The translations under genes and the position numbers were made by a program. The notes under the pieces were generated by a model, which was not told the origin of the DNA, did no database searches, and was given only the letters and a program-made list of their open reading frames with translations. From positions 1 to 26,424 of the forward strand of contig CANKMW010000015.1 in NCBI GenBank assembly GCA_947483555.1: a stretch of 26,424 bases of DNA. Reading direction: 5' to 3'. This DNA is from Myxococcales bacterium (GTDB lineage Bacteria; Myxococcota_A; Polyangia; Haliangiales; Haliangiaceae). Positions 1 to 26,424 of this stretch are shown in pieces; positions within the stretch are counted from its first letter, which is position 1, and each line of letters begins with the position of its first letter.

Positions 1-135
1 CTGCTTAACCAGGGGCTCGACTGGTACAGCGCGATCCCAAACATGAAGCCGGAGCGCCTCGAGCTGCTGATGGCGACGTTCGATGCCGGCGTCCGCCGTC
101 ACGCGGTCTTCCGCGAAATCTTCGGCGTCATATGA
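1..135 (+). CDS. 3' end of an upstream gene running off the window edge. Frame 1 is open from position 1 to a TGA at 133-135 and reads ...LLNQGLDWYSAIPNMKPERLELLMATFDAGVRRHAVFREIFGVI*. Product unknown.
   Basis: Open frame from the window start with high GC3 codon usage typical of the neighbouring genes. No recognisable motif. It overlaps the annotated start of the cytochrome ORF in another frame. Confidence 0.4.
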   Translation: MLNQGLDWYSAIPNMKPERLELLMATFDAGVRRHAVFREIFGVI

Positions 136-2077
136 GGGGATGCCTCAGCTGCAGGGCAAGCACGGCGTGACGCCGTGCGCGAAGTGCCACACCCAGGCCA
201 ACCGGCAGGGCCTGCGCACGTTCCTGGGCGCCGAGCGCACCTGCGGCGGCTGTCACGACGATCACCCGCACGGCCGGCTGCGGTCGGCGCTGACGCGCTG
301 CGATCGCTGCCACACCGAGACCGTGTGGTCACCGCAGAAGCCCACCAAGGACTTCGATCACGACGCCAAGGGCGACGCCGCGATGGCGCTCGAAGGCAGT
401 CATGCCGACGTCGCGTGCAGCAAGTGCCATCCCAAGGCGGCGTTCAAGCTGGCCGGCTTCGATGGTCAGTGCGGGACGTGCCACGACAGCCCGCACGACG
501 GTCAGCTGTTCGGCACCAAGAAGTGCACGAGCTGCCACTCGCCGCGCCTCGGCTCGCTCGACGCGATCCAGTTCGACCACAAGAAGCAGGCCGGCTACCC
601 GCTGCTCGGCGAGCACGCTCGGCTGCCATGCGCGACGTGCCACACCCCGGCGCTCGGCAAGCGCGAGCCCACCGGCCGCTGCGAGGCCTGTCACGCCGAC
701 GACAACAAGCACGGCCCGCGCTTCGCGGCGTTCGGTGACCCGCCGCTGTGCACCACGTGTCACTCGCAGCGGGGCTGGAAGAGCGGCTTCCAGTTCAACC
801 ACGAGACCGGCGCCGGGTTCGAGCTGACCGGCAAGCACGCCGCGGTCGGCTGCCGGGCCTGCCATCGCGGCGCACGAGCGTCGGAGTTCGAGCGCTTCGA
901 CGTGAAGAAGAACGGCTGCATGAGCTGCCACCAGCACCAGCGTGCGCACGGCGGCAAGTTCACCAACGACCGCTGTCTGACCTGCCACAACGAGGCGGGC
1001 AGCAAGCGCATGCGCAGCGAGTCCCTCGAGCTGTTCCACGGCCAGGGTTCGAAGTTCCCGCTCGCCAACGCCCACGCCAAGGTCGACTGCCAGCTGTGCC
1101 ACGTCAACGACGTCTATGCCGAGACGCCTCGCGAGTGCGGGGTGTCGTGCCACGAGGACTCGCTGCACCGCGGCAGCCTGGGACCGGAGTGCTCGCGCTG
1201 CCACGAGCCGGGACAGTGGCCCGCGGTGCGCTTCGATCACGGCGCCGACACCGACTGGCGACTGGCTGGCAAGCACGCCGCGATCAAGACCTGCGACGGC
1301 TGTCACCCGAACCGGATCTACGACGGCACGCCGCGAACCTGCGGCGCGTCGGGTTGTCACCAGCGCGACGACGTCCACGCCGGCCAGCTCGGGACCCGGT
1401 GCGATACGTGTCACCGCGACGACGGCGGCCTGTTGTTCCGGCACAACCGCGACGCCCGCTTCAAGATCGACGGCGGTCACGTGGGCGTGGCGTGCGCGAG
1501 CTGTCACGCGACCCGGACCTTCAAGCCGACCCGTCGCGACTGCGTCGGCTGCCACGCCGAGCCCGCGGTGCACGCCGGCCGCTACGGCACCGCGTGCGAG
1601 CGCTGCCACTCGACCACCCGCTTCACCGACGTCTCGGCGTTGCACGACGTCGGTGACTTCTCGCTGACCGGCGCCCACGATCGGGTCGCGTGTCGCGAGT
1701 GCCACCAGCGCGGCGAGCAGCGGCGGGGCTCCGGCAACCTGTGCATCACCTGTCATCGCGACGACGACATCCACCAGAACTCGCTGTCGCCGCGCTGCGG
1801 CGAGTGCCATGGCCAGCGCGCGTTCGCGCCGGCGCGCTTCGATCATCTCGCGGTCGGCTGCAACCTGCTGGGGCAACACCGCACGTTGCCGTGCGCCGAC
1901 TGCCACCGCAGCGGCAACTTCGGCGCCGTCTCGCCGCTGTGCGTGAGTTGCCATCGCGACGACGCGGCCGCGGTCGCCGTCCCCGACCACGGCCCCCTGC
2001 TCGACTGCGGGCGCTGTCACAACCCCGACGTCTGGGTACCGGCCACCGCGCTCGGGGGGCAGAGCATATGTCGTTGA
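83..2077 (+). CDS. Multiheme c-type cytochrome with 27 heme-binding motifs, arranged as nine tandem c7-like triheme domains. Alternative start ATG at 140, directly preceded by GAGGGG.
   Basis: The translation contains 25 CXXCH motifs plus one CX3CH (CGVSCH) and one CX4CH (CGASGCH). They fall in recurring triads with spacings of about 12-13 residues. Each triad is preceded by F-x-H...G-x-H...C-x-x-CH, as in triheme cytochrome c7 (PpcA-like) domains. No N-terminal signal peptide is encoded from either candidate start. Confidence 0.88.
   Translation: MPASAVTRSSAKSSASYEGMPQLQGKHGVTPCAKCHTQANRQGLRTFLGAERTCGGCHDDHPHGRLRSALTRCDRCHTETVWSPQKPTKDFDHDAKGDAAMALEGSHADVACSKCHPKAAFKLAGFDGQCGTCHDSPHDGQLFGTKKCTSCHSPRLGSLDAIQFDHKKQAGYPLLGEHARLPCATCHTPALGKREPTGRCEACHADDNKHGPRFAAFGDPPLCTTCHSQRGWKSGFQFNHETGAGFELTGKHAAVGCRACHRGARASEFERFDVKKNGCMSCHQHQRAHGGKFTNDRCLTCHNEAGSKRMRSESLELFHGQGSKFPLANAHAKVDCQLCHVNDVYAETPRECGVSCHEDSLHRGSLGPECSRCHEPGQWPAVRFDHGADTDWRLAGKHAAIKTCDGCHPNRIYDGTPRTCGASGCHQRDDVHAGQLGTRCDTCHRDDGGLLFRHNRDARFKIDGGHVGVACASCHATRTFKPTRRDCVGCHAEPAVHAGRYGTACERCHSTTRFTDVSALHDVGDFSLTGAHDRVACRECHQRGEQRRGSGNLCITCHRDDDIHQNSLSPRCGECHGQRAFAPARFDHLAVGCNLLGQHRTLPCADCHRSGNFGAVSPLCVSCHRDDAAAVAVPDHGPLLDCGRCHNPDVWVPATALGGQSICR
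170..2050 (+). repeat. Nine tandem ~210-bp coding repeats, one triheme c7-like domain each, inside the cytochrome gene. Boundaries approximate.
   Basis: Periodic recurrence in the protein of (F/L)xH...~20...CxxCH...~12...CxxCH...~13...CxxCH modules. Divergent at DNA level but clearly modular. Confidence 0.55.
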
Positions 2078-3714
2078 GGGCCCGCCGGCCGTGGATGGCC
2101 GTGGTGGTGGTGACGACGATCGCGGCGTGGCCGTCGGCGGCACGGGCGCAGTTCGTCGATCGAACCGTGGTGGTCGACGACGACGGTGGTGACGGCGACG
2201 CCACGACCTCGGCCGCGGCCGACCCCACCGCGTCGCCGCCGGCCGGCGATCAGGCCCACGACCTCGAGGTTCGCCTGACCCTGTCGAGCTTCGTGCACCG
2301 CGAGCTCGGGTCCGACGGCCCGCCGCTGGTCGCGGGTGGTGACGCGCCCGATGACGCCAGTCCGGTGCGGCGGTTCTTCGGTGACGCGCGGCTCGAGCTC
2401 CGCGCCGACCGGGTCGGCGGCGGCAGCCTGCGCTTCGATGGTCGCATCCGCGAGACCACCAGCGAGCGCTACCAGGCCGGCGCCGGCGCCGGCGCCGAGT
2501 ACGAGCTGCGCGCTGCGTTCTACCGGCGCGCGCTGGGCGGCAGCGAGCTGCGGGTCGGGCGGCTGGTGGTCGACGCGGTCGGAGCGACCCGGCTCGACGG
2601 CGTCGCCGTCGAGCGGCGGCTGGCGGCGGCGTGGTCCGCGACGCTGTTCGGCGGCGCGTATCCGCAGCGCGGCTCGCGCTCGATCACCACCGACTACGCG
2701 GCGATCCGGGAAGCGGGCGCGGCCACCGGCGCGCCGCTGGTGCCGATCGTCGGTGGCGGCGGGCTGTCGTACCGTCGGCCGTCGCTGTACGGCGACCTCG
2801 GCGTGGGCGGCATCCACGTGCTCCAGGACGTGCCCGGTGCCGCCGGCGTCGCCGCCAGCCGCGTGTTCACGAGCGCGAGCGGTTACTGGCGGCCGGCGCC
2901 GTGGATCGACGCCTACCACTACGGCGTGCTCGAGGTCGCCGGCGCCGGCGACGTGCGCTTGACCAATGGCAGCCTCGGCGTCGACGGCTTCCCGGTGCCG
3001 GCGCTGAAGCTGGCCCTGACCGCCCATCACGTCGACACCGAGTTGCTCGAGATCAGCGCCCGCAACGTGCTCGAAGATCCGGACCCGGCGGCGATGGGCG
3101 TGGTGCAGAACGACGCCGCCGTGGTGCGGGTGTCGCAGGACCTGGCCCGGGCCGGCGTCAGCCTCGCGCTCGCGCAAGCCCGGTTCGAGCTGTCGGCCAG
3201 CGGCGGCCTGCACCGCCGTCCGGCCATCGACGTGCCACTCGCCGACGGCGGCGTGGTGGCGTTCCCGGCCGCGTCGATGGCCGAGGCCACGCTGGCGGTG
3301 CTCGACCGCCGTTCGTTCGCCGGCCTGCGGGTGGCGCTGTCGGGGAGCGCGCTGGGGCCGATCGGCGACCAGGCGCCGAGCCGGTCACGCGGCGTGGCGG
3401 CGCGGCTGGTCGTGAGTCGTGCCGGTGAGCGCGGTGATGTCGAGCTCGACCTCGTGGCCCAGCGGTTCTCCGACCTCGGGCCGCGGACCGGCTGCACGAC
3501 GCTCGATCCGCTGGCCTGTCACGGCACCGCCCGCAGCACCGCGGCGCAGGTCGGCGGGCTGCTCACCCTGCGCGCCGGGTCCGAGTGGTTGCTGCTGATC
3601 GACGGTCACCTCGGGGTCCGCGACGCCGAGTCGTCGACCGTCGGCGCGATGGTCGAGTGGCCGCGCGTGGTTTCGGTGAGCGGCTTCGCGAGACTTTCGT
3701 GGCGCTATCGGTGA
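2068..3714 (+). CDS. Secreted hypothetical protein of 548 aa with a cleavable signal peptide and pervasive amphipathic beta-strand periodicity. Putative outer-membrane beta-barrel (porin-like).
   Basis: ATG at 2068 overlaps the cytochrome stop (2075-2077). N-terminus MSLRARRPWMAVVVVTTIAAWPSAARA|QF is a classic Sec signal with an AxA site. The mature protein is rich in alternating hydrophobic/polar segments (EVRLTLSSFV, ELRAAFYRRAL, RLVVDAVGATRLDGVAVERRL, GLLTLRAGSEWLLLIDGHLGV) with many Gly/Tyr/Trp. The C-terminus ...VSVSGFARLSWRYR has alternating aromatics. The track ORF 1690-2067 upstream in the same frame overlaps the cytochrome gene and is not coding. Confidence 0.72.
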   Translation: MSLRARRPWMAVVVVTTIAAWPSAARAQFVDRTVVVDDDGGDGDATTSAAADPTASPPAGDQAHDLEVRLTLSSFVHRELGSDGPPLVAGGDAPDDASPVRRFFGDARLELRADRVGGGSLRFDGRIRETTSERYQAGAGAGAEYELRAAFYRRALGGSELRVGRLVVDAVGATRLDGVAVERRLAAAWSATLFGGAYPQRGSRSITTDYAAIREAGAATGAPLVPIVGGGGLSYRRPSLYGDLGVGGIHVLQDVPGAAGVAASRVFTSASGYWRPAPWIDAYHYGVLEVAGAGDVRLTNGSLGVDGFPVPALKLALTAHHVDTELLEISARNVLEDPDPAAMGVVQNDAAVVRVSQDLARAGVSLALAQARFELSASGGLHRRPAIDVPLADGGVVAFPAASMAEATLAVLDRRSFAGLRVALSGSALGPIGDQAPSRSRGVAARLVVSRAGERGDVELDLVAQRFSDLGPRTGCTTLDPLACHGTARSTAAQVGGLLTLRAGSEWLLLIDGHLGVRDAESSTVGAMVEWPRVVSVSGFARLSWRYR

Positions 3715-3822
3715 CGGTGTACGCGGGCTGCGCAGCCGTTCCGGGACCTGCACATCGGCGCGGCGCAGGTAGGCGGAACTCCGTGATCGCCGCGCGGCAT
3801 CACGCTTGCTGGAATCTTCCAG

Positions 3823-6800
3823 GTGGCCTGGACGCGCTCTCTCCTGCTCGCGCTGGCCGCGCTCGGGCTGGCGGCGTGCGATCTGGGCTCGTTCGATCCG
3901 AGCGACGGCGGCATCCCGGTCCAGGATCAGACCACCTGCGCCGCCAGCTGTCACGGCTCCGACGGCGTCGCGGCGCCGCCGCGCGATACCTCGGGCGGCA
4001 CCGATCCGGCGACGACCGGCGTCGGTGCGCACCGCGCGCACCTCGAAACCTCGTCGTGGCACAAGCGCCTGGAGTGCAGCACCTGCCATGTGGTGCCCGA
4101 GGAGATCGGTGCGGCCGGACACCTCGACACCGCGTTGCCCGCCGAGCTCACGTTCGGTGGCCTCGGCGAGAACAGCGCCTGGAGCGGCACCTCGTGCACC
4201 AGCTACTGCCACGGCGCCGCGCTCACCGGCGGCGCGACGACCGAGCCGGTGTGGATCCAGAACGCGAGCACGCCGAGCGACTGCGGCTCGTGCCACGGCG
4301 CGCCGCCGCCGGCGCCACACCCGCAGGATGGTGAGTGCGCCACCTGCCACCCGACGATGAACCCGGGCGGCGGCCTCGAGATCGCGTACCCGGAGTTGCA
4401 CATCGATGGCCACCTCGACGTCGTCAACGCCGCCGCCTGCGATAGCTGCCACGGCGCGGCCGGCGATCCGGCGCCACCGCGCGACACCACCGGCGGCACG
4501 GCGACCGCGGCGCGCGGCGTCGGCGCCCACCAGGTCCACCTCGGTAGCTCGTCGTGGCACGCGCAGCTCGATTGCACGCAGTGTCACCGCGTGCCGGCGG
4601 GCATCTCGGATCTCGGCCACATCGACACGCCGCTGCCGGCCGAGATCTCGTTCGGCACGCTGGCCGGGAACGGAACCTGGAACGGCACCTCGTGCGCCGG
4701 CTCGTACTGCCACGGCGCGACCTTGACCGGCGGCAACCGGCGCACGCCGGAGTGGACGCGCGTCGACGGCAGCCAGAGCCAGTGCAGCTCGTGCCACGGC
4801 GCGCCGCCGCCGCCGCCGCACCCGACCAACAACAACTGCGGCACCTGTCACCAGACCATGGCGCCGGGCGGCGGCATGGTGATCGCGTACCCGGCGCTGC
4901 ACATCGACGGCAACGTCGACGTGATCGGCGGCCAGGCCTGCGACGCCTGCCACGGCGCCGCCGGCAACCCGGCGCCGCCGCGCGACACCACCGGTGGCAC
5001 CTCGACCACGCTGCGCACCGTCGGTGCCCACCGCCGCCACCTCGACGCCTCGACGTGGCGCAAGGACCTCGCCTGCGTCGAGTGCCACCGCGTGCCGGGC
5101 GCGACCGCCTCGATCGGCCACCTGGACACGCCGGCGCCCGCCGAGATCACGTTCGGCGCGCTGGCCGGCACCGCGAGCTGGAACGGCAACAGCTGCGCCA
5201 ACACCTACTGCCATGGCGCCACCCTGGCCGGCGGCACGGCGGTGAATCCGGTGTGGACCCAGGTCGACGGCGCGCAGGGGCAGTGCGGCTCGTGTCACGG
5301 CACCCCGCCGCCGCCGCCCCACCCGGTCGACCCCGACTGCGGCGCCTGCCACGCGACGATGACCGCCGGTCTGGGCCTGGTGATCACCGATCCGGCCCGC
5401 CACATCGACGGCAACCTCGACGTCACCGGCGATCAGGCCTGCGATGCGTGCCACGGCTCGGGCGGCGTCGCCGCGCCGCCGCGCGACAACGCCGGCAACA
5501 CCGCGACCACCGCGCGCGGCGTCGGCGCGCACCGCGCCCATCTCGGCGCCGGCGCCTGGTCGGCGACCATCGCCTGCACCGATTGCCATCGCGTCCCCGG
5601 GGCGGTCAGCGCGGTCGGCCACGTCGACACGCCGCTGCCAGCCGAGGTCCGGTTCAGCGCCCGCGCCGGGACCGCGACCCAGTGGAACGGATCGCGCTGC
5701 TCCAACAACTACTGCCACGGCGCCACGCTCGGCGGCGGCACCACCACGGCGCCGATCTGGAACCAGGTCGGCAGCGGCCAGGCGGCGTGCGGATCGTGCC
5801 ACGGCCGGCCGCCGCCGCCGCCGCATCCGGCGCAGGGCGATTGCGGGACGTGTCACGACACCATGACGCCCGGCAACAACACGACGATCACCGCGCCAGC
5901 CCGCCACATCGACGGCAACCTCGACGTCACCACCAACCAGGCCTGCGACGCGTGTCATGGCTCCGGCGGCGTGTCGGCCCCACCCGACGACACCGCCGGC
6001 AACAACAGCACCGCCGCGCGCGGCGTCGGCGCGCACCGGGCGCATCTCGGCACCTCGACGTGGCACCAGCAGGTCACCTGTACGCAGTGTCATCGGGTGC
6101 CGACCGGCGTGACCTCGGTCGGCCACACCGACACGCCGCTGCCCGCCGAGCTCACGTTCAGCGCGCTGGCCGCGGGCACGACCTGGAACGGGACCACCTG
6201 CGGCACCAGCTACTGCCACGGCGCGACGCTGGCCGCCGGTGGCACCGCGACGGCGCCGCTGTGGACGCGGGTCGATGGCACCCAGGCCGCCTGCACCGCC
6301 TGCCACGGCGCGCCACCGCCGCCGCCGCACCCGAACGATAGCAACTGCCAGGGCTGCCACGCCCCGGTCGCCGGGCCGGGCCTGACCATCGCCACCCCGG
6401 CGCTGCACATCGACGGCACGCTGCAGGTGACCAGCATCCACTCGGCGGGTTGGGCGCAGCCGACCCAGCACGGCACCGCGTTCAACGCGCAGGGACCGTC
6501 GAGCTGCGCCACCGCCAGCTGTCACGGCGTCGCGCTCACCGGCGGGGCCTCGAACGTGTCGTGCAACGGTTGCCACACCGGCTGGCAGACCACCTGCGTC
6601 TTCTGCCACGGCGGGACGGACAACGCGACCGGGGCGCCGCCCGAGAGCGTGGCCGGCCTCACCGCCGTCGCCGATCGTCACGTCGGGGGCCACACCGCGC
6701 ACGTCGCCGCCTCGACGACCCACGCCGCCTACGCCTGCAGCGCCTGTCACGTCACGCCGTCGAACGCGCTGAGCGCCGGCCACGTCGACGGCGTCGCCAA

Positions 6801-7197
6801 CGCCGAGGTGCGCTACTCGACGATGAACGCCGCCGCTACCTACAACGTGACCACCGCCGGCTGCGCCACGCTCTACTGCCACGGCAACGGCCGCACCAGC
6901 GGTGGCCTCGCGACCTGGACCTCGACCACCAACCTCGGCTGCGCCTCGTGTCACAACGATGGCGGCAATCCGCAGCTCATGTCCGGCGATCACAAGAAGC
7001 ACATCGCCGACGAGAACATGGCCTGCACCGAGTGCCACCAGACCGTGGTCAACGCCGCCGCGCAGATCATCGCCCCCGCCCTGCACGTCAACGGCCTCAA
7101 GGAAGTGAGGATGGCGGTCGGCGGCACCTGGAACCCGGCCAATCGCTCGTGCTCGGGCCTCCCCGGCGGCGCCTGCCACGGCACCAAGACCTGGTGA
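3823..7197 (+). CDS. Giant multiheme c-type cytochrome lipoprotein of 1124 aa with ~32 heme motifs. Five tandem ~167-aa modules carry paired CX4CH...CXXCH motifs of the Geobacter type (TIGR01904-like), followed by a distinct C-terminal domain with ~7 hemes.
   Basis: GTG start. The lipoprotein signal MAWTRSLLLALAALGLAAC has the lipobox L-A-A-C. Each module repeats CxxCH, CxxCH, CX4CH (CAGSYCH, CANTYCH, CSNNYCH, CGTSYCH; CX3CH CTSYCH in module 1), CxxCH, PPPPPHP, CxxCH. The C-terminal part adds CATASCH, CNGCH, CVFCH, CSACH, CATLYCH, CASCH and CTECH. The opposite-strand ORF 3385-7977 is Ala/Gly/Arg-rich junk. Confidence 0.9.
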   Translation: MAWTRSLLLALAALGLAACDLGSFDPSDGGIPVQDQTTCAASCHGSDGVAAPPRDTSGGTDPATTGVGAHRAHLETSSWHKRLECSTCHVVPEEIGAAGHLDTALPAELTFGGLGENSAWSGTSCTSYCHGAALTGGATTEPVWIQNASTPSDCGSCHGAPPPAPHPQDGECATCHPTMNPGGGLEIAYPELHIDGHLDVVNAAACDSCHGAAGDPAPPRDTTGGTATAARGVGAHQVHLGSSSWHAQLDCTQCHRVPAGISDLGHIDTPLPAEISFGTLAGNGTWNGTSCAGSYCHGATLTGGNRRTPEWTRVDGSQSQCSSCHGAPPPPPHPTNNNCGTCHQTMAPGGGMVIAYPALHIDGNVDVIGGQACDACHGAAGNPAPPRDTTGGTSTTLRTVGAHRRHLDASTWRKDLACVECHRVPGATASIGHLDTPAPAEITFGALAGTASWNGNSCANTYCHGATLAGGTAVNPVWTQVDGAQGQCGSCHGTPPPPPHPVDPDCGACHATMTAGLGLVITDPARHIDGNLDVTGDQACDACHGSGGVAAPPRDNAGNTATTARGVGAHRAHLGAGAWSATIACTDCHRVPGAVSAVGHVDTPLPAEVRFSARAGTATQWNGSRCSNNYCHGATLGGGTTTAPIWNQVGSGQAACGSCHGRPPPPPHPAQGDCGTCHDTMTPGNNTTITAPARHIDGNLDVTTNQACDACHGSGGVSAPPDDTAGNNSTAARGVGAHRAHLGTSTWHQQVTCTQCHRVPTGVTSVGHTDTPLPAELTFSALAAGTTWNGTTCGTSYCHGATLAAGGTATAPLWTRVDGTQAACTACHGAPPPPPHPNDSNCQGCHAPVAGPGLTIATPALHIDGTLQVTSIHSAGWAQPTQHGTAFNAQGPSSCATASCHGVALTGGASNVSCNGCHTGWQTTCVFCHGGTDNATGAPPESVAGLTAVADRHVGGHTAHVAASTTHAAYACSACHVTPSNALSAGHVDGVANAEVRYSTMNAAATYNVTTAGCATLYCHGNGRTSGGLATWTSTTNLGCASCHNDGGNPQLMSGDHKKHIADENMACTECHQTVVNAAAQIIAPALHVNGLKEVRMAVGGTWNPANRSCSGLPGGACHGTKTW
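3937..6432 (+). repeat. Five direct tandem repeats of ~501 bp (167 codons) inside the lipoprotein cytochrome gene. Each encodes a 5-heme module.
   Basis: Module starts at the conserved motif CD(A/S)CHG fall at aa 39, 206, 373, 540 and 708. That is a period of 167-168 aa, about 501 bp. Protein-level identity between units is high, so substantial DNA-level identity is expected. Confidence 0.8.
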
Positions 7198-7248
7198 TCG
7201 CGGCGGCGACCGCAACTCGGCGGGCTGCGCCGTGTCACGCTGGAGGTG

Positions 7249-8205
7249 ATGACGGGCCATGATCGCCTCCGGACGCTCACCGCCGGCGCGGTGGTCGCCG
7301 CCGCGTGCTCCGGGCCCGGCGGCGGCGGTGGCGAGCGCCTGATGGCCGAGATCCCGCCCGGGCCGCGGCCCGCGCCCGCGGCGCTGGTGGAGCCGGCCGC
7401 CGCCGGCCCGTTCTCGCCGGCGGCCTACGCGCGACACGTGCTGGCGTTGCGCGAGCGGCTCGCTGCCGCCGGTCACGGCGAGCTCAACATCCGCATCGAC
7501 GAGCCGTTCGTGGTGGTCGGTGACGATGAACCCGCCGTGCTGGCGCGGCGCGCGCAGACGGTGCGCTGGGCGGTCGAGCGGCTGGAGCGCGACTTCTTCG
7601 CGCAGCGACCGACCCGGATCCTGGACGTGTACCTGTTCTCCACCGCGGCCACCTACCAGCGCGGCGTGCGCGCGCTGACCGGCGCCGCGCCCGGCACGCC
7701 GTACGGGTTCTACTCGAGCGAGCACGACGGCCTGTTCATGAACATCGCCACCGGCGGCGGCACGCTGGTGCACGAGCTCGTGCACCCCTACGTCGAGGCC
7801 GACTTTCCCGGCGCGCCGGCGTGGCTCAACGAAGGGCTCGGCTCGCTGTTCGAGCAGAGCTCCGACGACGACGGCCACATCATCGGCCTCACCAACTGGC
7901 GCCTCGCCGGTCTCCAGCAGGCGATCCGCGCCGGCACGGTGCCCAGCTTCCGCGCGCTGACCAAGATGAGCGAGCACGCGTTCTACGTCCAGGACCGGGG
8001 CACCAACTACGCCCAGGCCCGCTACCTCCTCTACTACCTGCAGCAGGAGGGCAAGCTGGTCGACTTCTACCGCCGGTTCCGCGCCGCGCGCGCCGCCGAT
8101 CCGACCGGCTACGGCACCCTGGTCACGGCGCTCGGCGAGGCCGACATGGCGGGATTCCAGCGCCGCTGGGCGGCCTGGGTGCTGGAGCTGCGGTTCGACG
8201 ATTGA
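7249..8205 (+). CDS. Putative zinc metallopeptidase (HExxH), probable lipoprotein. Alternative GTG start at 7246.
   Basis: GGAGG sits immediately upstream. The N-terminus MTGHDRLRTLTAGAVVAAACSGPGGGGG resembles a lipoprotein signal with Cys followed by a Gly-rich linker. The motif HELVH, followed by NEGLGSLFE about 20 aa later, resembles a gluzincin HExxH...E arrangement. Confidence 0.7.
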   Translation: MTGHDRLRTLTAGAVVAAACSGPGGGGGERLMAEIPPGPRPAPAALVEPAAAGPFSPAAYARHVLALRERLAAAGHGELNIRIDEPFVVVGDDEPAVLARRAQTVRWAVERLERDFFAQRPTRILDVYLFSTAATYQRGVRALTGAAPGTPYGFYSSEHDGLFMNIATGGGTLVHELVHPYVEADFPGAPAWLNEGLGSLFEQSSDDDGHIIGLTNWRLAGLQQAIRAGTVPSFRALTKMSEHAFYVQDRGTNYAQARYLLYYLQQEGKLVDFYRRFRAARAADPTGYGTLVTALGEADMAGFQRRWAAWVLELRFDD

Positions 8206-8271
8206 CGACGCGCGCGCGGTCGGCGATCAATTGAGGACGACGACGCCCGCGCGTGGCGCGCCGGCGCTATC

Positions 8272-8766
8272 ATGAACGCCATGGCGAGCCCGCTCGTGAT
8301 CACGATCCGGACCGACGCCGGGACGTCGCACGTCACCGTGGTCGGCACGGTCGACGAACAGGCCGACCTGTCGGCGCTGGAGGCGCTGCGGGGAGCGGTC
8401 GAGCTCGACCTCGGCGGCGTCCGCCGCTTCAACTCGGTCGGCGTCCGCTACTGGATGGACGTGCTCCGTGACGTCGCCACCCGCTGCCAGCTCACCTACG
8501 TCTCCTGTTCGCGGGCGGTCGTCGAGCAGCTCAACATGATCACCGGCTTCCTGGCCAGCGGCACCGTCCGCACCTTCAGCGCGCCGATGCGCTGCGAGCC
8601 CTGCGATCGCGACCAGGACCACGTCTTCGATCGCGCCGAGGTCATCGCGCTCGACGGCCTGCCGGCGGTGCGCTGCTCGTCGTGTGGGCTGGCCCTGGAG
8701 CTCGACGATCTCGAGGACAGCTACCTGCTGTTCCTGCGCGAGCCCACCAAGGTCGGATCGATCTGA
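8272..8766 (+). CDS. STAS-domain (anti-sigma-factor-antagonist-like) protein with a C-terminal Cys-x2-Cys...Cys-x2-Cys zinc-ribbon-like extension.
   Basis: The N-terminal ~100 aa (VITIRTDAGTSHVTVVGTVDEQADLSALEALRGAVELDLGGVRRFNSVGVRYWMDVLRDV...AVVEQLNMITGF) follow the STAS/SpoIIAA pattern. The C-terminus has CEPC...CSSC. Confidence 0.65.
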   Translation: MNAMASPLVITIRTDAGTSHVTVVGTVDEQADLSALEALRGAVELDLGGVRRFNSVGVRYWMDVLRDVATRCQLTYVSCSRAVVEQLNMITGFLASGTVRTFSAPMRCEPCDRDQDHVFDRAEVIALDGLPAVRCSSCGLALELDDLEDSYLLFLREPTKVGSI

Positions 8767-8830
8767 CGCGCCCGACCCTGATCGTGCCGGCGTCGACGTC
8801 GACCACGTCGCGCCCGTGGTACCAACCGGC

Positions 8831-9274
8831 ATGATCATCCCCCGGTCGCCGACTCGCCGTCTCCCGCTGCGGTTCAGCCTGATCATCGCCATCGCCGCCT
8901 GCGGTGGCGCCGCGTCGCCCGCGCCGGCGACGCCGTCCGCCAGCGGCGGCGACGGCACGGCCACCGATGACGCCGCGGCGCTGGCGTTCTTTCAGGCCCA
9001 GATCGAGCGCTGCAACCAGCTCGCGGTCGAGGTCGGCAACTCGGCGCCCGGCGAGAAGTTCTTCGACGGCGGCGACAACGATCCGACCGTCAAGGTCGAC
9101 ATCGTCGAGCGGCCCGGTGCGGGCAAGGTCGTGATCGCAGATCGCGACGGTGCCCGCCTGCTGATCGATGTCACGGCGAAGACGATCTCGGATCCGGCCG
9201 GGGCCGGCACCCCGGTCGCGGTCCGCTACCAGACCTGCCAGCCCGAGGTCTTCGTCGGGCCGGCGCAGGACTGA
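8831..9274 (+). CDS. Small lipoprotein of 147 aa, hypothetical.
   Basis: The in-frame ATG at 8831 gives MIIPRSPTRRLPLRFSLIIAIAACGGAASP, with a positively charged n-region, a hydrophobic core and lipobox I-A-A-C. The upstream part of the track ORF (8684-8830) has no signal logic. Confidence 0.62.
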   Translation: MIIPRSPTRRLPLRFSLIIAIAACGGAASPAPATPSASGGDGTATDDAAALAFFQAQIERCNQLAVEVGNSAPGEKFFDGGDNDPTVKVDIVERPGAGKVVIADRDGARLLIDVTAKTISDPAGAGTPVAVRYQTCQPEVFVGPAQD

Positions 9275-9310
9275 CCGGGTCCGGGACCTGCCGGCGCCGC
9301 CGGCGCCCCA

Positions 9311-10225
9311 TCAGCGCTCGGCGGCGAGCACGTCGGCGAAATAGACCTGGTAGTGGCGCGGCGTATGCGGGCGCACCCACGGCACGCGGCGGTGGTGGGC
9401 GACGACGCGCCAGCGATCGCGGGCCAGGAGCGCGAGCAGGCGGTCGTCGTCACCGGTGCCGAGCGACGGGTCCGGCGTGGCGAGAATCAGGCGGCCGCGC
9501 GGTCGCAGCGCGACGGCGGCCGCCTCGAGCAGGCGTTCGGGTGCGGCGAGCAGGTCGACCAGCTCGGCGGCGACGATGGCGTCGACGCTGCGGGGCCGCA
9601 GCGGCAGCGCCTCGGCGTCGAGCACGGCGGCGGCGACCCTCGGTCCGCGTCCGGCGGCGCGCAGCGCGGCGCGCAACGACAGGTCGCCGACCACGAGGCG
9701 CTCGACGCCGGGCACGCGGGCCAGGCGTCGCGCCAGCACGCCGGCGCCGGCGCCGACCTCGACGATGGTCCGCGGCCGCGCCGGCAGGGCGGCGATGATG
9801 GCGGCGTCGACGCTGGCGTCGCCGCCGGTCGCGTCGAGGAAGCGGCGGAAGGTGGCGGCGGCGGGGCCGGCGTCGGCCATCGCCGCGGCATCGCCGGCCG
9901 GCGGCGCAGCGTCGCCTACTTCGTGGGCCACCCAGTCGTCGCCGAACGCCAGCGGTTCGGTGCGCGCGCCGGCGCGGGCGAAGGCGTCGACGACGGCCAC
10001 CGCGACGCGGGGCGCGCGCCCGCGCTCGGCGAGGGCGGCGAGCGCGGCGTCGCGGTAGCCGGCGAGGTAGTCGGCCGGCGACGGCACCACGATCGGCACC
10101 CCGCCGAGCACCGGAAAGCGGGCGCCACAGCGCCGGCACGCCACCAGCAGGGCGCGACCGGGCATCACCGCCAGGCGGCCGGCGCACGAAGCGCACGCGA
10201 TCACGTCGAGGACCCAGGCGCGCAT
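9311..10225 (-). CDS. Fusion of a Trm112-like zinc ribbon to a class I SAM-dependent methyltransferase.
   Basis: Start MRAWVLDVIACASCAGRL...CRRCGARFPVLGGVPIVV is a Trm112/YcaR-type C-x2-C...C-x2-C motif with the GIP signature. Downstream, TIVEVGAGAGVLARRLA is SAM-binding motif I. The start lies 2 nt after the stop of the upstream rluA-like gene. An alternative start is at 10246. The rest of track ORF 9311-10981 is an overlap artefact. Confidence 0.78.
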   Translation of the reverse strand: MRAWVLDVIACASCAGRLAVMPGRALLVACRRCGARFPVLGGVPIVVPSPADYLAGYRDAALAALAERGRAPRVAVAVVDAFARAGARTEPLAFGDDWVAHEVGDAAPPAGDAAAMADAGPAAATFRRFLDATGGDASVDAAIIAALPARPRTIVEVGAGAGVLARRLARVPGVERLVVGDLSLRAALRAAGRGPRVAAAVLDAEALPLRPRSVDAIVAAELVDLLAAPERLLEAAAVALRPRGRLILATPDPSLGTGDDDRLLALLARDRWRVVAHHRRVPWVRPHTPRHYQVYFADVLAAER

Positions 10226-10227
10226 GG

Positions 10228-10974
10228 TCACGCCACTGTCGCCCATTTCGCGTCGAGCCACGCTCGCAGCGCGACCAGATCCTCCGCCAGCGGCGCCTCG
10301 ACCACCAGCCTCCGCCCGTCCGGACGCGTCACCTCGAGGCCAGCGGCGTGCAGCGCCAGGCGCGCGCCCGGCGCGCCGTCGAGCATGCCGCGCAGCGTGC
10401 GCTTGCCGTACAGCGGATCGAACAGGATCGGGGCCTCGAGGCTGCGCAGGTGGACGCGGATCTGATGATGACGGCCGGTCAACGGGCGGGCCTCGAGCAG
10501 CGTGACGGTGTCGAGATCGACGATCCCTGGACTCGGCCCCGGCGCGGTCTCGCCCGGCACCGGGGCGCGCGACCACCGCGCCAGCGCGGTCATCTCGGTG
10601 ACCGACGGCTTGCCGCGCTCGCCGGCCACCGCCGGTCGGGCCTTTCCGCGCCGCGCCTCGACCACCGCGACCTCGACGGTCCGCTCGCCGGGCAGGTCGC
10701 CGGCCGCGAAGGCCAGGTAGCGCTTGTGCACGCGGCGGGCCGCGAAGGCATCGTTCAGCCAGCGGTGGGCGGCGGCCGACCGGGCCATCACCACCACCCC
10801 GGAGGTGTCCTTGTCGATGCGGTGCACCACCCACAGCGGCTCGCCGCGCGCGGCCTCGAGCCGGTGGCGCAGGGAGGTCGCCGGGTCGCCGTCGCGCTCC
10901 GGAATGACGGCGAGGCCGGCGGGCTTGGCCACCGCGATCAGCTCGTCGTCTTCGAACAGCAGCGGCGCGTTCAT
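10228..10974 (-). CDS. RluA-family pseudouridine synthase. A GTG at 11013 is an alternative start.
   Basis: Contains the catalytic signature HRIDKDTSG and the LTGRHHQIRVHL motif typical of RluA/TruC-family enzymes. The N-terminus MNAPLLFEDDELIAVAKPAGL matches the family's start. GGATAAG lies upstream of the ATG. Confidence 0.85.
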   Translation of the reverse strand: MNAPLLFEDDELIAVAKPAGLAVIPERDGDPATSLRHRLEAARGEPLWVVHRIDKDTSGVVVMARSAAAHRWLNDAFAARRVHKRYLAFAAGDLPGERTVEVAVVEARRGKARPAVAGERGKPSVTEMTALARWSRAPVPGETAPGPSPGIVDLDTVTLLEARPLTGRHHQIRVHLRSLEAPILFDPLYGKRTLRGMLDGAPGARLALHAAGLEVTRPDGRRLVVEAPLAEDLVALRAWLDAKWATVA

Positions 10975-11148
10975 GTCGCACTTATCCCACCCCGGCGCGG
11001 CGCGCGGAAGCACTCGCGTTTTGCCCCGTGCCGCGTCGCGACCGGTGCGTCGCGGGTGTTAGGATGCGATCGCATTCGGCCGGGGCATGTGCCCGCGCTC
11101 GTACCTCGAAGGGGAGGTGCCGCGGCGGGCGCGGCCCCACGAGGGATC

Positions 11149-14100
11149 ATGGCCACCAGCGACTTCGAAACCGCCGCTGCCACCGTCAAGAGTGCGCCGC
11201 ACTCGACCGCCGCCTGGGACGCGATCGAGGAGCTCGCGCGCGAGCACGAGAAACCCGACCACGTGGTCGCCCTCTACCGCGACGTGTTGCAGAAGGGCCT
11301 CGACCCGCAAGTCGTCGAGATGGTCGGCGAACGCGCCGGCGCATTCTGCGACGAATGGTTCGGCGACGACCCCAAGGTCGCCGAGGGCCTGCTGTCCAAG
11401 GTGCTCGAGCTGGCGCCGCAGTCGGAGTCGGCGCTCGGTCGCATGTCGGTGCTCCTGACCCAGAACGAGCGCTGGAACGATCTGCTCCGCCTCTACGACC
11501 GCGCGCTGACCGGCGTCAAGGACCCCGGCCGCCGCATCAAGCTGCTGCGCGAGGCGTCGCAGCTGGCCAAGGACGTCGCCAATCAACCCGAGCAGGCGAT
11601 CGCCTACCTGCAACGCCTGCTGCCGCTGACTCCGGACGACGCTCAGCTCGGACAGTCGCTCGAGCGGCTCCTCGAGCGCTACGAGCGCTGGGTCGATCTG
11701 ATCGCGCTGTGGGAGAGCCGCCTGGAGCGGCAGAGCAAGGCCGAGCGCGAGAAGAGCCGGGCCCGCATCGCGGCGTGCTGGCTCGACAACTTGCAGGACT
11801 CGGCCAAGGCGCTGGCCTCGGTGCGTCCGCTGCTGGCCGAGTCGGACGACGACAAGGAGGCGTGCACGCTGCTCGAGCGCATCATCGAGGCCGGCCACAC
11901 GCCAGCCAAGGAGCGCGAGGCGGCGCTCGACATCCTGCGCGCCCACTACGACGCGACCGCCCGGCCGCGCGAGGTGATCCGGGTCCTCGAGCGCGTGATC
12001 GAGCGCGATCCGGCGGGCAGCCAGGCGCTGCGCGAGGAGGCCGGCGCCCGGCTGGCCGAGCTCGACGACGACAGCGCGGCGATGGACCACTATGCCGCCT
12101 TGCTCGCCCTGACCCCCGACTCGTCGGTGACCCAGGAGAAGTTGCGGCAGCTGGCGCAGCGCTCGAACGGGTATGCGCGCTACGCGGCCGGGGTGGCCAC
12201 CGCCGCCGAGCACGCCATCATGCCGGCGCGCAAGGTCGAGCTGCTGTCCGAAGCCGCCCGCACCCGCCTCGATCTGCTCGACGATCCGGCGGGCGCCATC
12301 GAGCTGTACCAGCGCGCGCTCGAGCTGCCCGGTGCGGGCGAGAAGGAGCAACTGCACGTCTGCCGGCGGCTGTCGGAGCTGTACTCGCGGGTCGATCGAC
12401 CCCGCGAACGCTTCTCGATCCTCGAGCGGCTGGCGGCCCTCGAGCCGTCGGCGTCCACGCGCCGCGGCGTGATCGGCGAGGCCGCCCGCCTGGCCGAGAG
12501 CCTCGGCGAGACCGACAAGGCGCTCGGCCTGTGGCGGCAGCGCATCGATCGCGATCCCGACGACCTCGGCGCCCTCGACTCCGCCATCCTCCTGCTCGAG
12601 ACCTCGGCCCGCTGGACCGAGCTGGTGACGGCGCTCGACCAGCGCGCCGGCAAGAACGTGTCGGCGGCCCAGAAGCGCGCCGACCTCACGCGCATCGCGG
12701 TCGTGTTCCGCGATCCCGTCCGCGACGTGGAGCGCGCCATCGCCGCCTGGCAGCGGGTGCAGACCGAGTTCGGCGACGACGCCGAGACCGTCGGCGCGCT
12801 CACCGACCTGCTGGCCGAGGTGTCGCGCTGGCGCGAGCTCGCCGATCTGCTCGAGCGCACCAGCGGTCGCGATGTCGCCCGCACCACGCATCGCCTCAAC
12901 CGCCTGGGCGAAGCGCTGGCCACCCATCTCGGTGAGCCGGCCCGCGCCCTGGCCGCCTTTCGCGCCGCGCTGGCGATCGATCCGGTCAACGATCAGGCTC
13001 GGGCCGGACTGCTGACGCTGCTCGAGGTCGCCGCGTTTCGTAAGCCCGCCGCCGACGCGCTGGCGACCAGCTATCGCGAGAACCAGGACTGGGCCGGGTT
13101 CCTCAAGCTGTTGCCGGCTCGGCTCGCCGATGCCCCCGACGATCGGACGCGGCTCGCCCTCATGCGCGAGGCGGCCTACATCCAGAGCAACAACACCAAC
13201 GATCCGGCCGGCGCGCTGAACAGCCTGGCGATGGCGTTTCCGCTCGCGCCCCGCGATGGCGTGATGGAGGGCCAGATCCTCGACCTGGCCGCTCGCACCG
13301 GCAACCCCGGCGCGGCGGCGGCGTCGAGCGCCCTCGAGGCGGCGATCCGTGCGCTCGCCGACGATCCCGACGAGGCCGCGCGCATGCGCCTGGTGCGCGC
13401 CGCCTTGCTCGAGGACAGCCTGGGCGACGAAGCCGCCGCGCTCGACGAGTACGTGACCGTGTTCCGGCACGACCGCGGCAACCAGCTCGCGGCCACCGCG
13501 GTGGTCCGGCTGGCGCCCCGGCGCGGCAAGTGGGCCGACGCCGCCGCCGCGTTGCTCGGCTACGCGGCCGCCAAGGAGCGCCTCGACGAGGGGCTGTACG
13601 CCAGCTACGAGCAGGCCGGGGCCGCGGATGCCGGCGCGATCGACGCGTCGGCCGCGGCGCTCGAGCAGGTCGCGGACGCCAGCGGCCTGCCGCCGGCGGT
13701 GGCGGCGCTGGTGTGGTCGCGGATCGCGATGTGGCACCGCGGCCGGCGTGATGATGGGCGCGCCGCGGTCGCCGCGTTCCGCCGCTCGCTCGCCGCCGGC
13801 GGCGATCGAGCCGACACGTTGCGCGCGGTGGCCGAGCTGGTGCGTCCGGACGGGCCGAGCGCGGCCTTGCTCGACGTGCTGCGCCGGCTGTCCGATGCCG
13901 ATCCCCGCGATCTCGACGTGCTGGTCGAGGCCGCCGACACCGCCAGCCGGCTCGGAGACCGCGAGGCCTCGGTCACCATCCTCGGCCAGGTGCTGGGCCG
14001 GGCCACCGGCGCGTGGCGCGGCTCGGCGGCCGTGCAGTCGTCACGTCCCGCCGAGGCGGTGGTGCGCTGGGCCATCGACGGCCTGGTCGAGCTGCATCGG

Positions 14101-17100
14101 GTCGCCGGCCGGCCGCGGGTCGCGCTCGATCTGCTCACCGAGTCGGCGCGCCTGCCGTTCGACGTCGCCACCCGCCGTGATCTGCGGCTGCGCGCGGCGG
14201 CGATGGCGTCCGGAGACCTGCGCGACAACGGCGCGGCGATCGACATGTATCGCGGCGTGCTCGCCGAGAGCCCCGGCGATCTCGAGATCATCGGTCGGCT
14301 GGGCGCGCTGCTCGACGTCGAGCGTCGCCACGCCGAGCTGCTCGGCCTGCGCCACGTCCAGCTCGGGCTCGAGGTCGAGCCGGCCAGCCGCCTCGACCTG
14401 CGTCTCGACATCGCGCGGCTGGTCGGGGTCGTCGAGGAGACCGGCGGTCGCTACGAGGCCCTGATCGCCAACCTCGCCGATCAACCCGGTCACGACGCAT
14501 CGATCGATGCCGCCCACAGCTTCCTGGCCGGCAAGGGCCAGCACAAGGCGCTCGCCGACCTGCTCGAGGAGCAGTCCGGCAAGCTCGAGGCCGGCGGCGA
14601 TGTCGCCAAGGCCGCGCGCCTGTGGGCCCGCTTCGCCGTGGTCGCCGAGCGCGACTCGCGCGAGATCGATCGCGCGATCGCCGGCCATCGCCGGGTCGTC
14701 ACCCTGGCGCCGACCCAGGAGTCGTTCCGGGCCCTGGCCCGGTTGCAGCTCGATCGCGGTCAGCCGGCGGCGGCGGTGCCGTGGTTCGAGAGCCTGCTGG
14801 CCACGGTGACGGGCGCCGAGCGGCAGACGATCGTCGATCAGCTCGCCCGCGCCCACATCGCGGCCAAGCAGGACGATCGGGCCATCGCCGCGATCGAGAG
14901 CGCGCTCGACGACCGCGAGCCGGCGCTCGAGCTGCGGCTCTTGCTCGCCGAGCTGTACCGCAAGGCCGAGCAGTGGGAGCCGCTGGCTCGCCACCTCACC
15001 CGCTCGCTGTCGTGGTTCGGCGACGACAAGGGGCCCGAGCTGGCCCGCGAGGCCGCCGCGATCTACACCGACAAGCTCGGTGCGCCGGCCAAGGCCATCC
15101 CGGCGCTCGAGAAGGCGCTGGCGCTGGATCCGACCGACAAGGACATGCGAGCCCAACTCGCCGTCGGGCTGCGCGCCGCCGGCCGGCTGGTCGAAGCCCG
15201 CGCCATCCTCGCCGAGCTGATCGAGGGCTTCGGTCGCCGCCGCTCGCCGGAGCGGGCCCAGCTCCACGTCGAGCTGGCCAAGGTCGCCCATGCCGAAGGC
15301 AAGGTCGACGAGGCGCTGACCGAGATGGAGGCGGCGTCCAAGATGGACGTCAACAACGCGCGCGTCCAGCGCGAGCTCGCCGAGCTGTGTCGCGCCGCCG
15401 GACAGGTCGACAAGGCGGAGCGCACCTACCGGGCCCTGCTCCTCATCGTCCGCCGCCAGCCGCCCGGCGACGACGAGGCCGCCGTCGGTCAGAGCGAGGT
15501 GCTGTTCGAGCTGTCGCGGCTGGCCGGCTCGCATGGCGACGCCACCCAGGCCAAGGAGCTGCTCGAGAGCGCGGTCGATGCCGCGGTGCAGTCCGACGTC
15601 GAGGTCCGGCGCCTGCGCCGCAGCCTGATCGCCCACAACGAGGCCGAGACGCTCATGCGCGTGCTCGAGCTGCGCCTCGCGGCCACCAGCGAGGCCGCCA
15701 GCCAGGCCCGGCTGTACGCCGACATGGCCGACGTGCTCGATGGCTCGCTCGCGCGCTCGGCCGATGCGCTCGATGCGATCATCAAGGCCATCAACCACGC
15801 CCCGTGGCGGCTCGACCTGCACGACAAGGCCTGGCTCCTGGCCCGCAAGTCGGGCGAGACCAAGAAGCTGGTCGAGGCGGTCGAGACCGTGGTCGATCGG
15901 CTGCGTCGCAAGGACGATCCACCGCTGGTGGCGTCGCTGTTGCTGCGCGCCGGTGAGGCGCTCGAGAACGATGCCAACGACCTGCCGGCGGCCGCGGCGC
16001 TGTACCGGCGCGTCGAGATGCTCGGCGAACGCCTGGCCGAGGCGTACTACGCCCAGGCCCGAGTCGCCGGCGCGCTCGGCGACGACGAGCAGCAGGCCCG
16101 CGCGCTCGACAACATGCTCAAGCTCGCCAGCAGCGACGGCGGCGACGCCTCGCCGGCGCAGACCGACGCGCTGTACCGGCTGGCGGAGATCTTCATCGCC
16201 ACCCCGGCGCGTCGCGCCCAGGGCATCGATCTGATCGAGCGCGCCTTCGCGGCCGAGCCGCGCTGGGCCCAGGCCGGGCGCGTGCTGCGCGGCGCATCGT
16301 CGACCGATGCCAGCGACGCCCGCGTGATGACGCTCTACGAGCGGGTGGCGCGCAACGGTGGCGACAGCGAGCTGTTGCTCGACTTTCTCGACAAGCGGGC
16401 GCGGCTCGCCGACGCGACCCCGGCCCAGGTCCGCGAGGCGGTCGATCTGGCCGTCGAGATGGCCCACCACGAGCGCGCCGAAGCGCTGCTGGAGCGCGCC
16501 GTCGTGGCGGCTCGCGACTCCGCCGATGGCGTCGGGGGCGCGGTGTGGGCGGTCCTCGCGCTCACCGATCGTCGCCTCGCCGGCGGCGATCTCGCCGCCG
16601 CCCGCGAGCTGGTCTACGAGATCATCGGCGTCGCCGAGCCGGCCGAGATGGATCCGCTGATCGGGCGGGTGGCCGCCCGCGCGGCGCAGGAGCGCGCTGG
16701 CCACGGTCTGGCCGCCGAGATGTACGAGCTGCTCCGCGAGCGCGCACCGGCGGATCGCGCGGTGTGGGAGCCGCTGGTCGCCCTCTACCGCGACATGGGT
16801 GATGGTGACCGGCTGGCGAGCGTGATCTCGTCGACGCTCCCCAACCTCACCGATCCCGGCGAGCGCAACGCCCTGCGCCGTGCCCACGCCGAGTACTTGA
16901 TCGAGTCACTGAAGCGGCCGCACGACGCCGCCGACGTGCTGCGCGACGCGCTGCGCGACGATCCCGACGATCTCGGCGCCGCCGTGCTGCTGGAGAAGAC
17001 GTTGCGCGCGCTCGGTGACGACGACGGGCTGACCGAGTTCTTGTGGGCCCGCTTCGACGACGCCGTCGCTCGCAACAGCCGCGAATCGACGCTCGACGTG

Positions 17101-18915
17101 GCGTCTCGCCTCGGGCCGCTGGTCGAGTCGACGGGCGGCAACGCGGCCAAGGTCTACCGCACGGCGCTCGGCGTCGCTCCCGACGATCGCGAGCTGCTGC
17201 GTCGCGTCGTGGTGTCGCTCACCGCCGACGACGATCCGCGCGAGTCGGCGGCGTTGATGGAGCGGCTGCTGGCGGTCGAGACCCCGGAGCAGGCGCCGGC
17301 GCTGTGCTGGCGTCTGGCCAGCGCCTACGAGGCCGCCGAGGACTGGCCCGGCGTCCAACGCACCCTGGCCGCCGCGCACAAGGCGGCGCCCGACGACGCC
17401 GCGATCCACGACCGCCTCGAGCAGTTCTACCGTGACACCCAGCAATGGGTCGAGCTGGCCCAGTTGATGATCAGCGACGCCGCCCGCACCACCGACGTCG
17501 CGGTCGCGGTCGATCGCCTGCGCGAGGCCGCGGCGGTGTACTCGGGGGTGCTCGGCCAGCCGCTGGCCGCCGCCGAGGCGCTGCGGGCCGCCCGCGCTCG
17601 CCAGCCCGAGACGCCGGCGCTGTCGGCCGAGCTGGCGGCCGCGCTGGCCGCCGGTGGCGATCAACGCGGCGCGGTGACCTCGCTGAGCGACGCGCTGGAG
17701 GGGCCCGATGGTCCCGACAGCGCGCCGGTCAAGGGCACCGCGCGCGTCGACCTCTTGCTGCTGCGGGCCAGCCTGCGCCAGCAACTCGGCGACGAGGACG
17801 CGGCGGTCATCGATCTCGACGACGCCTACCAGCTCGATCGCGGCCGGGCCGCCGCCGCGCTGGGCGACGGCCTCGAGCGCATGCGGGGGCGGGCCGAAGC
17901 GGCCGGCGACATGAGCAGCGAACGCACCGCGACCCTGCGGCTGGCCCAGCTGCTCACCGAGCACGGCGAGGTCGAGCGCGCACGGGATCTGCTGGTCGGG
18001 TGGATCGAGCGCATGCCCAGCGACCCCGATCCGCTCTATCTGCTGCGCGACATGGACGCCGGCATCGAGCACTGGGACGGCGTCATCGCCGCGTGCACCC
18101 GCCTGGCCTACATCGTCGAGGGCGAGCCGCAGGTGCAGGCGGCGCTCGACGTCACCGATGCGTCGGCGCGCGCCGGCAAGCCGGCCGATGCGATCGCGGT
18201 GCTCGAGATGGTCCACCTGGCCCAGCCCGGCGCCGACGCGATCCGCCTCAAGCTGCGCGAGCAGTACGAGGCGGCCGGCGCCCACCGCGAGCTGGCGGTC
18301 ATCCTGATGGCCGACGCCGACCACGGCACCGACACCCAGGCACGGTTCGCGGCCTACAAGCGGGCCGCCGAGCTGTTCCTGGCCGCCGGCGATGCGTCGG
18401 CGGCGGCGGTCCCGGCCGGCAAGGCCGCCGAGCTGGCGCCCGACGATCACGTCACCGCCATGCTGCTGGTCGACGTGTTGATCGGCTCCGGCCGCACCGA
18501 GGAGGCGGCGACCGCGCTCGAGACCGCGATCGCGGCCCAGAAGAAGCGCACGCCCGAGCTGGCCATGATGCAGCAGCGGATGGGGCGGGTCGCCGGCATG
18601 CTCGGCGACCGTGACGGCCAGCTCGGCTGGCTCAAGAAGGCGTTCGACGTCGATCGCAAGAGCGGCGAGATCGCCGCCGAGCTGGCTCAGCTCGCGACCG
18701 AGATCGGCGACTACGAGCTGGCCCTCAAGCCGTTGCGTGCGATCACGCTGATGGACAATCCGTTGCCGATCACCCGCCCGATGGCGCTGCTCTGGGAAGC
18801 GAAGATCGAGCACGCGCGTGGCAACCGCGCCAAGGCCGAGCTGTGGGCCAAGAAGGCGCTGCGCGAGGATCCGCACTTCTCCGAGGCCCAGCAGTTCCTC
18901 GACGAGCTGCCCTGA
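11149..18915 (+). CDS. Giant cytoplasmic TPR/alpha-solenoid repeat protein of 2588 aa, hypothetical.
   Basis: ATG at 11149 is preceded by GAGGGA. No signal peptide. The whole length is helical-repeat-like (Leu/Ala/Glu/Arg/Asp-rich with recurring A-x-x-x-Y/L...P-D/N hairpin motifs, e.g. [56 protein letters not shown]). The track ORF start at 10348 overlaps the convergent rluA gene and is not real. Three long antisense ORFs inside this gene are Arg/Gly-rich artefacts. Confidence 0.85.
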
Positions 18916-18955
18916 TCGCGACGCCCTCGACGGCCCCACGGCGGGGTCCGCGCGG

Positions 18956-19321
18956 TCAGCGCGGCCGCAAGGTCCGCGCGATCAGCTCGCGGCGGCCGGT
19001 GACGCCGAGCTTGCGGTACACGCTCGCGAGCTGGTTGGCGACCGTGCGGCGCGAGGTGGCGCGCCGACGCGCGACCTCGGCGTTGCTGGCGCCGCCGAGC
19101 ACCATGGCGGTGACCTCGCGCTCGGCAGGGGTCAGGGCGTCGAGCTCGGCGTGCTCGACAAGGGCGATCGCGAACCCGACCACCACCAGGTCCGCGATCG
19201 TGCCGGCCCGGAGCTGGTCCGGAACCGCCAGCCCGCGCCGGGTGCGGCTCACGAGGTCCCGCGCGCTGACCTCGGACTGGCTCGGTGCCAGGCAGGGACA
19301 CTCGCCGACTGTCGAGATCAC
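18956..19321 (-). CDS. Small LuxR/GerE-family helix-turn-helix transcriptional regulator of 121 aa with no receiver or ligand domain.
   Basis: The C-terminal 60 aa [52 protein letters not shown] is a canonical LuxR-type HTH. The GTG start at 19321 overlaps the HNH gene stop by 4 nt (GTGA). Confidence 0.68.
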
Positions 19322-20712
19322 GATCGCCGCGGCGAGCGGGCCGGAGCCAGTTGCGAGGTTGCGCGGAGCGCGGCCGGCAGCAGCACGTCGAGCGCCACGT
19401 CACCCATGTGGGCGACCGCGCGGGCAACCGCGGCCTGGGCTTCGTGCGGTCGGAAGCCCAGCGTGACCAAGGCGGTGCGAGCGTCGGCGATGACCTGCGC
19501 CGACGACGCTCGCGCCGGTGCCGGCGCCGCGGGTGCAGGTGCCGGTGCCGACGCGCGTGCCGGTGGCGGTGGCGGTGCCGACGCGCTCGCCGGTGCCGGT
19601 GCCGGTGCCGGTGGTTCCGGCGGCGGCGGCGCACCGTAGGGCCGGCCGTCGGCGTGGGTCACACGCAGCGCACCGGGCACGCCGTCGATGCGGATCGTTC
19701 CGTGGTGAAGCAGGAGATGATGTGATGAGCAGAGGCAAGCGAGGTTCATCGGCTGGTTGTCGCCACCGTCGGCGCGGTGCCTGACGTGGTGCACGTCAAC
19801 AAAACGCGATGAGGCACAGCCAGGGATTGTGCAGCGGTGGTGGTCGCGGGCCAGCACCATGCGGCGGACCGCCGCCGGGATCGTGCGCTGAGCCAGCGCC
19901 GGTGCCGCGCCGTCGACGCGATCAAGCTCGATCGCGTCACAGCGCGCGCTCTCGATGGCTGCCGGCGACACCTCGATCGGTCGCCCGACCGCGTCCTGCC
20001 AGCCGCGCTTGCAGTCGACGCACACGGTGAGCGCAATCTGGTGGGGCGGCGTGTTGTCGGCCGCGGCGCCGTCGCCGCCGAGGACGCCGCGGCACGCCAC
20101 CGCCATGAACTCCGAGTCGGTCATCGCCTGACCGACCTCGGCCTCGAGCTTGCGCCGCGCCTCGAGGAACAGCGCGTACGCCTCGGGCAGGAGTTGCAGG
20201 CGCACCGCGCGCGGCTCGAGCTGCGGATCCGGCCGCTGGTCGGGATGATCGCCGGGCTTGCGGCCGCGCACGCAGTGCTCGATCTCGCGCGCGGTCAGGC
20301 CGTCGATCGCGTCGAGCCACGCGGTCTCGGTGTCCGCCGTCGCCACCCGCGTGAGCTCGCGCACCGCCGAGAAGGTGACGGTGCCGGCGGTCAGCGCACG
20401 GGCGATCTCCGGCAACGCCACCAGCGCGGTCGCGACTCGCATGCGGTCGCGACCGGTCGTCGGCGCATAGCCCAGCACGCGCTCGAGGTACTCGTCGAAG
20501 CTGCCGTAGCCGAGGTGGCGGTGAACACCAGCGGCCTTCGCCGCCACCAGCAGCCGCGCCTCGTCGGCATCGAGGGTCGCCCGCCGCCGCGCCAGACGTC
20601 GCACCTGGCGATCGATCTCGCGCCACGCGGCGCCCACGTGGGTGCCCTCGTCGCCGCCCGCATCACGACCGCCGCCGCCACCATCTGCACCACTCGCTTG
20701 CTGGTCGAACAT
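19318..20712 (-). CDS. HNH endonuclease with an N-terminal DUF222-like domain, a Pro-Ala low-complexity linker and a RuvA-domain-III-like C-terminal tail.
   Basis: The HNH motif reads [51 protein letters not shown]. The N-terminal region resembles DUF222 as seen in actinobacterial and myxobacterial HNH proteins. The C-terminus, after [33 protein letters not shown], reads [20 protein letters not shown]...ALRA. That is similar to the RuvA C-terminal domain ALVALGYKPQEASRMV.... Confidence 0.85.
19511..19630 (-). repeat. Imperfect GC-rich hexanucleotide simple repeat (GCCGGT/GCCGGC)n. On the minus strand it encodes the PAPAPA linker of the HNH protein.
   Basis: Visible runs ggtgccggtgccggtgccggtgg and gccggtggcggtggcggtgccg on the plus strand. 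Confidence 0.6.
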
Positions 20713-21299
20713 GTCGCACGCCTCCCCGACGCGTGGGCCACTCGTTCACGCGCGTGTTCATCTCTATCACGGGGATTTTCGCCCTCCATGCGTGCCCGTA
20801 GCGGGCGTCAAAGGCGGTCGGACTGATTCTCCACGGCGACACCGTCGGACGCGCTCCACGCGCATCCTGACGCGCCAGGCGCACGACCTATCCGACGTTC
20901 TCCATCCCGACCTCGCTGCACGCGCCGAGGACGTCAAGCGAAACCGACGCGCCGTGGCGATTCCTCGACGGTACGCGCCCGGGATCGTCGACGACGGCCA
21001 CCGAGAAACCGCGGACGCCGGGAGACCGGTCGCGTCGAAGGTGCGTTCACCGCGAGACGACCGGGCCGCGCCGCGGACTCCGTGCCCGGCCCCGGCGGCG
21101 ACGCGTTCCACGACCTACCGGCGCGGCGGGCACTGGCCGTCCGCAGCGATCAATCGCCCCGTGTCGCCCGCGGAGCTTCGTGCATCCGCGCCGCGACCGC
21201 CGGATCCTGATGCTCACGCTCTGAGACAAGCGCCGCAGCGTGTTCGACGGGTTGCCGGGCTGGCGCTTGGTCGCCCTGCAAGTCGCGGAACTGCTCCCG

Positions 21300-21474
21300 C
21301 CATGAACTGGGCAAATCCGTTCAATTAGTAGGCGCTCGGTTTCTGTTTTGAACTGTTCAGATTCCTGACGTGAGCCCAAGCAACTGAAGTTGCACGGAAC
21401 GACCTTCGGCACGCTCTCTGCAATATGCGTAGTGGAAGTTACAACTTCTACAACGCGTAGCGAAGGAGCCGCCC
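21300..21474 (+). promoter_or_regulatory. Lower-GC leader and promoter region for the downstream lipoprotein gene. A GAAGGAG Shine-Dalgarno at 21462-21468 lies 6 nt before the ATG at 21475.
   Basis: A local GC drop (caaatccgttcaattagtaggcgctcggtttctgttttgaactgttcagattcctgacg...ctctctgcaatatgcgtagtggaagttacaacttctacaacgcgtagcgaaggagccgcccATG) in an otherwise ~72% GC window. TTGAAC and TGCAATAT-like hexamers are present. A clear SD is present. Confidence 0.4.
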
Positions 21475-22269
21475 ATGGTGTCCACGTTTGTCGGTTCGAG
21501 CTCGACCTTGATGTTGCTCGCCGGGTTGGTTGGCGGGGCCGGATGCGTGGGCGACGAGGTCGATACCGTCGAGGGTCCGCTGCAGATCACGGCCGTCGAT
21601 GGCACCGACATCGCCGGTACGTTCCGGCACGGCCCGTCGACGATCACGTTCGCGAGCCGGTCGAACGATCAGCAACACGCCTCGCTGCGCCTCGACATCG
21701 ACGGTGCGGTCATCGACGCCACCTACGACGCCGCCGGCGTGCTCACCGAGGACGGGTACCTCAGCGCGCTGTACGCCGAGGACCACGCGGCGCTGATCGC
21801 CCTGCGGGACGCGGTGCAGACCCAGTACCCCGAGATCGTCACCGGCACGCTGCAGGGCATGTTCCTCACCCGTCACGCCGACTGGGTTGCCGAGTCGCCG
21901 GTCGGCTACACGTTCGGTGCCCGCCGCGTCGATGTCCAGGATCGGCTCCAGGACCGCACCACCAATGACGACGACAAGGACACCACCTGCCTGTGGCCCG
22001 GCTCCTGGTACAACGCCTACTACGACGCCGGCAACGGCGGCGCGCAATGGTACTGGACTCGCCAGGCCAACTCCGGCAGCTGTCTCGGGCGTTGCGGCGC
22101 CGGCTGCAACTGGTTCGACGACGACATCATGCTCGACTGCTTCGAGCACGACACCTGCCTGGACCATTTCGGCGGCAGCTCGCTGGGCGGCAACTCCAAC
22201 TGCGGCGACGAGTACGACCATGCGGTCGCCGAGTACGTCGTGACCTACGCCGCCTGGTGCCCGTACTGA
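21475..22269 (+). CDS. Secreted Cys-rich lipoprotein with a phospholipase-A2-like C-x-x-H-D-x-C motif, hypothetical.
   Basis: A good RBS precedes it. The N-terminus MVSTFVGSSSTLMLLAGLVGGAGCVG is a signal peptide with a lipobox-like GAGC. The C-terminal domain SCLGRCGAGCNWFDDDIMLDCFEHDTCLDHFGG resembles the Ca-loop plus CCxxHDxC catalytic region of secreted PLA2s. Confidence 0.7.
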   Translation: MVSTFVGSSSTLMLLAGLVGGAGCVGDEVDTVEGPLQITAVDGTDIAGTFRHGPSTITFASRSNDQQHASLRLDIDGAVIDATYDAAGVLTEDGYLSALYAEDHAALIALRDAVQTQYPEIVTGTLQGMFLTRHADWVAESPVGYTFGARRVDVQDRLQDRTTNDDDKDTTCLWPGSWYNAYYDAGNGGAQWYWTRQANSGSCLGRCGAGCNWFDDDIMLDCFEHDTCLDHFGGSSLGGNSNCGDEYDHAVAEYVVTYAAWCPY

Positions 22270-22270
22270 G

Positions 22271-23335
22271 TTGAGCGGTTCGCGCCACCTGATCGTGGGC
22301 GGCATCGCCGACGCCGAGCATGGCGTGGTGGTCGCCATCGTGGCGCGGCGCCCGACCTGCGCCGAGCCCGAGAACATCGTCTGCTCGGGCACGCTGATCG
22401 CGCCGCGGGCCGTGCTGACGGCGGCCCACTGCCTGCAGGGCCGCGAGCCCGACGAGCTCGAGGTCCTGGTCGGCCAGGACGTTGCGGCACCCGACGCCGT
22501 GCTCGGTGTCTGGAGCGCCGCGGTGCACCCCGGCTACGACCCGCTGGCGGCGCCCGAGGACGCCAACGACCTGGCGCTCCTGGTGCTGGACCGCGAGATC
22601 TCGATCGCTCCGGCGATGATGGCGAGCTCGTTGCCATCGGAGCTGGTGGTGGGCGCCAGCGTGCGGCTGGTGGGCTTCGGCGCGATCGCACCGGGCGGCG
22701 CGGTCGGGTGGCGCCTGGGTGCCGACGCGGTCGTCGACGGCGTGGCCAGCCGGGCGCTGTCGACCGGCGACGTCGGGGTCCCGTGTGGCGGCGACTCGGG
22801 CGGCGCCATGTTCGCGATGACCGCTGGTGGCGAGCGGCTGGTCGCGGTCATCAAGGCGAGCGGCACCGGCTGCATGGACGCCGGTCTCTCGACGCGGGTC
22901 GATTCGTCGTTCGCGTCGTTCATCGAGCCGTCGCTGGCGGTGGCCGCGGCGACCCCCGCCCCCGATCGGCCGCCGTTCGATCCCGGGACCGCGTACTGCG
23001 CCGGGGCGTGCGCGGCCCATGCCGACTGTCCGCTCGGCATGCTGTGCCTGCCCGACGCCGGCGCGATGCACTGTGGATATCGCGACGCTCGGGTGGCGCG
23101 GTTCGGCGAGGTCTGCGATGGCAGCGAAGGCGGCCCGTGCGTGCCGGTGGGGCAGGGCCAGGCCCGGGAATGTCGCCAGCTGATCGCGCCGTGTGAGCTC
23201 GGCGGCGGTGGCGATGACGACGGCGGTTGCGCCGCGGCGCCTGATGGCGCGGTCGGTGCCGCGATGGCGCTGCTCGTGCTCGTCTTCGCCATCCGGCGTG
23301 AGGCTGCTCACCGGCGACACGCGTCGAGACGGTGA
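22271..23335 (+). CDS. Trypsin-like (S1 family) serine protease with a C-terminal MYXO-CTERM-like sorting tag. It has no ATG and no signal peptide, so it is probably the downstream half of a frameshifted fusion with the preceding gene.
   Basis: The catalytic triad motifs are LTAAHC (His), NDLALL (Asp) and GDSGG (Ser). The mature-type N-terminus HLIVGG begins almost at once after a TTG at 22271. The frame is closed by TGA at 22241-22243, and the upstream gene stops at 22269 in frame +1. The C-terminal tail GGCAAAPDGAVGAAMALLVLVFAIRREAAHRRHASRR has an invariant Cys, a hydrophobic helix and a basic cluster, as in MYXO-CTERM. Confidence 0.75.
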   Translation: MSGSRHLIVGGIADAEHGVVVAIVARRPTCAEPENIVCSGTLIAPRAVLTAAHCLQGREPDELEVLVGQDVAAPDAVLGVWSAAVHPGYDPLAAPEDANDLALLVLDREISIAPAMMASSLPSELVVGASVRLVGFGAIAPGGAVGWRLGADAVVDGVASRALSTGDVGVPCGGDSGGAMFAMTAGGERLVAVIKASGTGCMDAGLSTRVDSSFASFIEPSLAVAAATPAPDRPPFDPGTAYCAGACAAHADCPLGMLCLPDAGAMHCGYRDARVARFGEVCDGSEGGPCVPVGQGQARECRQLIAPCELGGGGDDDGGCAAAPDGAVGAAMALLVLVFAIRREAAHRRHASRR

Positions 23336-23383
23336 CGCCATTCGGGCGTTGTCAGCAGCGCCGCGGCGGGCCAAGAATGCGTC

Positions 23384-25216
23384 ATGTCGCTTCGTCTCGC
23401 CCGGTCCGGGGCTGTCGCGCTGGTCTCGGTGGCGGCGTGTTCGTTCGCACCGTCCGGCGAGGTCGCGCCCGATGACGACGGCGGGGTCGACGACGGCGGC
23501 AACCGGGTGCTGGTGCTGCGCGACGACACGGCGGCGGACTTCGCGATCGTCGGCACGCTCGCCGACGCGCTGGTCATCGAGCCGTGGGGCGCGCTGGCAC
23601 CGGCGGCCTACCACGTCGGCGGGCTGCTCGCCTTCGCCGCCAACGACGAGCGCTTCGGCGAGCCCGACGAGGCGACCTGGACCAGCGTCACCAGTGGCTC
23701 ACCAGCCGGCGCCGGGGTGTGGACCCGGCCTCTGGTCGGCGATCCGATCGGCGTCGGTCTCGACTCCGGCGACAGCTGGACCTACTGGGCCGAGGGCGAG
23801 GTCTGGCTCGACGCCGGCGACACCAGCTTTCTGGTCGACGCCGATGACGCCGGGTTCATCGAGATCGCGCCGCCCGGCGGCGACTACACCCGGGTCGTCA
23901 ACGCCCGCCTGGGTGTCGGCAGCGGTTCGTTCACCGCCGCGGCCGCGGGATGGTTTCCGATCCGGCTCGCCGCGGTCGAGGGGGTCGGTGGCTCGCGCTT
24001 CGACGTGCAGCTGTTCGTCAACGGCAGCATGACGCCCGAGCCGCTGGCGTCGCCGCGGCTGCGCGCGCGGGTCGACCACATGCGGGGCATGATGCTGGCC
24101 GGCTGGGACAACTCGCTGCTCCAGGGCCGGCCCGAACACACCCTGTCTCAGGACCCGCTGGTCGACGCCGACTTCGGCGCCGGCACCCCGGTCGGGGTCG
24201 GCATCGGCTCCGCCGACTTCTGGTCGCTGCGCTGGGCCGGGCAGTTCTACGTCACCACGCCCGGCACCTACCGGCTCGACGTCGAGGCCGACGACGGCCA
24301 CCGGCTCTACGTCGGTTCCTACCTGGTCAGCGATCTGCTGGTCGGGTCGAACGCCAGCCGCATGATCGACGTCGATCTGGGCGGCGGCTGGAACGACGTG
24401 GTCCTCGATCTCAACGAGAACACCGGCAACGCCCGCGCGCGCCTGCGCGTCGTCAGCGGCCCCGAGCCCGGGCTCGACCGCGAGCTGCCGGCGTCGCGGT
24501 TGCGCCCGCTCGAGCCGCGCGGCGAACGCCTCGAGACCGGTGCCGACGCGACCGATCGTCCGGCAGCCGACAACGATCCGGCCGGCGGCGCCGTGTCGGC
24601 GGTCGCGGTCGGCGGCTTCGTCGGCGCGACCGTGACCTCGGTCGACGTCATGGTCGGCGTCAATCACAGCCGGATCGGCGACCTGCAGATCCGCCTGGTC
24701 CATCCCGGCGGCAACGAGGTGCTGCTGCGCAACAACTCGGACGCCGGCGGCAGCGGCAGCCGCACGCTGCGCTTCACGACCGAGAGCTTCGATGGCACGC
24801 CGGCGAGCGGCGCGTGGCGCCTGCGCGTCACCGACACGGTGCAAGGGAACGCCGGCACCCTCACCGACTACCAGCTCGCCGTCCACATGGGCGGTGGCCC
24901 CGAACAGGTCGCCCGGGTCGCCTCGTACACCTCGCTGGTCCGCGATCTCGGCGCCGACGTGACCGCGATCGACGCGCTGCGCTTTGCCGCCCGGCTACCG
25001 GCCGGCGCCGGGGTCGCGGTGCGGCTGCGGGCCTGCGATGCGCCCGAGCAGTGCGCGACCGCACCGTGGTCGGAGCCGCTCACCGAGGGCGGCGGCGCGG
25101 CCCCCGGGCTGCCGCCGTCACGCTACGTGCAGTACCGCGTCGAGCTGACCAGCGATGGCGAGCGCGATCCCGAGCTCGACTGGCTCGAGCTCTCGTACCG
25201 GATCCCCGCCACCTGA
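23384..25216 (+). CDS. Lipoprotein with two PA14 domains and a proprotein-convertase P-domain (pre-peptidase C-terminal type). No catalytic domain.
   Basis: The signal MSLRLARSGAVALVSVAACSF has lipobox V-A-A-C. PA14-like segments are WTYWAEGEVWLDAGDTSFLVDADDAGFIEI and FWSLRWAGQFYVTTPGTYRLDVEADDGHRLYVGSYLVSD. The P-domain signature is NHSRIGDLQIRLVHPGGNEVLL...GAWRLRVTDTVQGNAGTLTDYQLAVH. Confidence 0.8.
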   Translation: MSLRLARSGAVALVSVAACSFAPSGEVAPDDDGGVDDGGNRVLVLRDDTAADFAIVGTLADALVIEPWGALAPAAYHVGGLLAFAANDERFGEPDEATWTSVTSGSPAGAGVWTRPLVGDPIGVGLDSGDSWTYWAEGEVWLDAGDTSFLVDADDAGFIEIAPPGGDYTRVVNARLGVGSGSFTAAAAGWFPIRLAAVEGVGGSRFDVQLFVNGSMTPEPLASPRLRARVDHMRGMMLAGWDNSLLQGRPEHTLSQDPLVDADFGAGTPVGVGIGSADFWSLRWAGQFYVTTPGTYRLDVEADDGHRLYVGSYLVSDLLVGSNASRMIDVDLGGGWNDVVLDLNENTGNARARLRVVSGPEPGLDRELPASRLRPLEPRGERLETGADATDRPAADNDPAGGAVSAVAVGGFVGATVTSVDVMVGVNHSRIGDLQIRLVHPGGNEVLLRNNSDAGGSGSRTLRFTTESFDGTPASGAWRLRVTDTVQGNAGTLTDYQLAVHMGGGPEQVARVASYTSLVRDLGADVTAIDALRFAARLPAGAGVAVRLRACDAPEQCATAPWSEPLTEGGGAAPGLPPSRYVQYRVELTSDGERDPELDWLELSYRIPAT

Positions 25217-25232
25217 ACAATCCGGATGCAGC

Positions 25233-25258
25233 GTCGGTGAAAATCTGAATTGCCGACG
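25233..25258 (+). terminator. Short hairpin (cgtcgg-15nt-ccgacg) directly after the stop of the PA14/P-domain gene. Possible weak intrinsic terminator without a U-tract.
   Basis: A 6-bp perfect inverted repeat sits 17 nt after the TGA. No T-run follows, so the call is weak. Confidence 0.25.
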
Positions 25259-25535
25259 TCGATCCGCACGCCGGGCGAACACTTCGCGATTGAGATCGGC
25301 GCGCGCGACGAGCAAGGTGGAACTCGGACGGGTTGTCCGGGAAACGGACGATATGCGGATCGGCCCCTCAGGCAGGCGAGCACCAGCCGCCTGAGGTGAT
25401 GGTGCAGGTGGGCGGGACGGGGGAGCAGGTGGGGGCGGGCTGAGGGGCCGACAGCGGGGGGGCATGTGGGTGTTCGCCAGGGCGCCGGATGGCGTATCCT
25501 CTGGTGCGCGCATGTCCAACGAGAAAGAGAAGACC

Positions 25536-26408
25536 ATGTTCCTGCAGATGGCTCCTCCGGTGGTCCGGAAGGCCTCTGCCGGTGGGGATGCCGTCCTGCT
25601 CGCGATCTATCCACCGGGCGCGGGCATGGGGCGGCGGTTCGGGTTGACCAAGGCCGAGCACTTCGTCGGGCGGCTCGAAGAGCTCGACATCCCGCTCGAG
25701 GGTGAGGGCCTGTCGCGCAAGCATGCGCGGATCTTCCGCGACGACAGCGGCTGGCAGGTCGAGGACCTCGGTTCCACCAACGGGACCCACGTCAACGACG
25801 CCAAGGTCGACCGGATCCACCTGAACGACGGCGACCTGGTGCGGTTCGGCGTCGCCATCTGCAAGTTCCTCTCCGGCGACAACATCGAGGCCCAGTACCA
25901 CGAAGAGATCTACCGGTTGTCGATCATGGACGGCCTGACCAGCGTCCACAACAAGCGCTATTTCCTCGAGTTCCTCGAGCGCGAGCTGGCGGCCGCGGTG
26001 CGCCAGCACGCGCCCCTGTCGCTGATCATGATCGACATCGATCACTTCAAGAAGATCAACGACACCCATGGCCACCTGACCGGCGACGCCGCGCTCAAGG
26101 AGATGTGCCGTCGCCTGCGGCCCCGGATCCGCAACACCGATCTGCTGGCCCGCTACGGCGGCGAGGAGTTCGCGGTGATCCTGCCCGCCACCGACCGCGA
26201 GGGTGCCCTGCAGTTCGCCGAGGTGCTGCGCGCGCTGGTCGAGAGCGAGCCGTTTCCACACGACGAGCTCAAGGTCGCCTGCACGATCAGCCTCGGGGTC
26301 GCCGCGATCGATCACGCCCAGCCCGGACGCCCCGACGATCTCATCAAGCGCGCCGACGCCAACCTCTACGAGGCCAAGCGCTCGGGCCGCAACCGCGCCG
26401 TCGGCTGA
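25536..26408 (+). CDS. FHA-domain diguanylate cyclase (FHA-GGDEF). Alternative in-frame starts at 25512 (ATG) and 25464.
   Basis: The FHA core reads GRRFGLTKAEHFVGRLEELDIPLEGEGLSRKHARIFRDDSGWQVEDLGSTNGTHVNDAKV. The GGDEF domain has the active-site RYGGEEF, with DHFKKINDTHGH and the inhibitory-site-type RxxD context. The purine-rich gagaaagagaag upstream of the ATG at 25536 acts as a Shine-Dalgarno sequence. Confidence 0.85.
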   Translation: MFLQMAPPVVRKASAGGDAVLLAIYPPGAGMGRRFGLTKAEHFVGRLEELDIPLEGEGLSRKHARIFRDDSGWQVEDLGSTNGTHVNDAKVDRIHLNDGDLVRFGVAICKFLSGDNIEAQYHEEIYRLSIMDGLTSVHNKRYFLEFLERELAAAVRQHAPLSLIMIDIDHFKKINDTHGHLTGDAALKEMCRRLRPRIRNTDLLARYGGEEFAVILPATDREGALQFAEVLRALVESEPFPHDELKVACTISLGVAAIDHAQPGRPDDLIKRADANLYEAKRSGRNRAVG

Positions 26409-26424
26409 GCGAGCCTGAAGCGCC

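Follow-up and report, generated by a model that had tools for sequence, protein, structure and literature searches.

The three genes at the start of the window (the whole stretch of DNA analyzed, 26,424 nucleotides) are probably, with a rough probability of 0.6, a copy of a trans-outer-membrane porin-cytochrome conduit that belongs to a new sequence family in the Kofleriaceae/Haliangiales (Myxococcota). The conduit is a computational prediction, drawn from gene content, haem motifs, barrel prediction, synteny, and the junction with an insertion sequence (IS). The copy in the window is disrupted and probably not working, because the IS removed the start of its first gene.

We found three packed open reading frames on the forward strand, as the first-pass annotation had described for positions 83–7197: ORF1 at 83–2077, g2 (ORF2, 548 aa) at 2068–3714, and g3 (ORF3, 1124 aa) at 3823–7197. 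All three are co-oriented and each is in frame with high third-position G+C. The 10-nt overlap previously noted between the first two is also present, with the ATG at 2068 and the TGA at 2075–2077. A motif scan of the translations counted 27 haem motifs in ORF1, none in ORF2, and 32 in ORF3. Promoter and terminator scans between the genes gave no hits; no tandem DNA repeats of note and no tRNA genes were found.

Sequence comparison identifies nt 1–148 of the window, on the forward strand, as the right end of an IS4-family insertion sequence, comprising a transposase C-terminus and a terminal inverted repeat. Within the window the element is represented by the last 44 transposase codons (frame 1, stop at 133–135), and by the repeat GTCATATGAGGGGATGCCTCAG at 127–148; the family assignment rests on a full homologue, a 413-aa ORF (L033:797-2038:-), to whose C-terminus the 44-codon peptide is ~90% identical. 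This homologue scored 231 bits with the IS4 transposase model NF033591 (cutoff 152) and also matches DDE_Tnp_1. L033 contains a full 1285-bp copy of the IS with an imperfect left inverted repeat, the two repeats agreeing at 16 of 22 positions. The same IS end, 90%–93% identical, stops at ...GATGCCTCAG in L029–L033, beyond which lie five different right flanks. A DDE transposase, terminal inverted repeats, and the same end beside unrelated flanks were thus all found for this element.

Three other readings of the 44-codon ORF were dropped on the evidence of L033, which shows it to be the C-terminus of an IS4 transposase: an unrelated gene, an L33-like gene (Pfam E 0.09; one JGI name), and an IS21 end, suggested by istA/istB directly upstream in L028. 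L028 carries a copy of the same IS4 into which an IS21 has inserted. The junction between the IS and g1 was not repeated elsewhere in the window.

The cytochrome sequence proper begins at nt 149 (LQGKHGVTPCAKCH), and homology to the orthologues starts at about nt 143–149, so that the possible ATG starts at 83 and 140 both lie inside the IS end. By this comparison, what the window keeps of g1 (149–2077, forward strand, 642 codons) is the 3′ part of a periplasmic c7-type polymer cytochrome gene that the IS has cut. The earlier reading of ORF1 as a 27-haem cytochrome was right in its count (25 CxxCH, one CxxxCH, and one CxxxxCH, in nine trihaem domains) and wrong in taking the frame as an intact gene. 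An IS end and a gene fragment can be joined into what looks, in raw sequence, like one 27-haem ORF. Intact g1 orthologues (19/19) have ~125 extra N-terminal residues, which contain a signal peptide and three more CxxCH motifs, giving ten trihaem domains and 30 haems; distant g1-type homologues also carry a signal peptide. With the IS inside the gene, the remaining g1 has neither the signal peptide nor the first trihaem domain and cannot mature in the periplasm.

The chances are about even that the cluster in the source genome is a dead or dying remnant, in which the IS inactivated g1 and left g2 and g3 disused; this would be compatible with a conduit at the level of the family. The IS end directly abuts the signal-less g1 at nt 148/149, and the first g1 domain is absent from the window, as are three further genes (A, B, and C) that accompany the trio in its relatives. 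The protein collection has no exact g1 product from either start (83 or 140); its best match was 70% identical. Against decay, g1 from nt 149 has no frameshifts or stops and keeps every haem motif expected for domains 2–10; g2 and g3 are likewise free of frameshifts and stops, and all three genes have a strong coding G+C bias. This preservation suggests that the IS event is recent, or polymorphic in the population, or that the contig was joined at a repeat during assembly. The other half of g1 may lie just beyond the IS.

g1 matched Pfam Cytochrome_C7 (PF14522) over six stretches with 88.5 bits (cutoff 24.8; E 2.6e-25), and its nine units of ~70 aa, with three haem motifs each, are regularly spaced. 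Among 45 homologues, the haem Cys and His and the distal His are all invariant, as is a C-terminal Cys. The totals of His residues (55 in g1 and 72 in g3) suffice for all 27 and 32 haems to be bis-His ligated. A sequence search of PDB chains with g1 gave nothing significant. The AlphaFold2 model of g1 from 45 sequences was poor (pLDDT 61, pTM 0.29), so the length of a g1 rod is an extrapolation; in Foldseek this model ranked 3OV0 first at E 0.6, which is not significant, and the other matches were likewise not significant. 3OV0 is GSU1996, a Geobacter c7-type polymer with 12 haems and a length of ~12 nm. Other polymers of this type in Geobacter are GSU0592 and GSU2210 (27 haems). Like g1, these consist of tandem trihaem c7-type domains. 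The Geobacter polymers are not known to be coupled to a barrel, whereas the g1 gene overlaps one that encodes a barrel, and its product has an invariant Cys at the end.

The product of g2 is predicted to be an integral outer-membrane β-barrel and not a soluble fold. The signal peptide that had been proposed for it is present and of the Sec type (MSLRARRPWMAVVVVTTIAAWPSAARA|Q; aa 1–27, nt 2068–2148). It is followed by an acidic disordered linker (aa 28–61) and a predicted barrel of ~22 strands (aa 62–548). The AlphaFold2 model (pLDDT 81) has 22 strands of 9–18 residues, with periplasmic turns of 2–6 residues and outer loops of 5–30 residues. The amphipathic periodicity seen earlier also stood up to a permutation control: the alternate faces of the 22 predicted strands differed in hydrophobicity by 1.83 on average, above all 1000 permutations (1.10 ± 0.19, maximum 1.80). 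The C-termini of g2 homologues read ...AYRF or ...AKRF. With only two Cys and no CxxCH or CX3-4CH motif, g2 is not a Cyc2-type fused porin-cytochrome. It did not match the MtrB/PioB profile (Pfam PF11854) or the curated families searched, and its profile found nothing significant among PDB chains. The exact g2 product was found on one 3.6-kb contig only.

The barrel prediction agrees with a Foldseek search, in which all 50 of the matches listed were outer-membrane barrels. The best E-values were those of PapC/FimD ushers and AlgE. TM-scores with the solved barrels were low (0.23–0.43), so the secondary-structure pattern is the only basis for the size of the lumen and for the lack of a plug. 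Matches to ushers and to AlgE are what would be expected if g2 were an export pore, usher-like or polysaccharide-exporter-like, that moves g1 and/or g3 out of the cell, where they would build up a haem matrix or filament, and makes no permanent sheath. Such a pore would also fit the constant pairing and translational coupling of the barrel with g1, even where g3 is absent, and the invariant C-terminal Cys of g1 could form an intermolecular link. We regard an export pore as improbable.

The third gene encodes a lipoprotein with 32 haem motifs (24 CxxCH, 2 CxxxCH, and 6 CxxxxCH, so that 8 are CX3-4CH), in line with the lipid-anchored cytochrome of ~32 haems first proposed. Its lipobox, LGLAAC, places the lipid-anchor Cys at codon 19 (nt 3877–3879). 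Five pentahaem repeats of 167 aa (aa 36–870, nt 3928–6432), 53%–64% identical to one another, precede a C-terminal module with seven haems. g3 scored 178.8 bits with TIGR01904 (CxxxxCH/CxxCH; cutoff 27) over six stretches and g1 had no match, so the suggestion that the cytochromes are made of TIGR01904-type modules holds for ORF3, whereas ORF1 is built of Pfam Cytochrome_C7 units. The exact g3 product was not found in the protein collection, and a sequence search of PDB chains with g3 gave nothing significant. The lipobox and the mature N-terminus C-D-L-G are conserved in orthologues, including Asp at +2. In Escherichia coli lipoproteins Asp +2 is a signal for retention in the inner membrane; in Myxococcus that role falls to Lys +2, and lipoproteins with Asp +2, pullulanase among them, are brought to the surface by a secretion system (PMC3222651). 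Asp +2 is ambiguous in Myxococcota and does not predict whether g3 is placed in the outer membrane or at the surface.

Related loci were recovered with a 16-sequence alignment, which gave 19 loci from Kofleriaceae/Haliangiales. The expectation that the three genes would be co-located in related genomes was borne out, g1-g2-g3 being syntenic in 19/19 of these, and in 14 of 16 loci g1 ends only after g2 has begun, with an overlap of 4 or 10 nt. Distant barrel homologues with 26%–32% identity (L021, L023/L024, L025, L026, and L027) each lie immediately behind a c7-type cytochrome gene, whose product has 9 to 30 haems, and overlap it by 4 or 10 nt; g3 is absent from four of these loci (L021, L023, L025, L027). 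Beside one distant homologue, in a core A-g1-g2 operon, is a protein with the exact sequence of a Haliangium ochraceum cytochrome, so the idea of a conduit could be tested in a culturable organism.

These loci also bear on the proposal that the cytochromes are a periplasmic or membrane-bound electron store for fluctuating oxygen, and the barrel an ordinary solute porin co-transcribed by chance. The cluster has ~60 haems, far beyond the need for spanning the outer membrane; most of its hosts are from activated sludge and soil, where oxic and anoxic conditions alternate (record titles; PMC11495043), and a lipoprotein with Asp +2 could stay on the inner membrane. An unrelated porin, however, would not be expected to remain next to the cytochrome, with stop and start codons that overlap, at identities as low as 26% and even beside a partner of 9 haems. 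Moreover, the barrel family is rare and was seen only beside a c7-type cytochrome in the loci inspected. We consider a store with a chance porin very unlikely.

The relatives have a larger unit than the trio, with the three further conserved genes A, B, and C present in 19/19 loci wherever the contig reaches far enough. The additional products are a secreted SH3b protein, an Fe-S flavoprotein (B), and an Fe-S/b-type membrane cytochrome (A). Protein A has two CxxCxxCxxxC motifs and two transmembrane helices, each bearing a His pair with a spacing of 14 residues, and its matches to DUF4405, PepSY_TM, and b561 were weak, below the Pfam gathering scores. DUF4405 proteins bind haem b, and a role as electron carriers across the cytoplasmic membrane has been suggested for them (PMC11334425). 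By these weak matches, A resembles b-cytochromes of the DUF4405, MsrQ, PepSY-TM, and ferric-reductase types in its transmembrane His pairs; it differs from them in its fusion with two other domains, a cytoplasmic di-cluster ferredoxin and an N-terminal one of unknown type.

In the intact relatives, the conduit would begin at the cytoplasmic flavoprotein B, which would pass electrons to A through its cytoplasmic [4Fe-4S] clusters and a transmembrane domain whose two His pairs would suit two b-haems. A would reduce the Sec-exported g1 rod of ten c7-type trihaem domains and 30 haems, which could span the periplasm by analogy with GSU1996. The far end of the rod would be held in, or threaded through, the plug-less ~22-strand barrel encoded by the translationally coupled g2. 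The 32-haem lipoprotein g3, on the other side, would then pass electrons to an external acceptor. Electron flow could equally run inward.

Metal respiration is not an obvious role for the conduit, as Haliangium is known to live aerobically. A more far-reaching and rather doubtful proposal is that the six genes form a hard-wired path through the whole envelope that bypasses the quinone pool: from an NAD(P)H-type flavoprotein (B) through the Fe-S clusters and two transmembrane b-haems of A (NOX/ferric-reductase-like), along a single 30-haem c7 chain bridging the periplasm, and across the new 22-strand barrel to a 32-haem surface lipoprotein. In the largely aerobic, predatory Haliangiales such a path might serve to reduce or oxidize minerals or humics outside the cell, or even to produce extracellular reactive oxygen species. 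Conduits have so far been studied almost wholly in Shewanella, Geobacter, and a few iron oxidizers; a conserved version unrelated in sequence would add to the organisms able to exchange electrons with their environment, and would be a natural test of whether one polypeptide is able to connect inner and outer membrane with no diffusing carriers. Kofleriaceae/Haliangiales are common in soil and activated sludge.

Several observations speak against a conduit. These are the lack of a sequence relation to MtrB/PioB, MtrA, or any PDB chain; the conserved Asp +2 of g3 and the distant relatives without g3; the truncated g1 of the window; the absence of cytochrome-maturation or secretion genes near the trio; the aerobic habit of Haliangium; the low TM-scores; and the poor g1 model.

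In Geobacter, a conduit is defined operationally by three parts in one cluster (PMC6148476), and by gene content the trio appears to match this definition: g2 would be the integral outer-membrane β-strand protein encoded in the cluster, a signal peptide for the export of g1 is present in its orthologues, and the surface location of g3 is ambiguous. The parallel drawn earlier with Geobacter holds as far as the predicted parts go, and not for the g1 copy of the window, which has no export signal. OmaB-OmbB-OmcB (Pcc), ExtABCD, ExtEFG, and ExtHIJKL of Geobacter sulfurreducens have the same kinds of parts (a periplasmic multihaem cytochrome, an outer-membrane β protein, and a lipoprotein cytochrome), with 18–21 predicted strands against ~22 in g2, and share with g3 the atypical CX3-4CH motifs of the outer cytochrome (PMC6148476; PMC4245776). 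In these conduits and the present family alike, the periplasmic part is conserved and the outer lipoprotein exchangeable (PMC6148476).

The differences lie in size and kind. The periplasmic partners in G. sulfurreducens have 5–15 haems (25–72 kDa), whereas g1 is a chain of c7 trihaem domains with 30 haems (27 in the cut copy); the outer cytochromes have up to 12–15 haems, compared with 32 in g3. The present barrel matches no curated family among the profiles searched, and in the relatives the place of quinol-oxidizing cytochromes of the ImcH/CbcL type is taken by an Fe-S flavoprotein together with a membrane protein of the Fe-S/b-haem kind. The Shewanella MtrCAB complex (PDB 6R2Q) has no sequence relation to the trio in the PF11854 and TIGR03508 searches, g1 scoring 33.5 bits with TIGR03508 (DmsE/MtrA; cutoff 192.2). 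Gene order differs too, and MtrA and MtrC have 10 haems each, compared with 30 and 32. MtrB has 26 strands. With no sequence relation to MtrB/PioB or MtrA/DmsE, the description of the locus as a distinct architecture holds. Known conduits are themselves mutually non-homologous (PMC6148476; PMC4245776).

Our literature search found no paper on multihaem cytochromes in Kofleriaceae or Haliangium, and only general surveys for Myxococcota. Haliangium was not listed in a 2014 BLAST survey of Pcc homologues (PMC4245776), which hints, as indirect evidence, at a lack of detectable homology. Two-gene Pcc clusters, with a porin and a periplasmic cytochrome of 12–14 haems and no outer cytochrome, occur in Ca. 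Kuenenia and in Anaeromyxobacter, likewise a member of the Myxococcota (PMC4245776). L021, L023, L025, and L027 resemble these clusters in having a periplasmic cytochrome and a barrel only; the two-gene Pcc cytochromes have 338–344 aa, whereas those here have 778–824 aa and 29–30 haems.

Three consecutive genes, marked by third-position G+C in a window of about 73% G+C, occupied the plus strand in the range of the finding. ORF1 (83–2077) encoded 27 heme motifs (25 CxxCH, one CxxxCH, and one CxxxxCH), ORF2 (g2, 2068–3714, 548 aa) had none, and ORF3 (g3, 3823–7197, 1124 aa) had 32 (24 CxxCH, two CxxxCH, and six CxxxxCH). The ATG of ORF2 at 2068 and the stop codon of ORF1 at 2075–2077 gave a 10-nt overlap. 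The N-terminus of ORF2 was a Sec-type signal peptide ending in ARA/Q, and that of ORF3 was a signal peptide with the lipobox LGLAAC (Cys19). The first-pass annotation, made from the sequence alone, was accurate in its description of the ORFs, their overlap, and their motif counts. Its "27-heme" cytochrome does have 27 motifs, but the count belongs to a gene fragment: in 19/19 related loci the orthologues of this c7-type polymer cytochrome (g1) had about 125 additional N-terminal residues, comprising a signal peptide and a first triheme domain, and thus 30 heme motifs.

ORF1 had no signal peptide and was preceded by an in-frame stop codon at nt 68–70. A tblastn search of the window with the N-terminal part of the orthologues gave no match. 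An ORF in frame 1, with the G+C bias of coding sequence, ran from the first base of the window to a stop codon at 133–135, and its 44-residue peptide matched four short metagenomic ORFs and then contigs that shared an insertion sequence (IS) end. Across the contigs, a stretch of ~125 nt was 90%–93% identical and invariably ended at ...CATATGAGGGGATGCCTCAG, beyond which the sequence differed each time (L029/L030, L031, L032, L033, and the window). In contig L033, the peptide formed the C-terminal end of a 413-aa ORF. This ORF scored 231 bits (cutoff 152) on NF033591, the NCBIfam model for IS4 family transposases, and also matched Pfam DDE_Tnp_1. The end recurred in L033 as an imperfect inverted copy (16/22 positions) 1285 bp upstream, and the left end of the element was CTGAG..GATCCCCTCAT. 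The L033 transposase, the shared end with differing flanks, and the inverted copy indicate that nt 1–148 of the window belong to an IS4-family element and form its right end, with the last 44 transposase codons and the terminal inverted repeat. Another contig had an IS21-family element (istA, istB; L028:154–2830) inside another copy of this IS4 element, that is, nested insertion sequences.

The first nucleotide of the cytochrome sequence proper is nt 149 (LQGKHGVTPCAKCH). Both ATGs, the one at 83 and the one at 140, are part of the IS and not of g1, and ORF1 is a chimera of the IS end and a g1 fragment. The IS end provides an in-frame ATG (nt 140) after GAGGGG, and the truncated cytochrome thereby resembles a complete ORF. 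The remainder of g1 was otherwise intact, with nine regular triheme units and all heme ligands conserved, so the event is either recent or polymorphic, or else it reflects an assembly join at a repeat. As assembled, g1 can be neither exported nor matured. With the export signal, the first g1 domain, and three upstream partner genes all missing, we give even chances to the window copy being nonfunctional as assembled. The protein collection had no entry for a g1 product; the best match there was 70% identical.

Related loci were sought in one genome per species. The 19 loci obtained all came from Kofleriaceae, Haliangiales, Myxococcales, or Deltaproteobacteria metagenome-assembled genomes (MAGs). 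In 19/19, g1 was directly upstream of g2, and g3 was downstream of g2 in every locus with a sufficiently long contig. A start was placeable in 16 loci, and in 14 of them the g1 stop and g2 start overlapped, by either 4 or 10 nt. About 7.4 kb separated g2 from g3 in two loci (L006:9550–16950 and L011:11518–18930); this interval holds one of the partner genes (B) and three other genes, which indicates that the cluster is rearranged there.

Three partner genes, A, B, and C, were found upstream in all 19 loci as far as the contigs extend (e.g., L004:1468–7597); none lay within the window. Protein C is secreted, with a pair of SH3b domains and, in its C-terminal half, a beta-rich region of no recognized fold. 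B, which is divergently transcribed, encodes a two-[4Fe-4S] ferredoxin domain and a pyridine-nucleotide-disulfide-oxidoreductase (FAD/NAD(P)) domain. Protein A (~720 aa) combines a ferredoxin domain for two clusters with a membrane domain at its C-terminus. It has two transmembrane helices, each bearing a pair of His spaced 14 residues apart, and gave sub-threshold matches to the DUF4405, PepSY_TM, cytochrome b561, and ferric-reductase transmembrane families. Heme b binding has been shown for DUF4405 proteins, and they have been proposed to transfer electrons across the cytoplasmic membrane (PMC11334425).

The g2 protein matched no Pfam or NCBIfam model and no PDB sequence. A word-indexed search gave 99 homologues, and all those with a source name were labeled Kofleriaceae, Myxococcales, Myxococcota, or Deltaproteobacteria MAG; an exhaustive profile search of 1.84 billion proteins found only 263 representatives of the family. 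The AlphaFold2 model, built from 56 sequences (mean pLDDT 81.3, pTM 0.77), was disordered over residues 1–61, which comprise the signal peptide followed by an acidic linker. The model then had 22 strands of 9–18 residues, joined alternately by turns of 2–6 residues and loops of 5–30 residues, with neither a helical nor a plug domain. The predicted pattern is the standard topology of an outer-membrane barrel. In the predicted strands, the difference in conserved hydrophobicity between alternate faces exceeded that of all 1000 permutations. Barrel homologues of other clades had the C-termini ...AYRF and ...AKRF. By standard barrel geometry, rather than model coordinates, a 22-strand barrel should be ~4 nm wide from backbone to backbone, which in principle leaves room enough for a c7 domain.

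The periplasmic N-terminal extension of g2 (aa 28–61, window 2149–2250) was acidic and disordered, with 8 D/E against 1 K/R, and the corresponding extension in the more distant barrel of locus L021 was a run of ~25 D/E. This extension might be a dock for the basic g1 cytochrome (pI 8.2). Two invariant Cys of the barrel (C476 and C484) lie in the loop that joins strand 19 to strand 20. The C-terminus of g1, ...SICR (window 2059–2077), has a Cys that was invariant in an alignment of 45 homologues and was also kept in distant operons (ESVCR, ESVCQ). These Cys may form disulfides, whether inside the barrel loop or linking subunits.

Pfam Cytochrome_C7 matched g1 over six stretches (E 2.6e-25). The protein is built of ~70-aa units with three heme motifs each, and its 55 His are consistent with bis-His ligation of 27 hemes. 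Because the structure model of g1 was poor, its length is an extrapolation from GSU1996, which holds 12 hemes over roughly 12 nm. Over six stretches, the g3 protein matched TIGR01904 with a score of 178.8 bits (cutoff 27). Its five 167-aa repeats, with 53%–64% mutual identity, each have four CxxCH and one CX3-4CH (in the first repeat three CxxCH and a CxxxCH, plus the CX3-4CH), and a C-terminal module has seven further heme motifs. The mature N-terminus of g3, C-D-L-G, was conserved among orthologues. Asp at +2 is an inner-membrane retention signal for lipoproteins in E. coli; in Myxococcus retention is through Lys at +2, and pullulanase, with Asp at +2, is surface-exposed by way of a secretion system (PMC3222651).

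In its predicted components, a cluster of this type fits the operational definition of outer-membrane conduits, which calls for a multiheme cytochrome in the periplasm, an integral beta protein, and a lipoprotein with redox function (PMC6148476). By Pfam and NCBIfam profiles, its proteins are not members of the MtrB/PioB or MtrA/DmsE families, and g2 is not a Cyc2-type fusion, since the barrel has no heme motif. Known outer-membrane conduits share no homology with one another (PMC6148476). Described conduits have 5–15 hemes in the periplasmic partner and up to 12–15 in the lipoprotein, whereas here there are 30 and 32 (PMC4245776, PMC6148476). Also in contrast to those conduits, the periplasmic partner is a c7 polymer, the barrel family is without any curated model, and the clusters of the relatives are tied to an Fe-S flavoprotein and an Fe-S/b-heme membrane protein. 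Our literature search found no paper describing this cluster; a survey of activated-sludge MAGs only counted the multiheme proteins of Myxococcota (PMC11495043).

Barrel homologues with 28%–32% identity were in operons with the order A, c7 polymer, barrel (L021, L023/L024, L025, and L027). Their c7 polymers had 778–824 aa and 29–30 hemes, the genes again overlapped by 4 or 10 nt, and g3 was absent from these operons. An annotated Haliangium ochraceum protein was identical to the L027 cytochrome, and the conduit idea could be tested in that species. In the most distant cluster examined (L026:6029–12202; barrel 26% identical), the membrane His-pair domain and a six-heme c7 cytochrome are directly fused in the first gene, which is followed by a nine-heme c7 cytochrome, the barrel, a small lipoprotein-like protein with two hemes, and an SH3 protein with four. 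Here the same system takes a compact form. The comparison of close and distant operons gives the c7-type periplasmic cytochrome plus the barrel as the constant core, accompanied by a nearby b-type membrane module, and the outer lipoprotein as the variable member; the same pattern has been reported for Geobacter conduits (PMC6148476).

In the path that we infer, B would deliver electrons through its Fe-S clusters to the transmembrane b-hemes of A, which would reduce the 30-heme g1 rod in the periplasm. This rod would be docked in the g2 barrel or threaded through it, and g3 would take over the electrons outside the barrel; the flow could have either direction. The first-pass annotation had proposed a porin–cytochrome conduit, with a putative barrel as middle protein and a lipoprotein cytochrome of about 32 hemes as the third, and had named co-location in related genomes as a test. 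The proposal was right in kind: the genes are co-located in relatives, AlphaFold2 and strand amphipathicity predict a barrel and not the soluble fold that was to speak against it, and g3 has the motifs, lipobox, and conserved mature N-terminus. However, it was drawn from an IS4-interrupted copy. We assign a probability of about 0.6 to the family being a conduit of the porin–cytochrome kind. On computational grounds, it is a well-supported candidate for a new variant, set apart by profile from MtrB/PioB and MtrA/DmsE.

The genes downstream of g3 in the window were not conserved beside the cluster in the 19 loci. Of the two just after it (7246–8766), one gave a sub-threshold match to Peptidase_MA_2/DUF1570 and the other to a STAS domain. 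In the region 9275–18915, a very large ORF with TPR repeats (10348–18915) encodes 2855 aa, or 2629 aa from a GTG at 11028. In its 5′ part it overlaps a methyltransferase ORF on the minus strand (9311–10981), which has a 400-aa N-terminal extension, and third-position G+C is high in two frames at ~9300–10200. The genes at 22271–26408, which have no relation to the conduit cluster, encode a trypsin-like peptidase, a P_proprotein and PA14 protein, and an FHA-GGDEF diguanylate cyclase, the usual secreted and signaling content of myxobacteria.

Follow-up and report, generated by a model that had tools for sequence, protein, structure and literature searches.

Introduction

Among insertion sequences (ISs), the IS4 family carries the transposase signature Y-(2)-R-(3)-E-(6)-K (PMC2266710), and its IS10 subgroup, with IS10R of Tn10 as the type element (classification in PMC2266710), is described by lengths of 1200-1350 bp, CT ends, the YREK signature and a 9-bp target duplication (Table 1, PMC2266710). 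The closest known relatives of the element considered here are an IS4-family element on a Rhizobium plasmid (WP_142832625.1, NZ_CP072145.1; 50.5% protein identity) and ISAs18 of Aeromonas (45.7%), with both identities spanning 95-96% of the protein length; the enterobacterial ISEc29-type matches listed are only ~29% identical to its transposase. The Rhizobium element ends in CTCAGGCATCCCCTCA and CTCAGGAATCCCCTCA, and ISAs18 has the same architecture. Like the present element, both have an inverted-repeat core ATCCCCTCA and a stop codon that abuts the right repeat; their C-terminal tails are homologous to that of the present transposase (…IPNM.E.RL…FGII, then the stop), and their 9-bp duplications are GTCCGTAAC and GGTCCGATG. 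They are nevertheless different IS species, with only ~53% nucleotide identity in the 148-nt end examined here.

The other component of the locus belongs with the c7/c3-type multihaem polymers of Kofleriaceae and Haliangium (for example, the 'cytochrome c3 family protein' of Haliangium ochraceum, P0107), which possess a signal peptide. In cytochrome c maturation, Sec export precedes periplasmic haem ligation. The original prediction for the 26,424-nt window analysed here (the whole stretch of DNA, which we call the window throughout) described a 27-haem cytochrome lacking a signal peptide, and offered three readings: a frameshift or sequencing error, an N-terminally truncated or pseudogenised cytochrome, or an unusual export route. 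Mobile-element insertion, the actual cause, was absent from these three. With a probability of about 0.9, we conclude that an IS10-subgroup IS of ~1.28 kb transposed into a ~30-haem cytochrome gene and split it, which explains the missing leader.

Results

At the 5' end of the window, a forward-strand open reading frame (ORF; 83..2077) encodes 664 aa and has candidate ATG starts at 83 and 140. It contains 25 CxxCH motifs together with one CxxxCH and one CxxxxCH motif, in agreement with the original count of 27 haems. TGA codons at 44-46 and 68-70 close the cytochrome frame 5' of ATG83, and another frame (frame 1) runs without a stop from position 1 until the TGA at 133-135, which gives it 53 nt in common with the ORF; each of these coordinates had been given previously and is confirmed. 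Both candidate N-termini had also been called hydrophilic and devoid of a signal peptide, and hydropathy bears this out: within the first 50 residues, Kyte-Doolittle means over 11 residues peak at 0.21 for the ATG83 start and at 0.32 for the ATG140 start, against a median of 2.96 for the same measure in 118 full-length orthologues. Because of this difference, the absence of a signal peptide from the ORF is real and not a chance fluctuation. When the products predicted from ATG83 and ATG140 were looked up as exact sequences, no record was found.

The cytochrome identity of the ORF is clear from Pfam (Cytochrome_C7, E 2.6e-25; Cytochrom_c3_2, E 3.9e-16; and Cytochrom_CIII), and a protein search found over 100 closely related sequences (50-70% identity) in Kofleriaceae, Haliangium and further Myxococcales/Haliangiales metagenome-assembled genomes. 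All but two of these relatives are 757-811 aa long, and the ORF product is ~125 residues shorter at its N-terminus than every full-length orthologue. The additional N-terminal sequence in the orthologues begins with a signal peptide of the classical kind, which has a basic n-region, a hydrophobic core and AxA, and continues with DDFLKSSPGEL..SHA, three CxxCH sites and then FDLMGW..GG..FDH..GW; CxxCH motifs number 28 in the orthologues versus 25 in the window. In protein alignments the window can be aligned with the orthologues only from LQGKH (position 149), corresponding to orthologue residue ~128 onward, where identity to the 757-811-aa orthologues is 65-70%, and DNA similarity to the 80 orthologous loci recovered in a scan of GTDB genomes (the best 69% identical) begins at window position ~147. 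The cytochrome part of the ORF is therefore best described as a 3' fragment of a ~30-haem c7/c3-type gene (149..2077, +; 642 codons plus stop). From residue ~128 to the end, the Kofleriaceae and Haliangium polymers are 53-70% identical to this fragment and match it in haem-motif spacing and downstream neighbours; they differ in keeping the signal peptide and first three CxxCH sites, both of which the window copy lacks through the IS.

These comparisons leave an N-terminally truncated or pseudogenised cytochrome as the only one of the three earlier readings to survive. A genuine leaderless short isoform, exported by a non-classical route, would accommodate the intact 642-codon frame with all of its haem motifs preserved, but we give it almost no credence: classical signal peptides and three additional haems are found in all of the full-length orthologues; the sole available starts lie inside the IS; and the only short matches, P0039 and P0063, are on contigs of 2.7-4 kb. 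An unusual export route is likewise not needed, given the classical signal peptides and three further haem sites of the orthologues.

The DNA that precedes the fragment is the right end of an insertion sequence (1..148, +), recognized by its nucleotide identity to the right ends of other copies. Frame 1 holds the C-terminus of the transposase (1..135, +), that is, its last 44 codons (1..132) and the TGA at 133-135: 41 of the 44 residues of the peptide LLNQGLDWYSAIPNMKPERLELLMATFDAGVRRHAVFREIFGVI, which runs to the stop, are those of the C-terminus of a ~390-aa ORF in metagenome contig L089. The right terminal inverted repeat TGAGGGGATGCCTCAG (133..148) has the transposase stop inside it and is complementary to the left ends of other copies; its reverse complement, CTGAGGCATCCCCTCA, pairs with CTGAGGGATCCCCTC (L088, position 251) and CTGAGTGATCCCCTCA (L089, position 133). 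We take this terminal repeat to resemble IS10 ends. The apparent cytochrome N-terminus MPASAVTRSSAKSSASYEGMPQ (83..148, +) results from reading the IS end out of frame and is not cytochrome sequence; its counterpart in L088, RRSMPACAVTRSFARSSASYEGMPQ, is joined there to unrelated downstream DNA. ATG83 and ATG140 are both within the IS, and the first 22 residues of the 664-aa ORF are IS sequence that is in frame with the cytochrome by chance.

The same evidence bears on the suggestion that frame 1 encodes a signal peptide which a frameshift or sequencing error has cut off from the cytochrome. Frame 1 does stay open over 1..135 and does share sequence with the cytochrome ORF, but it encodes the C-terminus of an IS4-family transposase rather than a signal peptide, no similarity to the orthologue N-terminus is seen in any of the three frames of window 1..146, and what is missing is ~125 residues and not one base; the chance that this explanation is correct is, in our estimate, vanishingly small. 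Pfam and NCBIfam searches with the 44-aa tail by itself returned no more than a sub-threshold match to L33 (E ~0.05-0.09), which is considered spurious because the peptide is the transposase C-terminus.

Protein searches with the frame-1 peptide of 44 residues yielded no matches other than four short gene calls (30-57 aa) from JGI metagenomes. These small ORFs (P0122 at L083:1-93, P0121, P0123 and P0124) are the transposase C-terminus split off by gene callers, and the name 'ribosomal protein L33' that a source gives to one of these looks erroneous. Copies of the element were gathered from the contigs of the four peptide matches and from seven more contigs found with a degenerate DNA pattern. 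Nucleotide identity to window 1..148 is 92-93% for L085, L087 and L089 and 81-84% for L082, L083 and L088, and over the next 24 nt after position 148 identity to the other copies is at chance level. Six copies have sequence in common with the window through ...GATGCCTCAG (window 148) and then continue into different DNA in each case; the shared end, ...TGAGGGGATGCC(T/C)CAG at window 148, has as exceptions L081 and a variant in L086 and L090. At least seven distinct right flanks (those of the window, L082, L083, L085, L087, L088 and L089) follow this end, identifying the repeat as mobile.

Two of these contigs contain full-length copies, of 1279 bp (L088, 251..1529) and 1285 bp (L089, 133..1417); the window copy shows its last 148 nt. 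In both, one uninterrupted ORF of ~390 aa ends in the frame-1 peptide, matches the NCBIfam model NF033591 'IS4 family transposase' (231.5 bits against a cutoff of 152, E 1.4e-68) and Pfam DDE_Tnp_1 (E 3e-13), and carries the YREK signature YGKRFTIEETFRDQK. Both copies are bounded by imperfect inverted repeats that start with CT, and L088 is flanked on both sides by the 9-bp direct repeat CCGGCAGGC. Judged by these sequence features, the element is classed in the IS10 subgroup of the IS4 family because its size, CT ends and YREK signature and the 9-bp duplication of L088 match the corresponding row of Table 1 in PMC2266710; as in that subgroup, a single-ORF DDE transposase of ~390 aa with YREK is combined with a length of ~1.28 kb and CT ends (from L088 and L089) and, in L088, with a 9-bp duplication. 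The hosts are uncultured high-GC bacteria (metagenome contigs without an assigned taxon), and the element appears to be an unnamed IS10-subgroup member of such bacteria.

Some copies are structurally altered. In L086 (reverse strand, oriented ~1751-1770) and L090:408-430, the last ~18 nt of the IS are replaced by unrelated sequence beginning GGAGCGCATCTGCATTTGC..., so that the stop codon and terminal repeat are gone and the transposase frame continues beyond its usual end; the right end in these two contigs may have been truncated or rearranged. In L081, an IS21-like element (154-2706) is nested in an IS4-family copy, the nesting point corresponding to window ~27/28; this element encodes a 490-aa IstA-like protein (rve/Mu-transposase_C) and a 349-aa IstB_IS21 protein and ends in tgtcgttgacg/tgtagttgacg. 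L087, from the same study as L081, begins exactly at the nesting breakpoint. These IstA- and IstB-like genes, which in L081 immediately precede the tail, first suggested an IS21-like identity for the window element. That identity was rejected because the similarity of L081 to the other copies does not start before window ~28, where L088 and L089 have an uninterrupted IS4-type transposase.

The IS end thus defined abuts a cytochrome gene without its first ~128-140 codons. Immediately beyond the junction, the 9 bp CTGCAGGGC (149..157) are the predicted right copy of a target-site duplication, on the model of the 9-bp duplications in L088 and annotated relatives. The window opens inside the element, the remaining ~1.13 kb of which we infer to lie upstream of the window. 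The ends of L083, L085 and L087 are also inside the IS. Assemblers break at multi-copy repeats, and the window edge is plausibly the contig end; more speculatively, the length of 26,424 nt, not being round, hints that the window is an entire contig, and a break 148 nt into the IS is what de Bruijn assemblers with a maximum k of ~141 tend to give.

Such breaks also raise the question of an assembly artefact, either a chimera joined through the repeat or an insertion present in a minority of cells, with the gene intact in most. In its favour are the four sequences (the window, L083, L085 and L087) that terminate inside the IS, as is typical of breaks at multi-copy repeats, and the absence of the exact junction 60-mer from JGI metagenome contigs. 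We nonetheless consider an artefact improbable, as IS sequence gives way to cytochrome sequence precisely at the terminus that six other copies have in common, an outcome that real transposition gives and a random mis-join does not, and as a contig containing the junction requires junction-spanning sequence in the reads.

Transposition of the IS into the ~30-haem gene, our preferred reading, would have split a gene for a periplasmic or extracellular cytochrome at about codon 128-140 of its orthologues, leaving the part with the signal peptide and the first three haem sites either upstream, beyond the IS, or lost. Were this a simple cut-and-paste insertion, the 5' fragment would be expected ~1.3 kb upstream, beyond a left repeat like CTGAG(G/T)GATCCCCTC, with the left target copy ...CTGCAGGGC predicted just before the left end of the IS. 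The fragment that remains in the window has no stops or frameshifts, and it keeps 233 of the 236 residues invariant among eight orthologues, equal to intact orthologues in leave-one-out comparisons; the cytochrome fragment is therefore undecayed, and the insertion is recent or polymorphic in the population.

It is also conceivable that the 5' fragment is no longer across the IS, following an IS-associated adjacent deletion, inversion or recombination between IS copies, with the signal peptide and three haem sites lost from the locus. Multi-copy ISs commonly mediate such events. A search of the rest of the 26 kb window for the missing cytochrome N-terminus gave only weak matches, to internal haem repeats, consistent with such a loss. 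A possible precedent comes from the other copies: the flanks of L089 share no duplication, and the 9-mer to the left of its IS, GCCCCGCGT (oriented 124-132), differs from its own right flank and recurs to the right of the IS in L087 (123-131), from the same study, a pattern that reflects either the flanks of one insertion assembled into different contigs or recombination between IS copies. Even so, an undecayed 3' fragment is no less compatible with a simple insertion that happened very recently, and no feature of the window separates the two; we regard a deletion or rearrangement as unlikely.

Downstream of the fragment, the window preserves the gene neighbourhood of the orthologous loci. A partner gene for a protein of ~480 aa with no Pfam match (2260..3714, +) is directly 3' of the cytochrome orthologue in 77 of the 80 loci (tblastn), and a second large multihaem cytochrome of ~1100 aa (3823..7197, +; Pfam Cytochrome_C7, Cytochrom_c3_2 and GSu_C4xC__C2xCH) is present in 19 loci, 67-68% identical and syntenic in L001 and L009. 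Because the downstream gene order is kept, this is the orthologous locus. Across Kofleriaceae and Haliangiales (window 2260-7197 and L001-L080), the cluster comprises a ~30-haem cytochrome, the ~480-aa protein and, in the 19 loci, the ~1100-aa cytochrome, which has Geobacter-type CxxxxCH...CxxCH motifs; this conserved cytochrome cluster may be an extracellular electron-transfer module. Further along the window, a 2855-aa ORF (10348-18915, +), the only Pfam matches of which are TPR repeats, was not found in the flanks of the orthologous loci.

Discussion

The leaderless reading frame comes from the ordinary disruption of a gene and calls for no unusual route of export. The product of the 3' fragment would probably be a non-functional cytoplasmic apoprotein and the gene inactivated, because without a Sec signal the fragment could not reach the periplasmic haem-attachment machinery. 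Two further consequences can be imagined, namely that the insertion constitutes a population-level on/off polymorphism of a putative extracellular electron-transfer cytochrome cluster in an uncultured relative of Kofleriaceae, or that the IS-borne ATG140, which is preceded by GAGGGG and in frame with the cytochrome, drives production of a leaderless 645-aa apoprotein that has a role in the cytoplasm; nothing beyond the intact reading frame supports either, and we think both very improbable.

The practical value of this analysis is an annotation correction: neither annotation nor modelling should treat the 664-aa 'leaderless 27-haem cytochrome' as a protein, since the IS has disrupted a ~30-haem gene, of which this is the 3' fragment preceded by 22 residues of IS sequence. 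From the result it also follows that an IS10-like element is active in uncultured high-GC bacteria, the window copy having inserted into a Kofleriaceae-type cytochrome gene. For the organism, or part of its population, it means the very recent loss of one of the two large multihaem cytochromes in a conserved cluster.

Follow-up and report, generated by a model that had tools for sequence, protein, structure and literature searches.

A predicted lipoprotein cytochrome with an old, diverged array of five-heme modules, encoded in a conserved barrel module of Kofleriaceae and Haliangiales bacteria

In MtrCAB of Shewanella and in OmaB-OmbB-OmcB/Ext of Geobacter, a secreted cytochrome, a large barrel and a lipoprotein cytochrome are encoded by co-oriented, translationally coupled genes; MtrA sits inside the MtrB barrel, and the lipoprotein cytochromes MtrC and OmcB are the surface components. 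Nanowire cytochromes of the GSU1996 type (c7-type triheme, TIGR04257, PF14522) are single polypeptides made of tandem three-heme units, and the filaments of OmcS, OmcE and OmcZ, which are heme-dense, have little secondary structure and are proposed to serve in long-range electron transfer, lengthen by polymerisation of small subunits. The TIGR01904/PF09698 cytochromes, a family first defined (as TIGR01904) in Geobacter sulfurreducens, are characterised by a CX4CH...CXXCH motif pair of 36-73 residues. In the Desulfuromonadia, the uncharacterised 'cluster 2' cytochromes, whose 27-heme representative from G. metallireducens is predicted to form an extracellular single-chain wire of about 350 Angstrom, were reported to be encoded outside porin-cytochrome operons (Soares et al., bioRxiv 10.1101/2024.01.05.574438).

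Here, we describe a gene, hereafter gene 3, from contig CANKMW010000015.1 of a Myxococcales bacterium assigned to the Haliangiaceae (assembly GCA_947483555.1); the window, that is, the whole stretch of DNA analysed, is 26,424 nucleotides long, and the coordinates of gene 3, its repeats and its neighbours are collected in Table 1. The product has a Sec-type export signal and 32 CXnCH motifs, as found by motif scan, together with one possible extra site, and thus qualifies as a multiheme c-type cytochrome, with a predicted complement of 32 or 33 hemes. The GC content at the three codon positions is 0.64/0.64/0.93. TIGR01904.2 (NCBIfam) matches the protein in six stretches with 178.8 bits (cutoff 27), PF09698 (Pfam) in six stretches with 54.3 bits (cutoff 21.7) and PF14522 (cytochrome c7), which covers the last three hemes of each unit, also in six stretches, with 111 bits (cutoff 24.8). 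A first-pass annotation, made from the sequence alone, had placed the protein in TIGR01904 and called it a lipoprotein, and both assignments hold: the lipobox Cys19 is kept in 54 of 55 homologs, and the product is predicted to be a lipidated bacterial lipoprotein. The CX4CH/CXXCH pairs lie at aa 291/321, 458/488, 626/656, 793/824, 895/914 and 1014/1040, and in unit 1 a CX3CH site (aa 125) pairs with the motif at aa 154.

Table 1. Positions of the genes, repeat units and other features discussed in the text (coordinates are those of the window)
Feature	Position	Strand	Evidence
C-terminal end of an unrelated ORF with weak similarity to IS4-family transposases	1..135	+	frame-1 translation, tblastn
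Gene 1: multiheme cytochrome, 27 CXnCH motifs	83..2077	+	PF14522, PF14537 and PF02085 matches
Gene 2: signal-peptide protein, 548 aa, predicted to form a large beta-barrel (at least 22 long strands) in the outer membrane	2068..3714	+	
Gene 3: predicted lipoprotein multiheme c-type cytochrome, 1124 aa, TIGR01904/PF09698/PF14522	3823..7197	+	ORF, motif list, HMM matches
Predicted signal peptide of gene 3 with lipobox L-A-A-C (aa 16-19, Cys19); residue +2 is Asp	3823..3879	+	sequence MAWTRSLLLALAALGLAAC, followed by DLGS
Unit 1, aa 39-205, five hemes (predicted), deviant copy; spare conserved His 70, 73, 100, 166, 193	3937..4437	+	
Unit 2, aa 206-372, five hemes (predicted): CxxCH, CxxCH, CX4CH, CxxCH, PPPPPHP, CxxCH	4438..4938	+	
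Unit 3, aa 373-539, five hemes (predicted)	4939..5439	+	
Unit 4, aa 540-707 (168 aa), five hemes (predicted)	5440..5943	+	
Unit 5, aa 708-874, five hemes (predicted)	5944..6444	+	
Half unit, aa 875-924: CX4CH (CATASCH) and CxxCH (CNGCH)	6445..6594	+	motifs, His conservation
Unit 6, aa 925-1100, diverged, full: CVFCH, CSACH, CATLYCH, CASCH, CTECH	6595..7122	+	unit HMM, motifs
C-terminal C-X7-CH (C1110...C1118-H1119), conserved	7150..7179	+	homolog alignment

The closest relatives of gene 3 are proteins from Kofleriaceae and Myxococcales MAGs that already bear the name "CxxxxCH/CxxCH domain-containing protein". It has at least 990 close homologs, and those with a named source come mostly from Kofleriaceae, Myxococcales and Deltaproteobacteria MAGs, with Anaeromyxobacter in addition and none from Geobacter; the five-heme unit itself was found in 2,517 cluster representatives, each of which has between 3 and 30 units. 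Thus, the view that such an array is unusual outside Geobacter does not stand, and gene 3 is of ordinary size within a large, named, functionally uncharacterised family of modular multiheme cytochromes. Sequence and profile searches of the PDB, run with the full protein, a 55-sequence alignment and an alignment of the units, returned spurious zinc-finger/LIM matches only; no solved structure was found by sequence search for any relative, and no functional study of the family was found. Exact-sequence look-up gave no database record for gene 3, gene 1 (with two alternative starts) or gene 4, and an exact record (P0121) for the gene 2 protein. Promoter and terminator scans gave nothing exceeding shuffle expectation.

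Gene 3 shares with the TIGR01904/PF09698 cytochromes the repeated CX4CH...CXXCH pairing, and the cutoffs of both models are far exceeded; whereas that family is defined by the motif pair, what gene 3 repeats is a module of 167 aa with five predicted hemes and five putative distal His residues (see below). Like the GSU1996-type cytochromes it is one polypeptide of tandem heme modules, but its unit would hold five hemes and not three, the TIGR04257 model (nanowire_3heme) scores below its cutoff (15.6 bits against 40) and no PDB chain matches in sequence. Heme density, scarce secondary structure and a proposed role in long-range electron transfer are common to gene 3 and to OmcS, OmcE and OmcZ; those proteins, however, lengthen by polymerisation, whereas gene 3 lengthens by repeating a module within one chain that is predicted to be lipid-anchored, and no sequence or fold match to them was found (the fold model being heme-less and of low confidence). 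In size and heme count gene 3 is close to the Desulfuromonadia 'cluster 2' cytochromes, to which, as compared by description only, it is possibly related; the reported position of that cluster outside porin-cytochrome operons speaks against the conduit reading of gene 3 given below.

A genome scan with a 21-sequence barrel alignment identified 20 syntenic loci, in which an SH3 protein, a 30-heme cytochrome, the barrel and, last, a gene 3-type cytochrome are encoded in this order, the upstream SH3 gene being kept in 19 of them. The cytochrome, barrel and repeat-cytochrome genes are joined by 4-bp overlaps in one of these loci (L001), and a 6-unit array directly follows the barrel in 14 of the 15 loci that are long enough; in two loci (L009 and L014) the 6-unit cytochrome lies about 7 kb from the barrel. 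The orthologs of gene 1 are roughly 768 aa long and begin with a Sec signal peptide. The module is shared by Kofleriaceae/Haliangiales bacteria. The searches of the literature on multiheme and porin-cytochrome proteins of Kofleriaceae and Myxococcota retrieved no account of these four genes as a module.

With MtrCAB (PDB 6R2Q) and OmaB-OmbB-OmcB/Ext the module has in common a secreted cytochrome, a large barrel and a lipoprotein cytochrome, co-oriented and translationally coupled. Gene 2, the predicted barrel gene, adjoins gene 3, and a secreted multiheme cytochrome gene adjoins in the orthologous loci; the copy in the window is without signal peptide and first three hemes (see below). No homology was detected to the MtrA/MtrB/MtrC or OmaB/OmbB/OmcB families, the matches to PF22113 being only partial, and the gene 2 barrel matched no Pfam or NCBIfam family. 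Because this homology is absent, we regard the module as one that would work like a porin-cytochrome conduit and not as a member of the known families.

Given its neighbours in the shared gene set, a barrel and another large cytochrome, gene 3 probably encodes one piece of a cell-envelope electron conduit. We hold it to be reasonably probable that the repeats of gene 3 make up most of a lipid-anchored, heme-packed electron-transfer protein, an old array within a conserved barrel module, which most likely acts as a wire at the cell surface. By analogy with MtrCAB and OmaB-OmbB-OmcB, the barrel would form an insulating sheath around a cytochrome that spans the outer membrane, and the gene 3 lipoprotein would give electrons to, or take them from, extracellular partners; the three proteins may form one complex. 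More tentatively, and with slightly less than even confidence, we suggest that the four-gene module could be a previously undescribed envelope-spanning conduit specific to the Kofleriaceae/Haliangiales, with about 62 hemes and two single-chain wires of periplasmic length. If this is true, the module would provide a route of extracellular electron transfer to a lineage usually regarded as one of aerobic predators. The module is a testable candidate for such transfer in the myxobacteria of soil, groundwater and activated sludge; many of the MAGs come from the latter two.

The copy of the module in the window is incomplete at the 5' end. Gene 1 has no signal peptide because its 5' end is truncated relative to the orthologs; it also lacks the first three hemes, with 27 motifs as against 30, and the SH3 gene is missing. 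Gene 1 is 66% identical to its ortholog in L001 in an alignment that starts at aa 22, and across the 20 loci homology begins at aa 19-23, with the exception of one (L020), in which it begins at aa 90. The tail encoded by nt 1-135, which has no Pfam match but aligns with annotated IS4-family transposases (41% identity over 44 aa, E 2e-3, tblastn), marks the breakpoint. With its upstream cytochrome incomplete in this way, the conduit may not work in this genome or assembly. A reading that goes further, in which the SH3 gene and the beginning of gene 1 were lost through an insertion or rearrangement, so that the module is a decaying remnant and gene 3 is left with no working partner, or in which the initial junction of the window is a chimera produced by assembly, draws on the same observations; we give it appreciable weight but on balance doubt it. 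Genes 2 and 3 are intact and retain a strong coding signal (GC3 0.92-0.93), and all the conserved Cys and His residues are kept. Moreover, the similarity to transposases is weak, and after a simple IS insertion the missing 5' part could still lie directly upstream, outside the window.

The preferred reading, of gene 3 as a surface wire, has also to be weighed against another topology, in which the protein would remain at the periplasmic face of the inner membrane and act as a periplasm-spanning wire, feeding a gene 1 cytochrome that is threaded through the barrel or exposed outside. Of 55 homologs, 41 have Asp and 8 have Asn at position +2 after the lipobox Cys. Since Asp at this position is an inner-membrane retention (Lol-avoidance) signal in E. 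coli, it argues against a surface location, if the rule applies; lipoprotein sorting rules vary between phyla, however, and the E. coli rule may not hold in the Kofleriaceae. The only MtrA/DmsE-like similarity in the module is found at the C-terminus of gene 1 (TIGR03508, aa 504-649), which would make that protein, like MtrA, the occupant of the barrel, but the match is weak, 33.5 bits being far under the cutoff of 192.2. With about 30 hemes, a wire would suffice to cross a periplasm, to judge from the length of about 350 Angstrom predicted for the 27-heme protein; in both the MtrC and the OmcB systems, on the other hand, a lipoprotein cytochrome is found at the surface. We consider the inner-membrane arrangement unlikely and retain surface placement of gene 3 as the most likely one.

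The array in gene 3 was defined by autocorrelation, by repeat search and with a unit HMM; Tandem Repeats Finder (longest period 500) gave a null result. Autocorrelation peaks at a shift of 501, with 0.50 as against a background of about 0.37. The five tandem units in one ORF recognised by the first-pass annotation are confirmed: units 1-5 (nt 3937-6444) measure 167/167/167/168/167 aa, with a spacing of 498-504 nt, and each scores 278-299 bits against the unit HMM, far past chance. The array does not end there, however, but continues with a half unit and with a diverged sixth unit, which scores 80.5 bits over HMM positions 1-162 and has the same motif order as the others. The order listed for unit 2 in Table 1, formerly ascribed to every unit, applies to units 2-5, but not to unit 1, in which sites 1 and 3 are of the CX3CH type (CAASCH, CTSYCH) and the proline stretch reads PPPAPHP. 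Each module opens with two CxxCH sites and continues with a c7-like triheme part (CX4CH, CxxCH, CxxCH). At the C-terminus of the protein, a C-Xn-CH motif whose spacing ranges from 4 to 7 in the homologs, with C1118 conserved in 100%, C1110 and H1119 in 96% and H967 in 95%, is a candidate for a non-canonical 33rd heme site, for which H967 would be the spare conserved His.

The 32 CXnCH motifs are matched by 32 positionally conserved extra His residues, five in each full unit and two for the half unit. In each module the spare His residues fall within GVGAHxxHL, GHxD, PPPxPHP and LHIDG; those of unit 6 are His 957, 960, 987, 1057 and 1088, and those of the half unit are H883 and H873, the latter among the last residues of unit 5, just ahead of the half unit. 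The only free Cys residues of gene 3 are that of the lipobox and the two at the C-terminus. As every CXnCH site has a conserved spare His, the sequence suggests bis-His electron-transfer hemes; heme attachment, ligation and the geometry of the wire are inferences. All 32 (possibly 33) hemes would be six-coordinate, taking their second axial His from the spare histidines of the module, and such a set would be suited to the passage of electrons along a wire and not to substrate binding. The PPPPPHP element, formerly regarded as a segment joining heme modules, bears a His conserved in 96-100% of the 55 homologs; because this residue is needed to arrive at five distal ligands per unit, the element is probably no linker but the carrier of a heme ligand, which makes it a concrete target for structural work. 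It would appear that the CxxxxCH...CXXCH family is built from five-heme modules of 167 aa, each of which carries all five conserved distal His residues.

A protein of this kind could also serve not as a conduit but as an electron store ('capacitor'), a role proposed for very heme-rich proteins, or as a multiheme enzyme that reduces or oxidises a soluble substrate, and a close relative from Anaeromyxobacter, 37% identical to gene 3, is indeed encoded without a barrel neighbour. Either function is, in our assessment, improbable for gene 3: with a conserved distal His for every heme site there is no obvious open coordination site, no catalytic domain was detected with NCBIfam and Pfam, and the tight, conserved linkage of gene 3 to a barrel gene and another cytochrome gene, with translational coupling, is what is expected of a conduit. 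Moreover, the roles of capacitor and wire are compatible.

N-x-S/T sequons, which were thought to recur in every unit, number 14 in gene 3, as compared with 7.9 +/- 2.5 in shuffles (p about 0.02), but unit 3 has none, and no extended sequon of the PglB type (D/E-X-N-X-S/T) was found in the protein. With the enrichment marginal, N-glycosylation of gene 3 was rejected.

The units were originally described as near-identical and, by implication, as recently duplicated. Between units 1-5, pairwise identity is 67-75% in DNA, 53-64% in protein and 61-72% at third codon positions, and the longest exact run common to a pair is 15-33 nt. At identical residues the units use the same codon at a rate of 0.696, as against 0.630 expected from codon usage alone and 0.745 between orthologs from different MAG species; synonymous sites between units are close to saturation. 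Moreover, each unit of gene 3 best matches the unit of the same number in four orthologs (P0007, which is 70% identical to gene 3, P0008, P0009 and P0016), with 62-74% identity. Because the units match the same-numbered units there, the array predates the 65-70%-identical ortholog lineages and has been stable: the modules derive from an old tandem duplication, after which they diverged, and they are now passed on as an array that is fixed. Of the two observations that bear most directly on the original claim, the divergence of the DNA, without recent duplication, goes against it, whereas the HMM match to the CX4CH...CXXCH family supports it. Nor do five copies amount to an expansion, six units being modal among the 120 closest homologs.

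Since no exact repeat exceeds 33 nt, changes of length by recombination and collapse of the assembly, both of which had been anticipated, are unlikely at this locus; for assembly quality control, repeats of this kind are diverged enough to be assembled correctly. Unit number does vary among relatives, as had been proposed (4-10 in the 120 closest homologs, and over the wider range given above in the cluster representatives), near-identical units occur in a few of them (units 3 and 7 of P0089, 99%; units 2 and 3 of P0090, 91%) and the 10-unit proteins P0001 and P0002 carry their extra units mid-array, but with six units in 78 of 121 close homologs and in nearly all the syntenic loci that are long enough, and with a unit pair at least 90% identical in only 4% of cluster representatives, the idea of a recently expanded, high-identity contingency locus, varying the length of the wire by recombination and prone to collapse, has hardly any probability left and is, in our view, refuted for gene 3 by the diverged DNA, the saturated synonymous sites and the positional orthology. 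The length changes seen in the wider family are real but confined to long evolutionary timescales, with wire length evolving via gain or loss of whole modules in arrays that are mostly old and stable; members of the family run to as many as 30 units and 151 heme motifs.

Gene 3 is one long open reading frame with codon-position GC contents of 0.64/0.64/0.93, the profile of a real gene within a window of 73% GC; the long antisense and out-of-frame ORFs across the region are ordinary high-GC artefacts. Its product begins with a signal peptide that ends in a lipobox (L-A-A-C; Cys19) and carries 32 CXnCH heme-attachment motifs. Tandem Repeats Finder, run with a maximum period of 500, did not report the array; the autocorrelation of the array has its maximum at 501 nt, and a repeat search found five copies spaced by 498-504 nt. 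Together with a codon-aware alignment, these results bear out, in essence, the repeat coordinates and motif order of the first-pass annotation. The array is not, however, confined to the five copies listed there, since unit 5 is followed by a half unit and by a diverged sixth full unit with the same five-motif order. Unit 1 deviates in having two CX3CH motifs and a PPPAPHP segment. As to the N-x-S/T sequons said to recur in every unit, the protein has 14, against 7.9 +/- 2.5 expected, a marginal enrichment; unit 3 has none, and the D/E-x-N-x-S/T form is absent among the 14; a reading of these sequons as glycosylation sites does not hold.

Features of gene 3, its repeat units and the downstream part of the window
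Feature	Position	Strand	Description
Gene 3	3823..7197	+	one long ORF, 1124 aa
Unit 1	3937-4437	+	167 aa, codon-aware alignment
Unit 2	4438-4938	+	167 aa, codon-aware alignment
Unit 3	4939-5439	+	167 aa, codon-aware alignment
Unit 4	5440-5943	+	168 aa, codon-aware alignment
Unit 5	5944-6444	+	167 aa, codon-aware alignment
Half unit	aa 875-924 of gene 3	+	CX4CH and CxxCH
Unit 6 (diverged full unit)	aa 925-1100 of gene 3	+	80.5 bits against the unit HMM
Gene directly 3' of gene 3	7246-8205	+	weak, sub-threshold Peptidase_MA_2 and DUF1570 similarity
TPR-repeat protein ORF	10348-18915	+	2,855 aa from the first GTG; open frame from 9799
GCCGGT hexamer tandem repeat	19514-19613		16 copies, 70% matches; or a 30-nt period x3.3
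463-aa protein	19318-20712	-	HNH nuclease region and RuvA C-terminal domain
Three genes	22271-25216 and 25464-26408	+	trypsin-like serine protease; proprotein-convertase P-domain and PA14 protein; FHA-GGDEF diguanylate cyclase

The copies had been described as near-identical, and the locus as prone to recombination and to assembly collapse. Neither description holds: units 1-5 are 67-75% identical in DNA, 53-64% in protein and 61-72% at third codon positions, and the longest exact run common to any two units is 33 nt. Since GC3 is 93%, codon bias by itself would account for much of the third-position identity. Where two units share a residue, they also share its codon at a frequency of 0.696, against 0.630 expected from the codon usage of gene 3, and below the 0.745 found with the ortholog of a different MAG (70% protein identity); thus, synonymous sites between the units are near saturation. 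With a unit HMM built from the five units, we counted the units in the best 120 of at least 990 homologs; with the query included, the mode was six (78/121) and the range 4-10. In the closest six-unit homologs (P0007, P0008, P0009 and P0016) the best match of each query unit is the same-numbered unit, at 62-74% identity, above the identity between units of the query, and the six-unit array is therefore older than the split of those lineages; it has been passed down without concerted evolution. In the ten-unit homologs P0001 and P0002, query units 1-3 match units 1-3 and query units 5-6 match units 9-10, so the extra units were gained in mid-array. Recent duplications within the family occur (units 3 and 7 of the homolog P0089, 99% identical; units 2 and 3 of P0090, 91%) but are rare, a pair of units at least 90% identical being found in only 4% of 137 cluster representatives. 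Gene 3 has a genuine repeat array, old and stable.

The proposed TIGR01904 membership was confirmed by HMM search (178.8 bits, cutoff 27, over six stretches). Pfam PF09698 also matches (54.3 against 21.7), as does the cytochrome c7 family PF14522 (111 against 24.8), whose match spans the final three hemes of every unit. Such an array was thought to be unusual outside Geobacter, which is not the case. The at least 990 homologs came from a search of 5.8 billion proteins (E <= 1e-10), in which the named close relatives, annotated as "CxxxxCH/CxxCH domain-containing protein", belong to Kofleriaceae, Myxococcales and Deltaproteobacteria MAGs and to Anaeromyxobacter dehalogenans; the unit profile, run without filters as an HMM search against 1.84 billion cluster representatives, hit 2,517 proteins (1,893 at E <= 1e-10). 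The best 137 of these 2,517 representatives, when re-scanned, had 3 to 30 full units per protein; five or six is not many for this family. The largest among these 137, the lipoprotein P0220, has 30 units and 151 heme motifs in 5,264 aa; another lipoprotein, P0221 (4,309 aa), has 23 units and 126 heme motifs, and the units of both are likewise diverged (median identity about 51-57%). Secreted cytochromes with more than 100 heme motifs, and Myxococcota multiheme proteins, are described from activated-sludge MAGs (PMC11495043). A survey of Desulfuromonadia reports an uncharacterised 27-heme cluster of predicted extracellular wires of ~350 Angstrom, encoded outside porin-cytochrome operons (10.1101/2024.01.05.574438), which may be of one family with gene 3. 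Gene 3 is a new member of a known, uncharacterised family.

An alignment of 55 six-unit homologs shows, in every one of units 1-5, five spare His residues beyond those of the CXnCH motifs, conserved in 96-100% of the proteins: two in GVGAHxxHL and one each in GHxD(T)PLPAE, PPPxPHP and LHIDG, positions that coincide with conserved stretches named in the first-pass annotation. Over the whole protein, 32 motifs are matched by 32 spare His (five per full unit, plus H873 and H883 for the half unit), which suggests bis-His, six-coordinate ligation of all the hemes. Bis-His six-coordination is a mark of electron-transfer hemes, unlike catalytic ones. By the same bookkeeping PPPPPHP, taken at first for a joining segment, would not be a linker but would bear a heme ligand. 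There is no free Cys in the protein besides the lipobox Cys and those of a conserved C-terminal motif, C-X7-CH in gene 3 (aa 1110-1119; window 7150-7179, + strand), with a spacing of 4-7 in homologs; with the spare conserved H967, it may form a non-canonical 33rd heme site.

Gene 1 (83..2077), upstream of the gene for the predicted barrel (gene 2), encodes a multiheme cytochrome with matches to PF14522, PF14537 and PF02085 and a weak DmsE/MtrA-like similarity at its C-terminus. In the locus of the closest homolog, L001, the gene order is identical, and start and stop codons there overlap by 4 bp. A scan of species-representative genomes found 19 loci with a matching order (30-heme cytochrome, barrel, six-unit cytochrome with 31-33 hemes), all in Kofleriaceae, Haliangiales, Myxococcales or Deltaproteobacteria MAGs. 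In two related loci of Kofleriaceae/Myxococcales MAGs, L009 (9545-16627) and L014 (10518-17893), the barrel and the repeat cytochrome are separated by ~7 kb with four or five unrelated genes, one of them kinase-like by its N-terminal sequence. The neighbour genes of the module are absent from the locus of a 37%-identical Anaeromyxobacter homolog. In 19/20 orthologous loci a gene for an SH3-domain protein of ~430 aa lies 5' of gene 1 and seems to be the module's fourth member. The protein has a signal peptide and, at its N-terminus, a bacterial SH3 domain; its C-terminal half has no family. In L001 this gene occupies 2811-4112 (+), and 18 other loci have it at the corresponding place.

Porin-cytochrome conduits, such as MtrCAB of Shewanella and the OmaB-OmbB-OmcB and Ext clusters of Geobacter, combine a large outer-membrane barrel with two multiheme cytochromes, one secreted and one a lipoprotein, and the module is organised in the same way. 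However, the barrel and both cytochromes fall outside the Mtr and Omc families in sequence-level membership tests, and the conduit reading is a claim on the mode of working, not on family membership. By analogy of organisation, we think that such a conduit would have the gene 3 protein as its lipid-anchored wire, most likely at the cell surface, and that the six and a half modules in tandem would make up an unbroken bis-His heme chain. The main rival is a wire anchored in the inner membrane and spanning the periplasm. In E. coli, an Asp right after the lipidated Cys keeps a lipoprotein in the inner membrane; the residue at this position (aa 20; window 3880-3882, + strand) is Asp in 41/55 homologs and Asn in 8/55, which by that rule counts against a surface location, but the E. 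coli sorting rule may not be that of Kofleriaceae. Sequence-divergent porin-cytochrome clusters are being reported from other phyla (10.64898/2026.05.27.727921); we found no description in the literature of the module in Kofleriaceae or Myxococcota. The conserved Kofleriaceae module is a plausible new form of such a conduit, open to test, and most of the remaining interest sits there.

In the window the module is cut, either by an IS insertion or rearrangement or at an assembly junction (artefact). Homology of gene 1 sets in only at residue 19-23 (nt ~140-146) across all 20 orthologous loci, or later in one of them, L020; 27 heme motifs are left in gene 1 where orthologs have 30, three being missing along with the signal peptide that the ortholog has, and the SH3 gene is absent 5' of gene 1 within the window. 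Nucleotides 1-135 (+) are the end of another, unrelated ORF, whose C-terminal tail has a weak likeness to IS4-family transposases (41% identity over 44 aa, E 2e-3); directly after this tail, gene 1 begins to match its orthologs (window 1-146).

None of the 20 related loci has the gene directly 3' of gene 3 beside the module, and this gene is therefore probably unrelated to it; none of the three genes near the 3' end of the window is conserved beside the module in other loci. The long ORF at 10348-18915 matches TPR families only. The HNH region of the 463-aa protein has weak similarity, far under cutoffs, to IscB and to PT-DNA restriction endonucleases, and the GCCGGT repeat overlaps the 5' end of its minus-strand ORF.

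What the first reader, a model, noticed from the sequence alone, without database searches (positions are those of the whole stretch)
19318..20712. HNH endonuclease (DUF222 type) carrying a RuvA-domain-III-like C-terminal tail after a Pro-Ala linker.
After a canonical HNH motif and a PAPAPAPA spacer, the last ~50 aa ([24 protein letters not shown]...LPAALRA) closely resemble RuvA C-terminal domain III (ALVALGYKPQEASRMV...ALRAAL). That is the module RuvA uses to dock onto the RuvB branch-migration motor, and in RuvA a flexible linker also precedes it. An HNH nuclease tethered to a RuvB-docking domain could be delivered to migrating Holliday junctions as an alternative resolvase. It could also compete with RuvA. 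I do not know of this domain combination being described.
Basis: partly seen in the sequence, partly recalled or inferred. Interest (0 to 1): 0.62.

Follow-up and report, generated by a model that had tools for sequence, protein, structure and literature searches.

The report
HNH nuclease carrying RuvA's RuvB-docking domain
A myxobacterial DNA-cutting enzyme from a many-copy gene family ends in a true copy of the small domain that RuvA uses to grip the RuvB recombination motor, which suggests (but does not prove) that the nuclease is tethered to that motor.

Summary
Window 19318-20712 (-) encodes a 464-aa protein with a helical DUF222-type N-domain, an intact zinc-ribbon/HNH nuclease, a disordered Pro/Ala linker and a C-terminal three-helix module. 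That module is a real RuvA domain III homologue, not a generic UBA fold. It scores 27.3 bits on Pfam RuvA_C (cut-off 24). 49 of 50 family tails match RuvA_C. The family profile's eight best PDB hits are all RuvA, and the tail model's top 26 fold matches are all RuvA domain III (rmsd about 1 A, including RuvB-bound copies). The equivalents of E. coli L167 and L170, which are needed for RuvB function, are conserved, and the tail is under purifying selection.

New context: the gene belongs to a family with up to about 20 or more chromosomal copies per genome in Kofleriaceae/Myxococcales MAGs, comparable to the mycobacterial 13E12/DUF222 family. The tail looks ancestral and was lost repeatedly before bursts of tail-less copies. 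The family's 'HVG' signature is really a 14-bp CACGTG-core DNA palindrome embedded in the ORFs, about 400-fold enriched. It may be the binding site of the protein's own ParB-like N-domain.

RuvB docking is the best-supported mechanism but remains untested. The 'alternative resolvase' idea is speculative. I found no published description of this fusion.

The parts
19318..20712 (-). Complete ORF, 464 aa: DUF222-type HNH nuclease with a RuvA domain III-like tail
   Evidence: ORF list; 275 homologues; AlphaFold2 model with mean pLDDT 87.5
20077..20637 (-). N-terminal all-helical domain (aa ~26-212), a divergent DUF222; the fold resembles the ParB/Spo0J/Noc HTH DNA-binding domain
   Evidence: Helices 26-212 in the model. 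Foldseek top hits are ParB DBD-parS 6s6h_A (prob 1.0, TM 0.65 on target, E 0.03), 4umk and 1vz0. Pfam DUF222 hits 12/65 relatives. No sequence-level ParB match.
19654..20031 (-). Zinc-ribbon plus HNH nuclease domain (aa ~228-353), catalytic and Zn-binding residues intact
   Evidence: Invariant C231, C234, C258, C294, C299, H308, H309, C328, H332, H336. HNH hits in Pfam, PHROGs and NCBIfam. Fold matches to TagI, EcoKMcrA and ScoMcrA.
19504..19650 (-). Disordered Pro/Ala-rich linker (aa ~355-403)
   Evidence: pLDDT 48-63. 37/49 residues are P or A. Length varies from ~10 to >150 aa among homologues. Higher dN/dS than body or tail, plus indels.
19354..19503 (-). RuvA domain III (RuvA_C) homologue, a three-helix bundle (aa 404-453); L415, L418, G419, F420 and L449 correspond to E. 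coli RuvA L167, L170, G171, Y172 and L199
   Evidence: Pfam PF07499 27.3/31.6 bits vs cut-off 24. PDB sequence and profile hits are all RuvA. Models have pLDDT 88-97. Foldseek top 26 are RuvA D3. Residue mapping. dN/dS 0.07-0.69.
20633..20642 (.). Perfect CCCACGTGGG palindrome inside the ORF (codons 24-27, T-H-V-G); extended near-palindrome GCACCCAC|GTGGGCGC
   Evidence: Family-wide enrichment is 72 observed vs 0.18 expected in ORFs.
19403..19412 (.). Degenerate copy of the palindrome (CCCACATGGG on the minus strand), encoding H435-M436-G437 in the helix 2-3 loop of the RuvA_C module
   Evidence: The same position carries the palindrome with <=1 mismatch in 18/25 tail-bearing loci.
20713..21014 (-). 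Conserved non-coding 5' region that travels with the gene: TTTCGCTTGACG (20932-20943), extended -10-like GAAAATCCCCGTGATAGAGA (20761-20780), SD GGAGG (20721-20725)
   Evidence: Window-L002 homology covers 21014-19311 only, with sharp ends. Upstream conservation is seen in ~60/80 paralog loci, with recurring motifs. No Rfam family matches.

Best explanation
The gene encodes an active-looking, site-directed HNH nuclease of a multi-copy chromosomal family (a divergent myxobacterial branch of DUF222/'13E12-like' nucleases). Its ancestral form carries, on a flexible Pro/Ala tether, a genuine copy of RuvA domain III. The only known job of that domain is to dock onto the presensor-1 beta-hairpin/alpha3 surface of the RuvB AAA+ motor, and it does this as an autonomous module.

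The most likely mechanism has three steps. First, the helical N-domain binds DNA, probably the 14-bp CACGTG-core palindromes embedded in the family's own genes. Second, the HNH domain nicks or cuts. Third, the tail tethers the enzyme to RuvB hexamers, or recruits RuvB. This would physically couple DNA cleavage to branch migration at recombination intermediates, reversed forks or family-copy loci.

Shown here: domain identities, fold, linker, conservation of the RuvB-coupling residues, purifying selection, multi-copy family structure, palindrome enrichment.

Inferred: DNA-site recognition by the N-domain, physical binding to RuvB, and every downstream consequence (junction resolution, gene conversion between copies, or competition with RuvA).
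For: Homology: Pfam RuvA_C is above its gathering score. 49/50 family tails match it. The profile-vs-PDB top 8 are all RuvA, E down to 6.4e-9. TIGR00084 ruvA aligns only to its last 49 residues.

Fold: the three-helix tail has pLDDT 88-97. Its top 26 PDB matches are all RuvA D3, at rmsd 0.7-1.2 A. They include D3 fragments solved bound to RuvB (7pbm_H, 1ixs_A, 7x7p_A), which shows that isolated D3 binds RuvB on its own.

Interface: the equivalents of E. coli L167 and L170 (mutations abolish RuvB function, PMC2628435), Y172 and L199 are 96%, 72% (+10% Met), 98% aromatic and 92% conserved. The D3-RuvB contact is hydrophobic (PMC9477746; PMC10272136).

Tether: a disordered, length-variable linker, as in RuvA.

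Selection: tail dN/dS is 0.07-0.69 in 10 pairs, similar to the catalytic body. The tail is retained on deep branches in every major clade. Variants with two or three tandem D3 modules exist, which parallels the two D3 domains bound to adjacent RuvB subunits.

Nuclease: catalytic and Zn residues are invariant.

Family link to recombination: mycobacterial DUF222/13E12 genes are LexA/DNA-damage induced and sit at recombination breakpoints (PMC3381160; PMC13157036).
Against: No binding or co-folding test with RuvB could be run. The conserved hydrophobic positions could be conserved for folding alone, because no solvent-exposure analysis was possible.

The tail has a 3-residue longer helix 2 and family-specific conserved positions (A432, and Cys at the position of T452) that RuvA lacks. 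It could therefore have been retargeted.

Most paralogs (59/80 genome loci) lack the tail and still have intact ORFs, so the tail is dispensable for the family's basic activity.

No recombination genes are linked to the gene in the window or in three related loci. Presence of RuvA/B/C in these genomes was not verified (one search found none in 770 kb of sampled flanks, which is uninformative).

The ParB-like assignment of the N-domain rests on fold only, at E ~0.03, with no sequence support.
Confidence: 0.5

Rival explanations
1. The tail is a RuvA-D3-derived module that no longer binds RuvB. It has been re-used for another purpose, such as dimerising the nuclease, auto-inhibiting it by packing on its own DNA-binding domain (RuvA D3 packs on D2 when RuvB is absent), or binding a different partner.
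For: The tail has family-specific conserved positions and a 3-residue insertion relative to RuvA. The best 150 profile hits are all HNH-family tails and none is RuvA, so the module forms its own subfamily. In RuvA without RuvB, D3 packs against D2 of a neighbour (PMC10071043). The tail is dispensable in most paralogs.
Against: The positions most conserved in the tail are the ones shared with RuvA D3, including the L167/L170 equivalents. The fold superposes on RuvB-bound D3 at ~1.2 A. Much of the family-specific 'HVG' signature is explained by a DNA palindrome rather than a protein function. No alternative partner is suggested by gene context.
Confidence: 0.27
2. The protein is a dedicated alternative Holliday-junction resolvase: an HNH dimer delivered to RuvAB-bound junctions in place of RuvC.
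For: HNH/beta-beta-alpha-Me nucleases can resolve junctions (T4 endonuclease VII, reviewed in PMC10956419). The D3 module would place the nuclease at RuvB motors.
Against: The N-domain looks like a duplex, sequence-specific HTH binder rather than a junction binder. The family is multi-copy, with most copies tail-less, which is unlike a housekeeping resolvase. Its nearest structural HNH relatives are McrA/TagI-type restriction nucleases. There is no evidence that ruvC is missing.
Confidence: 0.12
3. The resemblance is a chance or compositional match of an Ala/Leu/Arg-rich helical tail in a 73% GC genome, or the tail is a generic UBA-like helical bundle.
For: The genome is 73% GC and the protein is Ala-rich. 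My own ad hoc tail HMM produced spurious-looking hits on the N-terminal HTH region. RuvA_C belongs to the UBA-like fold class, and a few tails give weak UBA hits.
Against: The curated Pfam threshold is passed. 49/50 tails hit RuvA_C, against 4/50 weak UBA hits. PDB profile hits reach 6.4e-9 and are exclusive to RuvA. The 26 best fold matches are all RuvA D3, with UBA/CUE only at probability ~0.2. The tail is under purifying selection.
Confidence: 0.03

Closest known systems
RuvA domain III (Pfam PF07499 RuvA_C), the RuvB-docking and RuvB-regulating module of the RuvAB branch-migration complex
   Same: Sequence family, three-helix fold (rmsd ~1 A), C-terminal position after a flexible linker, and conservation of the equivalents of E. 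coli L167, L170, G171, Y172, E176, A177, A198, L199 and R200.
   Different: It is attached to an HTH/HNH nuclease rather than to RuvA's OB-fold and HhH junction-binding domains; TIGR00084 matches only positions 153-201. Helix 2 is 3 residues longer. A DNA palindrome is embedded in the helix 2-3 loop. The module is sometimes tandemly duplicated. RuvB binding is untested.
DUF222 / '13E12 repeat' HNH endonuclease family of Actinobacteria (e.g. the 19 copies in M. tuberculosis)
   Same: DUF222-type helical N-domain plus a C-terminal HNH. Multi-copy and dispersed in the chromosome. The mycobacterial genes are DNA-damage/LexA induced and are hot spots of homologous recombination and inversion. Here there are up to ~20 or more copies per MAG.
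   Different: A different phylum (Myxococcota: Kofleriaceae/Myxococcales MAGs). The match to Pfam DUF222 is very divergent (12/65 members, not the window protein). The RuvA_C tail and the in-ORF CACGTG palindromes were seen here only; I did not examine whether actinobacterial members have them. DNA-damage regulation was not tested here.
ParB/Spo0J/Noc-type HTH DNA-binding domain with its 16-bp parS palindrome (TGTTNCACGTGAAACA)
   Same: The N-domain's best structural matches are ParB DNA-binding domains, including parS complexes. The family's embedded palindrome is 14-16 bp and has the same CACGTG centre as parS.
   Different: There is no sequence-level similarity, no ParB N-terminal CTPase domain and no ParA partner. 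Binding of the palindrome by this domain is a hypothesis.
McrA/TagI/ScoMcrA-type HNH nucleases and the IscB/Cas9 HNH domain
   Same: The beta-beta-alpha-metal HNH core with Cys/His zinc site.
   Different: No modification-reading domains, no RuvC domain and no guide RNA. IscB matches only model positions 138-240 of 314, at 38.5 bits against a cut-off of 175. Rfam finds nothing.

Membership tests
RuvA domain III (PF07499 RuvA_C) | Sequence match to the curated family model above its gathering score | tested here: met
   27.3 bits in the whole protein and 31.6 bits for the tail alone, cut-off 24. 49/50 family tails match.
RuvA domain III (PF07499 RuvA_C) | Compact three-helix bundle superposable on solved RuvA D3 | tested here: met
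   pLDDT 88-97. The Foldseek top 26 are all RuvA D3 at rmsd 0.7-1.2 A.
RuvA domain III (PF07499 RuvA_C) | Hydrophobic residues required for RuvB coupling (E. coli L167, L170) are present | tested here: met
   L415 (96% L in the family) and L418 (72% L, 10% M). Mutational basis is from PMC2628435. Whether they are surface-exposed here was not tested.
RuvA domain III (PF07499 RuvA_C) | Physical binding to, and stimulation of, RuvB | not testable with these tools
   No multimer prediction or biochemistry was available, and the cognate RuvB sequence was not obtained.
RuvA protein (TIGR00084) | Domains I (OB fold) and II (HhH) that bind the Holliday junction | tested here: not met
   Only model positions 153-201/202 align, at 17.9 bits against a cut-off of 85. 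The body is DUF222+HNH.
HNH endonuclease (PF01844 and relatives) | beta-beta-alpha-metal core with catalytic His, metal-binding His and a Cys/His zinc site | tested here: met
   H309, H336, C294, C299, C328 and H332 are invariant. PHROG HNH E 3.7e-9. Pfam HNH is 17.7 bits for this sequence, below the 21.4 cut-off, but 40/65 members match at E<=0.001.
DUF222 / 13E12 repeat family (PF02720) | Match to the DUF222 model N-terminal to the HNH | tested here: inconclusive
   The window protein has no hit at E<=10. 12/65 aligned relatives match, best E 4.6e-9, so membership is by transitive homology only.
DUF222 / 13E12 repeat family (PF02720) | Multi-copy, dispersed chromosomal family | tested here: met
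   294 confirmed loci. Among the best 80, 21 come from MAG JADJGV01, 18 from JACKDR01 and 8 from JAEUJY01. None is on viral contigs.
DUF222 / 13E12 repeat family (PF02720) | DNA-damage (LexA) induction, as in mycobacteria | not tested
   A conserved promoter-like leader and operator-like palindromes were seen upstream, but no regulator was assigned.
ParB-type HTH DNA-binding domain | ParB-like helical HTH fold | tested here: inconclusive
   Foldseek prob 1.0, but E 0.03-0.1 and TM 0.45-0.65 on the target. The N-domain profile has no ParB hit among PDB sequences.
ParB-type HTH DNA-binding domain | A cognate palindromic site of parS type | tested here: inconclusive
   A 14-bp CACGTG-core palindrome is ~400-fold enriched in the family's ORFs, with symmetric flank covariation. 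Binding by this protein is not shown.
Holliday junction resolvase (functional class) | Dimeric, structure-selective symmetric cleavage of four-way junctions | not testable with these tools
   Needs biochemistry.
Generic UBA/CUE domain | Best match to UBA-type models or folds | tested here: not met
   UBA hits 4/50 tails at E>=0.01. UBA/CUE structures appear only below rank 29 at probability ~0.2.
IscB/RNA-guided nuclease | RuvC domain, PLMP/bridge helix and an associated omega-RNA | tested here: not met
   Only the HNH segment of the IscB model aligns (138-240/314, 38.5 vs 175 bits). There is no Rfam match.

The most novel reading that the evidence does not exclude
The family is a self-targeting recombination system. 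A ParB-like HTH domain recognises lineage-specific 14-16 bp CACGTG-core palindromes written into the family's own coding sequences. The HNH domain nicks there, and the RuvA-D3 tail loads or captures the host RuvB motor at the site. Together these would drive gene conversion, deletion and inversion between the dispersed copies: a nuclease that brings its own branch-migration motor adaptor. This would explain the repeated tail losses, the 3'-end swaps and the bursts of copies.
Probability: 0.15. Interest if true: 0.85.

Novelty: new variant of a known kind. Interest (0 to 1): 0.62.

Why it matters
RuvA domain III is known only as the adaptor by which RuvA recruits and regulates the RuvB motor. 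If this fusion is functional, it would show that proteins other than RuvA can plug into RuvB. It would also give the first mechanistic handle on the enigmatic multi-copy DUF222/13E12-type HNH nucleases, which in mycobacteria are SOS-induced and sit at inversion breakpoints. The idea is directly testable with a 50-residue domain, two point mutants and purified RuvB. The embedded palindromes supply a candidate DNA target for the nuclease, so its specificity can be tested as well.

Tried and rejected
1. An exact look-up of the window protein's contig found nothing on record. Context was taken from relatives instead and showed no conserved neighbours.

2. My ad hoc tail HMM hit the N-terminal aa 68-127. 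I rejected this as homology. Pfam RuvA_C does not hit there, and the region is part of the ParB-like HTH fold. The cause is a shared 'LGY' turn in an A/L/R-rich helix.

3. Rfam on the whole window gave no family. The promoter/terminator scan found nothing useful.

4. PADLOC gave only a marginal DpdF HNH-segment hit, so this is not a recognised defence system.

5. A viral-contig scan found no relatives. A BFVD fold search with the tail found nothing convincing. The family is therefore not phage-borne.

6. afdb50 was unavailable.

7. E. coli RuvA, RuvB and RuvC gave no hits against 770 kb of fetched loci, so RuvABC status is unresolved.

8. The N-domain profile gave no ParB hit against PDB sequences.

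9. Literature searches found no description of an HNH-RuvA_C fusion. Two apparent leads were irrelevant.

10. I considered 'HVG' as a protein motif, for example metal binding. I rejected that as the main explanation once codon skew and symmetric flank covariation showed a DNA palindrome.

11. I looked for IS-like terminal repeats at the boundaries of the shared 1.7-kb unit and saw none.
Full report
**1. Observation.** The window is 69-77% GC. An ORF of 464 aa lies at 19318-20712 on the minus strand, exactly as reported. Pfam finds RuvA_C (PF07499) at residues 407-450 with 27.3 bits, above the curated cut-off of 24. The 62-residue tail alone gives 31.6 bits and E 2.4e-7. HNH (PF01844) at 293-336 scores 17.7 bits, just under its cut-off. 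NCBIfam aligns the last 49 positions of the RuvA equivalog model (153-201 of 202) to residues 401-449, and the HNH segment of IscB to residues 238-340. A single-sequence search of PDB sequences with the tail already ranks RuvA domain III chains first. The linker has 37 Pro/Ala in 49 residues and contains PAPAPAPA.

**2. The tail is a RuvA domain III homologue, not a generic UBA fold.** Among 120 listed homologues, 61 have a complete C-terminal module. Of 50 non-redundant modules (alignment A1), 49 match Pfam RuvA_C, best E 6.2e-13. UBA models match only 4, at E >= 0.01. A profile of A1 searched against all PDB sequences returns RuvA for its eight best hits: P. aeruginosa D3 at 6.4e-9, Salmonella D3 at 4e-7, E. 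coli at 5e-6 and T. thermophilus at 0.014.

AlphaFold2 on a 65-sequence alignment gives a confident model (mean pLDDT 87.5). It shows a folded body, a disordered segment at about 360-400 (pLDDT 48-63) and three helices at 404-417, 422-436 and 441-453 with pLDDT 92-97. The tail modelled alone has pLDDT 88. Its 26 best Foldseek matches in the PDB are all RuvA domain III, at rmsd 0.7-1.2 A and 29-39% identity. They include isolated D3 fragments solved in complex with RuvB (7pbm_H, 1ixs_A, 7x7p_A). UBA, CUE and SOUBA folds appear only afterwards, at probability about 0.2.

**3. RuvB-coupling residues.** I obtained E. coli RuvA from the MG1655 record. Domain III is residues 155-203, after a 15-residue flexible linker. 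L167A and L170A in its first helix abolish RuvB function in vivo without affecting junction binding (PMC2628435). [quoted passage not shown]

The correspondences, with conservation in the family, are:
- L167 = L415 (96% Leu)
- L170 = L418 (72% Leu, 10% Met, 14% Ala in one sub-branch)
- G171 = G419 (96%)
- Y172 = F420 (98% aromatic)
- E176/A177 = E424/A425 (68% and 88%)
- A198/L199/R200 = A448/L449/R450 (92%, 92% and 76%)

That Y172 and L199 also belong to the RuvB-binding patch is my recollection of Nishino et al. 2000, not something I could verify here. I could not compute solvent exposure, so conservation for folding alone cannot be excluded. The family differs from RuvA by a 3-residue longer helix 2 and by conserved A432, H435, G437 and a Cys at the position of T452.

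**4. Selection and evolution.** In ten closely related tail-bearing pairs the tail has dN/dS of 0.07-0.69. The catalytic body has 0.11-0.33, and the linker has 0.18-2.3 plus indels. One scan of species-representative genomes found 294 loci encoding relatives. The best 80 are all from Kofleriaceae/Myxococcales/'Deltaproteobacteria' MAGs, apart from one contig binned as Solirubrobacteraceae. Copy numbers are high: 21 loci from MAG JADJGV01, 18 from JACKDR01 and 8 from JAEUJY01. All 80 have an intact ORF over the body, but only 21 have the tail: 1 of 21 in JADJGV01 and 4 of 18 in JACKDR01.

A neighbour-joining tree of the body shows tail-bearing genes as deep, long branches in every major clade. 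Tail-less genes form recent short-branched bursts beside them. The simplest reading is an ancestral tail, lost repeatedly before copy-number expansion. The tree is a simple distance tree, so this is an inference.

A profile search of 1.84 billion representative proteins found 2,990 proteins at E <= 0.001 and 296 at E <= 1e-10. All 28 of the best 150 that I inspected were HNH-family proteins or fragments and none was RuvA. Several carry two or three modules in tandem. The module is thus its own branch of RuvA_C, confined to these nucleases.

**5. The rest of the protein and its surroundings.** The HNH and zinc ligands are invariant, and the nearest HNH structures are TagI, EcoKMcrA and ScoMcrA. 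The N-terminal helical domain is a divergent DUF222: Pfam matches 12 of 65 members but not the window protein. Its best structural matches are ParB/Spo0J/Noc DNA-binding domains, including parS complexes (probability ~1, E 0.03-0.1, TM up to 0.65 on the target). A sequence profile of this domain finds no ParB in the PDB, so this is a fold-level resemblance only.

Neighbouring genes are unrelated to DNA repair in the window: multihaem cytochrome, MA peptidase, methyltransferase, a 2,600-aa TPR protein, a LuxR/GerE regulator, a P-domain/PA14 protein and an FHA-GGDEF protein. The same holds in three related loci. The closest relative with DNA in hand (P0002, 80% identical) shares only window 21014-19311, that is, the ORF plus 304 bp upstream. 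Both ends are sharp and the flanks are unrelated. The family is absent from viral contigs and matches no PADLOC defence system.

**6. An unexpected DNA element.** A peptide 'HVG' recurs in the tail's helix 2-3 loop, in linkers, in tail-less C-termini and near the N-terminus. Its codons are strongly skewed: Val is GTG in 57 of 64 cases (background 46%), and Gly is the rare GGA in 25 of 52 (background 11%). The underlying DNA is the palindrome CCCACGTGGG. It occurs 72 times in 108 kb of family ORFs, against a mean of 0.18 (maximum 2) in 100 dinucleotide-preserving shuffles. It occurs 13 times in 642 kb of flanks, against 1.5 expected.

The flanking bases are complementary at +-1 in 74 of 85 sites and at +-2 in 59 of 85, with about 23 expected by chance, which gives 14-16 bp palindromes. 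Of the CCACGTGG sites, 91 of 95 are in the same reading frame. Flank variants (T..A, CG..CG, GG..CC, CC..GG, GA..TC) track gene clades and genomes. In 18 of 25 tail-bearing loci the palindrome (<=1 mismatch) lies exactly in the RuvA_C helix 2-3 loop.

The window has a perfect site at 20633-20642 (codons 24-27, THVG). It has a degenerate one at 19403-19412, which encodes H435-M436-G437. On its own the window is not significant; the evidence is family-wide. The palindrome shares its CACGTG centre and its length with parS, TGTTNCACGTGAAACA (PMC7022226). I therefore propose that it is the binding site of the protein's own ParB-like domain. This is a hypothesis. It does show, however, that the most obvious family-specific 'protein' signature in the tail is largely a DNA-level constraint, which makes the tail look more like a canonical D3.

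**7. Mechanism and rivals.** Best-supported, about 0.5: an HTH-guided HNH nuclease tethered by a flexible linker to a RuvB-docking module, which couples cleavage to the branch-migration motor. Retargeted D3 (dimerisation, auto-inhibition or another partner): about 0.27. Dedicated alternative resolvase: about 0.12. Chance match or generic UBA: about 0.03. The mycobacterial DUF222/13E12 family is multi-copy, LexA/DNA-damage induced and more than 400-fold over-represented at inversion breakpoints (PMC3381160; PMC13157036). That makes a recombination-linked role plausible by analogy.

**8. Novelty.** Full-text searches found no description of an HNH-RuvA_C or DUF222-RuvA fusion. The only RuvA_C example outside RuvA that I found was an annotation in a Bacillus phage genome paper. 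The architecture is nevertheless visible as precomputed Pfam hits on public metagenome proteins. I rate it a new variant of a known kind, with interest 0.62.

Noticed in passing
window 20633-20642 and 19403-19412; loci L002-L084 (e.g. L008 4074 and 5199, L021 5355, L059 2341-5558): A 14-16 bp CACGTG-core palindrome (NNCCCACGTGGGNN with symmetric, lineage-specific flanks) is ~400-fold enriched inside the HNH-family ORFs and almost always in the frame that encodes H-V-G. It has the same centre and length as parS. It may be the binding or cleavage site of the protein itself.
   Followed up: yes
window 20713-21014 (minus strand); upstream regions of L002-L084: About 300 bp of non-coding DNA travels with the gene. 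Motifs recur across paralogs of <=45% protein identity: TTTCGCTTGACG about 220 nt before the ATG, and CGAAAAT..C.GTGATAGAG about 45 nt before it (extended -10-like). Several loci also have TGTCCGG-N4-6-CCGGACA operator-like palindromes. There is no Rfam match. RNA structure and covariation were not analysed.
   Followed up: partly
proteins P0270 and P0271 (same 90% cluster as the window protein): Two 361-aa variants are ~95% identical to the window protein over the first ~320 residues. They then switch, inside the HNH motif, to a different C-terminus (NILTACGLCRARHKKH...) with no linker or tail. This indicates recent 3'-end replacement between close paralogs.
   Followed up: partly
proteins P0116, P0121, P0125, P0129, P0133, P0140, P0158: Some family members carry two to about five tandem RuvA_C-like modules. 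Others (P0071, P0074, P0085, P0090) have long basic C-terminal arrays of 'ASHVGRRKAKA'-type repeats, which amount to tandem arrays of the DNA palindrome.
   Followed up: partly
window 18956-19321 (minus strand): A LuxR/GerE-type HTH ORF has a GTG start that overlaps the HNH stop codon (GTGA). It lies just outside the DNA unit shared with the closest relative, so the HNH unit appears to abut or have been inserted directly upstream of it. Its true start may be further downstream.
   Followed up: partly
window 11098-18915 (plus strand): A giant ORF of about 2,600 aa made largely of TPR repeats converges on the HNH/LuxR genes.
   Followed up: no
window 83-2077, 23384-25216 and 25464-26408 (all plus strand): Other genes in the window are a multihaem c-type cytochrome (c7/c3/MtrC-like domains), a secreted-looking PA14 plus proprotein-convertase P-domain protein, and an FHA-GGDEF diguanylate cyclase. 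The large ORFs at 1690-3714 (+) and 3385-7977 (-) have no Pfam match.
   Followed up: no
L059 2341-3555 and 5558; L021 5538 and 6209: Extra-genic clusters of the same lineage-specific palindrome sit next to family genes. In L059, seven copies of CGGCCCACGTGGGCC(G) have similar flanking sequence at 80-500 bp spacing, which suggests a larger repeated unit or a site array.
   Followed up: partly
L067 (contig DASWSH010000003.1): One family member sits on a contig binned as Solirubrobacteraceae (Actinomycetota) and is nearly identical to a Kofleriaceae copy (L065). This is probably a binning error rather than horizontal transfer.
   Followed up: no
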